The translations under genes were made by a program, and so were the position numbers. Shown here piece after piece: positions 1-64,000 of a DNA stretch of 64,000 nucleotides. The notes below the pieces were generated by a model. The model saw nothing but the letters and a program-made list of their open reading frames with translations, did no database searches and was not told the origin of the DNA. Numbering within the stretch: the first letter of the stretch is position 1; each line of letters starts with the position of its first letter. Source of the stretch: Candidatus Woesebacteria bacterium RBG_13_46_13 (GTDB lineage Bacteria; Patescibacteriota; Microgenomatia; UBA8517); assembly GCA_001791995.1 (NCBI GenBank), contig MGFR01000002.1, positions 36,457 through 100,456 on the forward strand, in the 5' to 3' direction.

Positions 1-894
1 TTCCTCTCCGTGATCCGAGGTGATAATAAATATTGTCTTGTCAAAGAGCCCAAGTTTTTTATACTCCTCAATAAATTTTCCGAAGGCCTCATCTGCCCTT
101 TGAACTTTTTCGTCATAAAGGTCGCTTAAAAAGCGTACATCCTTATCGGAAAGGGAAATTTGGCCGGTTAAAAGGGCATCTTCCCTTAATTTTTTCTGTT
201 CTTCCTTGGATCCCGTTAAGGGACCTTCGTAGTTAAAATCCAAAAATCTTCTGTCATATCCATTCTCCGGCGTGTGTTGGCCGTGGATACCGTAGGAATG
301 AAGAAAGACGAATAATTTTTTGTCTTTATTTTCCGATATCCAGCGCAGGGCTTCGGGAACGGTAATGTCAAAACCTCCAAAGTCCTCTTCATCGAAATAT
401 TTATCAAATCCCTTGGAAAAGCCAAATTTCCCATTTAAGGCGGCGCCTCCCGTGAATCCGCCGGTTGTATAGCCGTTCTCCTTAAGAATTTGCGGCAACG
501 TTAGCAAAATGTTGTTCAAATTTTCAGGGGTAGATAGAACCTCTTCTTGAGAAGCAAGAAAGCTATACTCGTTTAATATCTTGTGCTTGGACGGATATAC
601 TCCGGTAAACCAGCTTATCGAGGAGGGGAGCGTCCATGAAGAAACGCTTATCGCGTTTGTAAATTTGAATCCATTTTCCGCGAAAAAGTCTATAGAGGGA
701 GTGGTGGTTCTTTGATAACCGTAAGAATGAACCCGGGAAGCACCCAAATCGTCAAAAGAAACAAACACGATGTTGCAGCCGGGACAAGAAACAACTGGGG
801 TATATTTTGTAAATTGGGGTTTTAGCCATAGTGCTATCACCAAAATGCAAATTGCAGGAAAAAGAACAAATAAAAAAACCTTTAATTTATGCAT
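1..894 (-). CDS. Sulfatase / alkaline-phosphatase-superfamily hydrolase, partial (C-terminus lies beyond the window start)
   Basis: Manual translation of the reverse complement from the ATG at 892-894 gives MHKLKVFLFVLFPAICILVIALW...FDDLGASRVHSYGY...TSDHGEE with no stop before position 1. The N-terminal TM anchor and the DHGE-type motif fit sulfatase/AP-family enzymes. It is absent from the ORF track because it has no in-window stop. Confidence 0.55.
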   Translation of the reverse strand, partial: MHKLKVFLFVLFPAICILVIALWLKPQFTKYTPVVSCPGCNIVFVSFDDLGASRVHSYGYQRTTTPSIDFFAENGFKFTNAISVSSWTLPSSISWFTGVYPSKHKILNEYSFLASQEEVLSTPENLNNILLTLPQILKENGYTTGGFTGGAALNGKFGFSKGFDKYFDEEDFGGFDITVPEALRWISENKDKKLFVFLHSYGIHGQHTPENGYDRRFLDFNYEGPLTGSKEEQKKLREDALLTGQISLSDKDVRFLSDLYDEKVQRADEAFGKFIEEYKKLGLFDKTIFIITSDHGEE

Positions 895-917
895 CAATCG
901 TAATATGTTAACACCTG

Positions 918-1580
918 TTGTTTGATAATATAAAATTGTCTCAAAGTCCAATTATGAAAACGGGTATCAAACTCCTTCTTGTTGTTGGGGCAACCGCCCT
1001 CTTCCTAATTTTTAACCATTTCTGGAAATGCGAAGGATTAAGATGCCTTTCATTCACTGGCCTTGAAAATTATAAGACAATCGAAGTCTACAAAAATGAT
1101 GCTTCTTCCTATAAGGCAATGCTTTCCATAGACAGCGGGGAACTTCTTAGGGTGGAGACAAGATATGGGTGGGAACCGTCGCAGGCGCAAAAGTATATAT
1201 CTTCGGAAACCCAAAGAATAAAGGGCCTATTCGCCGACGCCCCCGCTCCTTACCCAGGCGATGTGTCCAATGAAATAGTTTGTGCCAAGGAATACGCTCC
1301 AAAATATTTCGAAAAGAACATTGGCGACACAAAATTATATTATTTTTTGGGAAATATGAATTCTCGTCTTACACTGGGGGGGTGCAGCCCCGCCCAGGCC
1401 GTTTATAAAGTACAACTCGGATGGATTTATTGTTCGCAGCAAAAGAATCTCTATCAGCTGGAATTTATAGTTCCCGCCTCTTCGTACGATAAAAATCCGG
1501 AAAGATATGAAGGAGTTCTGGTCTCAATTAGATGTGTAAACCCTCTTAATTATTTGAAAACCGGAAGAATTTTACCCTGA
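918..1580 (+). CDS. Hypothetical protein with N-terminal hydrophobic anchor (start may be the internal Met at 954)
   Basis: 220 aa ORF in the track. A hydrophobic segment follows MKTGIKLLLVVGATALFLIF. No recognisable family. Confidence 0.4.
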   Translation: MFDNIKLSQSPIMKTGIKLLLVVGATALFLIFNHFWKCEGLRCLSFTGLENYKTIEVYKNDASSYKAMLSIDSGELLRVETRYGWEPSQAQKYISSETQRIKGLFADAPAPYPGDVSNEIVCAKEYAPKYFEKNIGDTKLYYFLGNMNSRLTLGGCSPAQAVYKVQLGWIYCSQQKNLYQLEFIVPASSYDKNPERYEGVLVSIRCVNPLNYLKTGRILP

Positions 1581-3547
1581 ACAAAAACAGGGATTTCTTT
1601 GCCCAGCGCCTTCATAATGGTGGGGTATTCGTCTACCATATCAAACGGTAAATTTCCGAGGAAGTTGCCCTTTTTGATATTGGGTCCGGAAATAATAAAA
1701 GGAGCCCACATGCCTGGAACCTCATCGGATTTTATGGCTTGTTTATAGCCAGTTTCCAGCGGGATGGAAAATACTTCGAGACCCTGGGTCATTTTTTCGC
1801 TCCATCCGTAACCAGGCTTGTTAGCAATTACCAAGTCTCCTATTCTTGCGGGGTCAAGGCGCAACTCCTCGCGCGCATTTTCCCACTTTACTATTTGAGC
1901 GACAGGGCTTTTTCCATCCGAGTCCCGCAAAGACGAGATTGTAGCTATAACCTCATTTCTTAGTCTTTCGTATTCGGCTCCGCTAGCCCTTTGATAATTT
2001 CCGGCCAAGCCGTTTGGATTTACAAAGACATGGGTCATTTTAAGAAAGATGACTTTTGAATTCTTCCAGTCGACAATCGGTTCTCCGGTTTGAGGGTCTA
2101 TTTTAAACTTGAGCCATCCCTTTTGAGCAAAAAGATTATTAAGTTGAACGCTTTGGTTTAAAGGAACGTTTCCGTGGTCCGATGTAAAAACGATATAAGT
2201 TTTTGGGCCGGAGACTTTTAGAATTTCTCCCACCATATCATCGAGTTTCTTATACATGTCTTTTACCTCTTCCCAAAGCTTATCTCTTTCTTCTTTCGAA
2301 ACTGTGTTGTAAAGGGATCCCTCTGGGTCAACATACCCCATCCACCAACGGCTTGTTAATATTTGATTAGGACTATATATATCGTGGATTACAACGGAAG
2401 GCTTGAAAGACTCAACCAGGGGAGCAATGGCTTTCTTGTGCCATTCGAACGATAAATTGCTTTCTTCCCAAAGGATATTTTTGTCTTCGGGGTAGTAGAC
2501 CAGCTGTGGAGGAAAGTTGTCGGCGAAATCTACCATTGGCCCGACCTTGTCAAGCAAAATTTTTGCGGCTTCCGCCGGTTGTGCAACAAGTTCGTTGAGG
2601 TTGTTGTAAAAAGCCCTAATTCTATAAAAATTATTGGGGCCAACCTTTATTAATGCTATTTTGACGGAAGTTGAGACGTCTGTTTCAGCCGTGTCGGTTT
2701 TCCACTTAAGGACAATAGGCTGCCAATTGCTCCATTGACCCGGGGAAAGAGTAGAGAAAACTGTCTTTTTATCCAAAGAAAAGGCCACTTTGTCATAATT
2801 AACCTTCCCGTCGTCTGTCGAGTCGAGAATTAGCGCCCAGATTTTCGCACCCCAGCCTACAAGCGGTACTTCCAGGGTATCCGAATAGCTGTATGGAGCA
2901 TTTTCCCAGCCGCCGGCGGGCTTTGCGTCTTCATAGATGGTAAGTTGAGGTCCGAAGTAGAAAAAACGAGCCTCCGTTCCCTGTTTGGTGCGTTGGGAAA
3001 GATTTCCCTTGGTTTCAAAATTCAAAGGTGCGAAATCTGCCCCCCATCCTCCCCATCGACCTCGAATGACAACCCCCTTATTCAACTCGGGCGGAGTTGA
3101 ACCAGGAATGGAAAGAAGGGCCACCTTTTCTCCTTGTTTCTCAAGGGTTACCCATATCGGCTCGACCTTTTTTGCCACAGACCTGAAACCCGGAACGGCT
3201 ACTTTATCAAGAGGTTTTCCTATTTCCCTCATTGGACCATCGGTAACGCCGTGTGTTTCGGGATACGAACCGGTTAAAAGAGTTGCGAAATTGGCTGGGG
3301 TGTGCCCGGGGTAGGTAGGTTTGACGTACCCATATGAACCTTTTTCCATAAGCTTTTTAATGTTGGGAAGCTTCCCTTCGTTTGCCCATTCGTAAATGTT
3401 GAAGAGGTTTGGTTCGGCTCGAACCCCGTCCGGGATAAACCAATAAAGTTTGAGGGGGGAGTAGACGGAGTTTTTGAAGACTATCAGAGCGAGTATAAGG
3501 ATTAGGGCGATTACAATTTTCTTGAGCACTACCTGAACTTTTACCAT
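1550..3547 (-). CDS. Alkaline phosphatase-superfamily enzyme, type I phosphodiesterase / nucleotide pyrophosphatase-like, membrane anchored
   Basis: 665 aa. N-terminal TM helix (IVIALILILALIVF). The C-terminal FTSDHGNVP motif and overall layout are typical of PF01663-type AP-family enzymes. Confidence 0.6.
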   Translation of the reverse strand: MVKVQVVLKKIVIALILILALIVFKNSVYSPLKLYWFIPDGVRAEPNLFNIYEWANEGKLPNIKKLMEKGSYGYVKPTYPGHTPANFATLLTGSYPETHGVTDGPMREIGKPLDKVAVPGFRSVAKKVEPIWVTLEKQGEKVALLSIPGSTPPELNKGVVIRGRWGGWGADFAPLNFETKGNLSQRTKQGTEARFFYFGPQLTIYEDAKPAGGWENAPYSYSDTLEVPLVGWGAKIWALILDSTDDGKVNYDKVAFSLDKKTVFSTLSPGQWSNWQPIVLKWKTDTAETDVSTSVKIALIKVGPNNFYRIRAFYNNLNELVAQPAEAAKILLDKVGPMVDFADNFPPQLVYYPEDKNILWEESNLSFEWHKKAIAPLVESFKPSVVIHDIYSPNQILTSRWWMGYVDPEGSLYNTVSKEERDKLWEEVKDMYKKLDDMVGEILKVSGPKTYIVFTSDHGNVPLNQSVQLNNLFAQKGWLKFKIDPQTGEPIVDWKNSKVIFLKMTHVFVNPNGLAGNYQRASGAEYERLRNEVIATISSLRDSDGKSPVAQIVKWENAREELRLDPARIGDLVIANKPGYGWSEKMTQGLEVFSIPLETGYKQAIKSDEVPGMWAPFIISGPNIKKGNFLGNLPFDMVDEYPTIMKALGKEIPVFVQGKILPVFK

Positions 3548-3635
3548 TATCCGTATTGTTTTTCAACCACCATTGGGAATGTTGTTGTATTGGAGATTTA
3601 TGGCCTGAAATTGTATAATTAGCGCTAGAATTCCC

Positions 3636-4520
3636 ATGAAGAGAGCACTATTGGCGGTCGTTTTTGCGTTATTGCTTTATTTGGCTTTTGTTCGGCCGGC
3701 ATTGGCCGTGGTTGTTAGTCCCAAACCAACCGCAACGGTTGCTCCCACGGCAACTCCCACACCCATTCCGACTCCGGTGGCCGATTTAACCGAAAAAACC
3801 AAAGAAACCCTGGGTCCACTTGAGGCACTTCTGCAGGCTCAAAAACCCGGTCCGGTTTGGCCTTTTAACCCCATAAAGCATGCGATCAGAAACGCCGTAG
3901 CGGCAGGAGTTCCGGCAAATACCATAGTTTTGCTCCTTCTTTTGCCTGTGGTTGCCGCAATTATTGCGGCCTTCAGGCACCTGGTGGGACTAAGGGGGTT
4001 TGGAATTTTCCTCCCGGCTGCTTTGGCCGTAACCTTTGTGGCCACCGGTCCGGTTGTGGGGATAGGGCTCTTCTTAACGATTGTCAGCGTTTCGATTCTG
4101 GCCAGGACGCTACTGCGGAAAACCAAGACCAAGCTTCAGTATCTGCCGCGAATGGCCCTGATCCTCTGGTTTGTGGTTTTTGGTGTCTTGGGCATTTTAT
4201 TTGCAGCCCCCATCATCAGACAGCCGCAGCTGAGCAAGGTTTCCATCTTTCCCGTCCTTATCCTGGCTCTGTTGGCCGAGGACTTTACCCGGGTGCAGCT
4301 AGGCAAATCCGCCCAGACCGCGATTAATTTAACATCCGAAACATTGGTTTTGGCCCTGGTTTCGTATTTGTTCCTGACGCTTGAACCGGTAAGGCAATTT
4401 GCTCTTCTTAACCCTGAAATATTACTTATCGGCGTGGTTATCTTCGACGTTGTTTTGGGTAAGTATGTCGGGTTGAGGATTTTGGAGATTTGGCGCTTTA
4501 GGAAACTTATCAACAGCTAA
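3636..4520 (+). CDS. Multi-pass (7TM-like) membrane protein with a signal/anchor and a Pro/Thr/Ala-rich N-terminal segment
   Basis: 294 aa. MKRALLAVVFALLLYLAF anchor, PKPTATVAPTATPTPIPTPV linker, then about 6-7 hydrophobic helices. Its stop at 4518-4520 is directly followed by the ATG at 4522 of an ATP-grasp gene. The layout resembles 7TM proteins that partner alpha-L-glutamate-ligase-like enzymes. Confidence 0.55.
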   Translation: MKRALLAVVFALLLYLAFVRPALAVVVSPKPTATVAPTATPTPIPTPVADLTEKTKETLGPLEALLQAQKPGPVWPFNPIKHAIRNAVAAGVPANTIVLLLLLPVVAAIIAAFRHLVGLRGFGIFLPAALAVTFVATGPVVGIGLFLTIVSVSILARTLLRKTKTKLQYLPRMALILWFVVFGVLGILFAAPIIRQPQLSKVSIFPVLILALLAEDFTRVQLGKSAQTAINLTSETLVLALVSYLFLTLEPVRQFALLNPEILLIGVVIFDVVLGKYVGLRILEIWRFRKLINS

Positions 4521-4521
4521 A

Positions 4522-5808
4522 ATGAAACCCTCTTCGATTCTTGGACTTAATGCCCGTTCCCAGCTTTTTTCCTACCTCTATAATTCCCCCAAAGGAAAAA
4601 GCGTTGCCGATTCGAAACTGGCCACCCATAGGGTATTGGACAAAGTCCAAATCCCAAACCCGGAAATTTTCGCAAAGTTCAAAGAACCCAGAGACGTTGA
4701 AAAATTCAACTGGGAGAGCCTTCCGGATGCTTTCGCACTCAAGCCTTCCAAAGGTTTGGGAGGAGAAGGGATAATAGTTGTTAAAAAAAAGGCACAGGAC
4801 TTGAAAGGTTGGATAACTACCCAAAGACAAAGGGTTACAGTTGATGATTTAAAACTTCACACCTCCGATATTTTGGAGGGAGCCTACTCGATGGACAATG
4901 CACCCGATGTCGCTTTTGTCCAGGAGTATGTAGGCAGGCACAAGGCCTTTCGCAAGTATGCCTACCGGGGAACTCCTGATATTCGGGTCATTGTTTTTAA
5001 CAAAGTTCCGATTATGGCCATGCTTAGGCTTCCGACCAAAGAATCGGGGGGAAGAGCAAATCTGCATCAGGGAGCAATCGGGGTGGGGATTGATATCGCA
5101 ACAGGGATTACCACCAAAGCAATCTGGCACGGAGGGCTCATTAGATTCAAACCCGATACTGGGCGCAAACTTCACGGAATAAAAATTCCCCACTGGACCC
5201 AAGTACTCGAAACGGCAGCCAAGGCCCAGAGTGCTTCCGGTTTAGGCTATCTGGGGGTGGATATTGTCCTTCATCCGGAAAAAGGGCCGATGGTTTTGGA
5301 AATCAATGCCGAGCCGGGCTTAACCATCCAGCTTGCCAATATGGCAGGATTGAGAAAAAGGCTGGATAGGATAGAAGGGTTGGAGGTAAGGGATGCCGAA
5401 CACGGCGTAAAAATCGCCAAGGCGCTCTTTGCGGCCGATTTCGCGGACAGAGTCAAAGCGGAGGAGGGAATTATCACAATTCCGGTTATGGAGGAGATTA
5501 AAGTAAAGGATAAGCGTGGCAAGAAGATGGTTATTCCCGCCAAGATAGACACCGGCGCATTCAGAACCTCCATCGACAAAACTCTGGCCAAAGACCTCGG
5601 TCTTTTGCAGGAGGAGAGTATCCTTTGGGAAAGAAGATTCAGAAACGCGATCGGAAAAGAGGAAAGGCCAATTATTCCTTTTACCTTCTGGTTAAGGGGA
5701 AGAAGAATAAAAACCACCGCAGGGGTGGCGGACAGAAGTAGACTAAGACGACCCGTCATTGTAGGAAGACGAGACCTGACCGGTTTTTTGGTAAATCCCG
5801 AAAAATGA
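4522..5808 (+). CDS. Alpha-L-glutamate ligase-like ATP-grasp enzyme fused to a C-terminal retropepsin-like aspartic protease domain
   Basis: N-terminus ILGLNARSQLFSYLYNSPKGKSVADSKLATHRVLDKVQIP resembles the RimK-related alpha-L-glutamate-ligase-like family. The C-terminal part has PAKIDTGAFRTSID, a D-T/S-G-A aspartic protease signature, as in the putative ATP-dependent zinc protease / retropepsin-like domain usually found next to RimK. Confidence 0.7.
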   Translation: MKPSSILGLNARSQLFSYLYNSPKGKSVADSKLATHRVLDKVQIPNPEIFAKFKEPRDVEKFNWESLPDAFALKPSKGLGGEGIIVVKKKAQDLKGWITTQRQRVTVDDLKLHTSDILEGAYSMDNAPDVAFVQEYVGRHKAFRKYAYRGTPDIRVIVFNKVPIMAMLRLPTKESGGRANLHQGAIGVGIDIATGITTKAIWHGGLIRFKPDTGRKLHGIKIPHWTQVLETAAKAQSASGLGYLGVDIVLHPEKGPMVLEINAEPGLTIQLANMAGLRKRLDRIEGLEVRDAEHGVKIAKALFAADFADRVKAEEGIITIPVMEEIKVKDKRGKKMVIPAKIDTGAFRTSIDKTLAKDLGLLQEESILWERRFRNAIGKEERPIIPFTFWLRGRRIKTTAGVADRSRLRRPVIVGRRDLTGFLVNPEK

Positions 5809-6716
5809 AAAAAATATTAATCATCGCCGGGGGCGGAACAAAACACATGGAGCCTTTTAAGGTGGAGGGGGAGAAGCTGGGACTAAAGGTGGTCACCGCC
5901 AGCTTTTCGGATCTCTCATACACCACAGAAGGGGAGTTAAAATTATTTGTAAAGGGACTTCTGGTTGAATCTTTTGACGTAATCTATGTCAGACTCGTCG
6001 GAAAAAGATTTGAAGATGTCTCGCTTTTGGTCAATTATGTCAAGGAAAAAGGAATAAGAATTGTAGACAAAATATACGAAAAATCTCATATAATCCGCCT
6101 TCCTATTGCCAAGGCATTGGAGGTAAAACTTCTCTCCCAGGCAGGGGTTGTCCTCCCCAAGACTTTCTTCGCGAAACTCTCCGAAATTAAGCAAAAGGCT
6201 CCCGAACTGTACGGATCCCCCTTTGTTATCAAAGGAACTACCGGTAAACAGGGGCACGCGGTTTGGTCACCGAGAAATGCCGAAGAGCTGGAAAAACTTT
6301 ATCAGGAGCTTAAAGGTAAGGAGAAAGAAGGCAAAAGGTTTTTGGCACAGGAGTTTATCAAGGCCAGCCAAAGGATTAGGGTTTTTGTCGTCGGAGGAAA
6401 AGCAATTGCCGCCATAACCAGACCGACTCGCTGGAGGAGGCGTTTTATCGCCAAGGTGAATGGGGAATTTCCGGAGGGAAGACGTGAAGCTCTACTCCCG
6501 GTTCCCCAGGAGGATGCAGATTTGGCCGTAAGTGCGGCCAACGCTTTGGATGTCGATATTGCCGGGGTGGATGTTATTCACGAAGACTCAACCGGGAAAG
6601 CCTACGTTTTGGAGGTCAATAGCGCCCCCCGCTGGGAATCAATAACTAAAGACACCGGCGTTAACGTCGAAAGAGAGATACTGTTGTATCTTGATAGTAT
6701 AATGTCAGAGAAATGA
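5805..6716 (+). CDS. RimK-family ATP-grasp ligase (ribosomal protein S6 glutamate ligase-like)
   Basis: MKKILIIAGGG..., GSPFVIKGTTGKQGHAV, RVFVVGGKAIAAITRP, AGVDVIHEDSTGKAYVLEVNSAP are ATP-grasp RimK-like motifs. Start overlaps the upstream stop (ATGA at 5805-5808). Confidence 0.75.
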   Translation: MKKILIIAGGGTKHMEPFKVEGEKLGLKVVTASFSDLSYTTEGELKLFVKGLLVESFDVIYVRLVGKRFEDVSLLVNYVKEKGIRIVDKIYEKSHIIRLPIAKALEVKLLSQAGVVLPKTFFAKLSEIKQKAPELYGSPFVIKGTTGKQGHAVWSPRNAEELEKLYQELKGKEKEGKRFLAQEFIKASQRIRVFVVGGKAIAAITRPTRWRRRFIAKVNGEFPEGRREALLPVPQEDADLAVSAANALDVDIAGVDVIHEDSTGKAYVLEVNSAPRWESITKDTGVNVEREILLYLDSIMSEK

Positions 6717-7348
6717 CCGAACTAAAAGACTTAAAGGACGGGCCGTTTGAGGAAAGGGTTGCGGAAGTTGACCGCTGGGTTATTGCCTATGCTTCAGAAG
6801 GGGCGATCGGTTTAATTGACCGGGAGATTCTTAGGGGGGTACTTTCTGAAGTTGGTGCGAATTTTGAAAATTTGGACGAGGACGGTACAAAATCCCTTGC
6901 CCAATACTCCAACAAAGGGAAACATTTGGGAATGGAACAAGTTTGGGGTGAGCGTAGAGCCGAATTTAAAACCTGGACCGAGGCTTGGGTGGAAACTTAT
7001 GAAAGAAGAACAGGAAAAGAGCTTCCGAAAGTGGTTTTTACGGATGAGGAGACAGGCGAGAAAAGACCGTCGAAGACGGAAGGAATGAGGCAGTTATTGG
7101 GTGAGCTAACGGCATATGCATCCGGTTGTCTGAGCTTTCCCGAGTTGGCAAAGATACTGATTACTAGGCGTTATAATTTTGGCAAACCAAAGGATCAGCC
7201 GGCAGAGGAAGGCGGGAGAAGGAAAATTACGTTTTCCGGTCACAATATAAGCCAAGAAACGGGTAAAGAAAAACCTTTTGCTCCGGCTTCTTTTCCTCCG
7301 GAATTTCCCCTGGATGCTTGGGAAAAGATTAAAAGTTGGCGGAAATGA
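6713..7348 (+). CDS. Hypothetical protein (operon member)
   Basis: 211 aa, acidic and charged, no recognisable family. Start overlaps the RimK stop (ATGA) and its stop overlaps the next gene. Confidence 0.5.
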   Translation: MTELKDLKDGPFEERVAEVDRWVIAYASEGAIGLIDREILRGVLSEVGANFENLDEDGTKSLAQYSNKGKHLGMEQVWGERRAEFKTWTEAWVETYERRTGKELPKVVFTDEETGEKRPSKTEGMRQLLGELTAYASGCLSFPELAKILITRRYNFGKPKDQPAEEGGRRKITFSGHNISQETGKEKPFAPASFPPEFPLDAWEKIKSWRK

Positions 7349-7935
7349 CCCCCAGAGACAGCTATCTCAGGCGTTTTCGTAAATACGGAGTTGACCCCAG
7401 GACGCTTAAGTGGCAAAGCCAAAAAGCCGCCGAGCAAAGATATTTGGAGATAACCACCCTTACGGATTTTAACGGAAAGTCTGTCTTGGATGTCGGCTGC
7501 GGTTTCGGGGATCTGGTAGCCTTCATTAATTCCAAAACCGAAAACTTCTCCTATACGGGGATAGACTTGATTAACGAGTTTATTTTAGCTGCCAGAAAAA
7601 AATATCCTGGCTTTAGCTTTGTCATGGGGGACTATTTTTCAGACCCCCTTGAGGAAAAATTCGACATCGTTGTTGCCAATGGGTCTCTAAACTCAAATGT
7701 CCCCGACAATTACGCTTTTAGGAAAAAAGCCATCAAAACAATGTTCGATCACGCAAGGCAAGCGGTTATCTTTAATATGGCAGGAGGGTTTGCTCCCAAA
7801 GAGACGGCCCGGGGAAGTAACGTGTTCTTTGCGGACGCTTCCAAGATAGTCGGATTTTGCGAAAGTCTTACCTCCTCAGTCGTTTTGACAGACCACCCCG
7901 GCCGGCGGGAATTTACCGTAATTATGGCCCGTTAG
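7336..7935 (+). CDS. Class I SAM-dependent methyltransferase
   Basis: Motif I VLDVGCGFGDL and downstream DIVVANGSL are typical of Rossmann-fold MTases. Overlaps the upstream ORF by 13 nt. Confidence 0.65.
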   Translation: MAEMTPRDSYLRRFRKYGVDPRTLKWQSQKAAEQRYLEITTLTDFNGKSVLDVGCGFGDLVAFINSKTENFSYTGIDLINEFILAARKKYPGFSFVMGDYFSDPLEEKFDIVVANGSLNSNVPDNYAFRKKAIKTMFDHARQAVIFNMAGGFAPKETARGSNVFFADASKIVGFCESLTSSVVLTDHPGRREFTVIMAR

Positions 7936-7986
7936 TGCTATAATATCCACGTTCTTTGGCAAATCCAAATCCAAAAGGAGGAGAGC

Positions 7987-8268
7987 ATGGAGGCACAAGC
8001 TTACTTTAACTGGATCCGTCGTCGGGCCGCGACACTGATTGTTGTTTCAGGTTTCCTGATTGTCGGCGCTATTGCGGCCTTCCTCTTCGGCAGGCCCGTG
8101 GTCGGAATGGTTCTGCTCTTGGGAGGGTTCATTCCCGGCTCTATGGCGGGAACCATCGGCTCGGCGAGCGAGCAGAAAGGCTGCTTTTGGTTTGCGGCAA
8201 GCATTATCTGCTGGCTCGCATTTTTGGGAGTGGTTGCCTGGGCTGTCTACGCCAACCTTTTCGGATAG
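7987..8268 (+). CDS. Small membrane protein (3 predicted TM helices)
   Basis: 93 aa hydrophobic ORF preceded by AAAGGAGGAGAGC ATG, a strong SD. Confidence 0.45.
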   Translation: MEAQAYFNWIRRRAATLIVVSGFLIVGAIAAFLFGRPVVGMVLLLGGFIPGSMAGTIGSASEQKGCFWFAASIICWLAFLGVVAWAVYANLFG

Positions 8269-8282
8269 GAAAGCCTCACCAT

Positions 8283-8333
8283 GTGCGCGGGATTATCCCG
8301 AAAGAGATGATTCCGCGCACGAAGTTTTTATTT
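8283..8333. terminator. Stem-loop (GTGCGCGG...CCGCGCAC) followed by a T-rich tract; probable terminator between convergent genes
   Basis: 8 bp GC-rich inverted repeat at 8283-8290 / 8313-8320, followed by GAAGTTTTTATTT. Lies between the stop of the 7987-8268 gene and the stop of rplL. Confidence 0.4.
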
Positions 8334-8729
8334 CAACTCCACTTTTGCTCCGGCTGCTGTTAGCTTATCGCTTGCAGCTTTTGCATCTTCCGCTTTTGCG
8401 TCCTTTAAAACCTCAGCCGGAAGAGTTTCGGTCATACCTTTTGCATCCATCAGAGTCAGGTTTTGATTGATTTCCCTAAGTGCTTTGATAACACCTATTT
8501 TATTTGCTCCTGCGTCCGTCATTACAACAGATTGGGTAGCTGCAGCTGTTGCGGCACCCGCTTCTGCTGCGGCTGGAGCTGCTGCCGGGGCTGCTGCGGC
8601 AACCGGCATCGCCGAGACTCCGAGTTTCTCCTGAAGTGTACTTACCAATTCCGAAAGTTCGATAACCGTAAGTTTGCCTATCTCTTCTGTCAATTCATCG
8701 ACTTTTTTGGTTTTTTTCTCTTCTGCCAT
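8328..8729 (-). CDS. rplL: 50S ribosomal protein L7/L12
   Basis: MAEEKKTKKVDELTEEIGKLTVIELSELV...AAAAPAAAPAAAEAG...KVELK has the classic L7/L12 N-terminal dimerisation domain, Ala/Pro hinge and C-terminal domain. The track ORF extends to a GTG at 8738; the ATG at 8727-8729 is preferred because it avoids overlap with rplJ. Confidence 0.9.
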   Translation of the reverse strand: MAEEKKTKKVDELTEEIGKLTVIELSELVSTLQEKLGVSAMPVAAAAPAAAPAAAEAGAATAAATQSVVMTDAGANKIGVIKALREINQNLTLMDAKGMTETLPAEVLKDAKAEDAKAASDKLTAAGAKVELK

Positions 8730-8730
8730 G

Positions 8731-9249
8731 TTACTCACCGCCTTTCGATTTTAAGATATAAATAAGTTTTTGCATGTTTCCCTCAAGGGTTCCGACCAAT
8801 CCGTAAGAGGGGGAGAGAAGTACTCCCAAGACCTGTCCCAAAAGCACATCTCTGCTGGGAAGGGTGGATATTTTAAGCAGGCTTTCGCTGTCCTGGAAGG
8901 CACCGTCAATTACTCCGACCTTGAGCTTGGGAACCTCGTATTCCTTTGCAAAGGTTCCAAGTATCTGTACCGGAGCAATGGCATCATCTTCACCAACGAC
9001 CAAAGCCGTCTGGCCGGAAAGAATCTCATCCTGGAGAATTTCGGGACTGACCCTAGCGGCTTCCCCCGCGCGTTTTAACAAGGTGTTTTTAACAACCAGC
9101 ATCTTGGCACCCACCTCTTTGAGTCTTCTTTTTAATTCCTGCTGGCTTTTGACGGACAGACCCTGATAATTAATAAGCACCACGGATTTAGCCGTCTTTA
9201 GCTCCTGGGTCAGGTTTTCGACAAAGAATATTTTTTCTGCCTTTTTCAT
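8731..9249 (-). CDS. rplJ: 50S ribosomal protein L10
   Basis: MKKAEKIFFVENLTQELKTAKSVVLINYQGLSV...; canonical rplJ-rplL order. Confidence 0.9.
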   Translation of the reverse strand: MKKAEKIFFVENLTQELKTAKSVVLINYQGLSVKSQQELKRRLKEVGAKMLVVKNTLLKRAGEAARVSPEILQDEILSGQTALVVGEDDAIAPVQILGTFAKEYEVPKLKVGVIDGAFQDSESLLKISTLPSRDVLLGQVLGVLLSPSYGLVGTLEGNMQKLIYILKSKGGE

Positions 9250-9261
9250 TTTGTTTGCATT

Positions 9262-9283
9262 AAAAAAGCGCCTTCGAGGCGCC
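9262..9283 (-). terminator. Intrinsic terminator / attenuator hairpin about 13 nt upstream of the rplJ start
   Basis: On the minus strand: GGCGCC-TCGAA-GGCGC (5-6 bp GC stem, 5 nt loop), immediately followed by TTTTTT, then AATGCAAACAAA ATG (rplJ). Confidence 0.45.
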
Positions 9284-9369
9284 TATATACAAGATACTTA
9301 TATACGCTTTTGCCTCGGCACGAATTATGGTTCGACTTGGCGCACCACGTGCTGTCTTGGGACAGAGAT

Positions 9370-9397
9370 ATTATAAATTAAAGGGGATTATTGTCAA
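9370..9397 (-). promoter_or_regulatory. Near-consensus sigma70-type promoter (TTGACA-16 nt-TATAAT) upstream of the rplJ leader
   Basis: Minus strand: TTGACA (9392-9397), ATAATCCCCTTTAATT spacer, TATAAT (9370-9375). Confidence 0.35.
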
Positions 9398-10146
9398 CCG
9401 TTAGCTTTGCCTTCACCCCGCAGAATCCTTAAAAAGGGAATTCTGTCGTACCAGCGTCTTTTAATCTCCTGCCCTCGGCTAATGGATTGCTTGGCGGCAA
9501 CTTGTTCAAGGGCTGGTGCGGGGGTTGCTGGGGGCTGGGTTTTGGTCTCAACCACCTGCCCGATGCCTCTTTGGGCTACCTGTTCGCGGTAGTCGGGGGC
9601 CGGCCTAACCGGGCCTTGCCTAACGGCGGTTTCGACATATTTGGGGGCAAGTCTGGTTTGCTCTCTTTTTAACCAGGAAGGGGCTGTTGCGGGGGCCTCT
9701 GTCGAGGTGGCGGTTGTCGGAAAGGTTTCCGTTTGTGAAGGCGTCTCGGCAGGAGGGGTAACCGGAGCTGGCGTTCTCCTTACAAAGACAGAAGGCGCTT
9801 GGGCTTTGGCATCGATTTCTTTTTGAGTATCCATTATTGCATTAAATCTTCTAACCCCCTCGTCTCTTATTCCGCTTTTGGCCTTAACCGCTTCCGGGGT
9901 CGTTCCCTCCCAGTTGGCCATGCTTGCGGCTAGTCTGTTGCGATCGGTTAAGGGCTCGAGTTTGTTCTCGGCCGTTATGGTATCGGACCCTTTAGCTTCC
10001 TCTTCCTGTCCGCCGCTTTTGGTCTTAACTTTTCCCGGGGTCGTTCCCTCCCAGTTGGCCATGCTTGCGGCTAGTCTGTTGCGATCGGTTAAGGGCTCAC
10101 GTTGATCCTCGGCCATGAGTATTATTCTAACAGGGGCAAAAGGCAA
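9394..10146 (-). CDS. Hypothetical Pro/Thr/Ala-rich protein with an internal duplicated 21-residue motif, inserted between rplA and rplJ
   Basis: 250 aa ORF filling the whole rplA-rplJ gap. The motif EPLTDRNRLAASMANWEGTTP occurs twice and is encoded by two 64 bp identical DNA repeats. The start may be the internal Met (MAEDQREPL). Confidence 0.5.
   Translation of the reverse strand: MPFAPVRIILMAEDQREPLTDRNRLAASMANWEGTTPGKVKTKSGGQEEEAKGSDTITAENKLEPLTDRNRLAASMANWEGTTPEAVKAKSGIRDEGVRRFNAIMDTQKEIDAKAQAPSVFVRRTPAPVTPPAETPSQTETFPTTATSTEAPATAPSWLKREQTRLAPKYVETAVRQGPVRPAPDYREQVAQRGIGQVVETKTQPPATPAPALEQVAAKQSISRGQEIKRRWYDRIPFLRILRGEGKANG
9894..9957. repeat. 64 bp direct repeat, copy 1 (intragenic)
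   Basis: CCGGGGTCGTTCCCTCCCAGTTGGCCATGCTTGCGGCTAGTCTGTTGCGATCGGTTAAGGGCTC is identical to the copy at 10035-10098. Confidence 0.85.
10035..10098. repeat. 64 bp direct repeat, copy 2 (intragenic)
   Basis: Exact copy of 9894-9957, 141 bp away, in the same reading frame of the 9394-10146 ORF. Confidence 0.85.
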
Positions 10147-10160
10147 GATACAACTCGGGG

Positions 10161-10955
10161 TTAGATTTTAACCTTGACTGAAGGGCCCATACTGGCTTTG
10201 GTGTAGGCTTTAACTATCTGTTTGTCTTTACCGAGTGCAGTCAATACTGCCTCGGCATTTGCGATTAGTTCCTTGTCCGGTTGGCTGACCTTACCGAAGA
10301 CGGTATGGATTAAGGGTGCTTCTTTTTCGGTTTTAACTGTAATGGCGTTGGCGGAGAAGGCCTTGGCTTTTTTCGGATCGGAAATTAAAGTCCCGTTTTT
10401 GGGATTGGGCATGAGTCCTTTGGGACCCAAAATCCTGGCAAAAGGAACCAACTTCGGCATCATTTCGGCCGTTGCCAAGAGAATATCGAAATCAATCTTG
10501 CCTTCCTTGAGTTTGGCGACAGTTGCCTCGTCTGCGATTTCTATCTTCTTTTCCTTTCCGGCCGAGTGGGGGAATTTGACGTTGGCGCTCACCCCAACCT
10601 TTTTTAGAACCAGATGCAACTCGAGTGAGCCGTCAAACTTGGAATATGAAGTTTCTTTGGCCAAATTGATCGCTTCGGGGAGCGGATAAAGAGTTATGGG
10701 GTTTATCTTGGTTTTTGCCTCCTGATATTTTTTGCCCCTGACCTTGGGAGCATTGACTTTTTTTTCCTTAGCCCCCCCTTCGGTTCCTTCGGCAGTCGTG
10801 GTTTCCGTAGGTAATGGTTCGGCCTCAATGGTTTTAATTCTTTGTCCACCCTTTAGCCCCGCAATATGAATTTTCTCCGGTTTTGCCGACTGTTTTTTGT
10901 GCTCTTTCTTTTCTTCTACCCCTTCGCCGATGAATGCTGTTTTGGTTTTGCCCAT
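10161..10955 (-). CDS. rplA: 50S ribosomal protein L1 with a K/E-rich N-terminal extension of about 70 aa
   Basis: PITLYPLPEAINLAKETSYSKFDGSLELHLVL...GPKGLMPNPKNGT is conserved L1 core. Adjacent to rplK. Confidence 0.9.
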   Translation of the reverse strand: MGKTKTAFIGEGVEEKKEHKKQSAKPEKIHIAGLKGGQRIKTIEAEPLPTETTTAEGTEGGAKEKKVNAPKVRGKKYQEAKTKINPITLYPLPEAINLAKETSYSKFDGSLELHLVLKKVGVSANVKFPHSAGKEKKIEIADEATVAKLKEGKIDFDILLATAEMMPKLVPFARILGPKGLMPNPKNGTLISDPKKAKAFSANAITVKTEKEAPLIHTVFGKVSQPDKELIANAEAVLTALGKDKQIVKAYTKASMGPSVKVKI

Positions 10956-10956
10956 T

Positions 10957-11385
10957 TTATCCTTCTATTTTTATTCCCATGGAACGGGCTGTTCCGGCAA
11001 CGATTTTCTTGGCCGCCTCAACGTTGTCGGTATTCAAATCTTTCATTTTCTCCTGGGCGATTTTCCCCAGTTGGGCATCGGTTAAGGTTCCCGCGGTTTC
11101 TTTGGGGGTAACCCCCGAGCCTTTTTCGATTCCCAACTCTTTTTTAATCATGTCCGCAACCGGGGCCAGTTTGGTGATAAATTCGAAACTTCTGTCTTCA
11201 TAAATGGTAATTACCGCCGGGACAGTGTTGCCCTTCATGGCTGCGGTTGCCTCGTTATATTGTTTGACAAACTCCATGATGGCAACCCCGTGCTGTCCCA
11301 ATGCGGGCCCCAATGGGGGAGCGGGCGTAGCTTCCCCTGCGGGAAGGTTGACCTTGATTACGGTTTTAACTTTTTTGGCTGCCAT
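10957..11385 (-). CDS. rplK: 50S ribosomal protein L11
   Basis: [44 protein letters not shown]... has the canonical L11 N-terminus. Confidence 0.9.
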
Positions 11386-11480
11386 TTAAATAAAAAATTA
11401 TTACGGGAGTCGCGAAGCGATTTGAAGCTTTCGACACCCGTAGTGTCTCCCTCGAGGTCCGAGGTAAGTGATATTTTAGG

Positions 11481-12095
11481 CTAGACTTTGGCTATTTGCA
11501 AGAAGTCCAGCTCAACCGGGGTTTCCCGGCCGAAAATCGAAACCAATACTTTTACCTTGCCTTTTTCTTCGTCAATCTCGTGAATGGTTCCCAAGAAGTC
11601 CGCGAACGGTCCGTCGGTAATTTTGATAGCCTCACCCACGGAGAACTTGGTTTTAAATCTCGGGGCCGGGGCCGAGATGAACTTTTGAATATTGGTAACT
11701 TCTTCATCCGAAAGGGGAGTCGGGGCATTTCCCGCTCCAACGAATCCTGTTATTCCCGGAGTTGTTCTTACTGCCAGCCAGGTGGGGTCATCCAAAATCA
11801 TCTTGACCAAAAGGTATCCCGGGAATATTTTTTCCTTGACGGTGGCTTTTCTGCCGCCTCTGATCACAACCCTATCCTGGGTGGCAACCAAGAGTTCGAA
11901 GATTTTTCCCTGGAGACTCATCGTTTCGACTCTTTGTCTTAAGGTTTCCGAAACCCTGGCCTCATGCCCGGAGGCGGTGTGAACCACATACCATCTGGCT
12001 TTGGGGTCGGTTGTTTCGGAAATGACGATATGGCCGGGAATTTTTTTCTTCCCGGTTCCGCGCTCATCGACTGCAACAGGAGTGTCTTTATCCAT
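11481..12095 (-). CDS. nusG: Transcription termination/antitermination factor NusG
   Basis: WYVVHTASGHEARVSETLRQR... is the NGN domain. The C-terminal KOW (GEAIKITDGPFADFLGTIHEIDEEKGKVKVLVSIFGRETPVELDFLQI) and the position between secE and rplK also fit. Confidence 0.9.
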   Translation of the reverse strand: MDKDTPVAVDERGTGKKKIPGHIVISETTDPKARWYVVHTASGHEARVSETLRQRVETMSLQGKIFELLVATQDRVVIRGGRKATVKEKIFPGYLLVKMILDDPTWLAVRTTPGITGFVGAGNAPTPLSDEEVTNIQKFISAPAPRFKTKFSVGEAIKITDGPFADFLGTIHEIDEEKGKVKVLVSIFGRETPVELDFLQIAKV

Positions 12096-12280
12096 TAACG
12101 ATTGAAAAGAAGACCCAGAGCCTTAGTAAAGATAAAATCGAGCCCTCCAAGATAAATTGCCACAATTAGCGAGATAGAAAAAACTACTAGCGTAAGTCTG
12201 ACTACCTCTTGCCGTTTTGGCCAAGTTACTTTGGAGAGTTCTCCTCTTACTTCGGAAAAAAACCCCAGAACCTTCTCCAC
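12095..12280 (-). CDS. secE: Preprotein translocase subunit SecE
   Basis: 61 aa with the SEVRGELSKVTWPKRQEV motif followed by a single TM helix. Immediately upstream of nusG. Confidence 0.8.
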   Translation of the reverse strand: MEKVLGFFSEVRGELSKVTWPKRQEVVRLTLVVFSISLIVAIYLGGLDFIFTKALGLLFNR

Positions 12281-12320
12281 GCTGAAAATTGTAACAAATT
12301 GATTTATAATTGTCTACTTT

Positions 12321-13571
12321 ATGAGAGACAAAGAGCGCAGTCGTCCTGGCGTCCCGGACATTCCCGGACTTCATAAAGGTAGGATTGAAGCCCAGAGGGA
12401 AGTATGGGCTTCTCGAAGAAGGGTGGGTTTCCCCGACAGGCGGGCGGACCTTTTCGTGATTGCCAAAGACGACGAATATTTTTTGGATTTGCCCTACTTG
12501 GCGATCCCCGGAAGGGATGACCTGCCGAGTCTATCCTCCTGGGTTCCCCGGGTGCAATCAATAACAGGAGCAATATTTACCACACGCTGGGTAGATGTTG
12601 CCCCGGACTCTTCTTTGGATGAGGTTCTTCCGCTGGGCGGCCGTTATCTTATTGAAGGCAAAATTTCCCCGAAAATCGCCAAGGCCGCCAAAATCTCGAG
12701 ACTTGTTCCACAGGAAATATTCGGGGGCTTGCCGGCAGCCATGAGACAGCAGGAAGAAATTGCCCACGACCTGGGGGTTAACAAGGGGGTGGAGCAAAGA
12801 AGAATCGAATCGGTTTTGGTAGGAATTCACGGTTTAACCGAGACGCTCTTGGAAGGAGACATTACCGAAATGACTCTGCAAAAAATGGCGAAAGAGACGG
12901 AAAAAATTCTGAGGCATGAGAACTTGTTAAAATCCAAAGATGCCATCTGGAGCAAGGTGGTGGATTACACGCTCCGCGCAGCCAAAAAGGATAGACTCAA
13001 TAGAACCAACCCGACGGCATCGCGGATTCTGGCCCGGGCTGCTTATCTGAGGGTTGTCGACTTGGAACTTTTGCTACGGGAGGCCCGACAAAAAGCAGTG
13101 AGAACTTTTGAGTATTTGGAAACGGTTAATGTTGCCTCCCGTCTGGCTTTTGAAGATGCACTCCAAGCTCTTGCAGAGGCTGAGAAAAGAATCGAAGCCT
13201 CTGGTGGTTATCTGGTAAACGGTACCCACACCCACCTGATGGCCAGAGAGTCGTGGGAGATAGAAGGAATAGTCCGCGGCGTAGCAGATAATGTTTTGGA
13301 GCCAATACAGGCAGCTCCTTACTTAGGGGTGGCTGCTTTGGCACGGGCGGTACTTACTGGAGTCAGGTATAAATCCCGGGAGGGTATCAGCCAGCTAAGA
13401 GAAGTTTTGCGCTATGTGGGTTTAGAGAAGGAGCTGGATAAAGCCTCGGTAGCGGATTATCTGATTCTGCGCTACGGAACCCCAGCCGTTCGCCGGCTGC
13501 ATCACGCCCAGACTCTGTTGGGGATGGCGCTGGCTGACCCAGACTACAAAGAGACAGCCGTTTTTAAATGA
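12321..13571 (+). CDS. Hypothetical protein (416 aa, largely alpha-helical, no recognisable family)
   Basis: Long ORF with good coding continuity. Stop overlaps the rnhB start (ATGA). Confidence 0.5.
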   Translation: MRDKERSRPGVPDIPGLHKGRIEAQREVWASRRRVGFPDRRADLFVIAKDDEYFLDLPYLAIPGRDDLPSLSSWVPRVQSITGAIFTTRWVDVAPDSSLDEVLPLGGRYLIEGKISPKIAKAAKISRLVPQEIFGGLPAAMRQQEEIAHDLGVNKGVEQRRIESVLVGIHGLTETLLEGDITEMTLQKMAKETEKILRHENLLKSKDAIWSKVVDYTLRAAKKDRLNRTNPTASRILARAAYLRVVDLELLLREARQKAVRTFEYLETVNVASRLAFEDALQALAEAEKRIEASGGYLVNGTHTHLMARESWEIEGIVRGVADNVLEPIQAAPYLGVAALARAVLTGVRYKSREGISQLREVLRYVGLEKELDKASVADYLILRYGTPAVRRLHHAQTLLGMALADPDYKETAVFK

Positions 13572-14269
13572 GGACTCCTTCGTTTAGATTCGAAAAGATA
13601 CTTTGGGAAAAAAGATACAAGTTCGTTGCGGGGGCCGACGAGGTTGGCAGGGGTAGTTTTGCCGGACCGATTGTAGCCGGTTGTGTAATCTTTCCGCAAA
13701 AATTATTAATTCCCAAAGAAATCCATATCAATGATTCCAAAAAGTTAAGCCCAAAAAGAAGAGAAATAGCCGAGATCTGGATAAAGGAGAACTGTTTGGG
13801 ATGGGGTATAGGGCAGGTGAACACTACTTTAATTAATCGAATCGGTATGGCTAAGGCCACAAGAATGGCGTTCAGGAAGGCGATATCCGCAGCCAGAAGC
13901 AAATCGGGTCAGCCCATCGATTATCTGCTCGTTGACGCCTTTTTCGTCCCTTACACCTCGGGTCTTCCAGTCAGACGCCGAAAGGATTCACGCGGACGCT
14001 TCAGGAAAAACCCGAGAGGCAGACAAAAGGCGATTGTTGACGGAGACGAAAAGAGCTTAACCATCGGGGCGGCCTCGATTATCGCCAAGGCATACCGTGA
14101 CAAATTAATGACCGGTCTGGGCCAAAAACCCAAGTTTAGAATATACGGATGGGGGAGAAATAAAGGCTACGGAACCAAAGAACACCAAGCCGCCATTCTT
14201 AAACACGGAATAACCCGCTATCACAGAAAAGCTTTTGTTAATAGTTTCTTTTCTTCTCGAGCTCGATGA
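13568..14269 (+). CDS. rnhB: Ribonuclease HII
   Basis: AGADEVGRGSFAGPIVAGCVI (the DEVGRG catalytic motif), GWGIGQV and DSKKLSPKRRE. Contains an unusual basic insertion RRRKDSRGRFRKNPRGRQ. Confidence 0.85.
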   Translation: MRTPSFRFEKILWEKRYKFVAGADEVGRGSFAGPIVAGCVIFPQKLLIPKEIHINDSKKLSPKRREIAEIWIKENCLGWGIGQVNTTLINRIGMAKATRMAFRKAISAARSKSGQPIDYLLVDAFFVPYTSGLPVRRRKDSRGRFRKNPRGRQKAIVDGDEKSLTIGAASIIAKAYRDKLMTGLGQKPKFRIYGWGRNKGYGTKEHQAAILKHGITRYHRKAFVNSFFSSRAR

Positions 14270-14432
14270 GGTACTTGATGCGGTATTTTTTCTCTTTGCG
14301 GCGCTCGGCTGGTTTTTTATAGCGTTCCCTGTCCCTCAACTCCAGCAAAATGCCCTCGTTAAGGACTTTTTTCCTGAAACGAGCAATCAAGCGATCTTCC
14401 GATTCGCCCTTTTTCTTTTTGACGACGAACAT
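14238..14432 (-). CDS. rpsU: 30S ribosomal protein S21
   Basis: MFVVKKKKGESEDRLIARFRKKVLNEGILLELRDRERYKKPAERRKEKK fits the S21 family. Convergently overlaps the 3' end of rnhB by about 30 nt. Confidence 0.8.
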   Translation of the reverse strand: MFVVKKKKGESEDRLIARFRKKVLNEGILLELRDRERYKKPAERRKEKKYRIKYLIELEKKRNY

Positions 14433-14540
14433 TGTTCGTAATCGCCCCCTTCCGGTATAGAGTAAGTTTACTCATACAAATCACCTGGCCTATTTTACCA
14501 GTTTTAGTCAATTAAGAAAACTGGTATCATATTCTCTGCC

Positions 14541-15545
14541 GTGGCAAAGAAAGCCTTAATAACGGGAATAACCGGCCAAGACGGAAGTTATCTGGCGGAA
14601 CTTCTACTAAAAAAAGGATACGAGGTCTCGGGTATTGTCAGAAAATCCAGCCACCTCCGCTACGCAAACATCGAGCTTATCCAGGAAAGTCTTAATTTAA
14701 TTCAGGCGGACCTGCTCGACCCAGTATCGCTAAGGGAGGCAATTCAAATTGTAAAACCGGACGAGATTTACAATTTGGCTTCCCAGTCCGTACCCAGGGA
14801 AAGCTTCAAACAACCTATTCACACCGCAGAAATTACGGGCCTTGGCGCTCATCGGGTACTGGACGCGGCTTGGGATATTGTTCCCAAAGCCAAATTCTAC
14901 CAGGCATCCTCGAGCGAAATGTTCGGTTGGGTAAAAGAAATTCCCCAAAATGAGGAAACTCCCTTTAATCCGGCTAACCCCTACGCCGCGGCGAAGCTGT
15001 ATGCCCACAATATTGCCAAAATCTACAGAGAGAGTTACAAAATGTTTATCTCCTGCGGCATACTTTTTAACCATGAATCCCCCAAAAGATGGCTGGGATT
15101 TGTGACCCAAAAAGTCGCTTACGCGGCGGCTTGCGCGAAGCTGGGAGTCAAAAACTCTCCTTACTTAAACGAGGAAGGGGAGCCCATCGTCAAGAATGGG
15201 AAAGTTGCGATGGGCAACCTGGACGCAAAACGGGATTGGGGCTATGCCGGCGATTTCGTCATAGCCATGTGGTTGATGTTGCAGCAGGATAAACCCGACG
15301 ATTTTGTCGTTGCCACCGGCGAGACCCATACCATCAAGGAGCTCTGCGAGAAAGCCTACGATTATGTCGGTCTTAACTGGAAGGATCATGTTGAGGTTGA
15401 CGAAAGATTCGTCAGACCTACCGAGACCGGACCCTTGGTGGGTGATTACGCCAAAGCCAAGAAGGTTTTGGGATGGGAACCCAAGGTCGGTTTTGAAAAG
15501 GTCATCGAGATGATGGTTGATGCCAACATCGCCCGCCTGAAGTAG
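14541..15545 (+). CDS. gmd: GDP-mannose 4,6-dehydratase
   Basis: KKALITGITGQDGSYLAELLLKKGYEV... with the SDR extended fold YAAAKLYAH and the conserved gmd C-terminal region. Confidence 0.9.
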   Translation: MAKKALITGITGQDGSYLAELLLKKGYEVSGIVRKSSHLRYANIELIQESLNLIQADLLDPVSLREAIQIVKPDEIYNLASQSVPRESFKQPIHTAEITGLGAHRVLDAAWDIVPKAKFYQASSSEMFGWVKEIPQNEETPFNPANPYAAAKLYAHNIAKIYRESYKMFISCGILFNHESPKRWLGFVTQKVAYAAACAKLGVKNSPYLNEEGEPIVKNGKVAMGNLDAKRDWGYAGDFVIAMWLMLQQDKPDDFVVATGETHTIKELCEKAYDYVGLNWKDHVEVDERFVRPTETGPLVGDYAKAKKVLGWEPKVGFEKVIEMMVDANIARLK

Positions 15546-15546
15546 A

Positions 15547-16173
15547 CTAGCTCCTTTTCGGATTTCTCGCAAATACAAGAACCTTGTTTCCGCTTGCTCC
15601 CAAATCCGCAGAATTCGGCCGAAAGGTATCCCGGATCGCGTTTGAGGCAATTGTTCGCTGGAAACCGTGCTCGTGCATCCAGCGAGCGGTTGTTTGCAGA
15701 GCCTCCCGAAGATACCCTTGGGCCTCGAAGGTGCGGTTGTCGAAGACCAGAAGAAAAAACTGGTATTTACTGGGATCCAGGAATTTTTCCAACTCGTCAT
15801 TGATTATATTTCCCTCGACCACGTCTTTGGGGTTGGGGGCAACGGAGATCAGGCAGTCGGGCTTAAATTCGGGTACCTCGGCGGCGAGATCGGAATACAC
15901 AAACATCCTTGCGTCTTTATGGACGGAAACCCCGGATTGAACACCAACTGTCTCTCCCGAGGCTGCGATTGCCGGGTCGGCTCCCACCCAGACATCGCCC
16001 TTTCCGAGCTTTACCGAAAGTCTGGGTTTTTCCCCACAGCCAATATCCAGGTAGCTTCTGGCTGGTTTTTCCACAAAAGCGGAGACAAACTCTTGCCGGG
16101 AGGGGTTGAGCCTCGCGGCCACATAGGGGGTTCTAAGCGTTTCGATTTGATTTCCTGCTTCCATAATGTACAA
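15547..16173 (-). CDS. Hypothetical protein, possible Rossmann-fold methyltransferase-like
   Basis: 208 aa. SYLDIGCGEKP resembles SAM-binding motif I. Otherwise unassigned. Confidence 0.4.
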   Translation of the reverse strand: MYIMEAGNQIETLRTPYVAARLNPSRQEFVSAFVEKPARSYLDIGCGEKPRLSVKLGKGDVWVGADPAIAASGETVGVQSGVSVHKDARMFVYSDLAAEVPEFKPDCLISVAPNPKDVVEGNIINDELEKFLDPSKYQFFLLVFDNRTFEAQGYLREALQTTARWMHEHGFQRTIASNAIRDTFRPNSADLGASGNKVLVFARNPKRS

Positions 16174-16714
16174 TATAGGACTAATTATGAGCCCTGAACG
16201 AACTAATTATAACGGAATTCCCACAGGAATTGTCATTGAGAAAGCAGAATCTCCCGAAAGGCAGAAGATCCTAGCGGAGATAGTTAAGTATGGGATGGGC
16301 TTTTCCCGGGGGAAAATTCAGGATGCAAGCTCGATTTCTCTTCAGGTAGCCGCACAGCGACCCGTCTTTCTGGATTATCTTTCCTATATAATCTTCGGCA
16401 GGATAGTCAGGCTTTCAACCCAATGCCCGGAAGAGAAAAAAGAGGTGTGTATATCGGTAAAGTTTGCCCATGAGCTTGGAGAGTATATTAACCTCCAAGT
16501 TACTAAGTCTCGGAAAAACGGATTAAAGAGTGTGGATTTTACCCAAGAGGAAGGAAGAGTCATTGTTCAAAAATCCTTCGAACACATTAATGCAGATGCC
16601 ATTTTTGCACAGCTTAGCGAGTCGGAAATGAGTTTGGTCAGAAGGTTCGGTTCGACGATTATTCCTGATAATCCAAAGGCAGAGCAAAGACCCAGCGAAT
16701 TCCGCCTCGAATAA
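16166..16714 (+). CDS. Hypothetical protein
   Basis: 182 aa ORF, no recognisable motifs. Confidence 0.4.
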   Translation: MYNIGLIMSPERTNYNGIPTGIVIEKAESPERQKILAEIVKYGMGFSRGKIQDASSISLQVAAQRPVFLDYLSYIIFGRIVRLSTQCPEEKKEVCISVKFAHELGEYINLQVTKSRKNGLKSVDFTQEEGRVIVQKSFEHINADAIFAQLSESEMSLVRRFGSTIIPDNPKAEQRPSEFRLE

Positions 16715-16721
16715 ACCTCCT

Positions 16722-17396
16722 TTAGTGAACGGGGATGACGTTTTGAGAGTAGGTGTTGTTTCCCTCGTTTGATTCATCGACCCCATTGTCTACATCGGCA
16801 ATTGCCCTGGTGGTATAGTTTGCCCATCCTCCATAAGTGTAGTTACAGAAAACCGTTCTGGCTCCATGGGCGGGGATACTGGCAACGTTTGCCCTGCAGG
16901 CATAGGTTGGTGCCGAAATTGTAGCCCACCATTCCCAGTAAAAGTCTCCGGAGGCAACATTACCCTGGTTGGAAATTATTACGGTTAAGGTAAAAGCTTC
17001 TCCCATAACCGGAGGGTGATTGAAAGAGTAGCTGGAGATATAAAGGTCGGCGCGGTTGTCCGGAGTCGGAGTGGGTGTCGAAGTTGGTGTGGGCGAGGCA
17101 GTTGCGGTAGGTTTCTTGGTAGGGGAAAGGGTTGTTGTTTCCGTAGGCGTTTCGGTTACGCTAATCTCTGCCCCCTCAACGGTTGGAGTCGGAGTTATGT
17201 TTTCGGTTGAAACAGGGGTCTTTTTGGATGAGCCGAGAAAGAAAGCTACTCCTGCGATAATTACCAATACCAGAACAACAATGATTACAATTAAGGTTTT
17301 ATTTGTCGGGCCGGGTTTTGGATTTTCTTGGGGAGCGGGAATTACCTGTTCATCCTCCATTGCCAGGATAATAGAATGGATACAAGCCGAAGTCAA
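16722..17396 (-). CDS. Membrane-anchored surface protein with Thr/Pro-rich linker and CARDB-like C-terminal domain
   Basis: N-terminal TM (LIVIIVVLVLVIIAGVAFFL), then TPTPTVEGAEISVTETPTETTTLSPTKKPTATASPTPTSTPTPTP linker. The C-terminal segment ...ISNQGNVASGDFY...VDESNEGNNTYSQ resembles CARDB domains. Confidence 0.5.
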   Translation of the reverse strand: MTSACIHSIILAMEDEQVIPAPQENPKPGPTNKTLIVIIVVLVLVIIAGVAFFLGSSKKTPVSTENITPTPTVEGAEISVTETPTETTTLSPTKKPTATASPTPTSTPTPTPDNRADLYISSYSFNHPPVMGEAFTLTVIISNQGNVASGDFYWEWWATISAPTYACRANVASIPAHGARTVFCNYTYGGWANYTTRAIADVDNGVDESNEGNNTYSQNVIPVH

Positions 17397-17428
17397 GAGA
17401 GTATATTTTGTGGTAATATCTACTTGGT

Positions 17429-18475
17429 ATGCCTGCGAAAGCCAAGAAAACCCCCAAGGTCAAACTCCAGACGGATAAAGATGCCTTAAAAAAGCTTAAG
17501 TTGGTCGCCGTTGCCTATTCGCACGTCGAGCGTGAATGGTTTCCCACCGAGGATGCTTATACCGCGGAGGTAGAGGTCGAAGAGCGTGCCCAGGAGGTAA
17601 TCGAGGAAGTGCAAAAACTGGGGATAGAAGTGAAGGGCTACAAGGGCGACCAGTATTTTTTGACGAACCTCTTGGTGGATAAACCCGACTTGGTTATCAA
17701 TCTGGTCGATACGCTCCGGGGGAAGGATAGGCTGCAGACTTCGGTTCCGGCGGCTTTGGAACTTTCCAACATTCCCTATACCGGCGCAGGCATGGAGGGG
17801 CTGATTATCGGCAACAGCAGAAACCTGACAAAAAGGCTGTTTATCGCCTACGAAATTCCGACTCCCCAGTTTCAGTTTATTAGAAGGGCAGGGACCGCGG
17901 TTCTGGAGAGCTTGGGCCTGCCTTTAATCGTAAAACTCAACGAAAGCGGGGGATCAGTGGGAATAGATAACAACGCAGTTAAAGAAACCTTAAAAGACGC
18001 CCAGAAAAAGGTAGACGACATGATATCGGCTTATAAAATACCGGTGGTGGTCGAAAGATTTATCGACGGACCGGAAATTACGGTTGTGGTTTTTGACGAC
18101 GGGGTAAAAAAGCAGGTGTTTATGGGCGAGAAGATTTTCAGGAAGAAGCCCGACGGAAAGCACTTCTTTACCAGTATTGAGTCCTACGACGATTTCGATT
18201 CCTACAGATACAAATTTGTGGCGGAGCCTCTGCAGGGGAAAATTGCGACTCTTGCGGTCAGGGCCTTTAACGGACTGCACCACAAAGACTATGCCAAGTT
18301 CGATATCAGGGTAGAGGAGACAACCGGTATTCCGTATTTTACCGACAGCAATCCCAATACCGCTTTCGGACCGGATAAGGGTCTGCCCATGACCGAGGTA
18401 ATGAATTTATATGGAATTGCCTTCCAAGATACCCTGACCAGCATGTTATCCAAATATGCAAAAACTCTTCAGTAA
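17429..18475 (+). CDS. D-alanine--D-alanine ligase-family ATP-grasp enzyme with N-terminal extension
   Basis: LPLIVKLNESGGSVGI (Ddl-like ATP-binding strand), ...DIRVEETTGIPYFTDSNPNTAFGP... (Ddl-like C-terminal motif), GPEITVVVFDDG. Divergent from canonical ddl at the N-terminus. Confidence 0.65.
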   Translation: MPAKAKKTPKVKLQTDKDALKKLKLVAVAYSHVEREWFPTEDAYTAEVEVEERAQEVIEEVQKLGIEVKGYKGDQYFLTNLLVDKPDLVINLVDTLRGKDRLQTSVPAALELSNIPYTGAGMEGLIIGNSRNLTKRLFIAYEIPTPQFQFIRRAGTAVLESLGLPLIVKLNESGGSVGIDNNAVKETLKDAQKKVDDMISAYKIPVVVERFIDGPEITVVVFDDGVKKQVFMGEKIFRKKPDGKHFFTSIESYDDFDSYRYKFVAEPLQGKIATLAVRAFNGLHHKDYAKFDIRVEETTGIPYFTDSNPNTAFGPDKGLPMTEVMNLYGIAFQDTLTSMLSKYAKTLQ

Positions 18476-19055
18476 CCCTTATTTCCCGGAACTTTCAAGA
18501 GTTACCCAGATAACCTCGTCGCACTGCGGACCGGCGACCCTGGAGATGCTTTTGGGCTTTTTGGGTATCGAAGTTGATCAGGAGGCGATTGTGGAGACAA
18601 CGGGGGTTGGCCAAAAGCTGCCTGTTCACGGCATGATAATCTCCGAGATGGGGGAGGCCGTCAGGAAGCTGGCTCCCCAAGTGCAGTTTTGGTTTAAGGC
18701 CAATTCCAGCTTAAACGAGTTAAGCCAGTTGGTAAGAAATTATAAATACCCTGTAGGAATAGAATGGCAAGGGGTCTTTTACGAGGATGCGGATGATGAC
18801 AACGGACACTACAGCGTGATTACCCATATCGACACAACCAACAATATCATTATGGTTGCCGACCCCTACAAGCGCTTTGCTGGAACCGACAGAATTTTCC
18901 ACATTCTGGAGTTTGAGGACAGATGGTGGGACGAAAACGAGATTAAGGACCCCTATACGGGAAAGGTAAGCCAGGAGAGAGATTATCACATGATGTTTGT
19001 GATTACCCCCAAACAAGAAAATTTTCCCGAAACTTTTGAGATGATACGGGGTTAG
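18456..19055 (+). CDS. Papain-fold cysteine peptidase-like protein (C39-like / BtrH-N-like)
   Basis: QITSSHCGPATLEMLL has Gln, then Cys-Gly in the nucleophile position, and a downstream GHYSVITHID candidate catalytic His. Overlaps the preceding ATP-grasp gene by 20 nt, suggesting translational coupling. Confidence 0.5.
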   Translation: MQKLFSNPYFPELSRVTQITSSHCGPATLEMLLGFLGIEVDQEAIVETTGVGQKLPVHGMIISEMGEAVRKLAPQVQFWFKANSSLNELSQLVRNYKYPVGIEWQGVFYEDADDDNGHYSVITHIDTTNNIIMVADPYKRFAGTDRIFHILEFEDRWWDENEIKDPYTGKVSQERDYHMMFVITPKQENFPETFEMIRG

Positions 19056-19058
19056 CCC

Positions 19059-19376
19059 CTAGCGGAAAAGGATCAGAAGAACCACGGTTAAAATTCCGAA
19101 GAAGAGAAGCCAGGCGGTAGTTGCCAGAACAACCCGAATGGCTTTTTTGGTTTCTTTTTTCTCCCACCACAGGAGAAACGGATAATACCCGAAAAGAAGC
19201 GTACAGATAATTACCGAAAGAACAAAGATTAGAAGGAAGAGGGTCGGCCCCAGGAAATTATCCATGTTACCGAAGATGGAATTTCCGCCCCACATCAGAA
19301 GACCGATCAAGCCCACATATACGGCTAATCCTAAGGCCTGAAGAAAAGCGATAAATTCCAGCGATAGTTTTTTCAT
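19059..19376 (-). CDS. Small membrane protein (3 TM helices)
   Basis: 105 aa hydrophobic ORF. Confidence 0.4.
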   Translation of the reverse strand: MKKLSLEFIAFLQALGLAVYVGLIGLLMWGGNSIFGNMDNFLGPTLFLLIFVLSVIICTLLFGYYPFLLWWEKKETKKAIRVVLATTAWLLFFGILTVVLLILFR

Positions 19377-19424
19377 TGCCCCTTTAATTATACAGAGTCA
19401 TATCAACTCGTCTATGTTATACGG

Positions 19425-20321
19425 TTATCTTCGGGAACGAACAAGAAACGCAATTGATGCCAGCAAGAGTATTCCTGCTGATGCAATTATTGCGGCGGAC
19501 TTAAAAGGTGAGCTTGGGGTTGGGGGAGTTATTGTGACTTCGCGGGTTATCTTTTCAGAGACGGTTGGCGTCGGGGAGGAGGTTATAACTGGCTTTTGTG
19601 TCGGAGTGGGTGAGTTTACGGCAAGAGCGGCTTTTGCCGATAATTCATTAGAGATCGGTCCAAGGGTGCACCCGTTTCCCGGAATCACTATAAAATAGTA
19701 AATTACACCGGTACCAAGACTTCCTACCGTATACGAGGTGGTGTTTGCTCCTCCAACGTTGGGGTTGCCAAAAATATAAGTTCCCTTTTTCGTTCCGTAA
19801 TAAACGGTATAAAAAGTTACAGGGTCGGTTGCCTTCGTCCAGGTGAGTTTGATCTGGGAATTAGATATCGGAGTTGCCGAGACAAGTTTAGGAGGGCCAC
19901 CCGGGGCGGCGTCGGTGCAGGTGGTGGAATAAAAAGTCACGTGTCCGATTCCCGGGAGGGCAACGTTCTGGGTTTTATCGACGATATCGAGCGAATCGAC
20001 TCCTTCCTTGGTCGATTTGATGTAAAAAACTGCCTTACCCGAGCTATCGAGCTTGTTTGATTCAGGAGCGACTATAGCCGAGGGATCATCTGTCACCACA
20101 ACGCTTACTTCCTCTCCTGCCAGGGGAGTGCCGTAGGCATCCTTCACAGTAACGGTTAATACCGCCTCGGTTTTCCCATCGGCCGGTACTCTATCGGAGC
20201 CGGACATCGTAGCTACGATACTGGAACTATGAAAATCAGGAGAATTGTAAGCTGCCGTCCATTTGGAAAAAGCAAAAAAGAAAGCAAGAAAAAGAAAGGC
20301 TATTAATAATATTTTTCTCAT
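19425..20321 (-). CDS. Secreted/cell-surface protein with Ig-like/FN3-like beta domains and C-terminal TM anchor
   Basis: N-terminal signal (MRKILLIAFLFLAFFFAFS). Beta-rich repeats (TVTVKDAYGTPLAGEEVSVVVTD; KLTWTKATDPVTFYTVYYG is FN3-like). C-terminal SAAIIASAGILLLASIAFLVRSRR anchor. Confidence 0.5.
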   Translation of the reverse strand: MRKILLIAFLFLAFFFAFSKWTAAYNSPDFHSSSIVATMSGSDRVPADGKTEAVLTVTVKDAYGTPLAGEEVSVVVTDDPSAIVAPESNKLDSSGKAVFYIKSTKEGVDSLDIVDKTQNVALPGIGHVTFYSTTCTDAAPGGPPKLVSATPISNSQIKLTWTKATDPVTFYTVYYGTKKGTYIFGNPNVGGANTTSYTVGSLGTGVIYYFIVIPGNGCTLGPISNELSAKAALAVNSPTPTQKPVITSSPTPTVSEKITREVTITPPTPSSPFKSAAIIASAGILLLASIAFLVRSRR

Positions 20322-20385
20322 ATATTTATTATAGACAGGTACCCTGAGAGGGTGAAGTATTGAAGGCAGTAATTCTGAAGTTGGC

Positions 20386-20482
20386 AGGCCTTAGTATCCG
20401 AACTTCGAACAATTTGGCACGAAGTGAGCTCGTTTGACATAAACAAAATGCGAGGATTTATAAATCCTCACCCAGTTTTTGC
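20386..20482. repeat. Island intergenic repeat, full copy 1 (core A ACTTCGAACAATTTGGCAC, core B AATCCTCACCCAG)
   Basis: About 80% identical to 22264-22362. Core B lies about 60 nt upstream of the start of the 20538 gene. Confidence 0.6.
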
Positions 20483-20537
20483 TTAAAGATATAAATTGCA
20501 TTAGAATCGCCTGGCTAGTAAATTAAAAAAAGAGCGT

Positions 20538-21194
20538 ATGAAAGCCATTTTGGGAAGAAACAAACAACTTATGGATGTTTTTCTAGATTTAGACCCACTA
20601 CCTGTCAATAATACTGATGAGGAAGTCGGTAGGAGTTTTTTATTTAGATTTCGACCTAATTTAGCAAACATTGGAAAACGAACGAAGCAAATAAAAAGGA
20701 TTGGGATGGCATACGATACCCCAAGTGTTGCGATGTACGATCAAGCAAAAGATCTTTATAGTCTCGGATATTTTGTCTCTTCAATAATAGTTTGTAGGTC
20801 TACTGCAGAATATTTGGCGTTTGAGATATTTCTTGAGGAGGTTGAGCTGGAAGGTAAAACGGAGATTATAGAGTCAGTAGCGGAGAGTTTAGATTTTAGA
20901 AAAGTAGTTAACGAGTTTCTTTATAATCCAAAAAAAGGTTTTGCGTATATTAACAAGGACACGCACGACATATTTAATAATCTTTATTCATTGGCTAACA
21001 ATTGGGTTCATCCTAGAAAGATCAAGGATAAGGTTAAAATCGAAAAAGTTGCATTTAAGTCACTGGAAATGCTAGGTTCTTTACTTTCATCTCTTCGAGA
21101 TGTGATGAAAGATTATAAAGTTGTTAAAGGTTCACTAGTAAGGAAAGCTACTGCAAGAAAGAAAGTTAGGCCAATTATTTTGGGACACAAGTAA
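20538..21194 (+). CDS. Hypothetical protein (AT-rich island)
   Basis: 218 aa ORF in a low-GC segment, no family recognised. Confidence 0.45.
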   Translation: MKAILGRNKQLMDVFLDLDPLPVNNTDEEVGRSFLFRFRPNLANIGKRTKQIKRIGMAYDTPSVAMYDQAKDLYSLGYFVSSIIVCRSTAEYLAFEIFLEEVELEGKTEIIESVAESLDFRKVVNEFLYNPKKGFAYINKDTHDIFNNLYSLANNWVHPRKIKDKVKIEKVAFKSLEMLGSLLSSLRDVMKDYKVVKGSLVRKATARKKVRPIILGHK

Positions 21195-21204
21195 ACAGAA
21201 TAAG

Positions 21205-22197
21205 TTAGAGCCCGAGGAGAAGCAGCTTACTTGGATCTAATTGTTCAACAAAATGATATTCCCCAGTTTTTCCGTCCTTCAGCTTATATGTAATTTTTTC
21301 GGAATTACGAACAGTCATTGAACCCAACATTACAATTTTGCCATCAATTATGGTCCCTATATGTCCGGTTGGGAATAATAGACCGTTTTGACTAACAATT
21401 GCGGCCAAAATGTGACCTCCAACGGTTGCAAACTTGTATTTTATGCTCTCTTTGTTTACGAAGCTCATCAATGTTTCGGCATCCTTGTACATTACCGACT
21501 CCAAGTTCACCGCATTTCTTTCCCCGAATTCAAGCTCTGAAAGTAAAAGGGGTGGGACAACGACCGTTACAGACTTTTGATTTGGATGAAAAGCGACATA
21601 AGAATACAAAGGCACCTCATTTTTTACAAAAGTACAGTTCCTAACATCAATTTCCAGCGTAATCATTCTCGTTTGGGGATAGTCTATTTCAACATACATA
21701 CCTTTTGTTAATTGGCCGTTATTTTTTGACATTGCATTTACAAGACCATCAATTATGTCCTGGTCGATTGATTGGTGCATATGGGTGCCTTCACCCCTCG
21801 CTTTTAAGGGATTAGACATATTGTTTCCTAGAATTGAGCTTTCTATGGTTTGCTTTTTAGTTGGGTTAAAACCTGCGATTATGAGGGCGACATTTCCATA
21901 CCTTCCTGTCGAATTGACGTATTCACTTATTATAGTTTTTAGATCAGTGTCAATAATACTTTCGAGCTCATCAAAAGAAGAACTCTCTTTAATTTTAGAT
22001 TTGAGGTCATTTAGTATAAAAGAAGCAGGGGCAGCGTCTCCGGCTTCAAGAGCATCGATTTGATGGTTGAGCACGAATGCTTTTATCAAATCATCATCAT
22101 ATTTATCTGGTCTACCATCCGAGTATCGAGTTGTGGCTCTAGTATCAGAAACAAGAAACATTTTCTTGGCCAGATGAACCCCCAGAATCAGTGACAT
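21205..22197 (-). CDS. Hypothetical protein (AT-rich island); N-terminus uncertain
   Basis: The track ORF runs to 22311 but its 5' end overlaps the conserved intergenic repeat. An internal Met (MSLILGV... or MFLVSD...) is more likely the start. Confidence 0.4.
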   Translation of the reverse strand: MSLILGVHLAKKMFLVSDTRATTRYSDGRPDKYDDDLIKAFVLNHQIDALEAGDAAPASFILNDLKSKIKESSSFDELESIIDTDLKTIISEYVNSTGRYGNVALIIAGFNPTKKQTIESSILGNNMSNPLKARGEGTHMHQSIDQDIIDGLVNAMSKNNGQLTKGMYVEIDYPQTRMITLEIDVRNCTFVKNEVPLYSYVAFHPNQKSVTVVVPPLLLSELEFGERNAVNLESVMYKDAETLMSFVNKESIKYKFATVGGHILAAIVSQNGLLFPTGHIGTIIDGKIVMLGSMTVRNSEKITYKLKDGKTGEYHFVEQLDPSKLLLLGL

Positions 22198-22263
22198 TTG
22201 ACAGATTATAGCATTCCAAATTAAGCACGGGGGACGAGGACTACGTACACTGAATGTGAGGGC

Positions 22264-22362
22264 GGGCCTTAGTATATCAACTTCGAACAATTTGGCACAA
22301 GATGAGCTCATTTGATGTAGATAAAGTCCAACAATTTCTTAATCCTCAACCAGCAATTGCTT
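22264..22362. repeat. Island intergenic repeat, full copy 2
   Basis: GGCCTTAGTATATCAACTTCGAACAATTTGGCACAAGATGAGCTCATTTGATG...TTTCTTAATCCTCAACCAGC. Core B is 48 nt upstream of the 22401 gene. Confidence 0.6.
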
Positions 22363-22400
22363 ACAATTAACCGGCAATATAGAATTTAGGCATCGCTAAA

Positions 22401-22793
22401 ATGAAAAGATTGTCCCCAAATGAAAAATGGAACAGATTTAATAAAAAACTAGAGGAGTTGATGAAATCGAATGATTTTTATGGTTTGGGAGTAATTTATC
22501 AGGAAATGGCCAACTTCTTAAATAATGAAGGGAAAGATTCCAAAGAAATGCTTAATAAAGCCCATGAGATGAAGCTCACACATCACAGAAATTATATAAA
22601 GAATTTACGATACGATTCTCCAATCTGTGTAGGGGTTGAGGTTCGTTGCACAGATGATAGTTGTAGAAGCTGTAAAAGCTTGCAAGGTAAAGTTTTTGAT
22701 TTTGATAAAGCCATAGAGACAAATCCTTTACCTGTTAGAAATTGTAGCCATGAATATGGTTGCAGGTGTGTTTATCTTCCTGTAGCTAATTGA
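22401..22793 (+). CDS. Hypothetical protein with Cys-rich C-terminus (possible zinc ribbon)
   Basis: 130 aa; the C-terminal segment ...CVGVEVRCTDDSCRSCKSLQGKV...CSHEYGCRCVYLP carries several Cys pairs. Confidence 0.45.
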   Translation: MKRLSPNEKWNRFNKKLEELMKSNDFYGLGVIYQEMANFLNNEGKDSKEMLNKAHEMKLTHHRNYIKNLRYDSPICVGVEVRCTDDSCRSCKSLQGKVFDFDKAIETNPLPVRNCSHEYGCRCVYLPVAN

Positions 22794-22807
22794 GTGGAGA
22801 AAGGTCA

Positions 22808-22835
22808 AGAGTTTCTTAATCCTCGGCCAGCCTTC
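22808..22835. repeat. Island intergenic repeat, half copy (core B only: TTTCTTAATCCTCGGCCAGCC)
   Basis: 40 nt upstream of the 22869 gene. Confidence 0.5.
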
Positions 22836-22868
22836 GGTCTTACCTAATTTCTGATAAAATATGGCTGT

Positions 22869-23390
22869 ATGAAGATGGATCAGCTGATAGACAAGAAGAA
22901 GTTGAAACATCCAGACTTTTGGTTTGTTAAGGCACACGCATACGCTTCAGCATGCCTTTTTATATTAGAAGAATTTTCCAGGGCGATTAAAGACAAAGAC
23001 GGGGAGAATAGGACTAGACTAAAAGAAGTTACTCTTAGCCTCTCTTCCGTTGGGGCAACTCCCTATTTAGTCGGAATTTCTAGCGAATTGTATATGAAGG
23101 GGTACTTAATATCTAAAGGAGAAAAACCTGACGCGCTAAAGAGGGTAGGTCACAACTTAAAAACCATTAGAGAAAAATGTGCAACTTTTGGAGACCCGAG
23201 GTTTAATGATAAAGACCTAATCTTTCTTGCCGATACTCTTGGCAAATATTTGATGGAGGATGGGGGAGTTAGATATCCAGATAAAAATGACTTACCTATT
23301 TATATACCAATTTTTAAAAACATTTTAAATATGTTTCATAAATTAAGTATTGAAGTGTCAGACACCCCTGCTAAAGGAGAAGATACTTGA
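22869..23390 (+). CDS. Hypothetical protein (AT-rich island)
   Basis: 173 aa, predicted helical, no confident family. Confidence 0.45.
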   Translation: MKMDQLIDKKKLKHPDFWFVKAHAYASACLFILEEFSRAIKDKDGENRTRLKEVTLSLSSVGATPYLVGISSELYMKGYLISKGEKPDALKRVGHNLKTIREKCATFGDPRFNDKDLIFLADTLGKYLMEDGGVRYPDKNDLPIYIPIFKNILNMFHKLSIEVSDTPAKGEDT

Positions 23391-23392
23391 TT

Positions 23393-23440
23393 TAAATAGT
23401 TCCACTTCGAACAATCTGGTGCAGGATAAGCCTTGAGATG
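23393..23440. repeat. Island intergenic repeat, half copy (core A-like: CACTTCGAACAATCTGGTGCAGGATAAGCC)
   Basis: Similar to the first half of the full copies. Confidence 0.45.
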
Positions 23441-23579
23441 GGGAAGATACAATAATTTCTAGGTTCAACATATGTTTCAATAACGATAACCAGCAACTAA
23501 ACTGGGTGAAATTCAAATATTTATTTCAAATGGAACCAATGTTTTTTCAAGTTATGATAAATCTTTATAGACTAGATAT

Positions 23580-24497
23580 TTAATATTTCTTAAAATCAGT
23601 AAGTCTTTCAAAAATCTTTTCCATAGCCTCAGCAAAAGTACCAGAAATAGGAATAGTATTTCCGCTCCTGCCAGAACTAGTATTCCATTCTTCAAACTTT
23701 TGTTTATCACCCACATAGAAAATGTTCGCATGGGTTTCTCTTAGAGGATCCCATATATGATAATCTTGTGGGTAAGGCTTTACTCCCACAATTATTACTT
23801 GTTTTACATTGAGTATTAGATTTTTCCACTCCTTTTGGATATGCTCAATAAAATCAAAACCTAATGGAGCCGGTTTATTCTCTGTAAAAAGAGCCATTAC
23901 TGGATACAAAGGGGTATCACTAGTTAATTTTTCAGTTACTTTTTCGGGGGTGTTTAGTGAGTATATTGGCGCTTTTATTCGCATATCTGAACTAAAATTG
24001 ACATACCTATTCATTCCCTCAAAATCGAGGAACCAGTTGCATGAACCATGAAGTTTTATAAGTAATATACCTCCTTTATTGGGGGGAATAAGATAATTTG
24101 TTTTAAAACCATTTCTAGTAAGTTCTCCGTCAAGCAAGCAATCATAATTAAGTGTTGATAGTATTGTGTCATCGCTTTTTATCTTAATAAGATATTTAAT
24201 AATCTCACCATATCGGGTTTCATTTTTTGGAGTGAATCTATTAAAGTAAATACCTAATTGTTGGAGCAATAAAGAAGATATATCGCTGTGTTTTTTCCAT
24301 AATGAGTCCATACCTTTTTCAAAATTTTGCAAAAATAAAGTATTGAGATCTTCTGGCAGCTTTCCCCAGGTGTCCGGAAACGTAGAAACTAATATAGAGT
24401 GAAGTTCTCCTCCCAATGGAGGTTGATGGGGAAAAATGTCCCCGCAGTCATGACTTGCACCAGCACCAAATAAAAATACGGTATTAATCTTACCCAT
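23580..24497 (-). CDS. SIR2-like domain protein (SIR2_2 / DUF4020-type NAD-binding fold), standalone
   Basis: N-terminal VFLFGAGASHDCGDIFP matches the SIR2_2 signature (LFxGAGxS...G.P), and LIKLHGSCNW supplies the HGS motif. 305 aa, no fused effector or sensor domains. Confidence 0.6.
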   Translation of the reverse strand: MGKINTVFLFGAGASHDCGDIFPHQPPLGGELHSILVSTFPDTWGKLPEDLNTLFLQNFEKGMDSLWKKHSDISSLLLQQLGIYFNRFTPKNETRYGEIIKYLIKIKSDDTILSTLNYDCLLDGELTRNGFKTNYLIPPNKGGILLIKLHGSCNWFLDFEGMNRYVNFSSDMRIKAPIYSLNTPEKVTEKLTSDTPLYPVMALFTENKPAPLGFDFIEHIQKEWKNLILNVKQVIIVGVKPYPQDYHIWDPLRETHANIFYVGDKQKFEEWNTSSGRSGNTIPISGTFAEAMEKIFERLTDFKKY

Positions 24498-24675
24498 TTT
24501 AAGCCCGCCTCGTTCATCAAGTATCCAGGTACATGTCCAAATACCATGGAAATCTACTTAAAATTCTCTTCGCCCTTGACTTTTCTATATAATATCACTT
24601 GAGGCTAGCAGGGGCTAGAAACTATGTAGGGAACTTTTTCAAGGTTGAATTTCACCAAGTTGATATGATTTATTA

Positions 24676-24906
24676 ATGAAGTGCTATTATATGAGTAAGA
24701 TGAAAAAGGAATCTGTAATAGGAATCCTAATATTGTTGGGTTTGGTTTATTGGTTTGCGATTAGACCATCAAACATAAGAAGCCATTGTCACAATCTTGC
24801 TGATGAAAACGCAAGAATTTGGGCAACGTCGGTAAAGGATGGTAAGGAAAGTGAAATATATGACCGTTCACTGGAAAAGTGCATCAATGAAAAAGGATTG
24901 AGGTAA
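24676..24906 (+). CDS. Small secreted/membrane-anchored protein
   Basis: 76 aa with an N-terminal hydrophobic segment (SVIGILILLGLVYWFAI) and two Cys. Confidence 0.3.
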   Translation: MKCYYMSKMKKESVIGILILLGLVYWFAIRPSNIRSHCHNLADENARIWATSVKDGKESEIYDRSLEKCINEKGLR

Positions 24907-25021
24907 GAGGCTTCATCCGCCCAGATAAGAAACTTCTATTATCTAAAAGCACCACCTTCGGGTATGCACCGTAGTATAATTATCTTGTAGGTAAAGAGAG
25001 TTCTCTAAGTAAAAGAAGGGA

Positions 25022-25237
25022 TTGAGGATGATCGGTACTAAAGTTATCTTAACAGTATTATTTAATGTTGCGGGTATTGTAATTATCGCTTGGGGTATGT
25101 TCAACGACAAAATTTGGGTTATGGCAGTCGGCGGTGCGCTTACGGGCATAGTAATTGGGCTTATGTACGACGACTTGTTAGGTCAGATTAGGGATGTGAA
25201 GATTGACGAAGAAGAGGAAGAAGAGGAGGACCAGTGA
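25022..25237 (+). CDS. Small 2-TM membrane protein with poly-Glu C-terminal tail
   Basis: 71 aa; ...KIDEEEEEEEDQ. Confidence 0.35.
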   Translation: MRMIGTKVILTVLFNVAGIVIIAWGMFNDKIWVMAVGGALTGIVIGLMYDDLLGQIRDVKIDEEEEEEEDQ

Positions 25238-25247
25238 GGAGCTACCA

Positions 25248-25451
25248 ATGAAAGAGGATGAAATTAAAAAAGAAAAAAAGAAGTTAAATAAGTATTTTAT
25301 ATTCTTTTTGATATCTACGGTTGGGTCAATGGTTCTCGGAGATGATAGCCAACTAGGTATGATATTTTCGGCGTTATCACTCATTTCTTTAATTGTTTTA
25401 ATTGCAAAAGGGGTTGACTACAAGAGGAAAGTTAACGAAATAAAAAAGTAG
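25248..25451 (+). CDS. Small membrane protein (start uncertain; track ORF begins at 25203)
   Basis: A lysine-rich N-terminus followed by two hydrophobic helices. Confidence 0.3.
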   Translation: MKEDEIKKEKKKLNKYFIFFLISTVGSMVLGDDSQLGMIFSALSLISLIVLIAKGVDYKRKVNEIKK

Positions 25452-25456
25452 TCCTG

Positions 25457-25527
25457 CAGGGGCGGAGAGAATCGAACTCCCATTGCGGGTTTTGGAGACC
25501 CGCGTCCTACCATTGAACGACGCCCCT
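25457..25527 (-). tRNA. trnW: tRNA-Trp (anticodon CCA)
   Basis: Reverse complement: AGGGGCG TC GTTCAATGGTAGGAC G CGGGT CTCCAAA ACCCG CAAT GGGAG TTCGATT CTCTC CGCCCCT G. The acceptor stem pairs, the anticodon loop is CU-CCA-AA, and the T-loop is TTCGATT. Confidence 0.85.
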
Positions 25528-25565
25528 AGACAAGCGCAATTATACCAATTTTTGGGTTTGGATGC

Positions 25566-25742
25566 TTATTTCAGCTTCGAGGATTCTTTATGGGGGGTAA
25601 CCTTCCGGCAGGTTCTGCAGTACTTGTTAAGCAGCAGCTTCTTTTCTTCCATGTTGATCTTGTTCCTTTCGGTAAGATAGTTCTGGTTCTTACAGACGGA
25701 ACAAAGCAAGGCTACATGTTCTCGCGCACCTTTTTTTGCCAT
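25566..25742 (-). CDS. rpmG: 50S ribosomal protein L33
   Basis: Manual translation gives MAKKGAREHVALLCSVCKNQNYLTERNKINMEEKKLLLNKYCRTCRKVTPHKESSKLK, 58 aa, with the CxxC...CxxC L33 zinc ribbon. Missing from the ORF track (under 60 aa). Confidence 0.8.
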   Translation of the reverse strand: MAKKGAREHVALLCSVCKNQNYLTERNKINMEEKKLLLNKYCRTCRKVTPHKESSKLK

Positions 25743-25784
25743 ACGTTGCGTATTTTACCTAAAGCAGGCTCTCTAAACAATAGG

Positions 25785-25856
25785 GAGCCGAGGGTGGGAA
25801 TCGGACCCACGACCTAGTCATTACCAATGACTTGCTCTACCACTGAGCCACCTCGG
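25785..25856 (-). tRNA. tRNA-Thr (anticodon GGT)
   Basis: Reverse complement: GCCGAGG TG GCTCAGTGGTAGAGC A AGTCA TTGGTAA TGACT AGGTC GTGGG TTCGATT CCCAC CCTCGGC T. Acceptor and anticodon stems pair; anticodon GGT. Confidence 0.85.
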
Positions 25857-26009
25857 CGCATGAGAATTATATCAAAAACTTGCTATACTCAAAGAAATGA
25901 GCCGTACCCAAGCCCTGCTTCTGATTCTTGCCGCAGCCTTCTTTATTGTCCTGATCTACGTTGTCAGCCACCTTACGGCCTTTGGCCCTTCGGGAGTCTT
26001 CAAATAGGG

Positions 26010-26094
26010 TGCTGGGACTAGGATTCGAACCTAGGTAGGCCTTTCGACCGCCAGATTTACAGTCTGGTGCGATTGTCCGCTCCGCCATCCCAGC
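26010..26094 (-). tRNA. tRNA-Tyr (anticodon GTA, long variable arm)
   Basis: Reverse complement: GCTGGGA TG GCGGAGCGGACAATCGC ACCAGA CTGTAAA TCTGG CGGTCGAAAGGCCTACC TAGG TTCGAAT CCTAG TCCCAGC A, a type II tRNA. Confidence 0.85.
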
Positions 26095-26095
26095 T

Positions 26096-26170
26096 TGGAG
26101 CCGACGAGTGGATTCGAACCACTGACTTGCTGTTTACAAAACAGCTACTCTACCGCTGAGTTACGCCGGC
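26096..26170 (-). tRNA. tRNA-Thr (anticodon TGT), CCA encoded
   Basis: Reverse complement: GCCGGCG TA ACTCAGCGGTAGAGT A GCTGT TTTGTAA ACAGC AAGTC AGTGG TTCGAAT CCACT CGTCGGC T CCA. Confidence 0.85.
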
Positions 26171-26174
26171 GCAA

Positions 26175-26215
26175 GGCAAATTATACCACAATCTGAAGCT
26201 GATTATCGGAAATTT
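26175..26215 (-). promoter_or_regulatory. Probable promoter of the tRNA-Thr-Tyr-Thr-rpmG-tRNA-Trp transcription unit (extended -10 TGTGGTATAAT)
   Basis: Minus strand: TTCCGATAATCAGCTTCAGATTGTGGTATAATTTGCCTTGC immediately precedes the tRNA-Thr 5' end. TATAAT lies at 26180-26185. Confidence 0.4.
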
Positions 26216-26401
26216 GGAGAATGGAATGACCCTGCCTTGAAGGCTCGGGAAGAAGTTTTCCCCGCAACTTGCAGGTGGGTGGGCTCAGCCCTAGCCCGCA
26301 GGCTAAAGCGATTTGCCCTCCCAAGAAAACTTTCAGTGAGGAAAATTTCCCCAAGTCTCCTCAACAGGGTCACCTTAATTGTATCAAGCGGGGTCAATAA
26401 A

Positions 26402-27079
26402 CTAAATGATACCGCTGCCGGGGATGAGGATCCTAAGGACAAAATTCAGTACGGGGGCGACTATCAACGAGAAGATAGATGCTCCGCCGAAGGTGGGGAA
26501 AATCAAAAACAGCAGTAGAATCATGCCGTATCTTTTGAGGAATAAATCCACAGAGAGGGCCTGTTGTCTGGGGAGTAAGCCTACCAGGACCTTTCCGCCG
26601 TCCAAGGGGTGGATAGGGATTAAATTGAAGATAGCCAGTATGACATTAAGAGCTATGAATGGATAGAAAAGTGCCGAATAGTAAGACAGGGGGGAGAAAG
26701 GGGAAGAGGAGAGTCTGACAATGAGGGACAGAATAGAGGCGAGTGTTAGGTTGGCTAGGGGTCCGGCAAAAGAGATAAGGGCTGAATCCCTTCTTGGATT
26801 TTTTAGGTTATAAGGATCGAAGGCAACAGGCTTTGCCCAACCGAAGGGGATAATGTATCTAAAGCCTTCAAGCCCTGGAATTGTTGCAAGACTCCTAAGG
26901 ATAACCAAAACTAAAAGTAGGGTGGTTCCGATCGGGTCGTAGTGGACGATGGGGTTTAAGGAAAGCCTGCCCATTAACCGTGGAGTAGGGTCTCCAAGCC
27001 TATCGGCCATCCAAGCATGGGCGGCTTCGTGGATGGTGATGGCAACAACAAACGCCAGTATCCAGACAATTATCGACAT
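26402..27079 (-). CDS. Peptidase M50 family (site-2 protease-like) integral membrane metalloprotease
   Basis: HEAAHAWMADRLGD is the HExxH motif in a TM helix. Multi-pass membrane protein. LDGG motif near the C-terminus. Confidence 0.7.
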   Translation of the reverse strand: MSIIVWILAFVVAITIHEAAHAWMADRLGDPTPRLMGRLSLNPIVHYDPIGTTLLLVLVILRSLATIPGLEGFRYIIPFGWAKPVAFDPYNLKNPRRDSALISFAGPLANLTLASILSLIVRLSSSPFSPLSYYSALFYPFIALNVILAIFNLIPIHPLDGGKVLVGLLPRQQALSVDLFLKRYGMILLLFLIFPTFGGASIFSLIVAPVLNFVLRILIPGSGII

Positions 27080-27151
27080 GGGCTTTACGTAATCAGTGTT
27101 CTAATAGTATAATACTTCGACTTCAAGGCTAAAAGTCCCTTGAGTAAAGAA

Positions 27152-27400
27152 ATGGCATATATTTGCGACAATTGCGGCAAGAGCATCGTTTCAGGGCGTT
27201 CGCAGCACCACAGGCGGGGTGTTGCCGGGAGACGTTGGGCAAAAAGAGCCCAATCAACCCTAAGAACATTCAAGCCGAACTTGCAGAAGGCTGCGATTCT
27301 GGTTGCCGGCAAGAAGGTTTCGATGAAACTCTGTACCAGGTGTCTTAAAAGATTCAAGAAAGAAGGAAAACTTTACTCTGCAAAGACTGCGTCGGCGTAA
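27152..27400 (+). CDS. rpmB: 50S ribosomal protein L28
   Basis: MAYICDNCGKSIVSGRSQHHRRGVAGRRWAKRAQSTLRTFKPNLQKA... has the L28 family pattern (C-x2-C-G-K...SH...R.F.PNLQ). The track ORF starts 12 nt earlier. Confidence 0.75.
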   Translation: MAYICDNCGKSIVSGRSQHHRRGVAGRRWAKRAQSTLRTFKPNLQKAAILVAGKKVSMKLCTRCLKRFKKEGKLYSAKTASA

Positions 27401-28314
27401 CCTCTTTTAAATTCGTCCCAGGATACCGGACTTTTTCCTTCAAGCTGAACCAAATCCAATTCTAATTTCCCGTCACCCTCGTGTGCCTTTAATATTTTAA
27501 TTCTCAACTTCTGATTCCTGATTTTTATTTTCGTCCAAGCACACGGCCAGGGATAGAGCGCCCGGATAAAATTGTTGAGATTGCCGGGGTTGGGGACAAG
27601 AGCCAGATCTCTGACAAAGGAAACCGACCTTTCTTCCTTTATCTTGTCCGACCCGGAAAGGGCGGCAGCCAGGTATTCGGGAGGGATAAATCCATCCTCT
27701 CGCTTAACCAATAAAGTATATGATGCTTCGTCGTGGTTTTGGGCTCTGGGAGTAATCTTGCCCTTTATAAAGACAGGGATAAGTTCGACCAAGACTTCGG
27801 CGCCCCTTAAAAAAAGTTTTGCCCTGAGAGTTTCGCAGCTATCATCGGCTGCGATTTCTTCCTTGAACTGGGAAACAATCGGTCCGTGGTCCATCTGGCT
27901 ATCAAGCTTAATTATGGTTACTCCCGTTTGGGTCAGCCCCGAAGCAATTGCCGCCTGTACAGGGGATGCTCCCCTGAATTTAGGCAGCAGCGAGGGGTGG
28001 ATGTTTAATATTCCGTATTTGAATCTTTTGATTACGGCCTCGGGAATTATTGAGCCATATGCAGCCAGGATACCCAAATCCGCCTCCGGGCCTTTTTCCA
28101 ACAAATCCGTATTCTTATAAAATGTCGGAATCTTTCTTTGATGCGCCCAACCATCCACGGGGGAATAAGTGACAATTTTCTTCCTGCCGACAGGCTTTGG
28201 AGGTTGAGTGACAACAGCCACGACCGAGGAGCCGAGGTTGACCTTAATCTTTTTATGGATATTCTCGACAACCGGTAAAACATACTCTGGTGTTCCGAAG
28301 AAGACGATTTTCAT
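27373..28314 (-). CDS. fmt: Methionyl-tRNA formyltransferase
   Basis: MKIVFFGTPEYVLPVVENI..., ILNIHPSLLPKFRGASPVQAAI. Adjacent to def. Confidence 0.9.
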   Translation of the reverse strand: MKIVFFGTPEYVLPVVENIHKKIKVNLGSSVVAVVTQPPKPVGRKKIVTYSPVDGWAHQRKIPTFYKNTDLLEKGPEADLGILAAYGSIIPEAVIKRFKYGILNIHPSLLPKFRGASPVQAAIASGLTQTGVTIIKLDSQMDHGPIVSQFKEEIAADDSCETLRAKLFLRGAEVLVELIPVFIKGKITPRAQNHDEASYTLLVKREDGFIPPEYLAAALSGSDKIKEERSVSFVRDLALVPNPGNLNNFIRALYPWPCAWTKIKIRNQKLRIKILKAHEGDGKLELDLVQLEGKSPVSWDEFKRGYADAVFAE

Positions 28315-28318
28315 TTTC

Positions 28319-28852
28319 CTAAATCAGTTCAACCTCCACCCATTCTCCGCCCTCCATTTTATAAAGGGTTTTCTTCTGTTCCAGGAGTCTGTCGACGAAC
28401 ATGATCCCGTTTAAATGGTCGATTTCGTGTTGGACGATCTGGGCGGTAAAACCCGTAAACTCCTCCACTTTTTCTTTTCCCTCGGGAGTAAGGTATTTGA
28501 TCTTGACGGTGGTGGCTCTTTTGAGAGGGGTGTAGTAGTTGGGTAGAGAAAGACAGCCTTCCAGAATCGAATGCTCTTTGTGGGATGCATAACCCTGTTT
28601 TTTGGAAACTTCGACGATTTCGGGGTTAATTACCGGCACTATTTCTTTGCCCTTGGCCATAACGAAAACTCGTAGGTTAATTCCTATCTGGCAAGCGGCC
28701 AGACCCACTCCTTCCGGATCCTTTTGAGCGGATAGGGTGTCGCTTAAGTCTTTAATGAGGTTGGTAACTTTTTTGTCGACCTTTTTGACCGGTTTTGATA
28801 TTCGTCTTAAGACCGGGTCTTTTGACCCGACAATTTTTCTAATCATGCCCAA
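28319..28852 (-). CDS. def: Peptide deformylase
   Basis: GVGLAACQIGINLRVFV, EGCLSLP and QHEIDHLNG are the three def motifs. Confidence 0.9.
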   Translation of the reverse strand: MGMIRKIVGSKDPVLRRISKPVKKVDKKVTNLIKDLSDTLSAQKDPEGVGLAACQIGINLRVFVMAKGKEIVPVINPEIVEVSKKQGYASHKEHSILEGCLSLPNYYTPLKRATTVKIKYLTPEGKEKVEEFTGFTAQIVQHEIDHLNGIMFVDRLLEQKKTLYKMEGGEWVEVELI

Positions 28853-28861
28853 TTATATCAT

Positions 28862-30913
28862 TTAGGGCGATTTCTTGGTTAATTTTTCCAGTTCGGCCTG
28901 GACGATCGAGTCGTTGGGGTCGATGCGGGTCAGGATGTAGCCAAACTCTTCAATCGCTTTTTGTTTTTGGCCTTTGTCCGCAAGCGTCAGGGCGTAGGCC
29001 AGCCTGGCGTCCCGGTAGTTGGGTTTCATGGCGATAGCTTTTTCAAACTGCAAAAGCGCCTCCTCTTCCTCACCGGTTCTCAAGTAGGTTAGGCCCAGAT
29101 TGTAAACAAGCTTGGCGTCGGTCGGGGCGAGAGCGAGCGACTCGTTGATAATGGCAATCGCATCTTGCAGGTAGCCGGGCTCTATCGGGGAGAGCTTGAT
29201 ATACATCGTGGTTGCATTTCGTTTAAGGTTGACGTTTTTGGGGGAGAGGGAGACTCCTTTGGAGGATTCCTTAATCGCCTCCAGGGCGAATTCCCCGGCT
29301 TTGGTGTCTTCTTTGGCCTCGGAAAGGGCAACGGCAATCCCCGTGGTTGATTGGGACAGCTCGTCCCAGAAGATAGATTCATGCGGGGATAGCTTGACCG
29401 CCTTAACCAGGGCCTGGCGTGCGTTTACATAGCCGCCCTTATCGTTCAAGGTCTTTCCCTGGGCAAAAAGCGTATCCGCGTACCAGTAGCGGAAGATGGA
29501 TATCAACAGATAACCGGAAATACCCAGTAAAACCAGCAAGCCGGCTTTTTGGGAAGTGTTTAGCCTGGCGGTTATTGATTTTTCCGTATCAGGCTTTCCC
29601 GACGAGATAGCTATGGCAATGGCCGGAAAGAGGAAAAATTCAAGCGCGGTTGGTACTACCGAGAAGCCGAAGAAGTTGGTGACAAGGAGACTGATATAGC
29701 CCGACAAGAGGGCAATATTTAATATCTTTTTCTTGGCCAGGATGGCGGCAACGGAAAAGCCGATAAGTATCAGATAGGTTGCGGTACCGAAAGTTCCGGT
29801 TGTAGCTAGGAAATTTAGGTATTCGTTGTGGGCTTTGTTATAAAGGAAATCCCATTCGGACACCAGGTTGTGTTCGATGGGGCGATAGTTGTAGTAAGAA
29901 TAGGCGAATGTTTCTACGCCCGTTCCGAAAAGGGGATAGTGTTTCCAGATTTCGATAGCCCCCCTCCAGACAATTTTTCGAATCTTGCCGGAATCGGTTC
30001 CTCCCACCTCAAGCGCCGGTCCCTGGAAGGAAAGTTGCGGCAGGGTAGCCTGACCTCGGACTATTTTAAATATATTCGGGCTCCAGGGTGTTCCTATCGT
30101 TACGACCAGAATCAAAAAGAGGGAGTTGATACCCACAAATTTTTTGACAAAGCCTTTGACACCCTGGCTCTTTTTTCTGCTGCCCCAATACACAAAGGGC
30201 CAGAAGGCCAAAGAAGCTGCCGCAAACCCGATCAGGCCGGAGCGTGATTTGGTAAAAAGCAGCGTCAGAAAAAATATTACTGAAAGAGCCAGAAAGAACC
30301 AAACTTTTTTACCTTTCTCCTTAAGAATAAAGGCCCAGGTCAGAGGGATAAGGGCCACCAGCCAGGCCGCCAGCCAGTTGGGTTGCCCCAGGGTAGAAAA
30401 GACCCTTTGGGCAACATCCTGGACCCAAATATCTTTATCTATTCCGAAATGTTCCAAAATTCCGTAGACGCTTACCAAAAAAGCCGAAACCAAGAGAAAA
30501 CGCAGGGCAGAGAGTGTTTTTTTGGCATCAATGTTTGAGACCCAGGCCCAATACAAAAGCGAGCAGGAGATACTCGAGGCCAGCCCTCCGTTGAACCTTG
30601 AGTAATAACCCAGGAAGGAGGTCCGGGCGTCAAACGAAAAAATTGTCGAAACAAGTTGGGAGAAGAGGAACAACAACAGAGGAATGTCTAATATTGTGCG
30701 ACGGAATATGATTTTCTTGGCCAGTAGCATTTTGGCCAACCATGCGGCAACGATTAGGCTTGTCAGAATATAAACCGCTACTATCTTGTTGAATTCAAAA
30801 AGTTCTGAAGTATACGGCAGCAGAATTATCGGGATAAAGAACAAAAGGATTCTTACCAAGAGAAAAATAGCCCTTTCAAGCACTTGACCCATTTCAAACA
30901 ATTTACTATACAT
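28862..30913 (-). CDS. O-antigen ligase (Wzy_C)-like polytopic membrane protein with C-terminal TPR repeats
   Basis: A block of about 10 TM helices with a periplasmic loop. The C-terminal segment ...NLGLTYLRTGEEEEALLQFEKAIAMKPNYRDARLAYALTL... is TPR-like. The track ORF extends to 31051 and would overlap mreB; an internal Met at 30913 or 30892 is preferred. Confidence 0.6.
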   Translation of the reverse strand: MYSKLFEMGQVLERAIFLLVRILLFFIPIILLPYTSELFEFNKIVAVYILTSLIVAAWLAKMLLAKKIIFRRTILDIPLLLFLFSQLVSTIFSFDARTSFLGYYSRFNGGLASSISCSLLYWAWVSNIDAKKTLSALRFLLVSAFLVSVYGILEHFGIDKDIWVQDVAQRVFSTLGQPNWLAAWLVALIPLTWAFILKEKGKKVWFFLALSVIFFLTLLFTKSRSGLIGFAAASLAFWPFVYWGSRKKSQGVKGFVKKFVGINSLFLILVVTIGTPWSPNIFKIVRGQATLPQLSFQGPALEVGGTDSGKIRKIVWRGAIEIWKHYPLFGTGVETFAYSYYNYRPIEHNLVSEWDFLYNKAHNEYLNFLATTGTFGTATYLILIGFSVAAILAKKKILNIALLSGYISLLVTNFFGFSVVPTALEFFLFPAIAIAISSGKPDTEKSITARLNTSQKAGLLVLLGISGYLLISIFRYWYADTLFAQGKTLNDKGGYVNARQALVKAVKLSPHESIFWDELSQSTTGIAVALSEAKEDTKAGEFALEAIKESSKGVSLSPKNVNLKRNATTMYIKLSPIEPGYLQDAIAIINESLALAPTDAKLVYNLGLTYLRTGEEEEALLQFEKAIAMKPNYRDARLAYALTLADKGQKQKAIEEFGYILTRIDPNDSIVQAELEKLTKKSP

Positions 30914-30977
30914 TTTTGAGCCTTGCAATGAACTTTGCCAAAAGATATCCTTGCCTTGCCTAACAAACTGACGATAT

Positions 30978-32030
30978 ATGAGACTTCCATTGGTAAATAG
31001 ATTATTCGGGTTATTCTCCCACGATGTCGGAATCGACTTAGGAACAGCCAATACCTTGGTCTATGTCAAAGGCAAGGGGATTGTCATTAGGGAGCCCTCT
31101 GCGGTTGCCAGACACAAAAAAACCAAAGAAATCCTGGCCATCGGGACTTCGGCCAAAAGAATGTTGGGTCGAACTCCCGCCATGATAGAAACCATCAGGC
31201 CCTTAAGGGACGGGGTTATTGCCGACTTTGATGCAACGGCCGCGATGCTGACCTACTACATTAAAAGAGTCCACGAATCGGGAAGCGTTATTCCCAAAAT
31301 TCCCCGGCCCAGAATCGTTATCGGGATTCCCTCGGGGGTGACCGAAGTGGAGAGGCGGGCGGTGGCGGATGCGGCGGTTGCGGCTGGAGCCAGGGAGGCG
31401 CATCTGATTGAAGAACCCATGGCTGCGGCCATCGGGGCGGCTCTACCCATCGAAGATCCGGGAGGGGTTTTTGTAGTCGATATCGGCGGGGGGACCAGCG
31501 AGATTGCGGTCATTTCTTTGGGGGGGATTGTCTTGGGCCGCTCGATAAGGGTTGCCGGGGATGAAATGGATGAGGCGATAATCAACTATGTCCGGCTTAA
31601 ATACTCGTTACTTATAGGGCAACCGTCGGCGGAAGAGGTCAAGATCGGGATCGGCTCGGCCATCTCCGGCAAGGATAAGTTTGCTGTGGTTCGGGGCAGG
31701 GATTTGGAAAACGGACTGCCCAAATCAGTGAAGTTGGCCAGTAGCGAGGTGAGGGAGGCCCTGACTCCCACCATCCAGGAGATTATCGGCAGTATTTCCG
31801 ATACCATCGAAGAGACCCCGCCGGAGCTTATTTCTGATATTATGGAGCGGGGAATTATTTTGGCCGGAGGCGGCTCACTTTTGCCGGGGATAGACAGGGT
31901 GATATCGGAAGCAACCAAGATGCCGGTTTGGATAGCGGATGACCCTTTAACCTGCGTTGTTAGAGGCTGCGGAAAGGTCTTGGAAGATGCCAGGCTATTG
32001 GCCAAGATGAGGGTCACCCGGGGGCTTTAA
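30978..32030 (+). CDS. mreB: Rod shape-determining protein MreB
   Basis: DVGIDLGTANTLVYVKGKGIV...VVDIGGGTSEIAVISLGG...ILAGGGSLLPG are actin-fold MreB motifs. Confidence 0.9.
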   Translation: MRLPLVNRLFGLFSHDVGIDLGTANTLVYVKGKGIVIREPSAVARHKKTKEILAIGTSAKRMLGRTPAMIETIRPLRDGVIADFDATAAMLTYYIKRVHESGSVIPKIPRPRIVIGIPSGVTEVERRAVADAAVAAGAREAHLIEEPMAAAIGAALPIEDPGGVFVVDIGGGTSEIAVISLGGIVLGRSIRVAGDEMDEAIINYVRLKYSLLIGQPSAEEVKIGIGSAISGKDKFAVVRGRDLENGLPKSVKLASSEVREALTPTIQEIIGSISDTIEETPPELISDIMERGIILAGGGSLLPGIDRVISEATKMPVWIADDPLTCVVRGCGKVLEDARLLAKMRVTRGL

Positions 32031-33620
32031 ATGGAAACTCTTTCTGCCACAAGAAATCAGAGTTGGTTATCCTGGTTTTTGAGAGGGATTTTAATACTGG
32101 GGTTTCTGCTTCTTATCGGCCGGCTTTTTGAACTTCAAGTTATCAAAGGCAATTACTTTCGCTCCATAGCCGAAGGCAACAGGATTCGCAGGATTCCCAT
32201 AACCGCGGCCCGGGGAAAAATATTGGCAAGGGGCGGAGAAGTTTTGGCGGGCAGTATCGAGGTCAAAAGAAAAATAGTGTTTGATAAGAACTCGGGGTAT
32301 TCAAAAGTTGAAGATATTTCCGGAGCTTCGCCGGAAGATGTTGTCAGCGAATGGAAAAGGGATTATCCCTTGGGTCAGGCCTTCGCCCACGTCGGTGGAT
32401 ATTTGGGAGAAGTGGCTCCGGAGGAGGTGGACAAGATTAATCCGCAATGTCCCGAGAAGGGACCGAGACACCCCGGTCAGCTTATAGGAAGAAGCGGATT
32501 GGAGCAGGAGTACGAATGTACTCTGGCAGGAATCGAAGGAGAAGAATTGGTTGAGGTGGATACCCAGGGGAATAAGGTCAGGGTTTTAGGCAGGAGAGAG
32601 CCGACCGCAGGGCACGACTTGAAAACCTCAATCCAGTTTGGTCTTCAGAAAAAGGTAGCCCAGACTCTTAACGGAAAATCCGGGGCGGCGGTTGTTACGG
32701 ACGGGACAGGTCAGGTTTTGGCTCTTTATTCGTCCCCCTCCTTTAATCCGAAAAATCCTGGCGAGGTCCTTACCGACCCCAATCTTCCTCTTTTTAATCG
32801 AGCGATAGGGGGTCAGTACCATCCAGGCTCGGTTTTCAAACCGGTTGTTGCCATTGCTGCCCTTGAGGAAGGGAAGATAGATGAAAATTATACCTATGAA
32901 GATACGGGTAAAATTACCGTCGATTCTGCCTACGGCAGCTTCTCCTACACCAACTGGTACTTTAACCAATATGGCGGGACAGAGGGAAAGATTGGACTGG
33001 TTCGTGCAATTGCCCGCTCTACGGACACCTTTTTTTACAAACTCGGAGAAATAGTCGGAATCGACAAATTGGTTTATTGGATGGAAAAGATGGGATTGAC
33101 GGCAGGGGTAAACATTGACATCCCGGGTGAAATTCAAAATTTAATTCCGTCTCCCGCATGGAAGCTTAAGGTAAAAGGAGAACAATGGTTTTTGGGCAAT
33201 ACTTACCATTTATCCATCGGACAGGGGGACTTGGCCCTGACCGTTGTCGGGCTCCATCGGGCGCTTTTGGCAATTGCTAACGGCGGAGCGCTTTGCGAAT
33301 TAGGAATTGCGCAGAACCCCCGCTGTACCAATTTGAAACTTGAAGAGAAGAAGGTCGAGCTTGTTAAGGAGGGAATGATGCAGGCCTGCAGTACAGGCGG
33401 AACCGGCTATACATTCTTTGATTTTACCCCGCAGGTTGGTTGCAAGACCGGAACTGCCGAGACAAACGAAGACGGGAAAACACACGCGTGGTTTAACGTT
33501 TTTGCGCCAACCGAGTTCCCCGAGATTTCGGCAACTGTTATGATTGAGAGGTCCGGAGAGGGCTCTAAAGTTGCCGGTCCTTTGGCGAGAGAGATTTTTG
33601 ATTATTGGTTTCATCCATGA
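32031..33620 (+). CDS. mrdA: Penicillin-binding protein 2 (transpeptidase)
   Basis: N-terminal TM, GSVFKP (SxxK) and KTGTAE (KTG) motifs. Directly follows mreB with no mreC/mreD. Confidence 0.85.
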   Translation: METLSATRNQSWLSWFLRGILILGFLLLIGRLFELQVIKGNYFRSIAEGNRIRRIPITAARGKILARGGEVLAGSIEVKRKIVFDKNSGYSKVEDISGASPEDVVSEWKRDYPLGQAFAHVGGYLGEVAPEEVDKINPQCPEKGPRHPGQLIGRSGLEQEYECTLAGIEGEELVEVDTQGNKVRVLGRREPTAGHDLKTSIQFGLQKKVAQTLNGKSGAAVVTDGTGQVLALYSSPSFNPKNPGEVLTDPNLPLFNRAIGGQYHPGSVFKPVVAIAALEEGKIDENYTYEDTGKITVDSAYGSFSYTNWYFNQYGGTEGKIGLVRAIARSTDTFFYKLGEIVGIDKLVYWMEKMGLTAGVNIDIPGEIQNLIPSPAWKLKVKGEQWFLGNTYHLSIGQGDLALTVVGLHRALLAIANGGALCELGIAQNPRCTNLKLEEKKVELVKEGMMQACSTGGTGYTFFDFTPQVGCKTGTAETNEDGKTHAWFNVFAPTEFPEISATVMIERSGEGSKVAGPLAREIFDYWFHP

Positions 33621-34189
33621 GGAAACTTTCTGTCCTGGGAAAAATATTAAAGTCCGACGCAAACGCGATTGCTGTTGTCGGGGCAAGAAAGATGTCCCCA
33701 AGGGGAAGAAGGCTGACGGCTAAATTCGTAGACAAATTAGCAAAGGCGGGATATACGATAGTATCCGGTCTGGCGATAGGGATAGACACCGCGGCCCACG
33801 AGGCGGCCCTTAGGGCCGGAGGAAGAACGATTGCGGTATTGGGATCCGGGATAGATATTATCTATCCTTATAGCAACAAGGATCTTGCCGGGAGGATAGC
33901 CAAATCGGGAGCCGTTGTTTCTGCTTTCCCCAAAGGGACAAAACCATTCGGAAAAAACTTCTTGGCAAGAAACAGAATTATAGTTGGTCTTGCAAAAGCG
34001 GTTTTGGTGATTGAGGGAGCAAGAAGAAGTGGTACACTTTCAACCGCTTCCTGGGCAGCCAATGACGGGAAAGATGTTTTTGCAATTCCCGGCTCTGAAG
34101 CAACCGATTGGTTGATAGATCAAGGAGCGACTGTTGCAAAGACGCCAGAGGAAGTAATAGAGTATCTTGATGCAGCTAATCATTGTTGA
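33617..34189 (+). CDS. dprA: DNA processing protein DprA/Smf (Rossmann-fold core only)
   Basis: AVVGARKMSPRGRRLTAKFVDKLAKAGYTIVSGLAIGIDTAAHEAAL...GSGIDIIYP... Immediately upstream of topA, the usual partner. Confidence 0.7.
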   Translation: MRKLSVLGKILKSDANAIAVVGARKMSPRGRRLTAKFVDKLAKAGYTIVSGLAIGIDTAAHEAALRAGGRTIAVLGSGIDIIYPYSNKDLAGRIAKSGAVVSAFPKGTKPFGKNFLARNRIIVGLAKAVLVIEGARRSGTLSTASWAANDGKDVFAIPGSEATDWLIDQGATVAKTPEEVIEYLDAANHC

Positions 34190-36161
34190 GTCACCGACAA
34201 AGGCGCAAACTCTTGCCCGGTTTTTGGGGAACGGCTATTCCGTCGAGGCCACCCGGGGACACGTCATGGATTTGCCGAAAAGCGAATTGGGGATAGATAC
34301 CGCCAAGGATTTCGCTCCGACTTATGTCCCCGTCGAGAAAAGCAAAGATGCGGTAGAGCTGATTAAAAAAGAAGCCAAAAAAGCCGAAAAAATATTTTTG
34401 GCTACAGACCCGGACCGGGAGGGAGAAGCAATTGCCGCCCATGTCAAAGAAATAGTGGGTAACTCCAAGACCGTCAGAATTGTATTCCACGAAATTACCA
34501 AAGACGCCGTTGAGGAGGCCATCGGGGCACCGAGGGACATCGACCATAACCTGGTTGATGCCCAGATTGCCCGCAGGGTACTGGACAGACTGGTCGGTTA
34601 TAAACTCTCACCGCTTTTGTGGAGAAAAGTCAGAAGGGGTCTTTCCGCGGGCAGGGTGCAGACGGTTGCCGTGAGGTTGATTGTTGAGAAAGAAAGGGAG
34701 ATAAAGAAGTTTAAATCCGAAGAGTATTGGGAAATAACAGTCGAGGTTAAAGGCAAAGGCGCCAAGCCTTTTGCTGTAAAGCTTGCCAAAATTGGCGACA
34801 AACCCGCTACGGTTAAAAACGCAGCCGAAGCCAAGACTATTGTCGCGGATTTGGACAAATCCAAATACAAAGTCGACGATATCGTCAAGAAAGAAGTTGT
34901 CAAAAATCCCTACGCGCCGTTTACGACTTCAACCATGACCCAGGCGGGGGCCAGAATCTTCGGCTGGTCGGCGAAAAGAACGATGTCCATTGCCCAACAT
35001 TTATACGAGCAGGGACTGATTACCTATCACCGAACGGACTCGGCCCACATTGCCGAGGGTGCGGTTAAAAAACTGCGCGACTATATCAAGAGCGAATACG
35101 GCGAGAACTACCTACCTCCAAGCCCCAGACTTTATAAAACCACATCCAAGGTTGCCCAAGAAGCGCATGAGGCCATCCGTCCGACAAATATTGGGGCTGA
35201 CTTCAAATCGAAATCCAAATATGCCAAGGACGAAGAAACCCTATATGGGCTTATCTGGAAAAGGTTCGTGGCCTGTCAAATGAGCTCGAGTGTCTATGAC
35301 GAAACCACGATTGATGTTGCGGCTAAAAAGAATGTTGGGAAAACCGCTGCAGATTATCTCTTAAGAACCACCGGTCAAACCATGAAATTCGACGGTTGGA
35401 GGAAAGTTCTTCCGGCAGGCAAAGTTGCGGAAGAAGATACAGTTGTTTTACCCGAGGTGGAAAAAGACGAAGCACTTCAATTGATTAAAGTGAACCCGCT
35501 GCAGAAGTTTACCGAGCCGCCGGCAAGATTCAACGAAGCATCACTAATCAAAACCCTCGAGAAGCTGGGTATCGGGCGGCCTTCTACTTATGCACCGATA
35601 ATCTCAACAATTCAAATCAGGAATTATGTCGAAAAGGACGAAGGCAAGTTTACCCCGACAACCATCGGAGTTGCGGTCAACGATTTTCTGATGGAACATT
35701 TTCCGGACGTATTCGATTATCAGTTTACCGCCGAGATGGAAGACAGTCTGGATAAGATAGCCGACGGAAAGGCCGAATGGACCGGACCGATAAAGAAATT
35801 CTGGAGCCCTTTTGCAAAAACTTTGGAAATTGTCGAGAAGGGGAGTAAAAGGGTAAAGATTGAAGTTGAAAAACTCGGTAAGAAATGCCCGAAATGCACG
35901 GAAGGGGAGCTCGTTATCAGAATCGGCAGATTCGGAAAGTTTATTTCCTGCTCCCGTTTTCCGGATTGCGATTATACCGAAAAATACATTGAGAAAGTCG
36001 GAATGAAATGTCCCAAATGTGAGAAAGGGGATGTAATTGTGAAGAAGACTTTTAAGGGAAAGAAGTTCTACGGCTGTTCCCGCTATCCGGATTGCGATTT
36101 TGCCAGCTGGAGAAATCCGAAACAGGAAAAGACACAAAATATAGCGGATAAATCCAATTAG
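34167..36161 (+). CDS. topA: DNA topoisomerase I
   Basis: LIIVESPTKAQTLARFLG (TOPRIM), the active-site region ...GLITYHRTDS..., and C-terminal C4 zinc ribbons (CPKCTEGELV...CSRFPDCDY; CPKCEKGDV...CSRYPDCDF). Confidence 0.9.
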   Translation: MMQLIIVESPTKAQTLARFLGNGYSVEATRGHVMDLPKSELGIDTAKDFAPTYVPVEKSKDAVELIKKEAKKAEKIFLATDPDREGEAIAAHVKEIVGNSKTVRIVFHEITKDAVEEAIGAPRDIDHNLVDAQIARRVLDRLVGYKLSPLLWRKVRRGLSAGRVQTVAVRLIVEKEREIKKFKSEEYWEITVEVKGKGAKPFAVKLAKIGDKPATVKNAAEAKTIVADLDKSKYKVDDIVKKEVVKNPYAPFTTSTMTQAGARIFGWSAKRTMSIAQHLYEQGLITYHRTDSAHIAEGAVKKLRDYIKSEYGENYLPPSPRLYKTTSKVAQEAHEAIRPTNIGADFKSKSKYAKDEETLYGLIWKRFVACQMSSSVYDETTIDVAAKKNVGKTAADYLLRTTGQTMKFDGWRKVLPAGKVAEEDTVVLPEVEKDEALQLIKVNPLQKFTEPPARFNEASLIKTLEKLGIGRPSTYAPIISTIQIRNYVEKDEGKFTPTTIGVAVNDFLMEHFPDVFDYQFTAEMEDSLDKIADGKAEWTGPIKKFWSPFAKTLEIVEKGSKRVKIEVEKLGKKCPKCTEGELVIRIGRFGKFISCSRFPDCDYTEKYIEKVGMKCPKCEKGDVIVKKTFKGKKFYGCSRYPDCDFASWRNPKQEKTQNIADKSN

Positions 36162-36214
36162 TTTGCGTATTGACAGACCCTCCTTCTACTTGATAAAACC
36201 ACAAAGACATTAGA

Positions 36215-37132
36215 ATGTTGGAAAGAGATGCTGGTTTAGAAAAATATTCGGTTGAGACCAGTGAAGGATATCTTCCGGTTGTTGATTCAGAAGTTTTTTT
36301 CTCTCAAAAAGGGACACCATACTTAAAACACCCCGGTTTGGCGCTACTATCAGTACCTCACGTTGATCTTCGCGGGCTTAAGGGTTTTTTAAAAGGATTT
36401 CCCCCTGAATACAAATTTATCGAGTATCTTGAAGATCCTACGCCGCTTCCTCCTGCCGAAAACCTTTGCAAGACGGCCGGACAACTTTGCTATATGAGTT
36501 TTGGTCCAAAAAGAAGCATGAATGCGGATGCTTGGAAATATTTTGACGGAGCGAAATCTTCCGGACACGGTTCGATATTGGAGCATGCGAATTTTAGTTT
36601 TCTGGTCTACGGGGCTTCGAGGGCATTTACACACGAGCTGGTTCGACACCGTGCGGGTGCGGGATATTCTCAGGTCAGCCAGAGATACGTATCGGGGGCG
36701 ACATTAAGGTTTGTGGAGGGGGAAGAGTATCAAGGGGACGGAGTACTTCATAAAATGTTTGAGGATTGGGTAGATAAAGCGGGTGAGGAGTATGAAGCCA
36801 GGATCCAAAGGCTGATAGAACTTCAACAGCAGGGAGGAGTGATATTAACGGGTGAGACCAAAACAGATTTGCGAAAAAAGGTACAACAGGCTGCAAGAAG
36901 TTGTCTTCCCAACGAGACCGAAGCCCCTATTGTTGTAACCGCCAACGTCAGGGCGTGGAGACACATCGTAAATATGAGGGCCAGTGAACATGCGGCGGTC
37001 GAGATAAGAAGGGTGGCTTTTGATATTTGGAGATGTTTGGTGACGGTTTCGCCTATTCTTTTCGGCGATTTCACGCCGGTTCATCTTCCCGACGGCACAC
37101 ACGCAATAACAACACCTTATCCGAAAGTCTAA
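36215..37132 (+). CDS. thyX: FAD-dependent thymidylate synthase ThyX
   Basis: ThyX signature RHR-x7-S in HELVRHRAGAGYSQVSQRY. Confidence 0.85.
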   Translation: MLERDAGLEKYSVETSEGYLPVVDSEVFFSQKGTPYLKHPGLALLSVPHVDLRGLKGFLKGFPPEYKFIEYLEDPTPLPPAENLCKTAGQLCYMSFGPKRSMNADAWKYFDGAKSSGHGSILEHANFSFLVYGASRAFTHELVRHRAGAGYSQVSQRYVSGATLRFVEGEEYQGDGVLHKMFEDWVDKAGEEYEARIQRLIELQQQGGVILTGETKTDLRKKVQQAARSCLPNETEAPIVVTANVRAWRHIVNMRASEHAAVEIRRVAFDIWRCLVTVSPILFGDFTPVHLPDGTHAITTPYPKV

Positions 37133-37134
37133 AA

Positions 37135-38001
37135 ATGAACAGCGAGAGATTACTCGGGAAAGATGGCTTGGATTCACCTGAACAGCCAAAAAGGAATCTC
37201 TGGATCGTAGTAATGGGAGTACCCGCTTCCGGAAAAAGTACCCTCGCTGAAGTTGTGAGCGATAGGCTGGGTTTTACCCACGTTCCCGAACTGAAAGTGG
37301 AGGACGAGGCCCTCTTTACCAGATACTATGAAGATCCCCAAAGGTACTCCTTTGCTATGCAAAGTATTTTCCTTTTTAACAAGTGGCAACAAACACACGG
37401 AAGTGCTGCGGTAGGCGTTCCGGGGATCAAAGAGCTGCTGGCCCAGGGGCCGGTAATTTCTCAACCCCCAATCTGGCAAGATGCCTTGTATGCCCGCGCA
37501 AGAATGGGGAGGAACTCCGAATACAGGTACTACGAGGAATTCTATAAAGGCCTAGTCTCTGTTGACACTTTTCCCGTACCGGATTTGGTGATTTATATGA
37601 GAATCAGCCTTGCCAACACCCTCTTAAGAATTCAGAAGAGGGCAGAGAAAGAGCCGGGGAGGGCTGTTGAGTTAAACGAGAAATCCTCCTATTGGAAGAA
37701 ACTTTGGAAATTCCACGAAATATGGGTCGCAAGAAACCTCGGTAAAATGAAAATAGCCGTAATTAACGGGGACCGATTCAATTTTTGGGCGTTCGAAAAC
37801 GATGAAGTAGCCAAAGAAGCCCTGCTTCAGGAATTTCTTCACCTTGCCAGATATCACCTGGTGGGCCCTCTGGGGGGTCCATCCAACCCGGCCAAAGACT
37901 TGCTTATCCCGGAAGCGATATTAAAACACAGACCTCCGGTTAGGAGTTACGACATTACTCCAGGTTTAAGTACGGACCAGAAGGCTTTACAAAGAAGATG
38001 A
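37135..38001 (+). CDS. Deoxynucleoside kinase (dNK/dCK-dGK family)
   Basis: Walker A MGVPASGKSTLAE. ...FAMQSIFLFNKWQQ... is typical of deoxynucleoside kinases. The track ORF starts at 37027 inside thyX; the ATG at 37135 right after the thyX stop is preferred. Confidence 0.65.
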   Translation: MNSERLLGKDGLDSPEQPKRNLWIVVMGVPASGKSTLAEVVSDRLGFTHVPELKVEDEALFTRYYEDPQRYSFAMQSIFLFNKWQQTHGSAAVGVPGIKELLAQGPVISQPPIWQDALYARARMGRNSEYRYYEEFYKGLVSVDTFPVPDLVIYMRISLANTLLRIQKRAEKEPGRAVELNEKSSYWKKLWKFHEIWVARNLGKMKIAVINGDRFNFWAFENDEVAKEALLQEFLHLARYHLVGPLGGPSNPAKDLLIPEAILKHRPPVRSYDITPGLSTDQKALQRR

Positions 38002-38678
38002 GAAGCGGATATTTTATTACGCTTGAAGGAGGGGAAGGTTCGGGTAAATCCTCGGTAGGAGAGGTTCTCTATCTGTATTTGCAAAAGCTGGGACTCCCCG
38101 TCAGATTCTTGCGGGAGCCCGGAGGAACAGAGGTGGGGGAAAAGATTAGGGATATCTTAAAAGACAAAAGCTTGAGCAGTATGAGTATTAAGACGGAGCT
38201 TTTACTTTTTGAAGCGGCCCGTGCACAGATAGTCGAGGAAATAATCAGGCCCGGATTGGTAGAGGGCAAGATAATGATTTTGGACCGGTATGGGGATTCG
38301 AGTGTCGCCTATCAGGGTTTCGCCCGGGATCTGGGAACGGCTTGGGTTAAGGGGCTTAACCACTGGACTACCGATAATCTTCAGCCCGATTTAACGCTCC
38401 TTTTCGATATTGACCCGGAGATAGCCCTAACGCGGAAAAAACAGAGGGAAAACGACAGACTTGATTCCCTGGAGTTGGAATTCCACAGAAAAGTAAGGAT
38501 AGGATACCTAGATCTATCCAGGGCCGAAACTAGTGAGGGGAGACGCAGGTGGTGTATTGTCGACGCTTCACAACCGTTGGAGGAGGTTACGGGCGTAACC
38601 TTAAGCGTCGTTCGGGAAAAGCTGATTGTCGCAGGCTTTATCGAAGCTCCAAACATTCGCAAAGAGGCACGGGGTTAA
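37998..38678 (+). CDS. tmk: Thymidylate kinase
   Basis: YFITLEGGEGSGKSS (P-loop), REPGGT, the DRY motif in ILDRYGDSSVAYQG. Confidence 0.9.
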   Translation: MRSGYFITLEGGEGSGKSSVGEVLYLYLQKLGLPVRFLREPGGTEVGEKIRDILKDKSLSSMSIKTELLLFEAARAQIVEEIIRPGLVEGKIMILDRYGDSSVAYQGFARDLGTAWVKGLNHWTTDNLQPDLTLLFDIDPEIALTRKKQRENDRLDSLELEFHRKVRIGYLDLSRAETSEGRRRWCIVDASQPLEEVTGVTLSVVREKLIVAGFIEAPNIRKEARG

Positions 38679-38697
38679 GCTATAATACCCCCATCTT

Positions 38698-39591
38698 ATG
38701 CAAAAGCTAATCGAGTGCGTGCCGAATTTTTCCGAGGGCAGGCGGGTGGCCGTTATCCAAAAAATCGCCTCCGCTGCCAGGAAAATTCGTGGAGTGGAGG
38801 TTTTGGACGTTGAATGGGACAGATCCCATAACCGTTCCCTGATAACCATTGTCGGTGCTCCCGAACCGGTATTTAGGGCGGTCTTTGCGACCATTAAAAC
38901 CGCAACTGCCCTTATCGATATGAAGAAACACAAAGGGGAACATCCCAGAATCGGGGCAACGGATGTAGTCCCTTTTGTTCCGGTTGCGGGGACAACCCTT
39001 AAGGAGTGCGTGGCTCTGGCCAATAAACTGGGCAGGAAGATTGCCAAGGAGCTTAAAATACCGGTTTACTTATACGAATCAGCAGCCAGAAAGAAGACCA
39101 GGGTTAACCTCGCGGATGTCAGGGAGGGGGAATACGAGGGTTTACTTACGGAAATTAGGACCAATCCCGAAAGAATTCCCGATTATGGACCTGCCAAACT
39201 TCATCCTACGGCCGGGGCGGTTGTTGTTGGAGCCAGAAAATATCTGGTGGCCTTTAACGTAAATCTGGATACACACGACATCGCCATTGCCAAAAAAATC
39301 GCCTCCCGCATCCGGGAGAAAAACGGAGGACTTCCCAAAGTAAAAGCGTTAGGATTTAAGGTGGAAGGGTATGCACAAATTTCCATGAATTTGGTGGATT
39401 TCGAAAAAACCAATTTCGACGAGGCCTATAGAGCCATCGAAAAAGAAGCCAGGAAATTCAAAGTGGGAATAAAAAGTTCGGAAATCTACGGAATGGTTCC
39501 GCTTGCCTCGGTGGTTAAAGCGATAGCCGCCACATTCAAAACCAAGAATTTTCAGGCAGATCAGGTGTTGGAAAAACGATTATATGAATAA
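38698..39591 (+). CDS. ftcD: Glutamate formimidoyltransferase (FtcD N-terminal, transferase module)
   Basis: LIECVPNFSEGRR... is the conserved start of formiminotransferase domains. Length about 300 aa. Confidence 0.8.
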   Translation: MQKLIECVPNFSEGRRVAVIQKIASAARKIRGVEVLDVEWDRSHNRSLITIVGAPEPVFRAVFATIKTATALIDMKKHKGEHPRIGATDVVPFVPVAGTTLKECVALANKLGRKIAKELKIPVYLYESAARKKTRVNLADVREGEYEGLLTEIRTNPERIPDYGPAKLHPTAGAVVVGARKYLVAFNVNLDTHDIAIAKKIASRIREKNGGLPKVKALGFKVEGYAQISMNLVDFEKTNFDEAYRAIEKEARKFKVGIKSSEIYGMVPLASVVKAIAATFKTKNFQADQVLEKRLYE

Positions 39592-40093
39592 AATAAAAAA
39601 TCAGAAAATAGAACAATTTCTGGATGATCTCTCCTCTTCTTCCGCGACCCCAGGAGGAGGTGCGACTGCGGCACTTACAGCTGCGATGGCAGCATCTCTG
39701 GTCGAAATGGTTGCGGGTTTGACCTTGGGAAAGACGGGATACGAAAAAAATCAAAAAGAGATAAGGACTATAAAAACTAAAGCGGCCAAAGCGGGAAAGA
39801 TTCTTGTTGTTCTGGCGGATGAAGATGTTACCGCATATAACAGTGTAGTTGCCGGGTACGGGGCCAAGGATAAAAAGAGAATAAAAACGGCTCTGATGAG
39901 AGCCACCGATGTTCCTTCAGATGTCATAAAACTTGCCAACCAAGTTGAGAAAATGGCAGCCAGAATGGTTGTAATCGGAAACAAAAATGCGGTCTCAGAT
40001 GCGAAATCGGCGCTTTTTCTTTCCCAGTCTGCAGCCAAATCGGCCTTGGAAAACGTCAAGATAAATAAGCGCGCACTTGCGGGGATTAAATAG
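39584..40093 (+). CDS. Formiminotetrahydrofolate cyclodeaminase (FtcD C-terminal, separate gene)
   Basis: FLDDLSSSSATPGGGATAALTAAMAASLVEMVAGLT... is the cyclodeaminase/cyclohydrolase family signature. Overlaps the ftcD stop by 8 nt. Confidence 0.75.
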   Translation: MNKIKNQKIEQFLDDLSSSSATPGGGATAALTAAMAASLVEMVAGLTLGKTGYEKNQKEIRTIKTKAAKAGKILVVLADEDVTAYNSVVAGYGAKDKKRIKTALMRATDVPSDVIKLANQVEKMAARMVVIGNKNAVSDAKSALFLSQSAAKSALENVKINKRALAGIK

Positions 40094-40177
40094 CTTTGCT
40101 ACAATACCCCTGACACACATCAGTCACGTCTCCTGGATTCTTCCGACTGATGGCGGGCAAAGGAGACAGAAAAATTC

Positions 40178-40888
40178 ATGACAAGTAAAATTTCGTTGGA
40201 AAAACTTCTTGAGGCAGGGGCCCATTTCGGGCACCAAGCCAGGCGTTGGAATCCCAAAATGTCTTCCTACCTTTACGGGGTTGAGGAGGGAATCCATATT
40301 TTCGATTTACCGAAGACCAAGATTGCTCTTGAGGAGGCTCTCGAAGTATTGACCAAAGCCTCCGCCGAGGGCAAGGTCATTCTGCTTCTGGGTACCAAAA
40401 AGCAGGTTAAGGACAAGATAATCGAGGTTGGTAAAGAGACGGGATGTCCCTATGTTTCTGAGCGTTGGCTCGGGGGAACGCTGAGCAATTTCGAGCAGAT
40501 CAAAAGGACGATAGATAAGCTGGCCGACATGAAGGTCAAGATGGCTGCCGGAGATTATGCCAAATTTACCAAGAAGGAAAGGCTGCTTATCGAACGGGAT
40601 ATCGCCAGGATGGATCGGTTTTTGGGAGGGATTACGCAGTTGGAAAAATTACCCGACATCCTTTTTATCGTGGATACCCACAAGGAAAAGGGAGCTGTCA
40701 GAGAAGCCACCAAGGCCAAGATCGGAACCGTGGGTATTGTCGATACCAATGCCGATCCGACCCTCATCGATTATCCCATACCCATGAACGATGACGCTTC
40801 AAAAGCCCTTGACTATGTTATGGATCTGGTTAAAGATGCAATTATTGCGGGTCAAAAAAAGATCAAGCCGGTCAAGGAGGCAAAATGA
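40178..40888 (+). CDS. rpsB: 30S ribosomal protein S2
   Basis: LLEAGAHFGHQARRWNPKM. Confidence 0.9.
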   Translation: MTSKISLEKLLEAGAHFGHQARRWNPKMSSYLYGVEEGIHIFDLPKTKIALEEALEVLTKASAEGKVILLLGTKKQVKDKIIEVGKETGCPYVSERWLGGTLSNFEQIKRTIDKLADMKVKMAAGDYAKFTKKERLLIERDIARMDRFLGGITQLEKLPDILFIVDTHKEKGAVREATKAKIGTVGIVDTNADPTLIDYPIPMNDDASKALDYVMDLVKDAIIAGQKKIKPVKEAK

Positions 40889-41346
40889 AAATAGACATTG
40901 ACGCCATCAGGAAATTAAGAGAGGAAACCGGAGCACCCGTTATCAGGGTTAAAAAGGTATTGGAGGAGGTTGGGGGAGATACAAAGAAGGCATTTACTAT
41001 CTTGAGGGAAGAGGGCTTCGAGAAAGCCTCCAAAAGGGAGGACAGGGAAACCTCGCAGGGGGTAGTTGAGTCCTATGTCCACCATTCCGGAAAAGTGGCC
41101 TCGGTTGTAGAGCTTTTTTGCGAGACCGACTTTGTTGCCAGAAACGAGCTTTTCCGCGAGCTGGCCCACAATCTGGCTCTTCAGGTTGCCTCGATGGAGG
41201 CCAAAGACGCCAAAGAACTTTCTGAGCAGGAATTTATCAAGGATCCTTCCAAAAAGGTTGGGGATTTGGTAAAAGAAGTTATTGCCAAAACCGGAGAAAA
41301 TATTCGCATCGGCAGAATATTTAAGATAGAATTGGGAAAAGAATAG
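40885..41346 (+). CDS. tsf: Elongation factor Ts (short form)
   Basis: IRKLREETGAPVIRVKKVLEEVGGDTKKAFTILRE is the UBA-like N-terminus. rpsB-tsf order. Confidence 0.85.
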   Translation: MKIDIDAIRKLREETGAPVIRVKKVLEEVGGDTKKAFTILREEGFEKASKREDRETSQGVVESYVHHSGKVASVVELFCETDFVARNELFRELAHNLALQVASMEAKDAKELSEQEFIKDPSKKVGDLVKEVIAKTGENIRIGRIFKIELGKE

Positions 41347-41352
41347 TTCTTA

Positions 41353-41907
41353 ATGGACGAGTCTTCAATTCGCTCGCGAATGAAACAGGTTGTGGAGCTT
41401 ATGGCCTCCGACATCGCCGGGCTCAGAACAGGCCGCGCCACCCCGGCTCTAGTTGAGGGGTTGACCCTTGCCGTCTACGGCGGAACCCAAAAACTCAAGG
41501 TTCAGGAGCTGGGAACAATCAGCGCACCGGATACGCAAACTTTGGTTATTGATCCTTGGGACAAGAGTGTAATCGGAGAGATCCGTCAGGGAATAGCTGC
41601 GGCGAACATTGGCATGAACCCGATGATTGACGGAGAGATAATTAGGATTAGTTTCCCCCCTTTAACGACCGAGGACAGGGAAGCCTACACCAAACTTCTT
41701 TCCACCAAGCTCGAAAACGGACGGATTATGGTGAGGCAAATCCGGGGAGAAGGGATGCACGATATCAAGCAGAAGTTTGAGGAAAAGACCTTAACCGAGG
41801 ATGAAAAATTTGCCCAGGAAAAACTGCTCCAGGAAATTACGGACGAGAATATAAAAATAATCGACGAGATGGGCGAGAAAAAGAAACAAGAGCTTCTTTC
41901 GCTCTGA
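41353..41907 (+). CDS. frr: Ribosome recycling factor
   Basis: MKQVVELMASDIAGLRTGRATPALVEGLTLAVYG... Confidence 0.9.
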   Translation: MDESSIRSRMKQVVELMASDIAGLRTGRATPALVEGLTLAVYGGTQKLKVQELGTISAPDTQTLVIDPWDKSVIGEIRQGIAAANIGMNPMIDGEIIRISFPPLTTEDREAYTKLLSTKLENGRIMVRQIRGEGMHDIKQKFEEKTLTEDEKFAQEKLLQEITDENIKIIDEMGEKKKQELLSL

Positions 41908-41922
41908 TATACTAATCTTTGC

Positions 41923-43026
41923 ATGATAATCTCGATTCTGGTTTTCTTGGCCGTTCTTTCCATTTTGGTCATGGTCCACGAGCTGGGCCATTTTATTGTG
42001 GCCCGCCGCTCCGGTGTCTGGGTTGAGGAATTCGGATTTGGCATTCCCCCCCGGCTTTTCGGCAAAAAAATCGGCGAAACGATATATTCTATTAATGCGC
42101 TTCCTTTCGGGGGATTTGTCAGACTTCACGGCGAGTCAAGCGAAGAAGGGATAATCCACCCCAGAAGGGCATTTCTGAATAAAAGCAAAAAGGTCAGGAC
42201 GGGGATTGTGGTTGCGGGGGTGATTATGAATTTTCTTCTGGCGGTTGTGGCTTTCGCCGTTGTTTATTCGTTCTTGGGAATTCCCAAAGAAACCAATAAT
42301 GTAAAAATCGTCGAAGTGGACCCGGGATCTCCGGCCCAGACAGCGGGGATACTGGTCGGGGATATCGTCAAAACGATTGACAAAAAAGAGGTCGCCTCAA
42401 ACGATTCCTTTGTGAACCTTATCGAGGAGAAAAAAGGCAAAAAGGTGACTCTTGAAATAGAAAGAGAAGGGACCCCTTTGAAGAAGATAACCATCACTCC
42501 GCGGGAGAGCCCCCCCGAGAACGAAGGTCCGTTGGGGGTGGTAATTACGACAACCGAATTATATTACCCTCCCGTCTGGCAAAGACCTTTTGTCGGAGTC
42601 TATTACGGATTTAAGGAAGCTCTGATCTGGGGAAAGATTGTCATCGACGGCTTTGTAAAAGTGTTTAGAGACCTGGCATCAGGTGTGGGACCCAAAGAAA
42701 TCTCCGGCCCGGTAGGCATTTTTGCAATCACCACCCAGGCCGCCAAAGGCGGAATCCTCCAGCTTATCAGTTTCGTGGGGATCCTTTCGGTCAATCTGGC
42801 GATACTTAATATTCTGCCTTTCCCGGCCCTCGACGGAGGCAGGCTGGCCTTTATCGCCATTGAATCCGTGATCGGCAAAAAGGTGCTGCCGAAAGTTGAG
42901 GCGGTAGTCCATACCGTGGGGATGATTATTCTTATTATCCTGCTTTTGGCCGTTACCGCACGGGATATCCAAAAGCTGATTGCGGCCGGATCCATTTCTA
43001 AGTTTGTAGAATCGGTGATAAAATGA
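41923..43026 (+). CDS. rseP: RIP metalloprotease RseP (M50 with PDZ domain)
   Basis: VHELGHFIVAR is HExxH in TM1. PDZ segment GSPAQTAGILVGDIVKTID. C-terminal ...LNILPFPALDGG... Confidence 0.85.
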   Translation: MIISILVFLAVLSILVMVHELGHFIVARRSGVWVEEFGFGIPPRLFGKKIGETIYSINALPFGGFVRLHGESSEEGIIHPRRAFLNKSKKVRTGIVVAGVIMNFLLAVVAFAVVYSFLGIPKETNNVKIVEVDPGSPAQTAGILVGDIVKTIDKKEVASNDSFVNLIEEKKGKKVTLEIEREGTPLKKITITPRESPPENEGPLGVVITTTELYYPPVWQRPFVGVYYGFKEALIWGKIVIDGFVKVFRDLASGVGPKEISGPVGIFAITTQAAKGGILQLISFVGILSVNLAILNILPFPALDGGRLAFIAIESVIGKKVLPKVEAVVHTVGMIILIILLLAVTARDIQKLIAAGSISKFVESVIK

Positions 43027-43063
43027 GCCGAGCCTGAATATTCGGGAATCTTAATGTAAATCA

Positions 43064-44287
43064 ATGTTGCAATCACAATTATTCCCCAAGACCTTAAGAG
43101 AAGCCCCCAAAGAAGCGGAGAGTGTTAACCATAAACTTCTGGTCAGGGCAGGCTTTATCGACCAGTTGATGGCAGGTTCCTGGACGCTATTACCGTTGGG
43201 TTATCGGGTTGTTGCCAAAATCATTCAGGTTGTTCGGGAGGAAATGAATGCCGTCGGTGGGCAGGAAATGCTCATGCCTCTTTTGCATCCGAAGAATATT
43301 TGGAACGAAACCGGCAGGTGGGATAAGGCCAAGGAGGTTATGTATCAGTTTATGGACGCCAGGGGCAAGGAATTCGCCCTTTCTTTTACCCACGAAGAGA
43401 TAGTCATGGACCTTTTAAGGAAAAATATCAAAAGCTACGCCGACCTTCCCGTTGCCGTTTATCATTTCTCCACCAAATTCAGAAATGAACCGCGGGCCCG
43501 CTCGGGAATTCTCAGGGGCAGGGAGTTTTTGATGAAGGATCTTTATTCCGCCCACGTTTCCGAGGCCGACATGCTTAGCTATTACGAGAAAGTGAAAGAC
43601 GCCTACAAGAAAATATTCACCAGATTAGGTTTTGACTTTAGGGTGATAGAGACAGGCGGCGGAGTTTTTACCGACAGAAGGACCCACGAGTTTCAAGTAT
43701 TGGCAAAAGGAGGAGAGGATACCATCTTTTACTGCGACAGCTGCGATTGGGGAGAGAACAAAGAAATATTTGGCGGAAAGGCGGGGGAGGCTTGTCCTTC
43801 TTGCAAGAAAGGTAAAGTGCTGACCTCGAGTGCCATCGAGGTTGGTAATATTTTTCCTCTGGGGACCTGGTATGCGGAGAGAATGAGAGTCTACTATGCG
43901 GACGAAAAGGGAATGAAAAAACCCGTCTGGTTTGCCAGCTACGGGATAGGTCCGACCAGAACCATGGGAGCATGGGTCGAGGTCTCCCACGACGAGAAGG
44001 GAATAATCTGGAATAAGACCCTGGCCCCATTCGCAGTTCATTTGATTGAACTACCCGGAGCTAAGAACGCAAAGAAAGTTTATGAAGATCTTCAAAAGGC
44101 GGGGATAGAGGTTCTTTGGGACGACAGAGAGGTCGGAGCAGGAGAAAAATTTGCCGACGCGGATTTGATCGGAATTCCGGTCAGGACAGTTGTTTCTGAC
44201 AAAACGGGAGACAAAATCGAGCTCAAAAAGAGGGATGGTGACAAGACCGAGCTTGTCACATTTGAAGAACTGACCAAAAGGTTGTAA
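43064..44287 (+). CDS. proS: Prolyl-tRNA synthetase (compact form without editing insertion)
   Basis: MLQSQLFPKTLREAPKEAESVNHKLLVRAGFIDQL... is a class II aaRS. C-terminal zinc motif CDSCD...CPSCKKG. Confidence 0.85.
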   Translation: MLQSQLFPKTLREAPKEAESVNHKLLVRAGFIDQLMAGSWTLLPLGYRVVAKIIQVVREEMNAVGGQEMLMPLLHPKNIWNETGRWDKAKEVMYQFMDARGKEFALSFTHEEIVMDLLRKNIKSYADLPVAVYHFSTKFRNEPRARSGILRGREFLMKDLYSAHVSEADMLSYYEKVKDAYKKIFTRLGFDFRVIETGGGVFTDRRTHEFQVLAKGGEDTIFYCDSCDWGENKEIFGGKAGEACPSCKKGKVLTSSAIEVGNIFPLGTWYAERMRVYYADEKGMKKPVWFASYGIGPTRTMGAWVEVSHDEKGIIWNKTLAPFAVHLIELPGAKNAKKVYEDLQKAGIEVLWDDREVGAGEKFADADLIGIPVRTVVSDKTGDKIELKKRDGDKTELVTFEELTKRL

Positions 44288-44300
44288 TATCGAGCCTCTG

Positions 44301-45269
44301 GTGAAAAGGAAAAAGATAGTTGTGGTTGGTGGGGGGACCGGAACCTACCAGGTTCTTATGGGCCTCAAAAAATACCCCGTTGATATTTCGGCCGTAATCT
44401 CCATGTGCGATTCCGGAGGCTCCACGGGTAGGCTGCGCAAAGAGTTGGGGATTCTTCCTCCCGGTGACGTCAGAAGGGCTATTTTGGCCTTATCGGATTT
44501 GCCTTTTGCCAGAAAAACCTTGGAGGAGGTTTTCGATTTTCGCTTTGAGGACGGCAAAACCCTGGCCGGCCACTCCCTCGGCAACATCCTCCTGGCCGCC
44601 CTCACCCAGATAACCGGAAGCATGGATAAGGCGATAGAAGAGGCTTCAAGAATCTTAAACGCATCGGGAAATATTTACCCCGTGACTTTGGACAAAACCA
44701 ACCTGGTTGCAATTTTAAGAGATGGTACCCGGGTCTTTGGGGAGACAAACATCGACATGAGGAACATTAAGCCCGAAGTCCCTATTAAAACTGTTTTCTT
44801 AACACCCAAGGCTAAAGTATTCAAGGGAGCGGCAAAAGCTTTAAAAGAAGCCGACCTGATTGTTCTCGGGCCGGGAGACTTGTATTCGAGTTTGGTTCCT
44901 ACCGTTTTGGTCAAAGGGGTAACCCGGGCCATCAAAAAATCCAAAGCCAAGCTGGTATACGTTGTTAACCTGATGACCAAACGGGGAGAATCGGACGGAT
45001 TTAAGGCTTCGGATTTCGTAAATGTTATCCAAGAATATCTGTCCGATTCGGCCAATAGCCTTGGCTATGTCATCGTCAACCGGCGTGTCAACGGATCTAA
45101 AACCAAAATAAGCTCCTGGTACAAGCGCTACGGTTCTATCCCGGTTGTCAACGATATCGCCAGAAGCAAGCGGCCGTACAAGATTGTCTCAGGTCAGTTT
45201 GTGGACACCACAACCTTTTTCAGACACAACCCGGACAAGATTGCCAAGACCATATTCTCGCTTCTTTAG
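44301..45269 (+). CDS. YvcK/CofD-like (UPF0052) gluconeogenesis factor family protein
   Basis: KIVVVGGGTGTYQVLMGLKKY...AVISMCDSGGSTGRLR...GPGDLYSSLVP. Confidence 0.75.
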   Translation: MKRKKIVVVGGGTGTYQVLMGLKKYPVDISAVISMCDSGGSTGRLRKELGILPPGDVRRAILALSDLPFARKTLEEVFDFRFEDGKTLAGHSLGNILLAALTQITGSMDKAIEEASRILNASGNIYPVTLDKTNLVAILRDGTRVFGETNIDMRNIKPEVPIKTVFLTPKAKVFKGAAKALKEADLIVLGPGDLYSSLVPTVLVKGVTRAIKKSKAKLVYVVNLMTKRGESDGFKASDFVNVIQEYLSDSANSLGYVIVNRRVNGSKTKISSWYKRYGSIPVVNDIARSKRPYKIVSGQFVDTTTFFRHNPDKIAKTIFSLL

Positions 45270-45317
45270 ACGTTTGTGGTCCTTGTCGGAGAGTAAAGAA
45301 GTTACTATACTGATGCC

Positions 45318-45638
45318 GTGAAAGACTGCATCTTTTGCAATATAATCTCGGGAAAGGTTCCTGCCGAGATAGAAAAAGAAAGCGAAAAAATAGTCGTTTT
45401 CAAAGATAAATTCCCAAAAGCTCCAGTCCATTTGCTTTTGGTTCCCAAGAAACATTACCGCGACATTACCGAGGCGGATGGGGATATCTGGGAAGAGATA
45501 CGCTCTCTCGCCGTAGAGCTTGCCAAAGAGAAGAAAATGACGGGTTTCAGGTTAGTGCACAACGCCGGAGCCGCAGCCATGGTTCAACACATGCACGTTC
45601 ACTTTCTTGGGGAAGTGCTTATGGAGAGGGAATTATGA
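45318..45638 (+). CDS. HIT family hydrolase
   Basis: CIFCNII... and the histidine triad HMHVHFL. Confidence 0.8.
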   Translation: MKDCIFCNIISGKVPAEIEKESEKIVVFKDKFPKAPVHLLLVPKKHYRDITEADGDIWEEIRSLAVELAKEKKMTGFRLVHNAGAAAMVQHMHVHFLGEVLMEREL

Positions 45639-46081
45639 TTGCAGATACCATTACTAAACAAATTGCCGAAGCCCTCAAAGCCAGGGACGAAATAAGGTTG
45701 TCTACCCTGCGTCTTTTATCCTCCGCCCTCAATTACGAATTTATTGCCAAGCAGCACAAGCTTTCCGAGGAAGAGGAGCTGGTGGTGGTCGGGCGCGAAG
45801 CCAAAAAAAGGAAAGAGGCGATAGAGGCTTACGAAAAAGCCGGAGCCCAGGACCGGGCCGACAAAGAAAGAAAGGAATTGGAAATTCTTTCCGCATGGCT
45901 ACCGGCCCAAATGCCGGATAATGAAATCGAAGCCATTGTCACCGAGGCCATATCCCAAACCGGAGCAACCTCAATTGCCGAAATGGGCAAGGTGATGGGG
46001 GCGGCTATGGCGAAGGTCGCCGGGCGGGCCGACGGGACAAAAGTCTCGGAGATGGTCAAACAAAAACTATCTAATTTATAA
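45635..46081 (+). CDS. GatB/YqeY domain protein
   Basis: MIADTITKQIAEALKARDEIRLSTLRLLSSAL... is the typical YqeY start. Confidence 0.75.
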   Translation: MIADTITKQIAEALKARDEIRLSTLRLLSSALNYEFIAKQHKLSEEEELVVVGREAKKRKEAIEAYEKAGAQDRADKERKELEILSAWLPAQMPDNEIEAIVTEAISQTGATSIAEMGKVMGAAMAKVAGRADGTKVSEMVKQKLSNL

Positions 46082-46110
46082 ACCGTTAATGCAACACCAA
46101 TTAGTCATCC

Positions 46111-46503
46111 ATGATTAAGATCAATGTTAAAAAACAAAGCAGCTACCCCGTCAGCACAAGCAAATTAAGAGCGGCATTAAAAGATTTCTTCAAGGGCCAG
46201 GGAATCGTATCCGATGCGGAGGTCTCGGTCGCAATCGTGGGGGAGGCGAGAATGCTCTCGCTGGGAAAAAAGTATCTCAAGGAGTCCTCGCGCGTGGCCC
46301 ATGATGTTTTGTCCTTTACCCAGGAGGAAGTAAGGGGTAAATTTATATACCCACCGGACGGGTTGATACACTTGGGAGAGATAGTTATTTGTTATCCGCG
46401 GGTTGTGGCCACGGCCAAGAAAGAGGGCAAGTTGATTGACGAAGTTGTGATTGAATTGGCGGTTCACTCCGCACTGCATTTGATGGGAGTACATCACGAA
46501 TGA
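46111..46503 (+). CDS. ybeY: Endoribonuclease YbeY (rRNA maturation)
   Basis: HSALHLMGVHHE at the C-terminus is the H3xH5xH motif. Confidence 0.85.
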   Translation: MIKINVKKQSSYPVSTSKLRAALKDFFKGQGIVSDAEVSVAIVGEARMLSLGKKYLKESSRVAHDVLSFTQEEVRGKFIYPPDGLIHLGEIVICYPRVVATAKKEGKLIDEVVIELAVHSALHLMGVHHE

Positions 46504-47987
46504 TTACTTATTACAGAAAATACAGACCCCAGAGGATAGAGGAGCTGGATATTGCCGAGGTCAGGGAAAGCCTCGGGCGTATCGTTAAAGCCGGCAAGAT
46601 TCCCCACGCCTTCCTTTTTTCGGGACCCAAAGGAACGGGTAAAACTTCAGCCGCAAGAATTATTGCCAAAATCGTAAATTGCAAAAAGCCAAAATCTGCC
46701 CCCTGCAACAAATGCGAAGAGTGTACCTCCATCAACCGGGGAGCCAATATCGATGTGGTCGAGTTGGACGCGGCCAGCCATAGAGGCATAGAGGATGTCA
46801 GGAGTTTAAGGGATGCGGTTAAGCTTGCCCCCGCCAAGGCCAACAAGAAAGTTTATATCATCGATGAGGTTCACATGATGACCGTTGAGGCCTCAAATGC
46901 GCTTTTGAAAACCCTGGAGGAGCCTCCCGAACACGTGATGTTTATCCTGGCAACCACCAATCCCGAAAAACTTATCGAAACCATCCGTTCCCGAACAACC
47001 AATATTGCCTTCCGTAAAGCCACGACCGAAGAGATTGTCAGATCTCTTTCCCGGGTGGTTAAGGGAGAAAAGATAAAAATAAAGCCGGACGGACTGGCCA
47101 AAATTGCCTCTGGGGCGGGGGGCTCCTTCCGCGATGCGGTAAAGGTTCTTGAGCAGCTCGTTTCGGAAAAAAGACCTCTGGCTGCGGATTCGATTGAGGA
47201 ATTTCTTTTCCAGACCAAGGCGATCGGGGTCGAGGGGTTAATTGAAATTCTGGGGCGTAAAGATGCCAAATCTGCCCTGGAGGAGGTGGCCAGGATATCG
47301 GCCCGCGGGGTTACGATATCCAACCTACTCGAAGCCCTAATCTCCAGTTTAAGGGTGTCGCTTTTGGGCAAGGTAGGTATAGGTAGCGACAATCTAAAAA
47401 GCTTTTCCAAGGCCGATGTTTTGATCCTGATAAAACTATTTTCAAGGGCACAGTCAGAGATTAAGGATGCCATTATCGAGGAGCTGCCGTTGGAGATTGC
47501 CATGGTTGAGTGGTGTGAAGATATTGAGGGAAACCCCCAACCTGTTCGGCCGGATCCGGAAACAAAGACATCCGAACCCGCGGCTGCCCCTGCTAAAGAG
47601 CAAGCCCCAGTGGGACATGCAGCCATCGGTTCGACCCTCAAGGCAATCAGCGAGGAGATCTGGAGAACTATTTTGGCACAGGTCAAACCCATCAATACTT
47701 CCATCGAGGCGCTTTTAAGAGCCGCCAAACCGATAGGCTATGACGGTAAGGTGCTAACCCTGGGCGTCTACTACCGCTTCCACAAAGAAAGGCTGGAAGA
47801 TACCCAGCACCGCCGGGTTTTGGAAGATGTGGCCGGGGGAGTATTGGGAACACCCATAAAAGTGGTCTGTACTTTAACCGAACAGGAGCCAAGGCCCAAA
47901 CCGCAGGTGGTTGAAGAAAAAACCGTTTTGACCGAGGGAGAGGATAAAGATATAATCAAAATTGCCGAAGAGATATTCGGAAACTAA
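46500..47987 (+). CDS. dnaX: DNA polymerase III subunit gamma/tau
   Basis: YRKYRPQRIEEL..., GPKGTGKTSAARIIAK..., zinc module CNKCEECTSI. Confidence 0.9.
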   Translation: MITYYRKYRPQRIEELDIAEVRESLGRIVKAGKIPHAFLFSGPKGTGKTSAARIIAKIVNCKKPKSAPCNKCEECTSINRGANIDVVELDAASHRGIEDVRSLRDAVKLAPAKANKKVYIIDEVHMMTVEASNALLKTLEEPPEHVMFILATTNPEKLIETIRSRTTNIAFRKATTEEIVRSLSRVVKGEKIKIKPDGLAKIASGAGGSFRDAVKVLEQLVSEKRPLAADSIEEFLFQTKAIGVEGLIEILGRKDAKSALEEVARISARGVTISNLLEALISSLRVSLLGKVGIGSDNLKSFSKADVLILIKLFSRAQSEIKDAIIEELPLEIAMVEWCEDIEGNPQPVRPDPETKTSEPAAAPAKEQAPVGHAAIGSTLKAISEEIWRTILAQVKPINTSIEALLRAAKPIGYDGKVLTLGVYYRFHKERLEDTQHRRVLEDVAGGVLGTPIKVVCTLTEQEPRPKPQVVEEKTVLTEGEDKDIIKIAEEIFGN

Positions 47988-47989
47988 AA

Positions 47990-48271
47990 ATGTTTGACAA
48001 ATTTAAACAAATAAACGAGTTGCGCAAAATGCGCTCCCAGGCAATGGAGCTGCAAAAAGAACTCGAGAAAATAAAGGAGTCCACCGAAAAAGGAAACATG
48101 AAGGTGGTTGTCACCGGAGATCAGAAAATTGCCTATATCGAGATTGACGGAGAAGAAAAGCGGGAATTGGCCGATTTGATTAACGAGGCCATGAAGAAGG
48201 TTCAAAAAGAAGCTGCCAAGAAGATGCTCGAGATGGGTGGTGGACTCTCCGGCCTTCTCGGAAAAATGTAA
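47990..48271 (+). CDS. ybaB: Nucleoid-associated protein YbaB/EbfC
   Basis: 93 aa, ...MRSQAMELQKELEKIKE...VVVTGDQKIAYIEIDG... In the dnaX-ybaB-recR context. Confidence 0.85.
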   Translation: MFDKFKQINELRKMRSQAMELQKELEKIKESTEKGNMKVVVTGDQKIAYIEIDGEEKRELADLINEAMKKVQKEAAKKMLEMGGGLSGLLGKM

Positions 48272-48879
48272 TGAGGATAGCCAAGCCCATAGCGGCTCTT
48301 ATCGAAGCATTCGAAAAACTTCCCGGAATAGGTCCCAAGACGGCTCAAAGACTGACTTTCTATTTACTCCATGTGCCGCAGCGGGAACTGAATTTATTCG
48401 CGCAGTCCCTCTCAAGAATCAAAAAAGACACCGTTCTTTGTGGCACTTGCCGTAATGTTTCGGAGACGGACCCCTGCCCAATCTGTTCCGAAGCCTCAAG
48501 AGATGTCTCCACTATAATGGTAGTAGAGCAACCGCTGGATATTTTGGCCTTCGAAAAAACCGGCAAATACCGGGGGCTCTATCACGTTTTGCACGGGAGC
48601 ATTAGCCCCTTGGAAAATATCGGACCGGATGAGATATATATCGATGATTTGCTGCGCAGGGTCTCGAGTAAAAAATCGCGGGTCAAAGAGCTCATAATTG
48701 CCACCAATCCGACGATGGAGGGGGAGGCAACGGCAATGTATCTGAACAAGAAATTAAAAATGAAAAATTTGAAATTAACTATTTCGAGGTTGGGAATGGG
48801 AATTCCCACTGGAGCGGATTTGGAATACGCGGATGAAACGACACTTTCCCAGGCGATTGCCGGAAGGAGGGAAATTTAA
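48271..48879 (+). CDS. recR: Recombination protein RecR
   Basis: LIEAFEKLPGIGPKTAQRLTFYLL is the HhH, followed by a C4 zinc finger (CGTCRNVSETDPCPIC) and Toprim. Confidence 0.9.
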   Translation: MRIAKPIAALIEAFEKLPGIGPKTAQRLTFYLLHVPQRELNLFAQSLSRIKKDTVLCGTCRNVSETDPCPICSEASRDVSTIMVVEQPLDILAFEKTGKYRGLYHVLHGSISPLENIGPDEIYIDDLLRRVSSKKSRVKELIIATNPTMEGEATAMYLNKKLKMKNLKLTISRLGMGIPTGADLEYADETTLSQAIAGRREI

Positions 48880-49326
48880 ATGGCGGGTATTGTAGCCGAC
48901 AGTGCCAAAAGTGCCAAGAGCCTGGCCCAGCAGGTAGCCAGGCAAATGGCCAGGGAGCCTCTGGAAGTTCTTAAAGAGGCCGGACAACAGGTAGCAGGAA
49001 CAGAAGAGCGGCCATCGCAGGAAACCGCGGCGCCGAAAGAAGCTGGTTTTTTGCCCGAAGAGAAGGCGCGAATCGAGTCGCAGGGAGCAAGAGCGCTGGC
49101 TGCGCTTGAAGAGGAACTGAAGGATATCCGGATAGAGAAAGGGAGAAAAGAGCTTATCCAAAAAGAAGAAGAAAGGGCCCAGGTGGTTGCCCAAGAGAAC
49201 CAGAAAAACGAAGCGTTACCAGGAATCCCCGCAAAACCCTCTAGGAGGTTTCCGGGTTTTGGACAGAAGGCCCAGGCGGAAAAACAAAAAACCCGTATCG
49301 AAAAACCCCTGCCGCCGTCGGGTTAA
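48880..49326 (+). CDS. Hypothetical charged/low-complexity protein
   Basis: 148 aa, E/K/A/Q-rich. Confidence 0.4.
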   Translation: MAGIVADSAKSAKSLAQQVARQMAREPLEVLKEAGQQVAGTEERPSQETAAPKEAGFLPEEKARIESQGARALAALEEELKDIRIEKGRKELIQKEEERAQVVAQENQKNEALPGIPAKPSRRFPGFGQKAQAEKQKTRIEKPLPPSG

Positions 49327-49361
49327 TTTACAATTACCCCCCAACAATTTACAATTGATTC

Positions 49362-50765
49362 GTGGCTGATATTTATTTATATAACTCCCTTTCCCGCCAG
49401 AAAGAATTGTTTGCCCCGCTTAAGGCCCCTGATGTCGGAATGTATGCCTGCGGTCCCACTGTTTATGATTATCAGCACATCGGCAATATGCGCCGTTATG
49501 TCGGAGACGACACTCTCAAAAGAGTTCTGGCCCTAAACGGTTTTAAAGTTAAGCACGTTATGAACGTTACCGACGTGGGACATTTGACCTCGGATGCCGA
49601 TACGGGAGAGGACAAGCTGGAAAAAAGTGCTGCCGAAAAAGGAAAGAGCGCAGCCGAAATTGCACGATTTTTCGAAGAGCAGTTTTTCTCTTCAACGGAT
49701 GCCCTAAATGTTATCAGGCCCGACATTCTCTGCCGCGCCACCGAACATGTTTCCGAGCAGATAGAGCTTATCAAAAAGATAGAAGAGAACGGTTTTACCT
49801 ACCTGACGGATGACGGAGTTTATTTCGATACGACAAAACTCAAAGATTACGGACGCCTTGCCGGCGGAAAAGAGGGAATTAAACCCGGGGTCAGAGTCGA
49901 TATCGCCGGAAAGAAAAACCCAACCGATTTTGCCTTGTGGAAATTTAGCCCCAAGGATTCAAAAAGACAAATGGAATGGGATAGCCCCTGGGGGACGGGC
50001 TTCCCGGGTTGGCATATCGAATGTTCGGCAATGAGTATGAAATATTTGGGAGAGACCTTTGATATCCATACGGGTGGAGTAGATCACGTTGCGGTTCACC
50101 ATACCAACGAGATTGCCCAAAGCGAAGCCGCGACAGGCAAGGCACCGGTTAAATATTGGGTCCATTATGAATTTTTGCAGGTGGATGGGGCTAAAATGGC
50201 CAAAAGTTTGGGAAATACCTATACGGTTACCGATGTCGAAAAGAAAGGATTTGACCCCCTGGCCTTAAGATATCTTTTTCTTTCTGCCCACTACCGCGAC
50301 AGCCTGAATTTTACCTGGGAGTCATTGCAAGCCGCCCAAAATGCCCTGGAAAAGCTGCGTTCGGCGGTCGCCGCATTGAAAGACGAGAAGACCAGAACGG
50401 CTCTTTCGTCCGAAAAGGATGCAAAAACGCAAACGTTTCGTGAAGAATTTGTTAAATCGGTAAATGACGATATCAATACCGCCTCGGCCCTGGCCGTAGT
50501 CTGGCAGATGCTTAAAAGCAATATTCCTTCGGAAGATAAATACGATTTGGCAATCGCTTTTGATGAGGTTTTGGGATTGGGGCTGGCTAAAGCCACTGTT
50601 GGCAAAGTCGAGATTCCCGGAAAAGTGCAAGAACTTCTCGATAAAAGGAATCAATTAAGAGAGCAGGGTAAGTTTGAGGAAGCAGACGGGGTTAGAAAAG
50701 AGATAGAAGAGGCGGGATTTGTTTTGGAGGATTCGTCCCAAGGCACGAAAATTAAACCCCGATGA
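49362..50765 (+). CDS. cysS: Cysteinyl-tRNA synthetase
   Basis: MYACGPTVYDYQHIGNMR is the HIGH region. KMAKSLGN is the KMSKS motif. Confidence 0.9.
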   Translation: MADIYLYNSLSRQKELFAPLKAPDVGMYACGPTVYDYQHIGNMRRYVGDDTLKRVLALNGFKVKHVMNVTDVGHLTSDADTGEDKLEKSAAEKGKSAAEIARFFEEQFFSSTDALNVIRPDILCRATEHVSEQIELIKKIEENGFTYLTDDGVYFDTTKLKDYGRLAGGKEGIKPGVRVDIAGKKNPTDFALWKFSPKDSKRQMEWDSPWGTGFPGWHIECSAMSMKYLGETFDIHTGGVDHVAVHHTNEIAQSEAATGKAPVKYWVHYEFLQVDGAKMAKSLGNTYTVTDVEKKGFDPLALRYLFLSAHYRDSLNFTWESLQAAQNALEKLRSAVAALKDEKTRTALSSEKDAKTQTFREEFVKSVNDDINTASALAVVWQMLKSNIPSEDKYDLAIAFDEVLGLGLAKATVGKVEIPGKVQELLDKRNQLREQGKFEEADGVRKEIEEAGFVLEDSSQGTKIKPR

Positions 50766-51400
50766 AAACAGCCGCAGTAATTTTTGACCTCGACGGAACC
50801 GTTTTGGACAACGAAGACGAATACGGCGCATCTTTTAAGGCGGTGTTGGAATCCCTCGGAGGTAAAGACATTTCCGAGTATCCTCAGGTGGGAGGGATTG
50901 GGGTCAAGGAAAACTGGCCCATTCTTTTGGAAAAATACCACCTCAAATCCGTTAAATCCATCGAAGAGCTGGCTCACAAAACCCAAGAGGAGTATTTGTC
51001 GCGTCTTTCAAGCGTTACCTTAAAACCCGGTTTTGAGGATTTTGTAGCATCCCTTAGGGAAAAAGAAATCAAGACCGCCCTGGCTACTTCCAACGGCTGG
51101 TGGGTGGTCGATGAGGTTTTTGACAAACTCAGACTGGACGTCTATTTCGATATTGTAACCACGGGGGAAGAGGTTAACTTTAAAAAGCCCGACCCGGACT
51201 TGTTTCTGGTCACTGCCGATAAATTGGGACTAATGCCCGCGGAGTGTATCGTTATCGAGGATGCGGCCAGCGGTATCGAAGCGGCACGCAGGGCCGGAAT
51301 GAAATCTTTTGCGATAGCCAGAGACAAAGAGAATGCCCAAACATTAAAGGCAGCTGATAAAATAGTTTTTGCCTATAAGGAGATAACTATTAATGTCTGA
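50762..51400 (+). CDS. HAD-superfamily hydrolase (beta-phosphoglucomutase-like subfamily)
   Basis: AVIFDLDGTVLDNE (motif I DxDGT), ...KTALATSNG..., ...IVIEDAASGIEAARRAGM... Confidence 0.7.
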   Translation: MKTAAVIFDLDGTVLDNEDEYGASFKAVLESLGGKDISEYPQVGGIGVKENWPILLEKYHLKSVKSIEELAHKTQEEYLSRLSSVTLKPGFEDFVASLREKEIKTALATSNGWWVVDEVFDKLRLDVYFDIVTTGEEVNFKKPDPDLFLVTADKLGLMPAECIVIEDAASGIEAARRAGMKSFAIARDKENAQTLKAADKIVFAYKEITINV

Positions 51401-51899
51401 AGCCCAAGAACAGCCGGGCCATCAATTGGAGTGGGGCTATGAAATTCCCACACTGGTGGCGGAAAGGATAAAACAAAATGCGCCGATAATCGGCGGTCTG
51501 GACGTTGCGAAAGTACTTAGGGGGCACGTTCTGCAACTAATACTCGGAGACGACTCCGGTGTTTTCGGTACCGCCGTGCTTTGGTTTGACGCCAAGATAA
51601 TGAAGCCGGAGGAGGCAATTGCCCACAAAGAGATATTTATGAATAGGGTCAGGTGGGAACTTGAACAAGACGAGACCCCGCAGAGGATAAAAGAGATGTT
51701 GATTCCCTATCAAAAAAAATTAACGGAGACCAATTGGGATACGGAGGCAAAAGTCCGAGAGTCGAGAGCCGTCTGGGAAGAAACGGTCCATTCCAAGGTA
51801 GCCGGGATGGTTGAGGCAAACGAGGATGGTTACAAGGACGCAAGGGATGAGTATGAGCGTTACGAGGACGAGGTCAGAAAAAGAAAACTCAACCGCTAA
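51393..51899 (+). CDS. Hypothetical protein
   Basis: 168 aa ORF overlapping the upstream stop. Confidence 0.45.
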   Translation: MSEAQEQPGHQLEWGYEIPTLVAERIKQNAPIIGGLDVAKVLRGHVLQLILGDDSGVFGTAVLWFDAKIMKPEEAIAHKEIFMNRVRWELEQDETPQRIKEMLIPYQKKLTETNWDTEAKVRESRAVWEETVHSKVAGMVEANEDGYKDARDEYERYEDEVRKRKLNR

Positions 51900-52215
51900 A
51901 GGTAATTCTTTTTAATTCGAAGCGTTTGATAACTAGACCAATATGGTCGATTAAGGGAAAATAATTTTTGACCTCCGCCTGAAATTTCTCCGCCAGATTG
52001 GTGGTGTAGTTTGAGTAGCCGGCTTTTTCGGATTGTCTGCAGAGCTTACCTTCCCACTCTTTAACCACCAGCATGACCTCCGCCCCGATGCGGTTATATT
52101 CCTCCTGGTTGGCGTCGGTATCCAGGGAATATTTATCGTGGATGAGCCTGAACTTTGCGAAAAGATCCTTATTTGCATCTAGCATTCTGCGGGCGTACTC
52201 TTTATATTTGGGCAT
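51889..52215 (-). CDS. Hypothetical protein
   Basis: 108 aa ORF, convergent with the upstream gene. Confidence 0.4.
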   Translation of the reverse strand: MPKYKEYARRMLDANKDLFAKFRLIHDKYSLDTDANQEEYNRIGAEVMLVVKEWEGKLCRQSEKAGYSNYTTNLAEKFQAEVKNYFPLIDHIGLVIKRFELKRITFSG

Positions 52216-52260
52216 AATTAGAAATTATATACAAGAAATCGGTTTGATATAATCCCAAAT

Positions 52261-53985
52261 ATGCAAGGAATAATTTTCGAATCCGGGAATAAGGACAAAG
52301 AAGAAGCGAAAGAAACTCCGAAACAGGATCAGGCCGAGGTGGTTAAGGAGACGGCTCCGGAGGTAAAAGGAAGCCTAAGCGCAGAGGCTTTGACCCTTCT
52401 GAAATATTATCAGTCGACCATTAAGGAAGAAACTTCCCAACAATGGGAACCGAAAGTTAAAGTGGGGGAAACCCTCTCGGGGGTTGCCCAGGTTTACGAG
52501 AGGTTAAGATACGCGGTTGACTACAAGAAAGAGCACCTCTTAAGAAGAAATGCCATCGAGCGCATCCTCAAGCGGCAGCTTAGGACGGTGGAAAGAAATC
52601 CGCGTGAGATAGCCGACAACCTGATCAAGGAGCTTATCTGGGCAAGATACTTAAGAAACGATTATCTGCCCGTGTCCCGTACCGAGGCCGCAGCCGGAAT
52701 AATTGCCAAATACTTAAAGTTTTTTAGTCTTATCCCCAGCCGTTATCACGATAGGAAAGAAGGGGCCTGGTGGAGAGACTGGCTGATCTCGATTGCCTCC
52801 TGTGAGCTTGAGGAAGCAATCGATCCGTCCCTAATCTCAATCGACGCTTTATCCCTTTCAACCCTTGCCTGGTTTAAGAAACGCTACCAATGGTTGGGGG
52901 ACGGACTTGATGATACCCAAAAAGACATCCAGACAACGATTGCGGTTTACCGGGGACTTTTCAGAACGGATGATGCCAGAACCGCATATCATCTTCTGAA
53001 AAACATGTATCCCCAGTGGAGCAATATTCGCGCCGAGGATCTCGACGGAAATACTCCAAAAATTTTCGATCTCTTTGCTACCATCCGTGCGGACTTAAAT
53101 CCCGCGATTCAAACCAGACTTTACAGATTCGTACAAAGACAGATTTCGGCTTTTCAAATCCTCAAAGAAGTTATCGAGCAGGATGTGGAGAATGCAGCCA
53201 GGGTCTTTGCCAATCCCCAGGTTTTGGAAGAAGCCGTTTATGACGTTTGTGAGGAAAAGTACGGAGAGATTAGCGACAGGGTTGCCCGGGGGATTATCCG
53301 GAGCATTATCTATATCTTTGTGACCAAGATTTTCTTTGCGATAGTCATTGAAATTCCTTACGAATACTATTTTCTGGGAGGGATCAGCTATGTGCCTCTT
53401 TTGACCACGGTTCTTATCCCCATCCTTTTTGTCTTTTTGGTGGCCCTGACTATCAAAAAACCAAATGAAGCCAATACCCAAAGAATTTTGGAAAAGATAT
53501 CCGACTTTGTTTATGTATCGGGTCGCAAGGAAAAAACCAAATTCAGTCTAACCGCAGCCAATAGGGGAGGAATAATGTATAAGGCCTTTGCCTTTGTCTA
53601 TAGCGTCCTTTTCCTTTTGATTTTCGGAGCGATTTCGTATTTGCTGCAGAAGATCGGCTTTAATTTCGTAGGAGGAGTGATCTTCTTTATCTTCTTATCC
53701 TTGGTTCTCTTATTCGCCTACCGGGTTAAGTTTACCGCCTCGGAGCTGAATGTCACCGAGCCGAAAGAAAGTCTTTTGTCCCACCTGATGACAAATTTGA
53801 GTCTGCCGTTATTGGATGTGGGAGTCTGGTTGTCCGATAAATTTTCCAGATTTAACTTTTTGATAGTGTTTTTGGATATCCTGATCGAGGCGCCTCTGAA
53901 AAACATCATCGGAGTTGCGGATGAATGGACCTCGTTTGTGAAGGAGAGAAAAGAGGAAGTCGTCGAAATCCCCGTCGAGAGATAA
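52261..53985 (+). CDS. Hypothetical large protein: soluble N-terminal region plus C-terminal polytopic membrane region
   Basis: 574 aa. Hydrophobic helices from about residue 330 onward (IIYIFVTKIFFAIVIEIPY..., LLIFGAISYLLQKIGFNFVGGVIFFIFLSLVLLF...). Confidence 0.5.
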   Translation: MQGIIFESGNKDKEEAKETPKQDQAEVVKETAPEVKGSLSAEALTLLKYYQSTIKEETSQQWEPKVKVGETLSGVAQVYERLRYAVDYKKEHLLRRNAIERILKRQLRTVERNPREIADNLIKELIWARYLRNDYLPVSRTEAAAGIIAKYLKFFSLIPSRYHDRKEGAWWRDWLISIASCELEEAIDPSLISIDALSLSTLAWFKKRYQWLGDGLDDTQKDIQTTIAVYRGLFRTDDARTAYHLLKNMYPQWSNIRAEDLDGNTPKIFDLFATIRADLNPAIQTRLYRFVQRQISAFQILKEVIEQDVENAARVFANPQVLEEAVYDVCEEKYGEISDRVARGIIRSIIYIFVTKIFFAIVIEIPYEYYFLGGISYVPLLTTVLIPILFVFLVALTIKKPNEANTQRILEKISDFVYVSGRKEKTKFSLTAANRGGIMYKAFAFVYSVLFLLIFGAISYLLQKIGFNFVGGVIFFIFLSLVLLFAYRVKFTASELNVTEPKESLLSHLMTNLSLPLLDVGVWLSDKFSRFNFLIVFLDILIEAPLKNIIGVADEWTSFVKERKEEVVEIPVER

Positions 53986-54022
53986 CTATAATTCAGATTT
54001 TATCTATACTATAATTGGAAGA

Positions 54023-54922
54023 ATGGGCGAAACAGGCGAGACTCCAAAATCAGAATCTTCAAAAAGGCCGATATTACCTGAAATTTCCGAACACTCAAAA
54101 ATCGTTGAAGCCGCCAAAAGGAGATATTCCAGCCTGGGCGGCGTTTTATCCTGGAGCGGGTTTCCAAAGGAAGAACTTGATGAAATTTATGTTTGGTGGG
54201 ACGGATATAAAAAGACGGAAGATAAACTGCAGAGGTTTGAGATCGTTATGTCTTCAGGCAAATTGCCTGAACTTGAAGGGGAACAGTTAAAGAAAGAGTG
54301 GGAAGAGATTCGGGTACCGGTAGACTCCATCAACAGACAAATCGTCGAGTTTACCCGGGCCGACAAAGTGGAGGGTAATAAGCTGGGCTCCGTAGTTAAT
54401 CTCATGAAGGATGTAGATGAAAACCTTTCGTGGTTTACCCAGGCACTTGCCTTGGGGGAAGCACTTGTGGCGACCCGGGCCGAAAACCCGGACGATAGGC
54501 TGATGAGAATAAAAATTGCCCAAGGTGCATGGGAGGAGCTTTTGAATTCATTCACTTATGCCAAGCTGCACTACGCCGCCGAAACCGACATGGTTGTTAC
54601 AACGGAGGACGACCTGGAAGAGCAGAAAGCGGAACTCATGGCCTCTCTGGGCAGAAAGCCCTGGGGTGTAAGACAAACGGAAAAGAACAGGAAGGTCTAT
54701 AAAGGGTTACGCAAACAGATAATAGCTTCAGAATACGATACGGAAATTGCCGATAACCTGAAAATTGTTTGGGATTCGGCCAGAGGTTCGGTTCCTCAAG
54801 GAACATCCGCACTGGATATTTTAAGTGCAAACGAATTGGTTCTTCAAGGGCTTCATGCAGAAGGAGCCTTCGAGTGGGATCTTGAGGAGCTGGAAGAAGC
54901 GGGAGAAGGAGAAGAGGAATAG
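54023..54922 (+). CDS. Hypothetical protein with acidic C-terminus
   Basis: 299 aa ending ...LEELEEAGEGEEE. No family recognised. Confidence 0.45.
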   Translation: MGETGETPKSESSKRPILPEISEHSKIVEAAKRRYSSLGGVLSWSGFPKEELDEIYVWWDGYKKTEDKLQRFEIVMSSGKLPELEGEQLKKEWEEIRVPVDSINRQIVEFTRADKVEGNKLGSVVNLMKDVDENLSWFTQALALGEALVATRAENPDDRLMRIKIAQGAWEELLNSFTYAKLHYAAETDMVVTTEDDLEEQKAELMASLGRKPWGVRQTEKNRKVYKGLRKQIIASEYDTEIADNLKIVWDSARGSVPQGTSALDILSANELVLQGLHAEGAFEWDLEELEEAGEGEEE

Positions 54923-54927
54923 CTTCT

Positions 54928-55629
54928 GTGGAAGAAAAAACATTGTTATCCGTAAAAGGATTAAAAGTTAAATTCAATAGTCACCTGATTATTGACGACG
55001 TATCCTTCGATGTGGAGAGAGATTCCACCTTGGCCATTATCGGACCCAACGGGGCCGGAAAGTCGGTTCTTTTCAGGGCAATACTCGGGCTTATTCCTTA
55101 CGAGGGGACCGTTACCTGGGCCCCCAAGGTTAAAATCGGTTACGTCCCCCAAAAATTGTTTGTCGCCAAAGACTTCCCCTTAACCGTAGCGGAGTTTTTA
55201 CGTTTTAAAGAGGGGGATAATCAGAAAATAGACGAAGCCCTTGTATCAGTCGGATTTAAGGAAAATAAAACGAAACTTTTAAAAACCAGACTGGGGACTC
55301 TTTCGGGGGGAGAGCTTCAGAGAGTTCTTATCGCCTCCGCTGTTTTGGGAAGCCCGAACGTTCTCCTTTTTGACGAACCGACCAGCGGTGTGGATATTTC
55401 GGCAGAAGAGACCATCTACAGCTTAATCGACAGACTGAAAAAGGAGAAGGATTTGACCATAATATTTATTTCTCACGAATTGCAGGTTGTCTATAAATAT
55501 GCCGACGGCGTGCTTTGTTTGAATAAAGAGAAGATTTGCTTTGGACCTCCGAGAGAAGTGGTGGATAAAGAAAGTCTGGCCAAGCTATACGGCGAAGACG
55601 TAAGTGTATATAAACACCATGAACACTAA
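54928..55629 (+). CDS. ABC transporter ATP-binding protein (Zn/Mn uptake ZnuC-like)
   Basis: GPNGAGKSVLFRAILG is Walker A. LSGGELQRVLIASAVL is the signature. LLFDEPTSGVD is Walker B. Confidence 0.8.
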   Translation: MEEKTLLSVKGLKVKFNSHLIIDDVSFDVERDSTLAIIGPNGAGKSVLFRAILGLIPYEGTVTWAPKVKIGYVPQKLFVAKDFPLTVAEFLRFKEGDNQKIDEALVSVGFKENKTKLLKTRLGTLSGGELQRVLIASAVLGSPNVLLFDEPTSGVDISAEETIYSLIDRLKKEKDLTIIFISHELQVVYKYADGVLCLNKEKICFGPPREVVDKESLAKLYGEDVSVYKHHEH

Positions 55630-56386
55630 TTTTGCTTTCTTGTTGTTTGTCGGCGCCCTGGCGGGGGCGGCCTCCGGTTATTTGGGTTCATTCATGGTCC
55701 TAAAGCGGATGTCTCTTGTGGGAGATGCCCTTTCCCACGTGGCCTTGCCCGGAATGGCAATTGCTTTGATGCTTTCGGTCAATCCCATACTCGGAGCGCT
55801 TCTGGCACTAGGGCTTGCGGTTATCGGAATCTGGTACATCGGGGAGAAGTCCGAAATCTACCCCGAGGCTTTGGTGGGAATATTTTTTACGGCAAGTTTG
55901 GCAATCGGGATCTTAATTACCCCCGAGCCGGAGCTTCTGGAAGTGCTTTTCGGTAACATCGAAAAAGTTACGGGGCTTGAAGGTATTTTGGTAATCGCTG
56001 CGTCGCTATTGATATTTGTCGTCACCAAGCTGATATCCAACAAACTTGCCCTGGGTATTGTCTCCGAAGACCTGGCCAAATCCGAAGGGATTAAAGTGTC
56101 CAGGATTAACCTTATCTATCTGCTTTTGGTAGGTCTGGTAATTGCTCTGGGAGTGAAATTTTTGGGCACGCTTTTAACCGGAGCTCTGGTGATTGTCCCC
56201 GCCGCGGCAGCCAAGAACCTGGCCAGGGCCATCGCGGGCTACCAGATGCTCTCGATAGTTTTTGGAATCTTATCCGTGGTAATAGGTATTTTTATTGCCA
56301 CCTTGGCGGGAATTTCATCGGGGCCGGCCGTGGTTTTGGTTGCCATCGGATTTTTCGTAGTCAGCTATATCTTCAAAAGGAACTAA
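55604..56386 (+). CDS. ABC transporter permease (ZnuB/ABC-3 family)
   Basis: Eight hydrophobic helices. ...SLVGDALSHVALPGMAIA... is typical of ABC-3 metal permeases. Confidence 0.8.
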   Translation: MYINTMNTNFAFLLFVGALAGAASGYLGSFMVLKRMSLVGDALSHVALPGMAIALMLSVNPILGALLALGLAVIGIWYIGEKSEIYPEALVGIFFTASLAIGILITPEPELLEVLFGNIEKVTGLEGILVIAASLLIFVVTKLISNKLALGIVSEDLAKSEGIKVSRINLIYLLLVGLVIALGVKFLGTLLTGALVIVPAAAAKNLARAIAGYQMLSIVFGILSVVIGIFIATLAGISSGPAVVLVAIGFFVVSYIFKRN

Positions 56387-56466
56387 CAAACAGAAAAGGG
56401 GAGAATTGTTGAATCAGTACTGCCAGCTACAATTTATCTAACTCGACAATCTGCGACTTACCTACT

Positions 56467-56500
56467 GTTGACAAGTACTACAACCAGTAGTAGTATATTA
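56467..56500 (+). promoter_or_regulatory. Promoter (TTGACA-17-TAGTAT) with an embedded inverted repeat TACTAC-AACCA-GTAGTA (candidate operator)
   Basis: ctgTTGACAagtactacaaccagtagTAGTATatt. Confidence 0.35.
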
Positions 56501-56515
56501 AGTATAGCAACTAGA

Positions 56516-56665
56516 GTGAAACAACGAGTTACATTATTTATTAACCCTTCGATTGTTAAGCACGCCAGAGCCCAGGCGATTGTTGAGGAATTAACACTTA
56601 GTCCTCTTGTAGAAAAAGCTTTGATTAGATATTTGCCCAAAATAACAATAGTTAAAAGGGGGTGA
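56516..56665 (+). CDS. Small ribbon-helix-helix (CopG/Arc-like) DNA-binding protein
   Basis: VKQRVTLFINPSIVKHARAQAIVEELTLSPLVEKALIRYL matches the RHH pattern (beta strand KRVTL, then two helices). GTG start at 56516; the track ORF begins at a TTG inside the promoter. Confidence 0.45.
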   Translation: MKQRVTLFINPSIVKHARAQAIVEELTLSPLVEKALIRYLPKITIVKRG

Positions 56666-57054
56666 GTAATATGACAGAAACTGTAAGAGAAACTGTAACG
56701 ACTCGAGACGATAGCCCGGCGACTTCGGTTAAAGCGGGGGCAACCGGTACCCAAACAGTGCAACGTTTAGTCTATTTTCTATTCGGAATACTAGAGATAC
56801 TCCTGGCTTTCCGTTTAATCTTTAAGTTAGCAGGCGCAAGTTACGGAGGTGCCTTTGTGGGTTTCATTTATAGCGTGACCCGAATATTTATCTTGCCCTT
56901 TGGTGGAATATTCCGTCAGGCTACTGCTCCCGGAGCAGAAACTGCCGCAATTCTTGAACCGGCGACATTGGTTGCCATTATTGTCTACGCTGTTTTGGCT
57001 TGGGGCATTGTGGCTTTAGTCAAGATACTTTCAGGCGAACAGCAAACAGATTAG
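56662..57054 (+). CDS. YggT-family membrane protein
   Basis: ...LLAFRLIFKL...GFIYSVTRIFILPFGGIF... is YGGT-like. Overlaps the RHH gene stop (GTGAGTAATATG). Confidence 0.5.
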   Translation: MSNMTETVRETVTTRDDSPATSVKAGATGTQTVQRLVYFLFGILEILLAFRLIFKLAGASYGGAFVGFIYSVTRIFILPFGGIFRQATAPGAETAAILEPATLVAIIVYAVLAWGIVALVKILSGEQQTD

Positions 57055-57082
57055 ACTAATTTATAGAGGGGGGTGAAGAAAT

Positions 57083-57325
57083 ATTAATATTATTATTTAT
57101 TGGGCCATCTTTGGACTTATTGCAGGTGCAATTGCCAATTTTATTGCACCCAGCTCAAAGGGGGGCATTATCGGATCAATAGTTTTGGGTGTTATTGGGG
57201 CTATAGTGGGAGGATACTTGGGACGAATGCTTTTTGGCGTTGGGGTAACTGGGTTTAACCTAACATCCTTTATTGTGGCGGTTGCCGGATCACTACTTGT
57301 GATTTTTGTAGGTAGACTGCTTTAA
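57083..57325 (+). CDS. GlsB/YeaQ/YmgE-family (transglycosylase-associated) small membrane protein; no canonical start codon
   Basis: The frame translates ...IIIYWAIFGLIAGAIANFIAPSSKGGIIGSIVLGVIGAIVGGYLGRMLFGVGVTGFNLTSFIVAVAGSLLVIFVGRLL*. The conserved N-terminal helix has no in-frame ATG/GTG/TTG after the TGA at 57074. A strong SD (AGAGGGGGG) sits 9-10 nt before an ATT at 57083. Confidence 0.5.
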   Translation: MNIIIYWAIFGLIAGAIANFIAPSSKGGIIGSIVLGVIGAIVGGYLGRMLFGVGVTGFNLTSFIVAVAGSLLVIFVGRLL

Positions 57326-57338
57326 ATGAGGATTAAAT

Positions 57339-57863
57339 ATGAGTATTAAGATTCGTAATCAAAGCGGGAGCGTGACTCTTTGGCCGGAAAAGCTTAGTGT
57401 ACAGAAAGAAGAGATTAAAGCTGTAGATAAACAAAAAAGAGCGGACGTGAGAGCCGTTGCAAAATTGGTTAAAAAATCCAATAGAATACTACTTAGCATT
57501 TCTTCGCATGCATTTCCATTTGATTTATTTCCCGACACCATAAACGTTGAGGAAGGAAGAATCACTATTATCACCCGTACTTTTTTCCTTTCTGCTCGGG
57601 TACACAGTGTCGATATCAAAGACGTCTCAAATATCTTTGTCAATGTCGCACCTTTCTTTGCTCAGCTGGTTATCATTTCAAAAACATTTGAAGAAAATGA
57701 AGTACGAATAAAAAATTTGAGAAAAGACGAGGCAGTTTTTGCCAGAAGAATCATCGAGGGGTTACGGATCTTTGAAAATAAACGAATAGACACCTCCAAC
57801 TATACAGTGAAAGAACTTGTGGCCAAACTTCAGGAATTAAGCACGACAGAAATTGTAACGTAA
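57339..57863 (+). CDS. Hypothetical protein
   Basis: 174 aa ORF. Confidence 0.45.
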   Translation: MSIKIRNQSGSVTLWPEKLSVQKEEIKAVDKQKRADVRAVAKLVKKSNRILLSISSHAFPFDLFPDTINVEEGRITIITRTFFLSARVHSVDIKDVSNIFVNVAPFFAQLVIISKTFEENEVRIKNLRKDEAVFARRIIEGLRIFENKRIDTSNYTVKELVAKLQELSTTEIVT

Positions 57864-57902
57864 CTATTTATTTTTACACCCGAATGTTAGAATGGCTTCA
57901 TT

Positions 57903-58820
57903 GTGGGCCTTTCTGTTGGAATAGTTGGATTACCAAACGCAGGGAAATCCACGCTTTTTAATGCACTCGCCTCCAGGCGCTTGGCTGAGACCGCACCTAG
58001 GCCATTTACTACAATCGAGCCCCATGAGGCGGTGGTTGAGGTCCCCGATGATAAATTAAAAAAACTTTCGGATTTGGTTAAACCCGACACTGCTATTCCC
58101 GCAAGCGTAACCTTTATTGATATAGCAGGATTAGTCAGGGGAGCGCACAAAGGGGAGGGACTTGGAAATCAGTTTTTGGGACGCATCAGGGAAGTAGATG
58201 CCGTTATCCATGTAGTTCGTGCATTCGAGGACCCGGGGGTTGCTCATCAGCATCCCTCCCACGAACCTGGTTCAATCGATCAAATATTGGAAGACATAGA
58301 AATTGTGAACATAGAGCTAGAACTTGGAGGGATTTCTGGAAAACCGATCATCTACGTTCTTAACGTAGACGAGGGGGATTTAAACAATATGGAATTTATC
58401 TCCCGGGTTGAGGAGAAATTCAAAGAAAAAGCTTTGCTTATTTCAGCAAAATTGGAGGAAGAATTTATAGACCTTACTAAAGAGGAAAAGGCAGCATACA
58501 TGGGGAGTATCAGACCAGGCCTTGATAGACTTATTCTTTATGCGTATGAACTTTTGGGTCTTATCACTTTCTACACAATTAAGGGAGGGAAAGAGGTTCG
58601 TGCATGGAGTATCAAAAGGGGAGCAGCGGCAGTCGACGCGGCCGGGGTTGTACACACGGATTTTGCCAAAGGATTTATAAAGGCGGAGGTAATTAATATT
58701 GATGAACTCTTGGGTTTAGGAGGATGGAAGGAGGCGAAAGAGAAGGGAAAGGTAAGACTTGAGGGAAGGGATTATCAAGTTAACGACGGAGACGTAATTG
58801 AATTTAGGGTTGGAGTTTGA
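57903..58820 (+). CDS. ychF: Ribosome-binding ATPase YchF (Obg family, compact)
   Basis: GIVGLPNAGKSTLFNAL is G1. The C-terminal TGS-like end is ...VRLEGRDYQVNDGDVIEFRVGV. Confidence 0.85.
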   Translation: MGLSVGIVGLPNAGKSTLFNALASRRLAETAPRPFTTIEPHEAVVEVPDDKLKKLSDLVKPDTAIPASVTFIDIAGLVRGAHKGEGLGNQFLGRIREVDAVIHVVRAFEDPGVAHQHPSHEPGSIDQILEDIEIVNIELELGGISGKPIIYVLNVDEGDLNNMEFISRVEEKFKEKALLISAKLEEEFIDLTKEEKAAYMGSIRPGLDRLILYAYELLGLITFYTIKGGKEVRAWSIKRGAAAVDAAGVVHTDFAKGFIKAEVINIDELLGLGGWKEAKEKGKVRLEGRDYQVNDGDVIEFRVGV

Positions 58821-59056
58821 CCCCCAAAATCCTTTCGGCCTTTGCCCTATCCCCATCCTGGAGGGCATTCGCTGCAGCCATAAGGTCCTTATATACAGGT
58901 ACTTCGGTACCGAACTGGGTTGCAAGATGCGCGGCCGAATCTCTCAAATATTTGGGAGTCACTTTTTCTGTTGAGCCTGGATGGTCTGTTTCGGCTGTTG
59001 CCATTGGGAGATTTTAACAATTGAGGGAAACATTTTCAAATGATATACTTCGCCGT

Positions 59057-59341
59057 ATGCAAAAGTACGAATTAACCATAGTTTTCGATGCAAAAATAAG
59101 CGCCGCGAAGCGAAAAGCGGTTAGGGAGGCCATTGAGAAGGCGGTTGGCCTTTTGAAGGGGAAAATAGGAGCTGTTGCCGATTGGGGAGAAAAGGACCTG
59201 GCCGGCAAAATTAAGAAGGCAACCAGAGGGTATTATATTTATTTTCCGCTCGAACTTTCTTCCGATTCTGCCAAGAAATTATTGGAGAAAATGAAGTCGG
59301 AGGATGCTATAATCAGGTACTTATTGGTGAGGGAAAAGTAA
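59057..59341 (+). CDS. rpsF: 30S ribosomal protein S6
   Basis: MQKYELTIVFDAKISAAKRKAVREAIEKAV... fits the S6 family. The track ORF begins at 59021; the internal Met at 59057 matches the usual S6 N-terminus. Confidence 0.8.
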   Translation: MQKYELTIVFDAKISAAKRKAVREAIEKAVGLLKGKIGAVADWGEKDLAGKIKKATRGYYIYFPLELSSDSAKKLLEKMKSEDAIIRYLLVREK

Positions 59342-59838
59342 TGGCAAGAAGTCTTAATAAAGTACAGTTAATTGGAAATTTGACCCGCGATCCGGAGCTG
59401 CGCTACACCCCGCAGGGGACAGCCGTTTGTACCTTCGGAGTTGCCACAAATAGACAATGGACAACGGAGTCCGGCGAAAAGAAGGAAGATGCCGAGTTTC
59501 ACCGGGTTGTTGCTTGGAACAAGCTCGCCGAGATTTGTTCCCAGCTCTTGACCAAAGGCAGAAAGGTTTACGTCGAGGGCAGGCTGCAGACCAGAAGCTG
59601 GACCGGCCAGGACGGGAACCAAAGGCAGACAACGGAGATAGTAATTTCCGATATGGTAATTTTGGATCCAAGACGGGACGTTACCCCCGGAGACGACTTT
59701 GATATTCCCGAGGAGCCGGCCGCAGAGGCAGCTCCCGAGGAGGCAAAAACCGAGGAAAAAGCAGAACCCAAGAAAAAAGCAAAAGCCAAAAAGTCGACCG
59801 CTAAGCCCGAGCCGTCCGAGGAAGACATCCCCTTCTAG
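59341..59838 (+). CDS. ssb: Single-stranded DNA-binding protein
   Basis: NKVQLIGNLTRDPELRYTPQGTAVCTFGVATNRQW is the OB fold, with the acidic C-terminal tail ...EEDIPF. Confidence 0.9.
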   Translation: MARSLNKVQLIGNLTRDPELRYTPQGTAVCTFGVATNRQWTTESGEKKEDAEFHRVVAWNKLAEICSQLLTKGRKVYVEGRLQTRSWTGQDGNQRQTTEIVISDMVILDPRRDVTPGDDFDIPEEPAAEAAPEEAKTEEKAEPKKKAKAKKSTAKPEPSEEDIPF

Positions 59839-59856
59839 AGCCTGCTTACAAGTACA

Positions 59857-60111
59857 ATGAAACAGAAAAAATCCAAAAGAAAATCTTCAAGTATCCGGCT
59901 TAGACCGGTCAGCACCAATTGTCCTTTTTGCAAAATCAAAACCAATCCCGATTACAAAAAATATGAGGATTTGGCTAAATATCTTACCGACAGGGCCAAG
60001 ATTATTCCCAAAAGCCGCAGCGGAATTTGCTCCAAACACCAAAGACGCTTGGGGATTGCGATAAAAAGAGCCCGCCATTTGGGACTTCTTCCCTTCACGG
60101 GAAGTATTTAG
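59857..60111 (+). CDS. rpsR: 30S ribosomal protein S18
   Basis: ...CPFCKIKTNPDYKKYEDLAKYLTDRAKIIPKSRSGICSKHQRRLGIAIKRARHLGLLPF. Confidence 0.85.
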   Translation: MKQKKSKRKSSSIRLRPVSTNCPFCKIKTNPDYKKYEDLAKYLTDRAKIIPKSRSGICSKHQRRLGIAIKRARHLGLLPFTGSI

Positions 60112-60131
60112 TTGGTTACAATTACTCTGTG

Positions 60132-61382
60132 ATGAAACCATCATTCCTACCCAGAATCAATTTTGTAAAAGCCAGAAAGATTATTTTATTTGTCTTTATA
60201 GCGGCACTTCTTTTCGGGGGAGGATATTTCCTCGGCTCGTCGGGCTTTAAGGCTAACCTCAATAAATTTCCCAAGGTAACCATATCCAGAGAAACACCTC
60301 CGGATAAAGGAAATTTGGATTTCTCCCTCTTCTGGAGAGTATGGGATAGCCTTAGCGCCAAGTATTACGACAAGACTAAAATTAATCCGGGAAAAATGGT
60401 TTACGGGGCGATTTCCGGAATGGTATCCGCGATAGGGGATCCCTATACGGTTTTCTTGCCTCCGGAAAAAAATAAAGTAATCCAGGAGGATTTGGGGGGC
60501 AGTTTTGAAGGCGTGGGAATTCAGATAGGCTATAGGGGAACACAACTGGCGGTTATTGCACCCCTCGCCGATTCTCCCGCGGAGAAGGCCGGGGTCAAAG
60601 CGGGTGATTTTATCATCGGAATTAAAGACGCGGCGGATGGTGCCGATACCGGAACGGACGGAATGTCTTTGGCGGACGCGATCTCCCTTATCAGGGGAAA
60701 GGCCGGGACAAAAGTAACTCTGACTCTTTTGAGGGACGGATCGGTCGAACCGATTGTGGTCGAGCTGACCCGGGAAAAGATGGACGTTCCCAGTTTAATT
60801 CTTAGCTATAGCGGAGAAGGTGGCTCAATTGCCCACATCAGGCTTCTTAAATTCGGCGGTGAGACCGATACCGAATGGACAAAAACGGTTAGAGAAATAA
60901 TCAAGAAAGACAATGTCAAAGGAGTAGTTCTCGACTTGAGAAATAACCCCGGAGGCTATTTGCAAGGTGCGGTTGACATCGCATCGGAATTTTTGAAAAA
61001 CGGTTCGGTGGCCGTAATTGAGGAAAAAGGAGACGGCAGCAAAAACGAATTCAAGGTCCAAAAACTGGGACTTCTGCTTAATATGCCCACGGTGGTTCTT
61101 ATTAACGGGGGCTCGGCATCCGCTTCGGAGATTTTGGCCGGAGCCTTAAGGGACATCAGAAAAATTTCCCTGGTAGGCGAAAAGAGCTTCGGAAAGGGAA
61201 CCATACAGGAGCCAGAAGAGCTCGGGGGCGGAGCCGGAATTCACATTACCATTGCCAGGTGGTTGACCCCCAACGGCACCTGGGTTAACGGCAAAGGGCT
61301 TGAACCCGATGTTAAGATTGAAGACGATACAAAAACCGCCGAGGACGAACAACTTCAAAAAGCGATAGAGCTTTTGCAATGA
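60132..61382 (+). CDS. ctpA: Carboxy-terminal processing protease (S41, with PDZ)
   Basis: N-terminal TM. ...GSFEGVGIQIGYRG... and the PDZ segment SPAEKAGVKAGDFIIGI. Catalytic region ...LINGGSASASEILAGAL...K. The start is taken at MKPSFLP after the rpsR stop. Confidence 0.8.
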   Translation: MKPSFLPRINFVKARKIILFVFIAALLFGGGYFLGSSGFKANLNKFPKVTISRETPPDKGNLDFSLFWRVWDSLSAKYYDKTKINPGKMVYGAISGMVSAIGDPYTVFLPPEKNKVIQEDLGGSFEGVGIQIGYRGTQLAVIAPLADSPAEKAGVKAGDFIIGIKDAADGADTGTDGMSLADAISLIRGKAGTKVTLTLLRDGSVEPIVVELTREKMDVPSLILSYSGEGGSIAHIRLLKFGGETDTEWTKTVREIIKKDNVKGVVLDLRNNPGGYLQGAVDIASEFLKNGSVAVIEEKGDGSKNEFKVQKLGLLLNMPTVVLINGGSASASEILAGALRDIRKISLVGEKSFGKGTIQEPEELGGGAGIHITIARWLTPNGTWVNGKGLEPDVKIEDDTKTAEDEQLQKAIELLQ

Positions 61383-62227
61383 AAAAAATCCTAATTGGGG
61401 CAGCGACAACTTTGGTACTTTTGGTGGCAATCACCGGGGGAGCTGTAGCGGATAGGCTTTTCGGCTTTAGACCCCTGGATAAGTTCTTCCCCAGAGGAGA
61501 GAATTTCAGGATTGACCAGACCGTAATTAATGAGGAAAGCGTGGTTATCAAAGTTGCCGAAGAAGTTTCTCCTTCCGTGGTTACGGTTTCGGTGCAAACT
61601 CCTCCGCGAAGGGTTTTGCAGTTTGACCCGTTCGGGGGCGGATTCAGCCAGAAGATAGAAGCAGGGCAGACCCAGGATATCGGCACTGGTTTTGTGGTTA
61701 CCCAAGACGGCTTGATCGTTACCAACAAACACGTTGTCTCCCTTAGCGGGGCTACTTATAAAGTAATCACCAAAGACAATACGGAATACGAGGTTAAAGA
61801 AATCCATACCGATCCTGCAAACGACATTGCCATTATCAAGATAGAGGCATCGGAGCTGACCCCGGTTGATTTGGGAGATTCCTCAAACTTAAAGGTGGGC
61901 CAGTTTGTGATTGCCATCGGGACCGCCTTGGGGGAGTTCAGGCATACGGTTACAACCGGGGTAATATCCGGCCTTGGCAGGGGAATAACTGCGGGAAGCG
62001 CCTACCAGGGTTATATCGAAAAGCTGGATGACGTTATCCAGACCGATGCCGCCATTAATCCCGGGAATTCCGGAGGACCCCTGGTTAATTCCGCCGGTCA
62101 GGTAATCGGCATCAACGTAGCGGTGGCCTCCGGAGCCCAGAACATCGGATTTTCGATTCCCGTCAACGTGGTCAAAGAAGCTCTGACCAAATTCTCGCAA
62201 GCTCCAACAGCTTCTCCCGCGCCTTAA
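61379..62227 (+). CDS. Trypsin-like serine protease (HtrA/DegP S1C family, no PDZ)
   Basis: GTGFVVTQDGLIVTNKHVV (His), ...NDIAII... (Asp), GNSGGPLVNSAGQVIGIN (Ser). Confidence 0.8.
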   Translation: MKKILIGAATTLVLLVAITGGAVADRLFGFRPLDKFFPRGENFRIDQTVINEESVVIKVAEEVSPSVVTVSVQTPPRRVLQFDPFGGGFSQKIEAGQTQDIGTGFVVTQDGLIVTNKHVVSLSGATYKVITKDNTEYEVKEIHTDPANDIAIIKIEASELTPVDLGDSSNLKVGQFVIAIGTALGEFRHTVTTGVISGLGRGITAGSAYQGYIEKLDDVIQTDAAINPGNSGGPLVNSAGQVIGINVAVASGAQNIGFSIPVNVVKEALTKFSQAPTASPAP

Positions 62228-62272
62228 ATACAAGTTGACGAGGAAGGCCCAAAGCACTAGAATTCCGACAGG

Positions 62273-62770
62273 ATGAGCCCTGAGGCCAAAACCGTTACGG
62301 AAAGCTATTTAGAAGGAGTAAAGTATCTGCCAGAGTGGAGAAAGGTTTTTTCGGCGGAGTTTTCAAGAATAATTTCCCAGACCGACATCAAATACGAAAA
62401 AGGAACCTATGATGGCCTGCAACAGCTGGGATTAAAAGTAGAGCTGGACGGGGTATCCCGCCAGTTGATGCGGATTCTTCCTGCCACTGCGGATTTCCCC
62501 CAACTGGTTTTTAGGTTGTATGAAGGACGCATCAAGCTCTTGTCGGGAAATAAAAACCGGGAATGGCGTGATTGGGTCAAGGGCCTGTGGATAGATTTGG
62601 CGGAGGGAATGGTAGGCATGAGCCTGGGGGATATTGCGGGGAAAGAGGAAAGCGTAAAATTCTTCGGGTTAAGACGAAGGTTCGACGCCCAAACGACTGA
62701 TGAAATGCATATCAATCTCTTTCCGCAAAAGACGATCGTTTTGGATGCTCCGCTTTCTTTTAAGAGGTAA
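62273..62770 (+). CDS. Hypothetical protein
   Basis: 165 aa ORF. Confidence 0.4.
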   Translation: MSPEAKTVTESYLEGVKYLPEWRKVFSAEFSRIISQTDIKYEKGTYDGLQQLGLKVELDGVSRQLMRILPATADFPQLVFRLYEGRIKLLSGNKNREWRDWVKGLWIDLAEGMVGMSLGDIAGKEESVKFFGLRRRFDAQTTDEMHINLFPQKTIVLDAPLSFKR

Positions 62771-63458
62771 GGCTACGGGTCAGCTCGGTGACTTTATCCA
62801 AATGTCCTTCGAGTATGGCCTCCAAATTTCCCCAGGATTTTCCGATTCTGTGGTCGGTGACGCGGTTTTGGGGGAAATTGTAAGTTCTGATTTTCTCGGC
62901 ACGCATGCCCCGGCCGATGACGCTTCTGTAGCCGGCAATGGTGAGCATCTTTTCCTCTTCGGCTTTTTCCCAGAGTTTGGCCCGGAGTAAATCCATGGCA
63001 ATTTTGCGGTTTTGTTCCTGGAAACGCTCACGCTGGGCGGAAACCACAATTCCGGTCGGTTTATGGATCAGCCTCACCGCGGTTGAGACCTTCTGAACAT
63101 TCTGGCCTCCCTGGGAAGAGGAATGGAAAAACTGCATTTCGAGATCCACGGGATTTATCCTGACTTCGGATTCGGGAATCTCGGGTAGAATTGCCACGGT
63201 CGCCGTTGAGGTATGAATTCTGCCGTGTCTTTCGGTCGTGGGAATTCTTTGCACCCTGTGTACTCCCGACTCGTTTTTGAGGATATCAAAAGCTCCCGGC
63301 CCAACAATCTTCACCACAGCTTCATCAACAGGAAAGACCTTCCAGCCGAGCTTGGTTGCATAGCGGATATACATCCGAAGCAAGTCTCCCGACCAAATTT
63401 TGGCTTCGTCTCCTCCGGTTGCACCACGGACTTCAAGGTAAAGAGTTTGATTCTCCAT
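62760..63458 (-). CDS. prfA: Peptide chain release factor, RF1-type (PxT motif), lacking N-terminal domain 1
   Basis: MENQTLYLEVRGATGGDEAKIWSGDLLRMYIRYA is the start of RF domain 2. RVQRIPTTERHGRIHTSTATVAILPE carries the PxT tripeptide. SSQGGQNVQKVSTAVRLIHKPTGI carries GGQ. Only 232 aa, against about 360 for canonical RF1. Confidence 0.75.
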   Translation of the reverse strand: MENQTLYLEVRGATGGDEAKIWSGDLLRMYIRYATKLGWKVFPVDEAVVKIVGPGAFDILKNESGVHRVQRIPTTERHGRIHTSTATVAILPEIPESEVRINPVDLEMQFFHSSSQGGQNVQKVSTAVRLIHKPTGIVVSAQRERFQEQNRKIAMDLLRAKLWEKAEEEKMLTIAGYRSVIGRGMRAEKIRTYNFPQNRVTDHRIGKSWGNLEAILEGHLDKVTELTRSLTS

Positions 63459-63464
63459 AGGGAG

Positions 63465-63785
63465 CTATTTAGACTGGCGAAGTGCGGCCAGCGTATCCGG
63501 CCTGTCCATTTCTTCCTGAATTTTCTTGAGCCTTTTGATACGCCTTTTTTCGGTTTTGGAGACAACCTTGGTCACGGCCCCCGCCTGCCTGGTCTTGAAA
63601 GCCTCGACCCTGCCTGCCGTGTCCAGGTATTTCATCTGGCCGGTATAGAAAGGATGACAATTGGAGCAAACATCCACTTTTATCTCGGGCACGCTGGCCC
63701 CGACCGTGAATGTATTACCGCAGGCACAGGTGACCTTTGCCTCCGGATACCATTTGGGATGGATTTGCGCTTGCATAGTCGTCAA
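63465..63785 (-). CDS. rpmE: 50S ribosomal protein L31 with a C-terminal extension of about 35 aa
   Basis: MQAQIHPKWYPEAKVTCACGNTFTVGASVPEIKVDVCSNCHPFYTGQMKYLDTAGRVEAF is the canonical L31 with its Zn-ribbon, followed by KTRQAGAVTKVVSKTEKRRIKRLKKIQEEMDRPDTLAALRQSK. Confidence 0.8.
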   Translation of the reverse strand: MTTMQAQIHPKWYPEAKVTCACGNTFTVGASVPEIKVDVCSNCHPFYTGQMKYLDTAGRVEAFKTRQAGAVTKVVSKTEKRRIKRLKKIQEEMDRPDTLAALRQSK

Positions 63786-64000
63786 TTATAGCTTCTTTTT
63801 TTGACTTCGGCAACGCCGACGCCGACGGCCACGATTGCTGCCCCGATCAGAAAGACCGGGGTGACCTTTTCGCCCAGCCAGATAACGGCCAGGGGAGCGG
63901 CAAAAAGAGGGTAGAGATAGGCAAAAAGCGAAGCTTCGGAAATCTCGATTGTTTTTTGGGCCATATTCCAAAGCGAATAAGCCAGGGTGCCGGAAATGAT
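63782..64000 (-). CDS. EamA/DMT-family transporter, partial (N-terminus beyond window end)
   Basis: The C-terminal helix-rich segment ...ASLFAYLYPLFAAPLAVIWLGEKVTPVFLIGAAIVAVGVGV... is typical of the EamA C-terminal half. The ORF is open to the window edge. Confidence 0.45.
   Translation of the reverse strand: MISGTLAYSLWNMAQKTIEISEASLFAYLYPLFAAPLAVIWLGEKVTPVFLIGAAIVAVGVGVAEVKKRSYN

Follow-up and report, generated by a model that had tools for sequence, protein, structure and literature searches.

A conserved Microgenomates gene pair of a non-canonical Ddl-fold ATP-grasp ligase and a papain-fold cysteine enzyme

The window analyzed here, a stretch of 64,000 nt from Candidatus Woesebacteria bacterium RBG_13_46_13, contains two overlapping genes, ORF1 and ORF2, whose coordinates are collected with those of their neighbors in Table 1. 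The ATG of ORF2 lies inside the end of ORF1, whose TAA stop codon occupies positions 18473–18475, and the overlap is thus exactly 20 nt, as stated in an earlier note on this DNA. Of 70 related loci, 22 show an overlap of identical length and 35 one of any length, which argues that the arrangement is not due to chance. A promoter and terminator scan of positions 16600–20500 gave counts that deviate from the shuffle expectation by no more than about 1.5 sd, and no terminator-like site between ORF1 and ORF2. The surface-protein genes flanking the pair, identified with Pfam as CARDB and Big_1+fn3, had been taken as a hint of cell-envelope chemistry; they are indeed present, but are not conserved as flanks across loci. 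The absence of a mur/fts context holds within the window, where neither Pfam on 20 large ORFs nor phmmer with DdlB revealed mur, fts or ddl genes; MreB and PBP2 are encoded farther along. The rplA-rplK-nusG-secE cluster is nearby, within a few kb.

Table 1. Coordinates of the gene pair, its predicted functional residues and neighboring genes (positions in the window)
Feature	Position	Strand	Description
CARDB protein	16722..17396	-	Pfam; flank of the pair
ORF1	17429..18475	+	ATG start, 348 aa, Ddl-fold ATP-grasp ligase
Lys-rich N-terminal extension, residues 1-24	17429..17500	+	9 Lys/Arg vs 2 Asp/Glu
Glu34 codon	17528..17530	+	DdlB Glu15 equivalent (manual ERE-motif alignment); invariant in ORF1 family
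Lys169 codon	17933..17935	+	ATP-binding lysine, DdlB Lys144; invariant in 51/51 aligned Ddl-like sequences
Lid (omega-loop-like), residues 238-255, RKKPDGKHFFTSIESYDD	18140..18193	+	Invariant in ORF1 family but differing from Ddl
D306-S-N308-P-N-T-A-F-G-P-D-x-G-L-P motif	18344..18388	+	Predicted Mg-binding Asp and Asn (alignment)
ORF1/ORF2 overlap	18456..18475	+	20 nt, ATGCAAAAACTCTTCAGTAA
ORF2	18456..19055	+	ATG start, 199 aa, stand-alone cytoplasmic papain-fold cysteine enzyme (Peptidase_C39_2 family)
Gln18 to His23-Cys24, Q-I-T-S-S-H-C-G-P	18507..18527	+	Gln18 oxyanion hole, Cys24 nucleophile (predicted)
Acidic loop E110-D-A-D-D-D-N, then Gly117-His118	18783..18809	+	Predicted catalytic His, start of strand 117-126
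Asp136-Pro137	18861..18866	+	Predicted third catalytic residue, right after strand 131-135; invariant in 36 homologs
105-aa membrane ORF	19059..19376	-	Between ORF2 and the Big_1+fn3 gene
Big_1+fn3 protein	19425..20321	-	Pfam; flank of the pair
MreB and PBP2	30978-33620		Cell-wall/shape genes

The Ddl-family ATP-grasp motifs previously read in the ORF1 product were confirmed by its match to Pfam Dala_Dala_lig_C (PF07478; E-value 1.6e-16, 60.9 bits, cut-off 24), whereas the Ddl N-domain PF01820 had no Pfam match. Identity to Ddl and Van ligases is 17–28%, and the scores fall below every curated cut-off for both: 93.1 bits for the best NCBIfam Ddl model (PRK01372, cut-off 243), 85.4 bits for TIGR01205 (cut-off 245.65) and 21–43 bits for all the Van ligase models (cut-offs 495–775). 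The AF2 model of ORF1 (pLDDT 92.5) retrieved DdlB and DdlA as its top Foldseek matches (TMq 0.72–0.76, 17–22% identity), and the alignment with DdlB 8evz (E 1e-21, TMq 0.76, TMt 0.84) shows that the three-domain Ddl fold is present. Among 1490 homologs, the best 120 show 74–95% identity, and the mean column identity of the family across the Microgenomates clade is 74%; the family proteins of two Shapirobacteria share 84% identity, compared with 59% for the true Ddl of the same two. As judged from its sequences, the ORF1 family is Microgenomates-specific, very conserved and non-canonical with respect to D-Ala-D-Ala ligase.

Residue equivalences were set against what we take to be the sequence of E. 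coli DdlB. On this basis ORF1 retains the ATP/Mg-binding residues as well as the equivalents of E15, which in Ddl binds the first substrate through its amino group, and Y216 (Tyr253), and R255 becomes K. Other DdlB hallmarks are replaced: H63 by R/K97, S150 by G175, the lid lysine K215 by S252, and the S281-L282 region by D316-x-G-L-P. The lid also carries an insertion of ~4 residues and has a lowered pLDDT (77–79), as expected of a mobile lid; the motif starting at D306 stands in for the Ddl second-substrate site E-x-N-T-x-P-G...S281-L282. By contrast, the canonical Ddl of Microgenomates keeps E15, H63, S150, K215, Y216, R255, S281 and L282 in the same alignment, and lacks the Lys-rich N-terminal extension, which the earlier note had rightly called non-canonical. 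In most loci this extension measures about 14–80 aa, its K/E-rich part being of variable length, and just ahead of the first strand comes a conserved K-x-K-L-x-x-D-K-D/E-A-L-K-K-L motif; in the ORF1 model, pLDDT is 62 at residues 1–10 and 95 at residues 11–20, with a helix at 19–22.

Members of the family are named 'D-alanine-D-alanine ligase' by both JGI and NCBI, and this name, the Ddl fold and the lack of a second ddl in the 64-kb window would suit the view that ORF1 is the housekeeping Ddl of the organism and its C39 neighbor incidental. However, its best score (93 bits vs 243) and the unmatched PF01820 speak against this, as do the replacement of H63, S150, K215 and S281 and a near-obligate tie to a thiol hydrolase, which is no trait of Ddl. 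Additionally, although no separate canonical ddl was found in the window, one occurs on the very contig of the pair in two Shapirobacteria relatives (loci L051 and L052; 334–345 bits, both PF01820 and PF07478), and true Ddl was found in Shapirobacteria, Woesebacteria and other Patescibacteria. We therefore hold that a housekeeping role is highly improbable and that the ligase is a non-canonical one. Representatives of the Ddl-like clusters in the 50% library were also tried as canonical Ddl references and dropped, none of them scoring above the Ddl cut-offs.

ORF2 matched Peptidase_C39_2 (PF13529; 2.9e-8, 34.8 bits, cut-off 24) and Peptidase_C39 (PF03412; 4.3e-7, 30.3 bits, cut-off 22), while Pfam Phytochelatin stayed below its cut-off (16.2 bits, E 0.0061, cut-off 24.9). 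The two motifs on which the earlier note had based a Gln/Cys/His papain-fold arrangement are both in place, QITSSHCGPATLEMLL near the N-terminus and GHYSVITH following the acidic loop YEDADDDN. Among 36 homologs at 42–72% identity, H23, C24, P26, G117 and H118 are invariant, and conservation reaches 90% or more at Q18, E110, D113 and D115. Helix 24–35 has Cys24 at its N-terminus. The complete papain-scaffold set of Gln18, Cys24, His118 and, in addition to those first noticed, Asp136 is conserved in the family, as in C39/C39_2 proteins. These and the pseudomurein endoisopeptidase PeiR are the best sequence-family and fold matches of ORF2, with the same Gln-Cys-His-Asp order and the Cys likewise at a helix N-terminus. 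ORF2 differs from them in the conserved acidic loop ahead of the catalytic His, which in relatives can contain up to 21 acidic residues, and in a beta-hairpin region at the C-terminus that bears an R-W-W-D-E-N motif. Moreover, the classical C39 is the N-terminal domain of an ABC exporter cleaving double-glycine leaders, whereas ORF2 is a soluble, stand-alone protein of 199 aa, without secretion signal and outside any ABC transporter. The similarity to the phytochelatin-synthase-like Alr0975 is only structural and, in sequence, local.

The pairing of the ligase with a C39-like enzyme is conserved across Microgenomates (CPR). The closed Woesebacteria chromosome CP066686.1 (locus L081) is among its carriers. 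A C39 gene is found directly 3′ of the ATP-grasp gene in 74 of 81 loci from a genome scan, so the pairing proposed earlier persists on a co-occurrence check, and any neighbor other than the C39 gene is common to at most 24 of the 81. In six loci the C39 position is occupied by a C45-like cysteine Ntn hydrolase, an assignment based on one weak Pfam AAT match and on NCBIfam C45_proenzyme, which matched four of the six members with E-values down to 8.6e-6; the C45-like profile had no meaningful match among PDB sequences, the top one (E 0.04) being an unrelated protein. The putative autoprocessing site of this C45-like enzyme is Gly-Cys117 (L088 numbering). Further variants include an extra GNAT gene in Collierbacteria loci and a second Ddl-like ATP-grasp gene in about 12 loci, and S66 is also associated with loci of the pair. 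A single metagenome ORF (P0242), a singleton on a 2.2-kb contig, fuses ATP-grasp and C39 domains and is no more than suggestive. Three distant ATP-grasp relatives with 35–40% identity (P0245, P0246 and P0250) have as neighbors FolC/Mur-ligase-like, unknown and tandem ATP-grasp genes, and none of them has a C39 gene beside it, indicating that the C39 pairing is specific to the strict ATP-grasp family. A literature search for a ligase/C39 pairing in CPR returned nothing specific.

Papain-fold enzymes are known to partner ATP-grasp ligases in other settings. In butirosin and closthioamide biosynthesis an ATP-grasp enzyme is teamed with a papain-fold transacylase (BtrJ/BtrH and CtaD/CtaG; PMC7183216), and equivalent thiotemplated chemistry would have ORF1 load a carrier protein with an aminoacyl chain, or extend one there, and ORF2 transfer it to an acceptor. 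This analogy, which the earlier note had drawn for butirosin, proved weak: ORF2 had no Pfam match to BtrH_N (PF14399) or PF11814 at E<=0.1, CtaG ranked only 20th in the structure comparison, behind C39, PeiR and PCS-like folds, and the ATP-grasp is of Ddl type. Additionally, neighbor-family counts over the 81 loci showed no conserved carrier-protein (ACP/PCP) or PLP-decarboxylase gene beside the pair, and a near-universal presence in ~1-Mb genomes is unlike what is expected of a secondary-metabolite cluster; we consider this chemistry very unlikely. Graspetide/microviridin clusters also have a known ATP-grasp and C39 pairing, in line with which the pair could be a RiPP maturation system of a graspetide-type macrocyclase and a C39 leader peptidase. 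Here, too, the 81 loci hold no conserved precursor-peptide, transporter (ABC or other) or double-glycine substrate gene nearby, the ATP-grasp is Ddl-like and not RimK/MdnC-like, the C39-like protein is soluble and stand-alone, and the distribution and conservation of the module are housekeeping-like, leaving RiPP maturation barely credible.

A close parallel in logic is that of the glutathionylspermidine and trypanothione synthetase-amidases (GspSA, TryS), in which an ATP-grasp C:N ligase and a papain-like cysteine amidase make and hydrolyze the same small-molecule amide (PMC2427367). Ligase and amidase are joined in both cases, by fusion in GspSA/TryS and here by adjacency in 74 of 81 loci and fusion in P0242. 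The parts differ, an N-terminal CHAP amidase and a GSP_synth-type ligase there, a Ddl-type ligase coming first and a C39_2 thiol enzyme here, and neither CHAP nor GSP_synth had a Pfam match in ORF1 or ORF2. By analogy, glutathione synthetase and phytochelatin-synthase-like enzymes would also resemble such a make/break pair.

The reading that we favor, with a probability of roughly 0.4, is that the pair works in the cytoplasm, independently of any carrier protein, to make and then cut or pass on a short peptide or amide of non-ribosomal origin. The two genes would form a self-contained, Microgenomates-specific operon, often translationally coupled. ORF1 would phosphorylate the carboxylate of an amino-acid-like substrate, which should bear a free amino group given the retained equivalent of Ddl Glu15, and would join the activated substrate to some amine that is not the D-Ala used by Ddl, because the second-substrate site and the lid are rebuilt. 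ORF2 would form a thioester with a short peptide of the same kind, leading either to hydrolysis (turnover, editing or an opposing activity) or to acyl transfer. The analysis establishes the folds, the conservation of the catalytic residues, the distinctness from Ddl and the conserved linkage. That both enzymes act on one molecule is something we infer, as is the direction, hydrolysis or transfer; the likeliest substrate class would be a D-Ala-type or peptidoglycan-stem-type peptide, possibly linking the pair to the metabolism of D-Ala or of peptidoglycan peptides. The earlier suggestion that a ligase and a C39-like enzyme make and transfer or trim a peptide thus stands as far as pairing and folds are concerned, without its butirosin model and its surface-protein flanks.

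If the product were an alternative D-Ala-D-X dipeptide or stem branch, with the thiol enzyme in the role of VanX/VanY removing the normal dipeptide or terminal residue, the pair would be a Van-like module for precursor remodeling. Such a module is a specific sub-case of the favored reading. It seems improbable, given the 21–43 bits of ORF1 against the Van ligase models, the loss of the lid lysine that serves catalysis in Ddl/Van ligases, the lack of any VanH- or VanT-like partner seen, and a mur context in one lineage only. This mur adjacency (4 of 81 loci), whose narrow occurrence also counts against the favored reading, may reflect ancestral proximity, as ddl/alr/murF lie near the rplA-rplK-nusG-secE cluster in other Microgenomates and that cluster is close to the pair here.

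A protein substrate has also to be weighed. RimK acts on ribosomal protein S6 and tubulin-tyrosine ligase on tubulin, with vasohibin as a remover; similarly, ORF1 could add one or more amino acids to a conserved protein, either at its C-terminus or on a side chain, and ORF2 could remove them or first expose the acceptor end. The unusual conservation of ORF1 (74% mean column identity; 84% vs 59% for true Ddl) would be explained at least as well by a macromolecular partner as by a small metabolite. Against this, the closed three-domain Ddl fold with its Glu15 equivalent is a binder of a free alpha-amino group, the swap for a C45-like Ntn hydrolase and the presence of S66, GNAT and a second Ddl-like ligase point to small substrates, and no candidate protein-substrate gene is conserved nearby in the 81 loci. 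Likewise, the charges of the ORF1 N-tail and the ORF2 acidic loop do not co-vary (rho 0.12, p 0.37); their lengths show a weak correlation (rho 0.32) that is probably phylogenetic. Protein-tail modification is, on balance, rather unlikely.

Returning to the short-peptide reading, the pair, with the occasional second Ddl-like ligase or GNAT, could conceivably build and turn over a lineage-specific low-molecular-weight peptide of Microgenomates, either a new peptidoglycan-stem branch or the functional equivalent of glutathione, trypanothione or phytochelatin, the Ddl-like enzyme acting as synthetase and the PCS/C39-like or C45-like one as transpeptidase or amidase. This extension is speculative and we regard it as doubtful; if true, it would amount to an unrecognized core metabolite pathway of a major CPR clade, masked by the annotation 'D-alanine-D-alanine ligase'. 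Public pipelines give that label to family members in spite of scores below cut-off, replaced residues and a coexisting true Ddl, and because of this naming, CPR metabolic reconstructions and counts of 'van-like resistance genes' (e.g., PMC8651080) may be inflated or wrong. To the 'ATP-grasp plus cysteine acyl-enzyme' logic of GspSA/TryS, BtrJ/H and CtaD/G the pair would add a version free of carrier proteins, in which the ligase is of Ddl type and its partner a C39_2 or C45 enzyme; its two small soluble proteins make a directly testable system. Few proteins of this clade, whose genomes are of ~1 Mb, are as conserved as ORF1, and its gene nearly always comes with one for a thiol hydrolase; a pair of enzymes that minimal genomes retain so tightly is probably central to their physiology.

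The coordinates, sizes and 20 nt overlap that the earlier note had assigned to ORF1 (the upstream ligase gene) and ORF2 (the downstream gene, for a cysteine enzyme) were borne out, and of its profile checks Dala_Dala_lig_C matched ORF1 and Peptidase_C39_2 matched ORF2 (see the table). Database copies of both proteins, with 100% identity, are listed under Candidatus Woesebacteria bacterium RBG_19FT_COMBO_47_8, a Microgenomates member of the Patescibacteria/CPR. Neither protein has a signal peptide or a hydrophobic segment (highest Kyte-Doolittle 19-residue means of 1.32 for ORF1 and 1.06 for ORF2), and for lack of the latter both are probably cytoplasmic. Pfam confirmed the flanking CARDB and Big_1/fn3 genes, which had been taken as a hint of cell-envelope chemistry; neither is a conserved neighbor of the pair in 81 loci.

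Features of the window and of related loci (L-numbers, from the genome scan)
Feature	Position or loci	Strand	Details
7TM_transglut membrane protein	3636-4520	+	
"Sugar-transfer associated" ATP-grasp	4522-5808	+	ATPgrasp_ST 1.6e-67
RimK-like ATP-grasp	5805-6716	+	
ORF without assigned family	6713-7348	+	
SAM methyltransferase	7336-7935	+	
ORF1, Ddl-fold ATP-grasp	17429..18475	+	348 aa; Pfam Dala_Dala_lig_C 1.6e-16
ORF2, predicted papain-fold thiol enzyme	18456..19055	+	199 aa; Pfam Peptidase_C39_2 2.9e-8, Peptidase_C39 4.3e-7
ddl/murF-like insertion	L090:7587-10855, L091:2800-6068, L092:8790-10867		alr between them in L090, L091
C39 replacement, ~430 aa	L020, L024, L032, L045, L083, L088 (e.g., L088:9024-10328)		C45-like alignment A4
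GNAT-C39 fusion	L013, L014, L016, L019, L026, L041, L054		
Stand-alone GNAT upstream of ligase	L013, L016, L036, L041, L054, L059, L062, L063		
Second Ddl-like ATP-grasp	L029, L042, L069, L070, L071, L073, L075, L082, L084, L087, L089, L024		

The pairing is the conserved unit, and the genetic coupling is near-obligate. Scanning genomes, one for each GTDB species, gave 80 loci. All appear to be from Microgenomates, even where submitters labeled some of the records otherwise. The ligase gene is immediately followed, in the same orientation, by a C39-like gene in 69 of the 80 according to HMM searches; BLAST clustering, with the window added, puts the figure at 74 of 81. The next commonest neighbor families (NusG, GDP-mannose dehydratase, RNase HII and others) reach at most 22–24 loci, and the immediate upstream neighbor of the ligase varies widely. 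Among 70 loci, 35 have a C39 reading frame that begins before the ligase gene ends, and in 22 of these the overlap is exactly 20 nt; the loci without overlap show gaps, mostly of 6–81 nt. Both domains are fused in the same order in a soil metagenome protein (P0242, 524 aa), which as a singleton is only suggestive, and ligase relatives at 35–40% identity showed no linkage to C39 genes. Mean column identity is 74% for the ligase versus 48% for its partner; likewise, L051 and L052, loci from two Shapirobacteria species, share 84% identity in the ligase, 65% in the C39-like protein and 59% in a true Ddl (D-Ala-D-Ala ligase). This extraordinary conservation, together with a Lys-rich tail of the ligase, favors the main alternative to a small-peptide substrate, namely cyclic writing and erasing at the tail of a conserved protein, as in RimK or tubulin-tyrosine ligase/vasohibin, which we nevertheless consider unlikely.

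Antisense ORFs within both genes (17804–18283 (−) in the window, and equivalent positions in other loci) were rejected as genes; they cluster as "conserved families" (clusters 2, 3, 18, 19, and 23) because the sense genes are strongly conserved, and are their shadows. Microgenomates-type loci also occur in many MAG records titled "uncultured Gammaproteobacteria", "Pseudomonadales", "Chloroflexi", "Spirochaetia" or "Paceibacterota" (L010, L016, L017, L054, L058, and L077 among the oddly titled ones), and one canonical-Ddl match is titled "Candidatus Methanoperedens"; such titles seem to be placeholders or taxonomic errors by the submitters.

ORF1 shares the fold of Ddl without being one. The Ddl-type ATP-grasp fold proposed earlier was upheld by the Pfam match and by a confident AlphaFold model (pLDDT 92.5), with DdlB and DdlA as top structural matches (TMq 0.72–0.76, 17–22% identity). 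Its best score against curated Ddl models is 93 bits, the cut-off being 243, and against all Van ligase models at most 43 bits. The ORF1 family was aligned with five canonical Microgenomates Ddl proteins and mapped onto an E. coli DdlB reference sequence. The ATP/Mg residues K169, E209, E216, D292, D306, and N308 are kept, leaving the nucleotide and metal sites intact as judged from the sequence, as is Tyr253 (DdlB Tyr216). Glu34 corresponds to DdlB Glu15, which binds the amino group of the first D-Ala, by manual alignment of the ERE motif, the canonical sequences being gapped at that column. DdlB His63, Ser150 and the catalytic lid Lys215 are replaced by R/K97, G175, and S252, and the second-substrate site Ser281-Leu282 by an invariant D316-x-G-L-P; the lid also carries a small insertion. 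A canonical ddl was not found within the 64-kb window, and a true Ddl above the cut-off shares the contig with the pair in L052 (345 bits) and L051 (334 bits); its homologs, which have both Pfam Ddl halves, are named Shapirobacteria, Woesebacteria and other Patescibacteria. The low score, the replaced hallmark residues and this coexistence in relatives largely exclude that ORF1 is merely the housekeeping Ddl.

The papain-fold Cys/His arrangement anticipated for ORF2 held both in homologs and in the model. His23-Cys24, Gly117-His118, and Asp136-Pro137 are invariant in 36 homologs (42–72% identity), Gln18 is conserved in at least 90% of them, and an acidic loop is conserved ahead of the catalytic His. 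In the model (pLDDT 92.3) Cys24 opens helix 24–35, His118 starts strand 117–126 and Asp136 follows strand 131–135, a canonical predicted arrangement. The papain-type catalytic set is complete, so that by sequence and model nothing of a papain-fold thiol enzyme is missing from ORF2. Its only PDB sequence matches were to the phytochelatin synthase-like Alr0975, around the nucleophile; Pfam gave a sub-threshold Phytochelatin match. The butirosin-type chemistry suggested earlier, with a ligase and a BtrH-like transferase, is disfavored: Pfam gave no BtrH_N match, neither a carrier protein nor a decarboxylase is conserved beside the pair, and the fold is nearer to C39, pseudomurein endoisopeptidase (PeiR) and phytochelatin synthase.

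The C39-like partner is interchangeable with another cysteine hydrolase/acyltransferase. Six of the seven loci without a C39 gene encode in its position a protein of ~430 aa in which G-C-Q is invariant and HxEED, GY..H and Gx-N-E-type motifs are conserved, the thiol partner thus being swapped for an unrelated cysteine acyl-enzyme family. Four of the six weakly match the NCBIfam "C45 family autoproteolytic acyltransferase/hydrolase" (best E 8.6e-6); significant Pfam matches are absent, one member having a weak sub-threshold AAT match, and from sequence this family probably forms a branch, so far undescribed, within the Ntn cysteine hydrolases. It is followed in L020, L024, and L045 by a ~180-aa protein (SAHFD...DNFAG motifs) without family match, and in L083 by an S66 LD-carboxypeptidase. 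Collierbacteria-type loci carry a GNAT (Acetyltransf_3; Pfam check on L013 alone) fused N-terminal to the C39 domain, as a separate gene immediately before that of the ligase, or in both forms. About 12 loci have a second Ddl-like ATP-grasp gene (about 330–370 aa) after the C39 gene, directly so in most, the four scored reaching 161–197 bits against the Ddl model (cut-off 243); the window lacks it.

In the four Shapirobacteria loci the gene immediately before the ATP-grasp gene is murF-like, and L052 has the whole series (a divergent canonical ddl, then alr, murF-like, ATP-grasp, and C39). The murF-like genes that were scored, those of the pair-bearing loci L052, L031, and L028, stay at 156–215 bits, below the murF cut-off of 288.6. 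Elsewhere among Microgenomates the neighbors of rplA-rplK-nusG-secE include ddl, alr and the murF-like gene, with the pair absent. This cluster is only ~5 kb from the pair in the window, so the adjacency in Shapirobacteria may owe as much to old proximity as to function. In L090, L091, and L092 the stretch between rplJ-rplL and rplA-rplK-nusG-secE contains a canonical ddl together with a short murF-like gene (~400 aa); in the corresponding window region (8328–11385) the slot at 9394–10146 (−) holds a 250-aa ORF, without PDB sequence match.

Elsewhere in the window, a second, unrelated ATP-grasp cluster of overlapping or abutting genes (3636–7935, +) appears, by prediction, to be a peptide-modification system of its own. 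A low-GC island (20500–26000; GC 0.36–0.40, about 0.48 around it), possibly an inserted mobile or defense island, interrupts the gene order that in relatives joins the pair to an M50/fmt/def/Wzy_C-TPR/MreB block; five ORFs within it (20538–24497) have no Pfam match except one sub-threshold proteasome-like (21205–22311).

We tentatively favor, with a probability of about 0.4, that the pair acts on a small peptide, possibly of D-Ala or peptidoglycan-stem type. The ligase would activate the carboxylate of an amino-acid-like substrate whose free amino group is held by Glu34, and couple it to some nucleophile that is not the D-Ala of Ddl; the thiol enzyme would bind this kind of short peptide as a thioester, followed by hydrolysis or transfer. 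We lean toward a small peptide because of the accessory enzymes (GNAT, second ligase, C45-like, and S66), the likeness to a glutathione-cleaving enzyme and a cell-wall isopeptidase, and the alr-murF context in Shapirobacteria. The closest functional analog is glutathionylspermidine/trypanothione synthetase-amidase, in which an ATP-grasp ligase is joined to a papain-like amidase acting on one metabolite (PMC2427367); the domain families differ, so the pair would work like this enzyme without belonging to its family.

No description of this pair turned up in the literature searched. In public records the proteins go by "hypothetical protein", "ATP-grasp domain-containing protein", "Peptidase C39 domain-containing protein" and "D-alanine-D-alanine ligase", the last being misleading for the ORF1 family. 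The pair represents very conserved, clade-wide enzymes in minimal genomes and, as two small soluble proteins, is amenable to testing.

Follow-up and report, generated by a model that had tools for sequence, protein, structure and literature searches.

What is the AT-rich DNA that abuts the tRNA-Trp gene's 3' end in Candidatus Woesebacteria bacterium RBG_13_46_13, and how did it come to lie there? The original prediction, made on a stretch of 64 kb (the window), was that of a foreign accessory island, possibly devoted to defence, which extends from about position 20330 to the tRNA and carries repeated intergenic elements.

Composition and surroundings of the segment

The proposed extent of the segment agrees with three measures. 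The GC content of 20330-25456 is 0.3645, against a mean of 0.477 (sd 0.013, minimum 0.443) for the other 5.1-kb windows, i.e. z = -8.6; GC3 is 0.27-0.38 for genes A to F versus 0.44-0.62 across 17 flanking genes; and a 300-bp profile places the GC shift points at ~20250 and ~25350. The boundaries are sharp, with a Big_1 gene on the left and the tRNA-Trp 3' end on the right. All the ORFs initially listed were found as given, and the island genes have no counterpart (0) in 80 related Woesebacteria loci. The segment from 20.32 to 25.46 kb is compositionally foreign and lineage-specific.

The tRNA-Trp (CCA) gene occupies 25456..25527 on the minus strand (ARAGORN; Rfam score of 60.6 bits), with rpmG and a Thr/Tyr/Thr series of tRNAs upstream of it. 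The flanks are not what had been supposed. The island was thought to separate tRNA-Trp from secE, but secE (about 12098-12283, minus strand) lies 8 kb further left and, like nusG (11481-12095, minus strand), does not adjoin it. About 10 non-island genes of normal GC are found between secE/nusG and 20330 (p416, rnhB, S21, gmd, p182, CARDB, a ddl-like gene, C39, TM105 and Big_1/fn3), and many native genes already separate tRNA-Trp from secE in this lineage. The close relative L121 retains tRNA-Trp (100% identical), rpmG, M50 and the Big_1 gene; its tRNA-Trp to Big_1 interval is just ~1.7 kb long and consists of unrelated DNA. As anticipated, no integrase, transposase or other recombinase was found in the 64-kb window (phmmer, three recombinase queries). 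The composition, the lack of the genes in the 80 loci and the content of L121 support the presence of foreign accessory DNA abutting the tRNA-Trp 3' end, with its integrase gone, as do the repeats, probable attachment-junction relics of serine-recombinase elements directed at this tRNA (see below).

The segment could instead be a native, vertically inherited variable region, its low GC due to drift of fast-evolving, weakly expressed genes and its repeats being lineage-specific regulatory sites. Orphan genes are many in CPR genomes, and the GC of similar arrays in other genomes (see below) is just slightly below that of their flanks. We nevertheless hold this to be highly improbable, given the z value and the sharp edges, the absence of the island genes from the close relatives L121 and L117, and the finding that relatives of genes E and B belong to mobile elements and defence islands of unrelated taxa.

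Cargo genes and their possible role in defence

Gene A (20538..21194, plus strand; 218 aa; GC3 0.29) has no match in Pfam, PADLOC, NCBIfam or PHROGs and no relative in 120 loci; it was also considered as a member of the HEPN family of gene D, with a negative hhalign result. Gene B (21205..22197, minus strand; 330 aa) specifies a proteasome-like Ntn-hydrolase domain with a C-terminal extension. Its start at 22197 stands as first read, the homologue alignment beginning at MSLILGVHL, and Ser2, D18 and K39 are invariant. The protein scores 19.7 bits against Pfam PF00227, under the 22.4-bit cutoff; precomputed PF00227 matches exist for 7 of its 15 relatives, and profile searches of the PDB retrieved proteasome alpha subunits (E 0.009) and, for residues 235-281, ASFV I73R (E 0.004). 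In L090, a gene B homologue is cargo of a serine-recombinase element ending in a tRNA-like 3' fragment. Gene C (22401..22793, plus strand; 130 aa) has a Cys-rich C-terminus, weakly similar to the terminal part of the phage Mu F / SPP1 gp7 domain, and gives sub-threshold family matches only; its relative in L115 (74% identical; 79% at the DNA level) belongs to an array of the same kind. Gene D (22869..23390, plus strand; 173 aa) encodes a HEPN-fold protein. Small membrane proteins are encoded, on the plus strand, by genes F (24676..24906; 76 aa), G (25022..25237; 71 aa, with an acidic tail) and H (25203..25451; 82 aa), the last of which reaches its stop codon 4 nt short of the tRNA-Trp 3' end. 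Gene F has no protein family match and is called as a gene in GCA_001792165.1. The term lineage-orphan, first applied to these proteins, is overstated: 64 relatives are found for E, 15 for B, 39 cluster representatives for D and one, in L115, for C.

Gene E (23580..24497, minus strand; 305 aa) encodes a SIR2-fold protein. The SIR2_2-type label that it had received is recovered through family profile and fold but not for the protein itself, which finds nothing in Pfam at E<=0.1: PF13289 matches 19 of 56 relatives, a PDB profile match is to the SIR2-like 8w9l (E 4.7e-6), and for the AF2 model (pLDDT 95.8) Foldseek ranks first the SIR2 protein of E. coli SIR2-HerA (8sub_K, E 6.6e-8). GAGAS 11-15, N117 and H150-G151 do not vary across the family; the zinc module and a sensor domain are absent. 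Gene E most likely codes for a defence-type SIR2 effector that consumes NAD+. Its relatives have Shedu, Kiwa, restriction-modification, NERD and TIR genes as neighbours, one of them, in Raoultella, lying directly after a TIR gene at the end of a prophage; across seven genomic contexts, no conserved partner was found.

A role of the island in conflict with phages or mobile elements is plausible, as the predicted SIR2 effector and the HEPN-fold protein D suggest. The defence part of the original prediction is otherwise weakened: PADLOC recognised no defence system on the island and gave no significant match there, and the main cargo of arrays elsewhere is NUDIX, methyltransferase, dehydrogenase and similar genes, so that the site is not specifically a defence hotspot.

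The junction repeats and the origin of the array

The repeated intergenic elements of the island are copies of a ~105-nt junction whose opening bases are the final ones of tRNA-Trp (GCAGG). Within the 64 kb they are confined to the island, as foreseen; to the three long copies and the half copy, a short variant could be added. All are co-oriented (plus strand) and divide the segment. The long-type relic R1 (20384..20486, in the repeat copy 20379-20497; GCAGG core, 33-codon tail frame QALVSELRTIWHEVSSFDINKMRGFINPHPVFA closed by a stop) delimits the island on the left. R2, also of the long type (22261..22369, in the repeat copy 22257-22377; GCGGG core, tail frame RALVYQLRTIWHKMSSFDVDKVQQFLNPQPAIAYN closed by a stop) is 85-87% identical to copies in L115, L117 and L121. 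Neither has a start codon. The half junction (22794..22847, repeat copy 22790-22836; VEKGQEFLNPRPAFGLT closed by a stop, E 7.5e-4) begins immediately after the gene C stop codon and corresponds to just the 3' half of a long-type copy; together with the following sequence (22806-22862) it matches L115 at 79%. R3 (23391..23503, repeat copy 23386-23495) is a degenerate long type, with the core gone, a 3-nt gap and a premature stop within the tail frame. The short-type junction (24608..24639) reads GCAGGGGCTAGAAACTATGTAGGGAACTTTTT; the short-type motif GCAGGGGCTAGTAAACTTTGTCAGGAACTT recurs 6-7 times per array in L006 and L108, and short-type junctions and the tRNA end have TTTTGCAGGGGC in common. 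A 17-nt inverted repeat, 94% complementary, brackets gene E (23500..23516 and 24645..24661), and its left arm resembles the short-junction motif. The junction has no Rfam match and no predicted RNA structure on either strand. The long direct repeat of the tRNA-Trp 3' end that had been expected is absent: nothing above 8 nt was found in the island, the best match (16/25) being within the range of shuffles (mean 14.6, maximum 17), and the sequence left of the window junctions does not repeat the tRNA flank.

The same junction was found in about 45 other Microgenomates contigs. A junction profile (nhmmer) matched L005, L006, L020, L026 and L031, and a degenerate pattern retrieved 41 metagenome contigs, for ~1 chance match estimated from the information content of the pattern. 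In all 26 loci having both a tRNA-Trp and the junction, every junction copy lies downstream of tRNA-Trp and is convergent with it; L137 is a further example, and L136 has a junction without a tRNA-Trp within 10 kb. In L123 a stretch of 28 nt that abuts tRNA-Trp recurs on the left side of the junction; the tRNA flank is also duplicated in L099. The fraction of synonymous changes (0.46 for one frame versus 0.17-0.34 for the other five) and the column entropy by codon position (2 < 1 < 3) show that the junction evolves like coding DNA in a single frame, with the predicted peptide QALVxxLRTIWHEISSFDIEKIQEFLNPQPA. Among 5.8e9 proteins this peptide has only 12 matches, all small ORFs.

One explanation would be that the repeat is a true gene for a small protein of ~36-40 aa (MQALV..LRTIWHEISSF..), promoter region included, i.e. 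a duplicated module that drives or regulates the neighbouring accessory genes, the arrays growing by duplication and homologous recombination rather than by site-specific integration. Protein-like conservation, the 12 annotated ORFs and the -35/-10-like motif and ORF start that follow many copies would fit, as would the ATG, TTG or GTG that immediately precedes the Q codon in about half of the copies, an observation which also counts against a relic stack of integrative elements. We consider this gene quite improbable. R1 and R2 are well conserved yet lack a start codon and have a stop 2-3 codons upstream; the first bases are those of the tRNA-Trp 3' end, with the flank duplicated as well in L123 and L099; such a gene would not account for the strict placement and orientation of the copies with respect to tRNA-Trp; and a promoter scan revealed no enrichment in the island. 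The junction frame is, moreover, the read-through frame of a recombinase.

Large serine recombinase (LSR) genes (domains Resolvase + Recombinase + Zn_ribbon_recom) abut tRNA-Trp in the relatives L112 and L022, and tRNA-Tyr in L013, L051 and L007. Their ORFs terminate 10-22 codons inside the tRNA, antisense to tRNA-Trp in L112 and L022, where the translated core is W-Q-G and L-T-L-Q-G; the CAG frame is that of the junction peptide, which in L117 reads ..LTLQALV... In L112 an apparently intact 5.5-kb unit is made of junction, cargo, HTH_36 gene, LSR and tRNA-Trp. We infer the link of the island to LSRs from L112 and L022.

The segment is probably a relic stack of small integrative elements, serially inserted at the tRNA-Trp 3' end by LSRs whose genes have since been lost. 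The tRNA-Trp 3' end (GCAGGGGC, plus strand) would be the attB core, and the attP of the element family would lie within the 3' end of the LSR gene. Upon crossover in or near GCAGG, integration would swap the last ~33 codons of the LSR, those of the junction peptide, for a short tRNA-antisense tail, and the displaced piece would stay behind as the far-end junction. The repeat would then be the far half of attP, encoding the C-terminal tail of the recombinase in its excised form, which makes the island a putative recombinase-less relic array. If integration splits the peptide off, its absence from annotated large proteins is expected. Successive integrations beside the tRNA, then deletions, would have produced five cargo modules: A+B; C; D; E, reversed within the 17-nt inverted repeat; and F-H. 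Against this relic stack, the 64-kb window has no recombinase, no circular form of the element was seen, no LSR with the full QALV tail was found among the 5.8e9 proteins, viral contigs gave no match, the left flanks of the window junctions do not repeat the tRNA flank, and L136 has a junction but no tRNA-Trp nearby. Modules of 0.5-1.9 kb, moreover, could not have held an LSR gene, which calls for either large deletions or mobilisation in trans.

The size of the modules (0.4-1.9 kb in the window, L006 and L108) would suit an integron-like platform, where non-autonomous one- or few-gene cassettes (core + junction), never autonomous, are captured in trans at the tRNA-Trp end by a serine recombinase encoded elsewhere. 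So would the 6-7 co-oriented junctions per array, the ORFs tight against junctions on both sides, the same cassette gene at differing array positions in L104, L120, L121 and L125, and the presence of a recombinase in only 2 of the 26 arrays having tRNA-Trp. We regard such a platform as unlikely: no conserved recombinase adjoins the array in the way that intI sits beside attI, the junctions have no attC-like hairpin, excised cassette circles were not seen, and L112 resembles an ordinary autonomous element with the same junction.

Comparison with known systems

Gene E shares with the defence-type SIR2 proteins (SIR2-HerA, Thoeris ThsA, DSR1/2, SIR2-STAND/Avs5, SPARSA) the Rossmann fold, the GAGxS loop, the catalytic Asn + His and the lack of the sirtuin zinc module. 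It differs from them in being free-standing, without a sensor or partner domain, and under all PADLOC and Pfam thresholds; no HerA, ThsB, pAgo or STAND gene is present in the window.

As in mobile and sedentary integrons, mostly single-gene, co-oriented modules alternate with a recurring site, and the cargo is orphan or accessory, including toxin- and defence-type genes. In integrons, intI adjoins attI; here the array has no adjoining intI and is anchored at a tRNA gene, and the junctions, unlike attC hairpins, are conserved in sequence, coding-like and unstructured.

With the integration-dependent immunity phages (mycobacteriophage BPs and relatives; PMC4557955, PMC3694055) the array would share an attP within a coding gene, so that integration would alter the C-terminus of the protein, the integrated and excised states making different forms of it. 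In BPs-type phages a tyrosine recombinase serves as integrase and attP falls within the repressor gene (PMC4557955, PMC3694055), whereas the gene split here would be that of the serine recombinase itself; a regulatory consequence of this split is only conjecture.

The tRNA-targeting islands and tandem arrays described by Islander/TIGER (PMC4383910, PMC7192596) differ in that the recombinase of the Microgenomates relatives is a large serine recombinase and the window array has no integrase; the classical displaced tRNA-fragment signature is missing here because the shared tRNA segment is only ~5-8 nt plus flank. The likeness lies in insertion at a tRNA gene's 3' end, the tRNA being left intact, in foreign composition and variable cargo, and in a crossover core regenerated at both ends, which allows tandem stacking of further elements and recombination inside the array.

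Position and composition of the island

The 5.1-kb island (20330-25456) lies between the gene of a Big_1/fn3 surface protein and the 3' end of tRNA-Trp, and the AT-richness reported for it in the original prediction was confirmed, with some corrections as to its surroundings and repeats. Its GC content is 0.3645 against a mean of 0.477 (sd 0.013, minimum 0.443) for all the other windows of the same length in the 64 kb, which gives a z value of -8.6. The GC3 of genes A to F is similarly low (0.27-0.38 versus 0.44-0.62 in 17 neighbouring genes) and the edges are abrupt: on a 300-bp profile, the transitions at 20250 and 25350 are each complete within some 150 bp. Further dips were seen in the window at 1-1000 (0.41) and 57001-58000 (0.40).

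To the right, the island adjoins a minus-strand cluster (25456-26170) made of tRNA-Thr, tRNA-Tyr, tRNA-Thr, rpmG and tRNA-Trp, beyond which are found the M50 protease, L28 and fmt genes. The stop codon of gene H, where the island DNA ends, is 4 nt from the 3' end of the intact tRNA-Trp. To the left, the Big_1/fn3 gene (19425-20321, minus strand) comes first. It is followed leftward by the genes for a 105-aa membrane protein, a C39 peptidase, a ddl-like ATP-grasp protein and a CARDB protein, then by gmd, S21, rnhB and a conserved 416-aa protein gene, with secE (about 12098-12283), nusG (11481-12095) and L11 lying further on. The island had been placed between tRNA-Trp and secE; this holds only loosely, since 8 kb of genes of normal GC content stand between it and secE, and S21, rnhB and the 416-aa protein gene are interposed in relatives too. 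The 416-aa protein (12321-13571, plus strand, between rnhB and secE) has no Pfam match and occupies the same position in the comparison loci L004 and L006.

Synteny was assessed on 80 loci from other species, centred on M50 proteases 45-72% identical to the window copy. They share with the window rpmG (34 loci), nusG, rnhB and gmd, and none of the 80 contains a relative of island proteins A to H; the tRNA spacing and the DNA beyond tRNA-Trp differ widely between genomes. The closest comparison is provided by locus L121, where the M50 protease is 76%, rpmG 79%, tRNA-Trp 100% and the Big_1 protein 68% identical to their window counterparts: there, only some 1.7 kb of DNA, unrelated in content to the island, separates tRNA-Trp from the Big_1 gene. 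From the absence in the 80 loci and the short unrelated insert of L121, we conclude that the island is accessory and specific to the lineage of the window, in agreement with its proposed foreign origin. The exact sequence of protein E is on record under Candidatus Woesebacteria bacterium RBG_19FT_COMBO_47_8, and the gene order of the window is also found on contig MGGA01000037.1 of GCA_001792165.1.

The entire tRNA cluster is an insertion hotspot. Among loci L004 to L083, species differ in the spacers of the Thr-Tyr-Thr-rpmG-Trp cluster, the shortest being below 100 nt and the longest 7 kb; GIY-YIG genes are among the inserts, as is a recurrent gene of ~300 aa located between tRNA-Tyr and tRNA-Thr(GGT). 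In locus L107 (3257-3486, oriented coordinates), a 77-nt unit is present as three perfect tandem copies abutting the 3' end of tRNA-Trp; these may be real or an assembly artefact.

Junction repeats and serine recombinases

The repeat search and nhmmer both revealed a ~105-nt repeat, hereafter the junction, of which three full copies (20379-20497, 22257-22377 and 23386-23495) and one half copy (22790-22836) are present, all on the plus strand and all inside the island. Nothing comparable was found elsewhere in the 64 kb, as initially proposed. The repeat also occurs in the Woesebacteria loci L005, L006, L020, L026 and L031, always in the variable DNA past tRNA-Trp. A degenerate 35-nt pattern derived from the junction matched 41 metagenome contigs, for an estimated chance expectation of roughly one, and no viral contig. 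[quoted passage not shown] Locus L137, which has three copies and an 11-kb array, adds to these; in a single case, L136, the junction is present with no tRNA-Trp within 10 kb.

Three explanations of the junction were discarded. The first, an integron attC-like site or a structured RNA, is ruled out by its lack of folding and of any Rfam counterpart: as single-stranded DNA, single copies folded no better than shuffled sequences, RNAalifold predicted no pair from 42 copies on either strand, and the only Rfam matches in the window were four tRNAs. The second is that of a tRNA fragment. A direct repeat of the tRNA-Trp 3' end had been anticipated near the far end of the island; the best 25-nt match was 16/25, while shuffled sequences reached 17, so that this expectation was not borne out, and there is no Rfam tRNA match at the junctions either. 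The third, a piece of a larger protein family, is ruled out because a profile of the junction peptide, run against 5.8 billion proteins, returned 12 matches only, all small ORFs of 37-76 aa, and had no match in Pfam or PDB.

The junction nevertheless evolves like coding sequence in one frame. In that frame, 46% of the codons with a single difference are synonymous (for the five others, the range is 17-34%), column entropy increases from codon position 2 to position 1 to position 3, and the substitutions (I/V/L/M, D/E, K/R) are of the kind seen in proteins. The peptide has the consensus QALVxxLRTIWHEISSFDIEKIQEFLNPQPA, after which come a few residues and a stop codon. An ATG, TTG or GTG immediately precedes the Q codon in about half of the copies; the well-conserved R1 and R2, the first two full copies of the island, have no start codon there and have a stop codon two or three codons upstream.

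The first bases of the junction, GCAGG(C/G)(C/G), are the reverse complement of the last bases of tRNA-Trp, and this GCAGG core is common to the tRNA end and to the junctions. The tRNA sequence recurring at junctions is limited to GCAGG(GGC), i.e. 5-8 nt. Longer stretches of tRNA flank are duplicated in two loci: in L123 a junction is preceded on its left by a copy of the 28 nt that abut the tRNA, and in L099 about 69 nt of flank are found again 2.6 kb into the array. A short type of junction, TTTTGCAGGGGC-TAGTAAACTTTGTCAGGAACTT, the left half of which is common to the tRNA end, is present as six or seven co-oriented copies in the arrays of L006 and L108, and also in L004, L009, L121 and the window (24608-24639). 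The general layout is thus [core + junction body][cargo], repeated, and ending in [core][tRNA-Trp], which is the pattern expected of repeated site-specific insertion at the tRNA end.

As to the enzyme responsible, a tyrosine recombinase was rejected after a motif scan and a phmmer search, both of which came out empty for all loci. No recombinase gene was found in the window, as the first reading of the sequence had it. Large serine recombinases (LSRs) of 464-544 aa, with Resolvase, Recombinase and Zn_ribbon_recom domains, are present in the related loci L112, L022 and L013. LSR genes directly abut tRNA-Trp in L112 and L022 and tRNA-Tyr in L013, L051 and L007; all of these ORFs enter the tRNA gene in antisense and end 10-22 codons into it. 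The tRNA-Tyr(GTA) LSRs are all on the minus strand, at 11756-13390 in L013, 15026-16420 in L051 and 1550-2635 in L007 (locus coordinates). Since LSR genes end inside tRNA-Tyr(GTA) in three genomes, this neighbouring tRNA appears to be a second target of the recombinase family. The core is read as ..N-W-Q-G.. and ..L-T-L-Q-G.. by the LSRs of L112 and L022, and the frame of their CAG codon is the one giving ..L-T-L-Q-A-L-V.. in junction copies. L112 contains a complete-looking unit of 5.5 kb, composed of a long junction, a methyltransferase gene, a DUF4365 protein gene, an HTH_36/DnaD-like gene, the recombinase gene and tRNA-Trp; among the loci fetched, no comparator with the corresponding empty site was found.

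Given that LSR genes and junctions share the same core in the same frame, we infer that the elements of this family have their attP site inside the recombinase gene, at its 3' end. The distal arm of attP would then correspond to the junction body and would encode, in the excised element, the C-terminal tail of the recombinase, a tail that integration would separate from the rest of the gene. Such an arrangement would explain five features at once: the coding-like conservation, the absence of start codons, the fact that no large annotated protein bears the junction sequence, the fixed orientation of the copies and their exclusive position past tRNA-Trp. No circular form or joint was found in the viral collection or in the protein database. 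A phage origin was rejected, as neither the junction pattern nor the L112 recombinase had a match in the viral collection; a search of the island against PHROGs gave a single weak match, to gene C. With junction arrays and tRNA-abutting LSRs in relatives, the mobile-island part of the original prediction is supported and is supplied with a mechanism.

Modules and cargo proteins of the island

R1 (20384-20486) forms the left bound of the island, 62 nt from the Big_1 start codon, and tRNA-Trp its right bound. Internal junctions at 22261 (R2), 22794 (half copy), 23391 (R3, the third full copy, degenerate) and 24608 (short type) delimit five modules, containing respectively genes A and B; C; D; E; and F, G and H. 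Because the window has no recombinase gene and the modules are too small to accommodate one, they are either deletion remnants or cassettes moved in trans. Gene E, which is reverse-oriented, is enclosed by a 17-nt inverted repeat with arms at 23500-23516 and 24645-24661 (94% complementary); these arms resemble the short-junction motif, which suggests that the E segment may have been inverted. A scan for promoters and terminators in the island showed no enrichment over shuffled sequences.

Cargo is found at varying places in other arrays: a 94-aa ORF is located at different array positions in L104, L120, L121 and L125, and a relative of gene C is present in L115. The latter, 79% identical to C at the DNA level, comes fifth in a run of genes resembling an operon (1003-4529) and placed behind a single long junction, which argues that cargo genes move between arrays within larger blocks; the run also includes genes for an alpha/beta hydrolase and an EamA transporter.

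Protein E (305 aa) has 64 relatives with an invariant GAGAS loop, N117-Y118 and H150-G151. In an alignment of 56 sequences, G11-S15, N117 and H150-G151, i.e. the NAD-binding GAGxS loop and the catalytic Asn and His, are invariant. E itself has no Pfam match; PF13289 is matched by 19 of the 56 relatives at E<=0.01. The E family profile retrieved SIR2-like proteins from PDB (E-value 4.7e-6). The AF2 model of E (pLDDT 95.8) gave 67 Foldseek matches in PDB at E<=1e-3, and the 50 listed are all sirtuins or defence SIR2 proteins, the best being the SIR2 subunit of E. coli SIR2-HerA, followed by sirtuins and SIR2-STAND. A SIR2 Rossmann fold is thus predicted for E, which has neither the zinc module of sirtuins nor a sensor domain.

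Relatives of E are scattered (a Hodarchaeales archaeon, Raoultella, various metagenomes) and occur in diverse contexts: beside Shedu, Kiwa and an IS481 element in L089, on a primase-bearing mobile element in L087, between a restriction-modification pair and a NERD gene in L135, and next to an AAA_21 ATPase gene in L086. In L134 (7095-8891; Raoultella sp., GCA_042055345.1), the tail end of a prophage carries a CAP12/PCTIR TIR gene followed, 43 nt downstream, by the relative of E. This TIR and SIR2 pair recalls Thoeris by its pairing, and differs in that its SIR2 protein is minimal, with no SLOG domain. An adjacent TIR gene was seen only in Raoultella, and no partner is conserved across these contexts; likewise, no HerA, ThsB/TIR, pAgo, STAND or SLOG partner or sensor is present in the window. 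Our best reading is that E would be a minimal NAD+-consuming defence effector. The family, made of minimal free-standing SIR2s near defence genes, could represent a single-gene, NAD-depleting form of defence.

Protein D (173 aa) has the four-helix up-down fold of HEPN proteins, and the Pfam HEPN family is matched by 9 of 34 sequences among its 39 relatives. H95 is the sole invariant residue of the Rx4-6H motif; the nearest Arg, R92 (Rx2H), is not conserved and the canonical motif is not evident. Gene A was considered as a second HEPN candidate and rejected after a negative hhalign comparison. Protein B (330 aa; 21205-22197, minus strand) is one of 15 members of a rare family characterised by a proteasome-like Ntn hydrolase domain. 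When tested for the proteasome/HslV N-terminal nucleophile and the equivalents of Asp17 and Lys33, the family proved to have invariant Ser2, D18 and K39, and to start with Met-Ser rather than with a Thr nucleophile. B itself scores 19.7 bits with PF00227, below the 22.4-bit cutoff, and its profile retrieved proteasome alpha subunits from PDB with an E-value of 0.009 at best; the C-terminal part matches weakly the ASFV I73R winged-helix, Z-nucleic-acid-binding protein. A homologue of B (L090, 6001-6990) is cargo on a serine-recombinase element, beside an RT-Mrr gene, and this element ends in a tRNA-like fragment. Protein C shows sub-threshold similarity only, to the Cys-rich end of Mu F / gp7 domains. 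The island also carries gene A and three small membrane proteins, and NCBIfam gave nothing useful on any island protein. PADLOC recognises no defence system and returned sub-significant SIR2 matches only (best E-value for protein E, 0.0036); the defence role put forward at the outset is plausible for two cargo genes and unproven.

Significance and comparison with known systems

The genomes of the CPR (Patescibacteria) are tiny and those of uncultured organisms, and gene flow among them is poorly understood. The locus points to a recurrent and precisely placed gene-acquisition site across a whole CPR class, for which the junction provides a sequence marker to find other such arrays. It also suggests the existence of tRNA-targeting serine integrases with attP in their own reading frame, compact and site-specific enzymes of a kind that is of interest to genome engineers. 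The literature searched contained no paper connecting Woesebacteria with tRNA-Trp islands, and a study of horizontal gene transfer in Patescibacteria treats genomic islands in general terms only. As far as these searches show, neither the junction family nor its connection with serine recombinases that target tRNAs in the CPR has been described; taken by itself, the island is of an ordinary type.

A wider and rather improbable reading is that the 3' ends of tRNA-Trp and tRNA-Tyr in Woesebacteria and related Microgenomates are an integron-like platform for gene capture by LSRs, with the LSRs having their own 33-residue C-terminal tail encoded across attP. Upon integration the tail would be exchanged, giving a different form of the enzyme, which could set directionality or stability with no separate directionality factor, and the regenerated cores would let tiny recombinase-less cassettes stack and be exchanged in trans. 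If true, integron-like gene capture would operate in ultra-small CPR bacteria from a serine recombinase and a tRNA gene. The likeness of the array to an integron is superficial: the island has no attC structure, the single-strand folds of its junctions being no better than those of shuffled sequences (and the 42-copy alifold empty on both strands), and no intI flanks the array, the neighbours of which are rpmG, tRNA genes, the M50 protease and the Big_1 protein genes. A parallel for the proposed attP is provided by integration-dependent immunity phages, in which attP is in a coding gene whose product has its C-terminus altered by integration (PMC4557955); in these phages the attP gene is that of the repressor and the integrase is of the tyrosine type (PMC4557955).

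Compared to LSR integrative elements, the window lacks the Resolvase + Recombinase + zinc-ribbon gene. Compared to the Islander signature, the island has neither the long tRNA-fragment repeat at its far end nor an on-board integrase, but it displays the location at an intact tRNA 3' end, the foreign composition and the absence from relatives. The recombinases involved in related loci belong to the serine, not the tyrosine, family. The island otherwise works like the tandem arrays of tRNA-targeting integrative elements already described (PMC4383910, PMC7192596).

Follow-up and report, generated by a model that had tools for sequence, protein, structure and literature searches.

Within the window, the whole stretch of 64 kb (64,000 nucleotides) analysed here from Candidatus Woesebacteria bacterium RBG_13_46_13, a repeat of about 100 nt recurs ahead of several genes of one short island, and we asked what this repeat is. 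The original prediction offered two readings: a shared bidirectional promoter/operator module under a common regulator, or the remnants of recombination sites that had shuffled the island genes as cassettes. From sequence comparison we conclude that the repeats are probably a portable bidirectional promoter or regulatory module, housed in a hypervariable accessory-gene locus 3' of tRNA-Trp in a Ca. Woesebacteria clade.

A repeat search of the window paired 20383-20485 with 22261-22363, 103 nt that are 78% identical without gaps, and the two full copies, with the bounds listed in Table 1, are 76-78% identical, bearing out the prediction of two full copies about 80% identical. Both contain core A, ACTTCGAACAATTTGGCAC, exactly, and core A has 3 matches in the window against 0.03 expected from shuffles. 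Core B, TTTCTTAATCCTCAACCAGC, occurs at 22335-22354 and 22812-22831, and AATCCTCRNCCAG recurs without mismatch at 20463, 22341 and 22818; neither core occurs again elsewhere in the 64 kb. The half copy with core B foreseen near 22808-22835 is indeed the right half of a module, and the stop codon of the gene ahead of it (22401-22793) is the copy's own TGA (22791-22793). The supposed core A half at 23393-23440 turned out differently: because the profile aligns with 23386-23477 end to end (E 2e-16), this is a full copy that has degenerated, with three mismatches in core A (23404-23422) and a decayed core B, and the next gene downstream is convergent, its 3' end facing the copy. Copy 1 alone has a perfect 18-bp palindrome, GAGGATTTATAAATCCTC, at 20452-20469. 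The similarity outruns the 100 nt on both sides, rightward through a -35/-10 pair up to the start codon and leftward, in some relatives, across a leftward -10, so that the unit measures about 180 nt with its promoters, around a conserved centre of about 100 nt.

Table 1. Module copies, predicted promoters and neighbouring genes in the window
Feature	Position	Strand	Remarks
Big_1/fn3 surface-protein gene	19425..20321	-	conserved flank; divergent from copy 1
Strain-specific low-GC island	20350..25455		GC 34-39%; about 5 kb; contains all four copies
Module copy 1, full	20382..20480	+	core A 20402-20420, core B 20463-20475; nhmmer E 1.3e-25
Predicted rightward promoter, copy 1	20479..20507	+	-35 TTGCTT 20479-20484, 17-nt spacer, -10 TAGAAT 20502-20507
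218-aa gene	20538..21194	+	behind copy 1 (ATG 20538); predicted to be driven by copy 1
330-aa gene	21205..22197	-	divergent from copy 2; weak Proteasome/Ntn match
Module copy 2, full	22259..22358	+	core A 22280-22298, core B 22335-22354; nhmmer E 7e-26
Leftward extended -10, TGATATACT	22271..22279	-	inside copy 2; read from sequence
Predicted rightward promoter, copy 2	22357..22385	+	-35 TTGCTT 22357-22362, 17-nt spacer, -10 TAGAAT 22380-22385
130-aa gene	22401..22793	+	behind copy 2 (ATG 22401); predicted to be driven by copy 2
Module copy 3, right half only	22790..22834	+	TTGA onward; core B 22812-22831; 79% over 38 nt
Predicted promoter, copy 3	22833..22860	+	-35 TTCGGT, 16-nt spacer, -10 TAAAAT 22855-22860
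173-aa gene	22869..23390	+	behind copy 3 (ATG 22869); predicted to be driven by copy 3
Module copy 4, full-length but degenerate	23386..23477	+	profile E 2.3e-16
tRNA-Trp(CCA)	25456..25527	-	3' end bounds the island on the right

The island is bordered by the Big_1/fn3 gene on one side and by the 3' end of tRNA-Trp on the other, and this tRNA end anchors the variable locus in all relatives. From the nearest relatives, at our loci L170 and L171, the whole island is absent; an 86-aa gene takes its place, and the 'empty' site holds no copy of the module. The 218-aa gene has no family match, and homologues of the 130-aa gene elsewhere lie inside integrative elements. Both minus-strand genes that diverge from full copies have signals of their own: a predicted promoter, TTCACC-17-TATAAT (20356-20328), for the Big_1/fn3 gene, and for the 330-aa gene an extended -10 (TGCTATAAT, 22213-22205) lying 7 nt ahead of the ATG at 22197.

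The spacing of 40-63 nt given earlier between core B and + strand start codons is correct, and comparison with relatives supports the shared bidirectional promoter module that had been proposed. A -10-like hexamer lies 36-39 nt past AATCC in eight of the ten copies that retain core B (0 of 20,000 shuffles), a statistic that gauges conservation of the geometry and not its independent recurrence, since the copies are homologous. The ATG follows exactly 8 nt past this -10 in five of the eight, which implies that mRNAs from these five copies would be leaderless; copy 3 (ATG 22869) has this spacing. The predicted -35 is weak. In L013, L160 and L196 the similarity runs on through the promoter to ATG-RAT-ATG.

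The predicted layout is bidirectional. All full copies (9/9) precede a same-strand gene, 25-165 nt downstream, and leftward extended -10s face divergent genes: TGnTATACT lies within the module in copy 2, L013, L020 and L196, and L013 and L174 have the leftward TGATATACT in common, 6-8 nt ahead of the start codon (ATG) of the gene that diverges from the copy. Of the six truncated or degenerate copies, five adjoin a convergent gene, and the sixth, in L194, has downstream a same-strand gene with a Shine-Dalgarno sequence. The module is not invariably fused to a promoter, as L087_1 and L192_1 have their nearest good -10 60-110 nt beyond it. Two further promoter patterns were considered within the module. 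TGGCAC followed by nAGC, with GG-N10-GC spacing (the sigma-54 pattern TGGCAC-N5-TTGC), occurs within core A in 7 of 12 copies, but the strongest conservation of the module falls upstream of TGGCAC, the L160 copies have TGGTGT or TAGTGT, and we found no paper linking sigma-54 to Patescibacteria. An internal rightward promoter with TTGAYR as its -35 was rejected, since TTTnTY, the hexamer found 17 nt further on, is not -10-like.

Searching related genomes for the two cores, as had been suggested, proved productive. A profile search (E down to 4e-26) found the module in at least nine distinct loci, the window and at least eight Woesebacteria-type loci: L087 (identical with L002; Ca. Woesebacteria GW2011_GWA1_38_8), L160, L013, L020, L174, L192/L193, L194 and L195-197. 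The locus count is a lower bound, and the matches listed from the metagenome scan were mostly chance. At the eight loci with a locatable tRNA-Trp (the window and seven others), every copy lies 0.4-10.5 kb past the tRNA 3' end, antiparallel to the tRNA. A scan of a genome collection returned 21 matches, 3 of them real, where about 35 would be expected by chance (a rough estimate); in these three species-representative genomes the exact core occurs once per genome, solely at the tRNA-Trp locus. A phage or plasmid origin was rejected: no blastn match was found among 50,697 phage or 72,556 plasmid records, and IMG/VR contained no true module copy.

Identities across the module family range from 60 to 88%. 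The window copies are 76% identical, copy 2 is 80% identical to the L013 copy and 79% to that of L192, and L160_2 and L160_3 are 88% identical. Copies within the window are thus no more alike than copies from different genomes, which points to long-term constraint on the module, and not to recent duplication, as the probable source of the similarity. The adjoining genes, by contrast, differ from genome to genome, with no common neighbour gene among the six arrays compared. The 130-aa gene of the window (22401-22793) does have a counterpart in L196 (7997-8386), 79.5% identical in nucleotides over the coding sequence only, and the flanks differ, a module in the window and an upstream gene in L196; judged from this alignment, module and gene are separable units. 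The repeats may therefore be called cassette boundaries loosely, in that neighbours are unrelated between genomes and one gene is common over its coding sequence only. Traces that touch on recombination of the copies are the truncated copies, a left-end scrap in L192 and this coding-sequence-only homology.

These observations would fit together as follows. The right end of a full copy would merge into a predicted sigma-70-type promoter, with the -35 directly after CCAGC; a -10 of the form TAnAAT would start 36-39 nt past AATCC and the start codon would mostly come 8 nt later, giving a leaderless or nearly leaderless mRNA. With -10 and start so fixed, the module could express any unrelated gene placed downstream, and in several copies the leftward extended -10 (TGnTATACT) may serve the divergent gene. 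As a by-product, the copies would form patches of homology at gene boundaries, around which genes could be gained, lost and swapped, leaving truncated copies behind. Observed are the repeats themselves, their confinement to this locus, a conserved geometry, changing neighbour genes and a lack of conserved structure; that the module works as a promoter for leaderless translation, binds a regulator and takes part in shuffling genes is what we infer. Promoter function alone is insufficient to explain the module, since its invariant 16-nt core, ACTTCGAACAATYTGG, is conserved above the level of the -35 and -10 hexamers and lies at about -100 to -117 when counted from the rightward start that we predict, a long way upstream for a simple operator. 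We take the core to be a putative binding platform for a common regulator; the arrays have no linked regulator gene. It also counts against a promoter module that the family keeps to one locus, which is unusual for a general regulatory motif.

That the module is instead a site-specific recombination site, integron- or att-like, where a trans-acting recombinase, for instance the large serine recombinase at tRNA-Trp of relatives, takes up and shuffles cassettes and the 16-nt core serves for recognition or crossover, we consider unlikely, though part of the evidence runs its way. The arrays have copies in one orientation with one to four genes between them, different arrays have unrelated neighbour genes, conservation peaks in a short segment, as in the core sites of recombinases, and three truncated copies (L087_2, L160_1 and L174_2) break in or beside AACAATYT. 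The proposed search for an associated recombinase had a divided outcome: relatives L191 and L196 carry large serine recombinase genes overlapping tRNA-Trp, and integration of such elements at this locus keeps some room for a recombination role, but the window island and most arrays have no recombinase within them or nearby, and the recombinase-proximal junctions of L191 and L196 have no similarity to the module. Neither the island genes nor the gene tables covering 10 kb on either side for L170, L172 and L210 include a tyrosine recombinase. The remaining truncation points are scattered along the module: copy 3 breaks at AGCT/TTGA, copy 4 where core A starts, L020 behind GGCACAA and the L192 scrap behind GCAGG. 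A single crossover point is therefore not supported. The core lacks dyad symmetry beyond TTCGAA, the closest relatives have no copy at the 'empty' site, and the gene shared with L196 moved as bare coding sequence without module-defined ends. An attC or other folded recombination site is rejected, as no hairpin is conserved on either strand and the core-site pair RYYYAAC...GTTRRRY occurs 0 times on either strand of 20301-23600 (shuffle mean 0.7). A tRNA-derived att repeat fares no better: the module and the tRNA-Trp 3' end have only GCAGG/CCTGC in common, the module does not fold as a T-arm/acceptor stem, and ARAGORN finds no tRNA in it. The circular-permuted cassette insertion once read from the order core B-gene-core A around the 22869 gene is likewise not supported, that order being normal for any gene of a tandem array and the presumed A half being the full, degenerate copy at 23386-23477. 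Quite unlikely, too, is the more specific proposal that at ACTTCGAACAATYTGG a trans-acting recombinase, perhaps one of the large serine recombinases at tRNA-Trp in relatives, recognises the DNA or crosses over, which would make the arrays a non-integron gene-capture platform of Patescibacteria with a leaderless promoter for each captured cassette; if the core were a recombination site, it would represent a new kind of gene-capture system.

Local multiplication of a MITE-like non-autonomous element, or of an IS-end remnant, with outward promoters is very unlikely. The size of 100-180 nt fits, both ends have outward-facing promoter elements as in Correia elements and some IS ends, and the locus is rich in mobile DNA (a Y1 transposase in L087, an IS1595 transposase in L194, integrases), yet the only terminal inverted repeat is GCAGG/CCAGC (5 nt), no target-site duplications were seen, the exact core occurs once per genome at one locus in the three representative genomes matched, and copies are 60-80% identical where recent transposition would give near-identical ones. 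The Y1 (IS200-like) transposase of L087 is flanked by inverted repeats unrelated to the module and is without a homologue in the window, and a link to it was discarded, as were a DGR template/variable repeat (the copies do not differ specifically at adenines, and a reverse transcriptase is absent) and a LexA (Cheo) box in CGAACAAT, whose second half-site is absent. A functional RNA or single-stranded DNA element, acting as a small RNA or 5'-UTR regulator or as an ops/JUMPStart-like signal for antitermination in transcripts started upstream, is highly improbable. Such an element would account for a conserved non-coding intergenic block, the palindrome of copy 1 and a small TGG-TTGA stem possible in several copies. 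However, folds of single sequences do not improve on those of shuffles (plus strand, z = -0.11 to +0.76; on the minus strand -2.19 for copy 1, which fits its private palindrome, and +1.88 for copy 2), the alignment folds with -1.15 kcal/mol on the plus strand and 0 on the minus strand, and a comparison with Rfam found nothing, either at gathering score or, over 20300-23600, at E <= 1. The possible stems stand in differing registers, the stem is lost between L160_2 and L160_3, and the covariation term is only -0.61 kcal/mol, for which reasons a TGG-TTGA hairpin with compensatory changes was rejected; the conserved -10 downstream moreover places the module outside the main transcript. Next to no probability attaches to core A as the displaced 3' end of a coding gene or a small ORF. 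The plus-strand frame ...AGLSIxTSNNLAxxELV-stop, with the same TGA in several copies, and its stop are identical in copies 1 and 2, L087_1 and L013, a Leu codon varies only synonymously (TTG/CTG/TTA), and the indels of copy 4 are multiples of three. Against this, L013, L160_2 and L160_3 have stops 7-9 codons upstream with no intervening start codon, L160 and L174 terminate early (..NNLV-stop, ..NDLA-stop), and no long ORF ends with the motif in about 200 kb of related loci, leaving it without a parent gene and the proposal largely refuted. The third positions of ACT TCG AAC AAT are invariant and the flanking 'codons' free, which indicates constraint at the DNA level.

The portable promoter module is our preferred reading. 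To our knowledge, almost nothing is known of promoters and regulation in Patescibacteria (CPR), for which the module would supply a conserved promoter architecture, with a predicted fixed -10, leaderless starts and bidirectional layout, and its invariant 16-nt core a concrete candidate binding site. The module also marks the hypervariable tRNA-Trp locus and could tag strain-variable genes in metagenomes.

Correia elements, like other MITEs or IS ends that carry outward promoters, are short intergenic repeats of about 100-150 bp that give neighbouring genes promoter elements; the Woesebacteria module differs in lacking terminal inverted repeats and target duplications, and in its single locus and its old, diverged copies. 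Like integron attC sites and CALINs (integrase-less clusters of attC), the module forms repeats of about 60-140 nt that share one orientation and separate promoter-proximal accessory gene cassettes, and an integrase is absent from the vicinity. However, attC is conserved in structure and not in sequence, the reverse of the module, which has no R''/R' core sites and whose cassettes have their own predicted promoters, some genes lying on the opposite strand.

A closer likeness is to the promoter-early stem-loops (PeSLs) of T4-type phages, which have been termed 'mobile regulatory cassettes' and occur in hyperplastic regions (Arbiol et al. 2010, PMC2839356; Comeau et al. 2014, PMC4122927). In both cases repeated intergenic cassettes, regulatory in PeSLs and probably so in the module, stand directly upstream of orphan or non-essential genes in a hypervariable region; every module copy falls within the variable locus 3' of tRNA-Trp, each of the nine full ones before a same-strand gene. 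PeSLs carry a sigma-70-type promoter, and one is predicted for the module from its -10-like hexamer and weak -35. Insertions, deletions and replacements that separate close relatives fall at PeSLs, and the truncated copies may point to similar events around the module. PeSLs, however, combine a promoter with a stable stem-loop terminator and end in a Shine-Dalgarno sequence, whereas the module has no conserved stem-loop and most genes linked to it look leaderless. The module further differs in the long conserved stretch, about 100 nt, that precedes its -35, in its predicted bidirectional layout and in its place beside a tRNA gene in a bacterial chromosome; for PeSLs, mini-circles have been shown. 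Putative mobile promoters (PMPs) are homologous 5' regions of 50-100 nt before non-homologous genes (Matus-Garcia et al. 2012, PMC3488235), and the module resembles them in being such a region, common within and between genomes. PMPs have at least 80% identity and can be scattered genome-wide, whereas the module family (60-88%) keeps to one locus, forms a same-orientation array and straddles that cut-off (copies 1 and 2, 76-78%; copy 2 with L013 or L192, 79-80%; L160_2 with L160_3, 88%). The module is a clear, though not unprecedented, example of a reusable expression cassette, and it extends to a CPR chromosome an idea already known from phage PeSLs and mobile promoters.

A module of about 100 nt recurs four times between the genes of the island that separates a Big_1/fn3 gene from tRNA-Trp (see table). 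Bearing out the two full copies described from the sequence alone, a repeat search pairs 20383-20485 with 22261-22363 over 103 nt (78% identity, gapless), and besides this pair it yields a three-copy family for each conserved half of the module, core A on the left and core B on the right. Core A is found without mismatch at 20402 and 22280 and with 3 mismatches at 23404 (3 matches against 0.03 expected); core B, whose recurrence had been noted, stands at 22335 and 22812, with a shorter form, AATCCTCRNCCAG, at 20463; neither core occurs again in the 64-kb window. The supposed half copy of core A near 23393-23440 is a real repeat but not a half: the profile aligns across the whole module (E 2e-16), and we therefore call it a degenerate full copy. 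Copy 3, a right half, comprises the module from TTGA on, and that TGA is also the stop codon of gene 22401. A strain variant from another sample, represented by a contig 99.3% identical to the window over 3.35 kb, has two substitutions and lacks 20 nt (window ~20459-20478), a deletion that takes out core B of copy 1 and half of the copy-1 palindrome.

Features of the locus, in window coordinates unless another locus is named
Feature	Position	Strand	Remark
L10 leader	9253-9379	-	Rfam RF00557
Big_1/fn3 gene	19425-20321	-	
Island	20350-25455		
Module copy 1	20382-20480		full
Core A of copy 1	20402-20420		
Gene 20538	20538-21194	+	
Gene 21205	21205-22197	-	330 aa
Module copy 2	22259-22358		full
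Gene 22401	22401-22793	+	130 aa, Cys-rich
Module copy 3	22790-22834		truncated at AGCT/TTGA
Gene 22869	22869-23390	+	
Module copy 4	23386-23477		degenerate full copy; ends at start of core A
Gene 23580	23580-24497	-	305 aa, N-terminal GAGAS motif
tRNA-Trp(CCA)	25456-25527	-	
tRNA-Thr/Tyr/Thr/Trp cluster	25456-26170	-	with rpmG
L087, Y1 transposase region	2700-3481 / 447-692		210 aa, IS200-like
L191, large serine recombinase	4702-6285		
L196, large serine recombinase	14018-15508		

Scanning one genome per species for the exact core gave 21 matches, with ~35 expected by chance on our own estimate; three were true whole-module homologues, L002 (Ca. Woesebacteria GW2011_GWA1_38_8), L013 and L020. 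A metagenome scan added, among the matches listed, L087 (the L002 contig again, with more flank) and L160, loci fetched via L33 homologues added L174, L192/L193 and L194, and those fetched via homologues of gene 22401 added L195-197. The search of related genomes that the original prediction had called for thus finds the module beyond the window, at no fewer than nine distinct loci in all; it is absent from the other relatives compared (L176-L191). L013 and L020 are contigs from MAGs labelled 'uncultured Gammaproteobacteria' that nevertheless hold the module, and L013 also has a Woesebacteria-type tRNA-Thr/Tyr/Thr-L33-tRNA-Trp cluster; both are probably mis-binned or mislabelled.

At all eight loci where tRNA-Trp was located, every copy lies 0.4-10.5 kb past the 3' end of that tRNA gene, in antiparallel orientation. 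Arrays are found in L160 (three copies), L087 (two to three) and L174 (two), and L196 has one full copy and a weak right-half match (E 0.12). The genes between or beside the copies are unrelated from array to array; those of L160 include GATase, histidine phosphatase and HAD hydrolases, those of L087 a zinc-ribbon membrane protein and a Y1 transposase, and those of L174 DUF4379 and a CN hydrolase. Identity between copies is 76% within the window, 80% between copy 2 and L013 and 79% between copy 2 and L192, the sole closer pair being L160_2 and L160_3 (88%). Because the window copies are no closer to each other than to those of other genomes, we regard the module as old and constrained, with neighbour genes that turn over. 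The Y1 transposase of L087 lies between inverted repeats of 33-35 nt, which occur again as an inverted pair without a transposase (REPIN/MITE-like); they bear no relation to the module, and the window has none.

All four window copies fall in a low-GC block (~20.35-25.455 kb; 34-39% GC against 45-52% around it) whose right-hand limit coincides exactly with the tRNA-Trp 3' end. Contig DATEXV010000004.1 of GCA_035256625.1 is identical to the window, and Candidatus Woesebacteria bacterium RBG_19FT_COMBO_47_8 matches it at 99.9% identity. In the nearest relatives, L170 and L171, the L33 protein is identical and the DNA on the tRNA side 92-94% identical; at the locus they have neither island nor module, and a single 86-aa high-GC gene sits between tRNA-Trp and the Big_1/fn3 gene. 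On this comparison we take the island to be a strain-level replacement whose predicted ends are the tRNA 3' end and a point ~30 nt upstream of the Big_1 start codon. Identity to L170/L171 steps from 92-94% on the tRNA/L33 side (25455-35766) to ~81% on the other (11631-20334), which suggests an old recombination tract ending at the tRNA-Trp 3' end. The secE-nusG-rplKAJL block usually follows tRNA-Trp; here ~13 kb of genes, island included, lie between them. None of the island genes has a strong family match, and by this measure no recombinase is among them; weak matches of the 330-aa protein to Proteasome/Ntn-hydrolase and of the 305-aa protein to SIR2 (in PADLOC) hint at defence-type genes.

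The position and sequence of the copies argue for a promoter. Full copies have a same-strand gene 25-165 nt downstream in nine of nine cases. Of the six truncated or degenerate copies, five border the 3' end of a convergent gene, and the remaining one, L194, stands ahead of a same-strand gene with a Shine-Dalgarno sequence. In 8/10 copies a -10-like hexamer (TAGAAT, TAAAAT, TACAAT or TATAGT) begins 36-39 nt downstream of the A in AATCC, a figure reached by 0/20,000 shuffles that measures conservation rather than independent recurrence, since the copies are homologous. Another hexamer (TTGCTT, TTTTAR or TTCGGT), 16-17 nt upstream of the -10, immediately follows CCAGC, which makes the right end of the module the predicted -35 region. 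The start codon falls exactly 8 nt past the -10 in five copies, including that of gene 22869, and the distance is 15 nt for gene 22401 and 30 nt for gene 20538; from such short distances, most of these genes would be translated from leaderless or near-leaderless mRNAs. In L013, L160_2 and L196 the similarity extends through ATG-RAT-ATG.

Leftward, L013 and L174 have in common an extended -10 (TGATATACT) that precedes the divergent gene's ATG by 6-8 nt, TGnTATACT lies within the module in copy 2, L013, L020 and L196, and each of the two divergent genes of the window has a TATAAT box of its own 6-7 nt ahead of its start codon. Taken together with the rightward elements, these make the unit a predicted bidirectional promoter region of ~180 nt. 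Its central 100 nt are better conserved than the promoter hexamers, above all ACTTCGAACAATYTGG, a 16-nt core nearly invariant over nine full copies (one or two positions differ in L174 and L192, one in L160_3 and in L196). At 20402-20432 and its equivalents in other copies, TGGCAC in core A and then nAGC give a GG-N10-GC spacing in 7/12 copies; this is the spacing of sigma-54 promoters, and the likeness is probably coincidental.

Module and gene are separable units. Homologues of gene 22401 (62-74% amino-acid identity) always lie inside integrative elements, that of L196 carrying a large serine recombinase and those of L198 and L204 tyrosine integrases. The L196 homologue, at the same tRNA-Trp locus and with a module 3 kb upstream, shares 79.5% nucleotide similarity over 390 nt, from 4 nt before the ATG to 7 nt before the stop codon. 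It is this restriction to coding sequence that separates the two, as the flanks are unrelated (module and promoter in the window, the end of the upstream gene in L196). The homologue begins one nt after the end of a Macro-domain gene in L198 and of a 284-aa gene in L196, and gene 22401 may be the lone remaining partner of a two-gene toxin/antitoxin or defence pair. Beyond the window, truncation points are likewise scattered along the module: (AA)CAAT in L087_2 and L160_1, after AACAATTT in L174_2, after GGCACAA in L020 and after GCAGG in a scrap in L192. Three points in or beside AACAATYT are the sole hint of a favoured breakpoint.

Several other readings were rejected. The proposed likeness to integron attC sites is not supported: the module has no attC core sites and no conserved fold on alignment (-1.15 kcal/mol on the + strand, nothing on the - strand); single sequences fold no better than shuffles, except for the private palindrome of copy 1. 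Searches of Rfam (even at E <= 1) and of phage and plasmid collections gave no match. Several copies share a + frame across core A (..AGLSIxTSNNLAxxELV*), but it is no conserved ORF: in L013 and in both L160 copies stop codons lie in frame 7-9 codons upstream with no start codon, L160 and L174 terminate early, and no gene was found ending in this peptide. Derivation from the tRNA-Trp 3' end was also rejected. The circular permutation suggested for the B-gene-A order around gene 22869 is not supported either; this is the order around any gene within a tandem array.

It is unlikely that the core serves site-specific recombination, a role we retain as a rival because serine-recombinase elements of relatives attach at this locus. 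In L191 and L196 tRNA-Trp is overlapped by the 3' end of a gene for a large serine recombinase (Resolvase, Recombinase and Zn_ribbon_recom domains) and is therefore a serine-integrase attachment site in this clade; in L196 the element includes HTH_3, DnaD-like, KAP NTPase and SHOCT genes as well. However, most arrays lack an accompanying recombinase, the core has no dyad symmetry, recombinase-proximal junctions are unlike the module, and the empty site of the nearest relatives holds no copy. Given the conserved -10 geometry and the same-strand gene after every full copy, the bidirectional promoter/operator alternative of the original prediction is the best-supported reading: a predicted portable, bidirectional promoter and regulatory unit of the clade's tRNA-Trp-linked variable locus. 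Such a unit would give expression signals to any accessory gene landing beside it, its conserved centre most likely binding a putative shared regulator, and the copies probably double as stretches of homology through which genes are gained, lost and exchanged. Promoter function alone does not explain the module, and its invariant core is the part worth an experiment.

We found no description of this module in the literature searched. Its nearest analogues are the PeSL cassettes of T4-type phages, in which a promoter and stem-loop lie upstream of orphan genes in hyperplastic regions and mediate modular shuffling (PMC2839356), and 'putative mobile promoters', homologous 5' regions of 50-100 nt ahead of non-homologous genes (PMC3488235). 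The module lacks the stem-loop and Shine-Dalgarno sequence of PeSLs; it is predicted to be bidirectional and mostly leaderless, has a long conserved block upstream of its -35, and keeps to a single chromosomal locus; what it shares with them is its position and presumed role.
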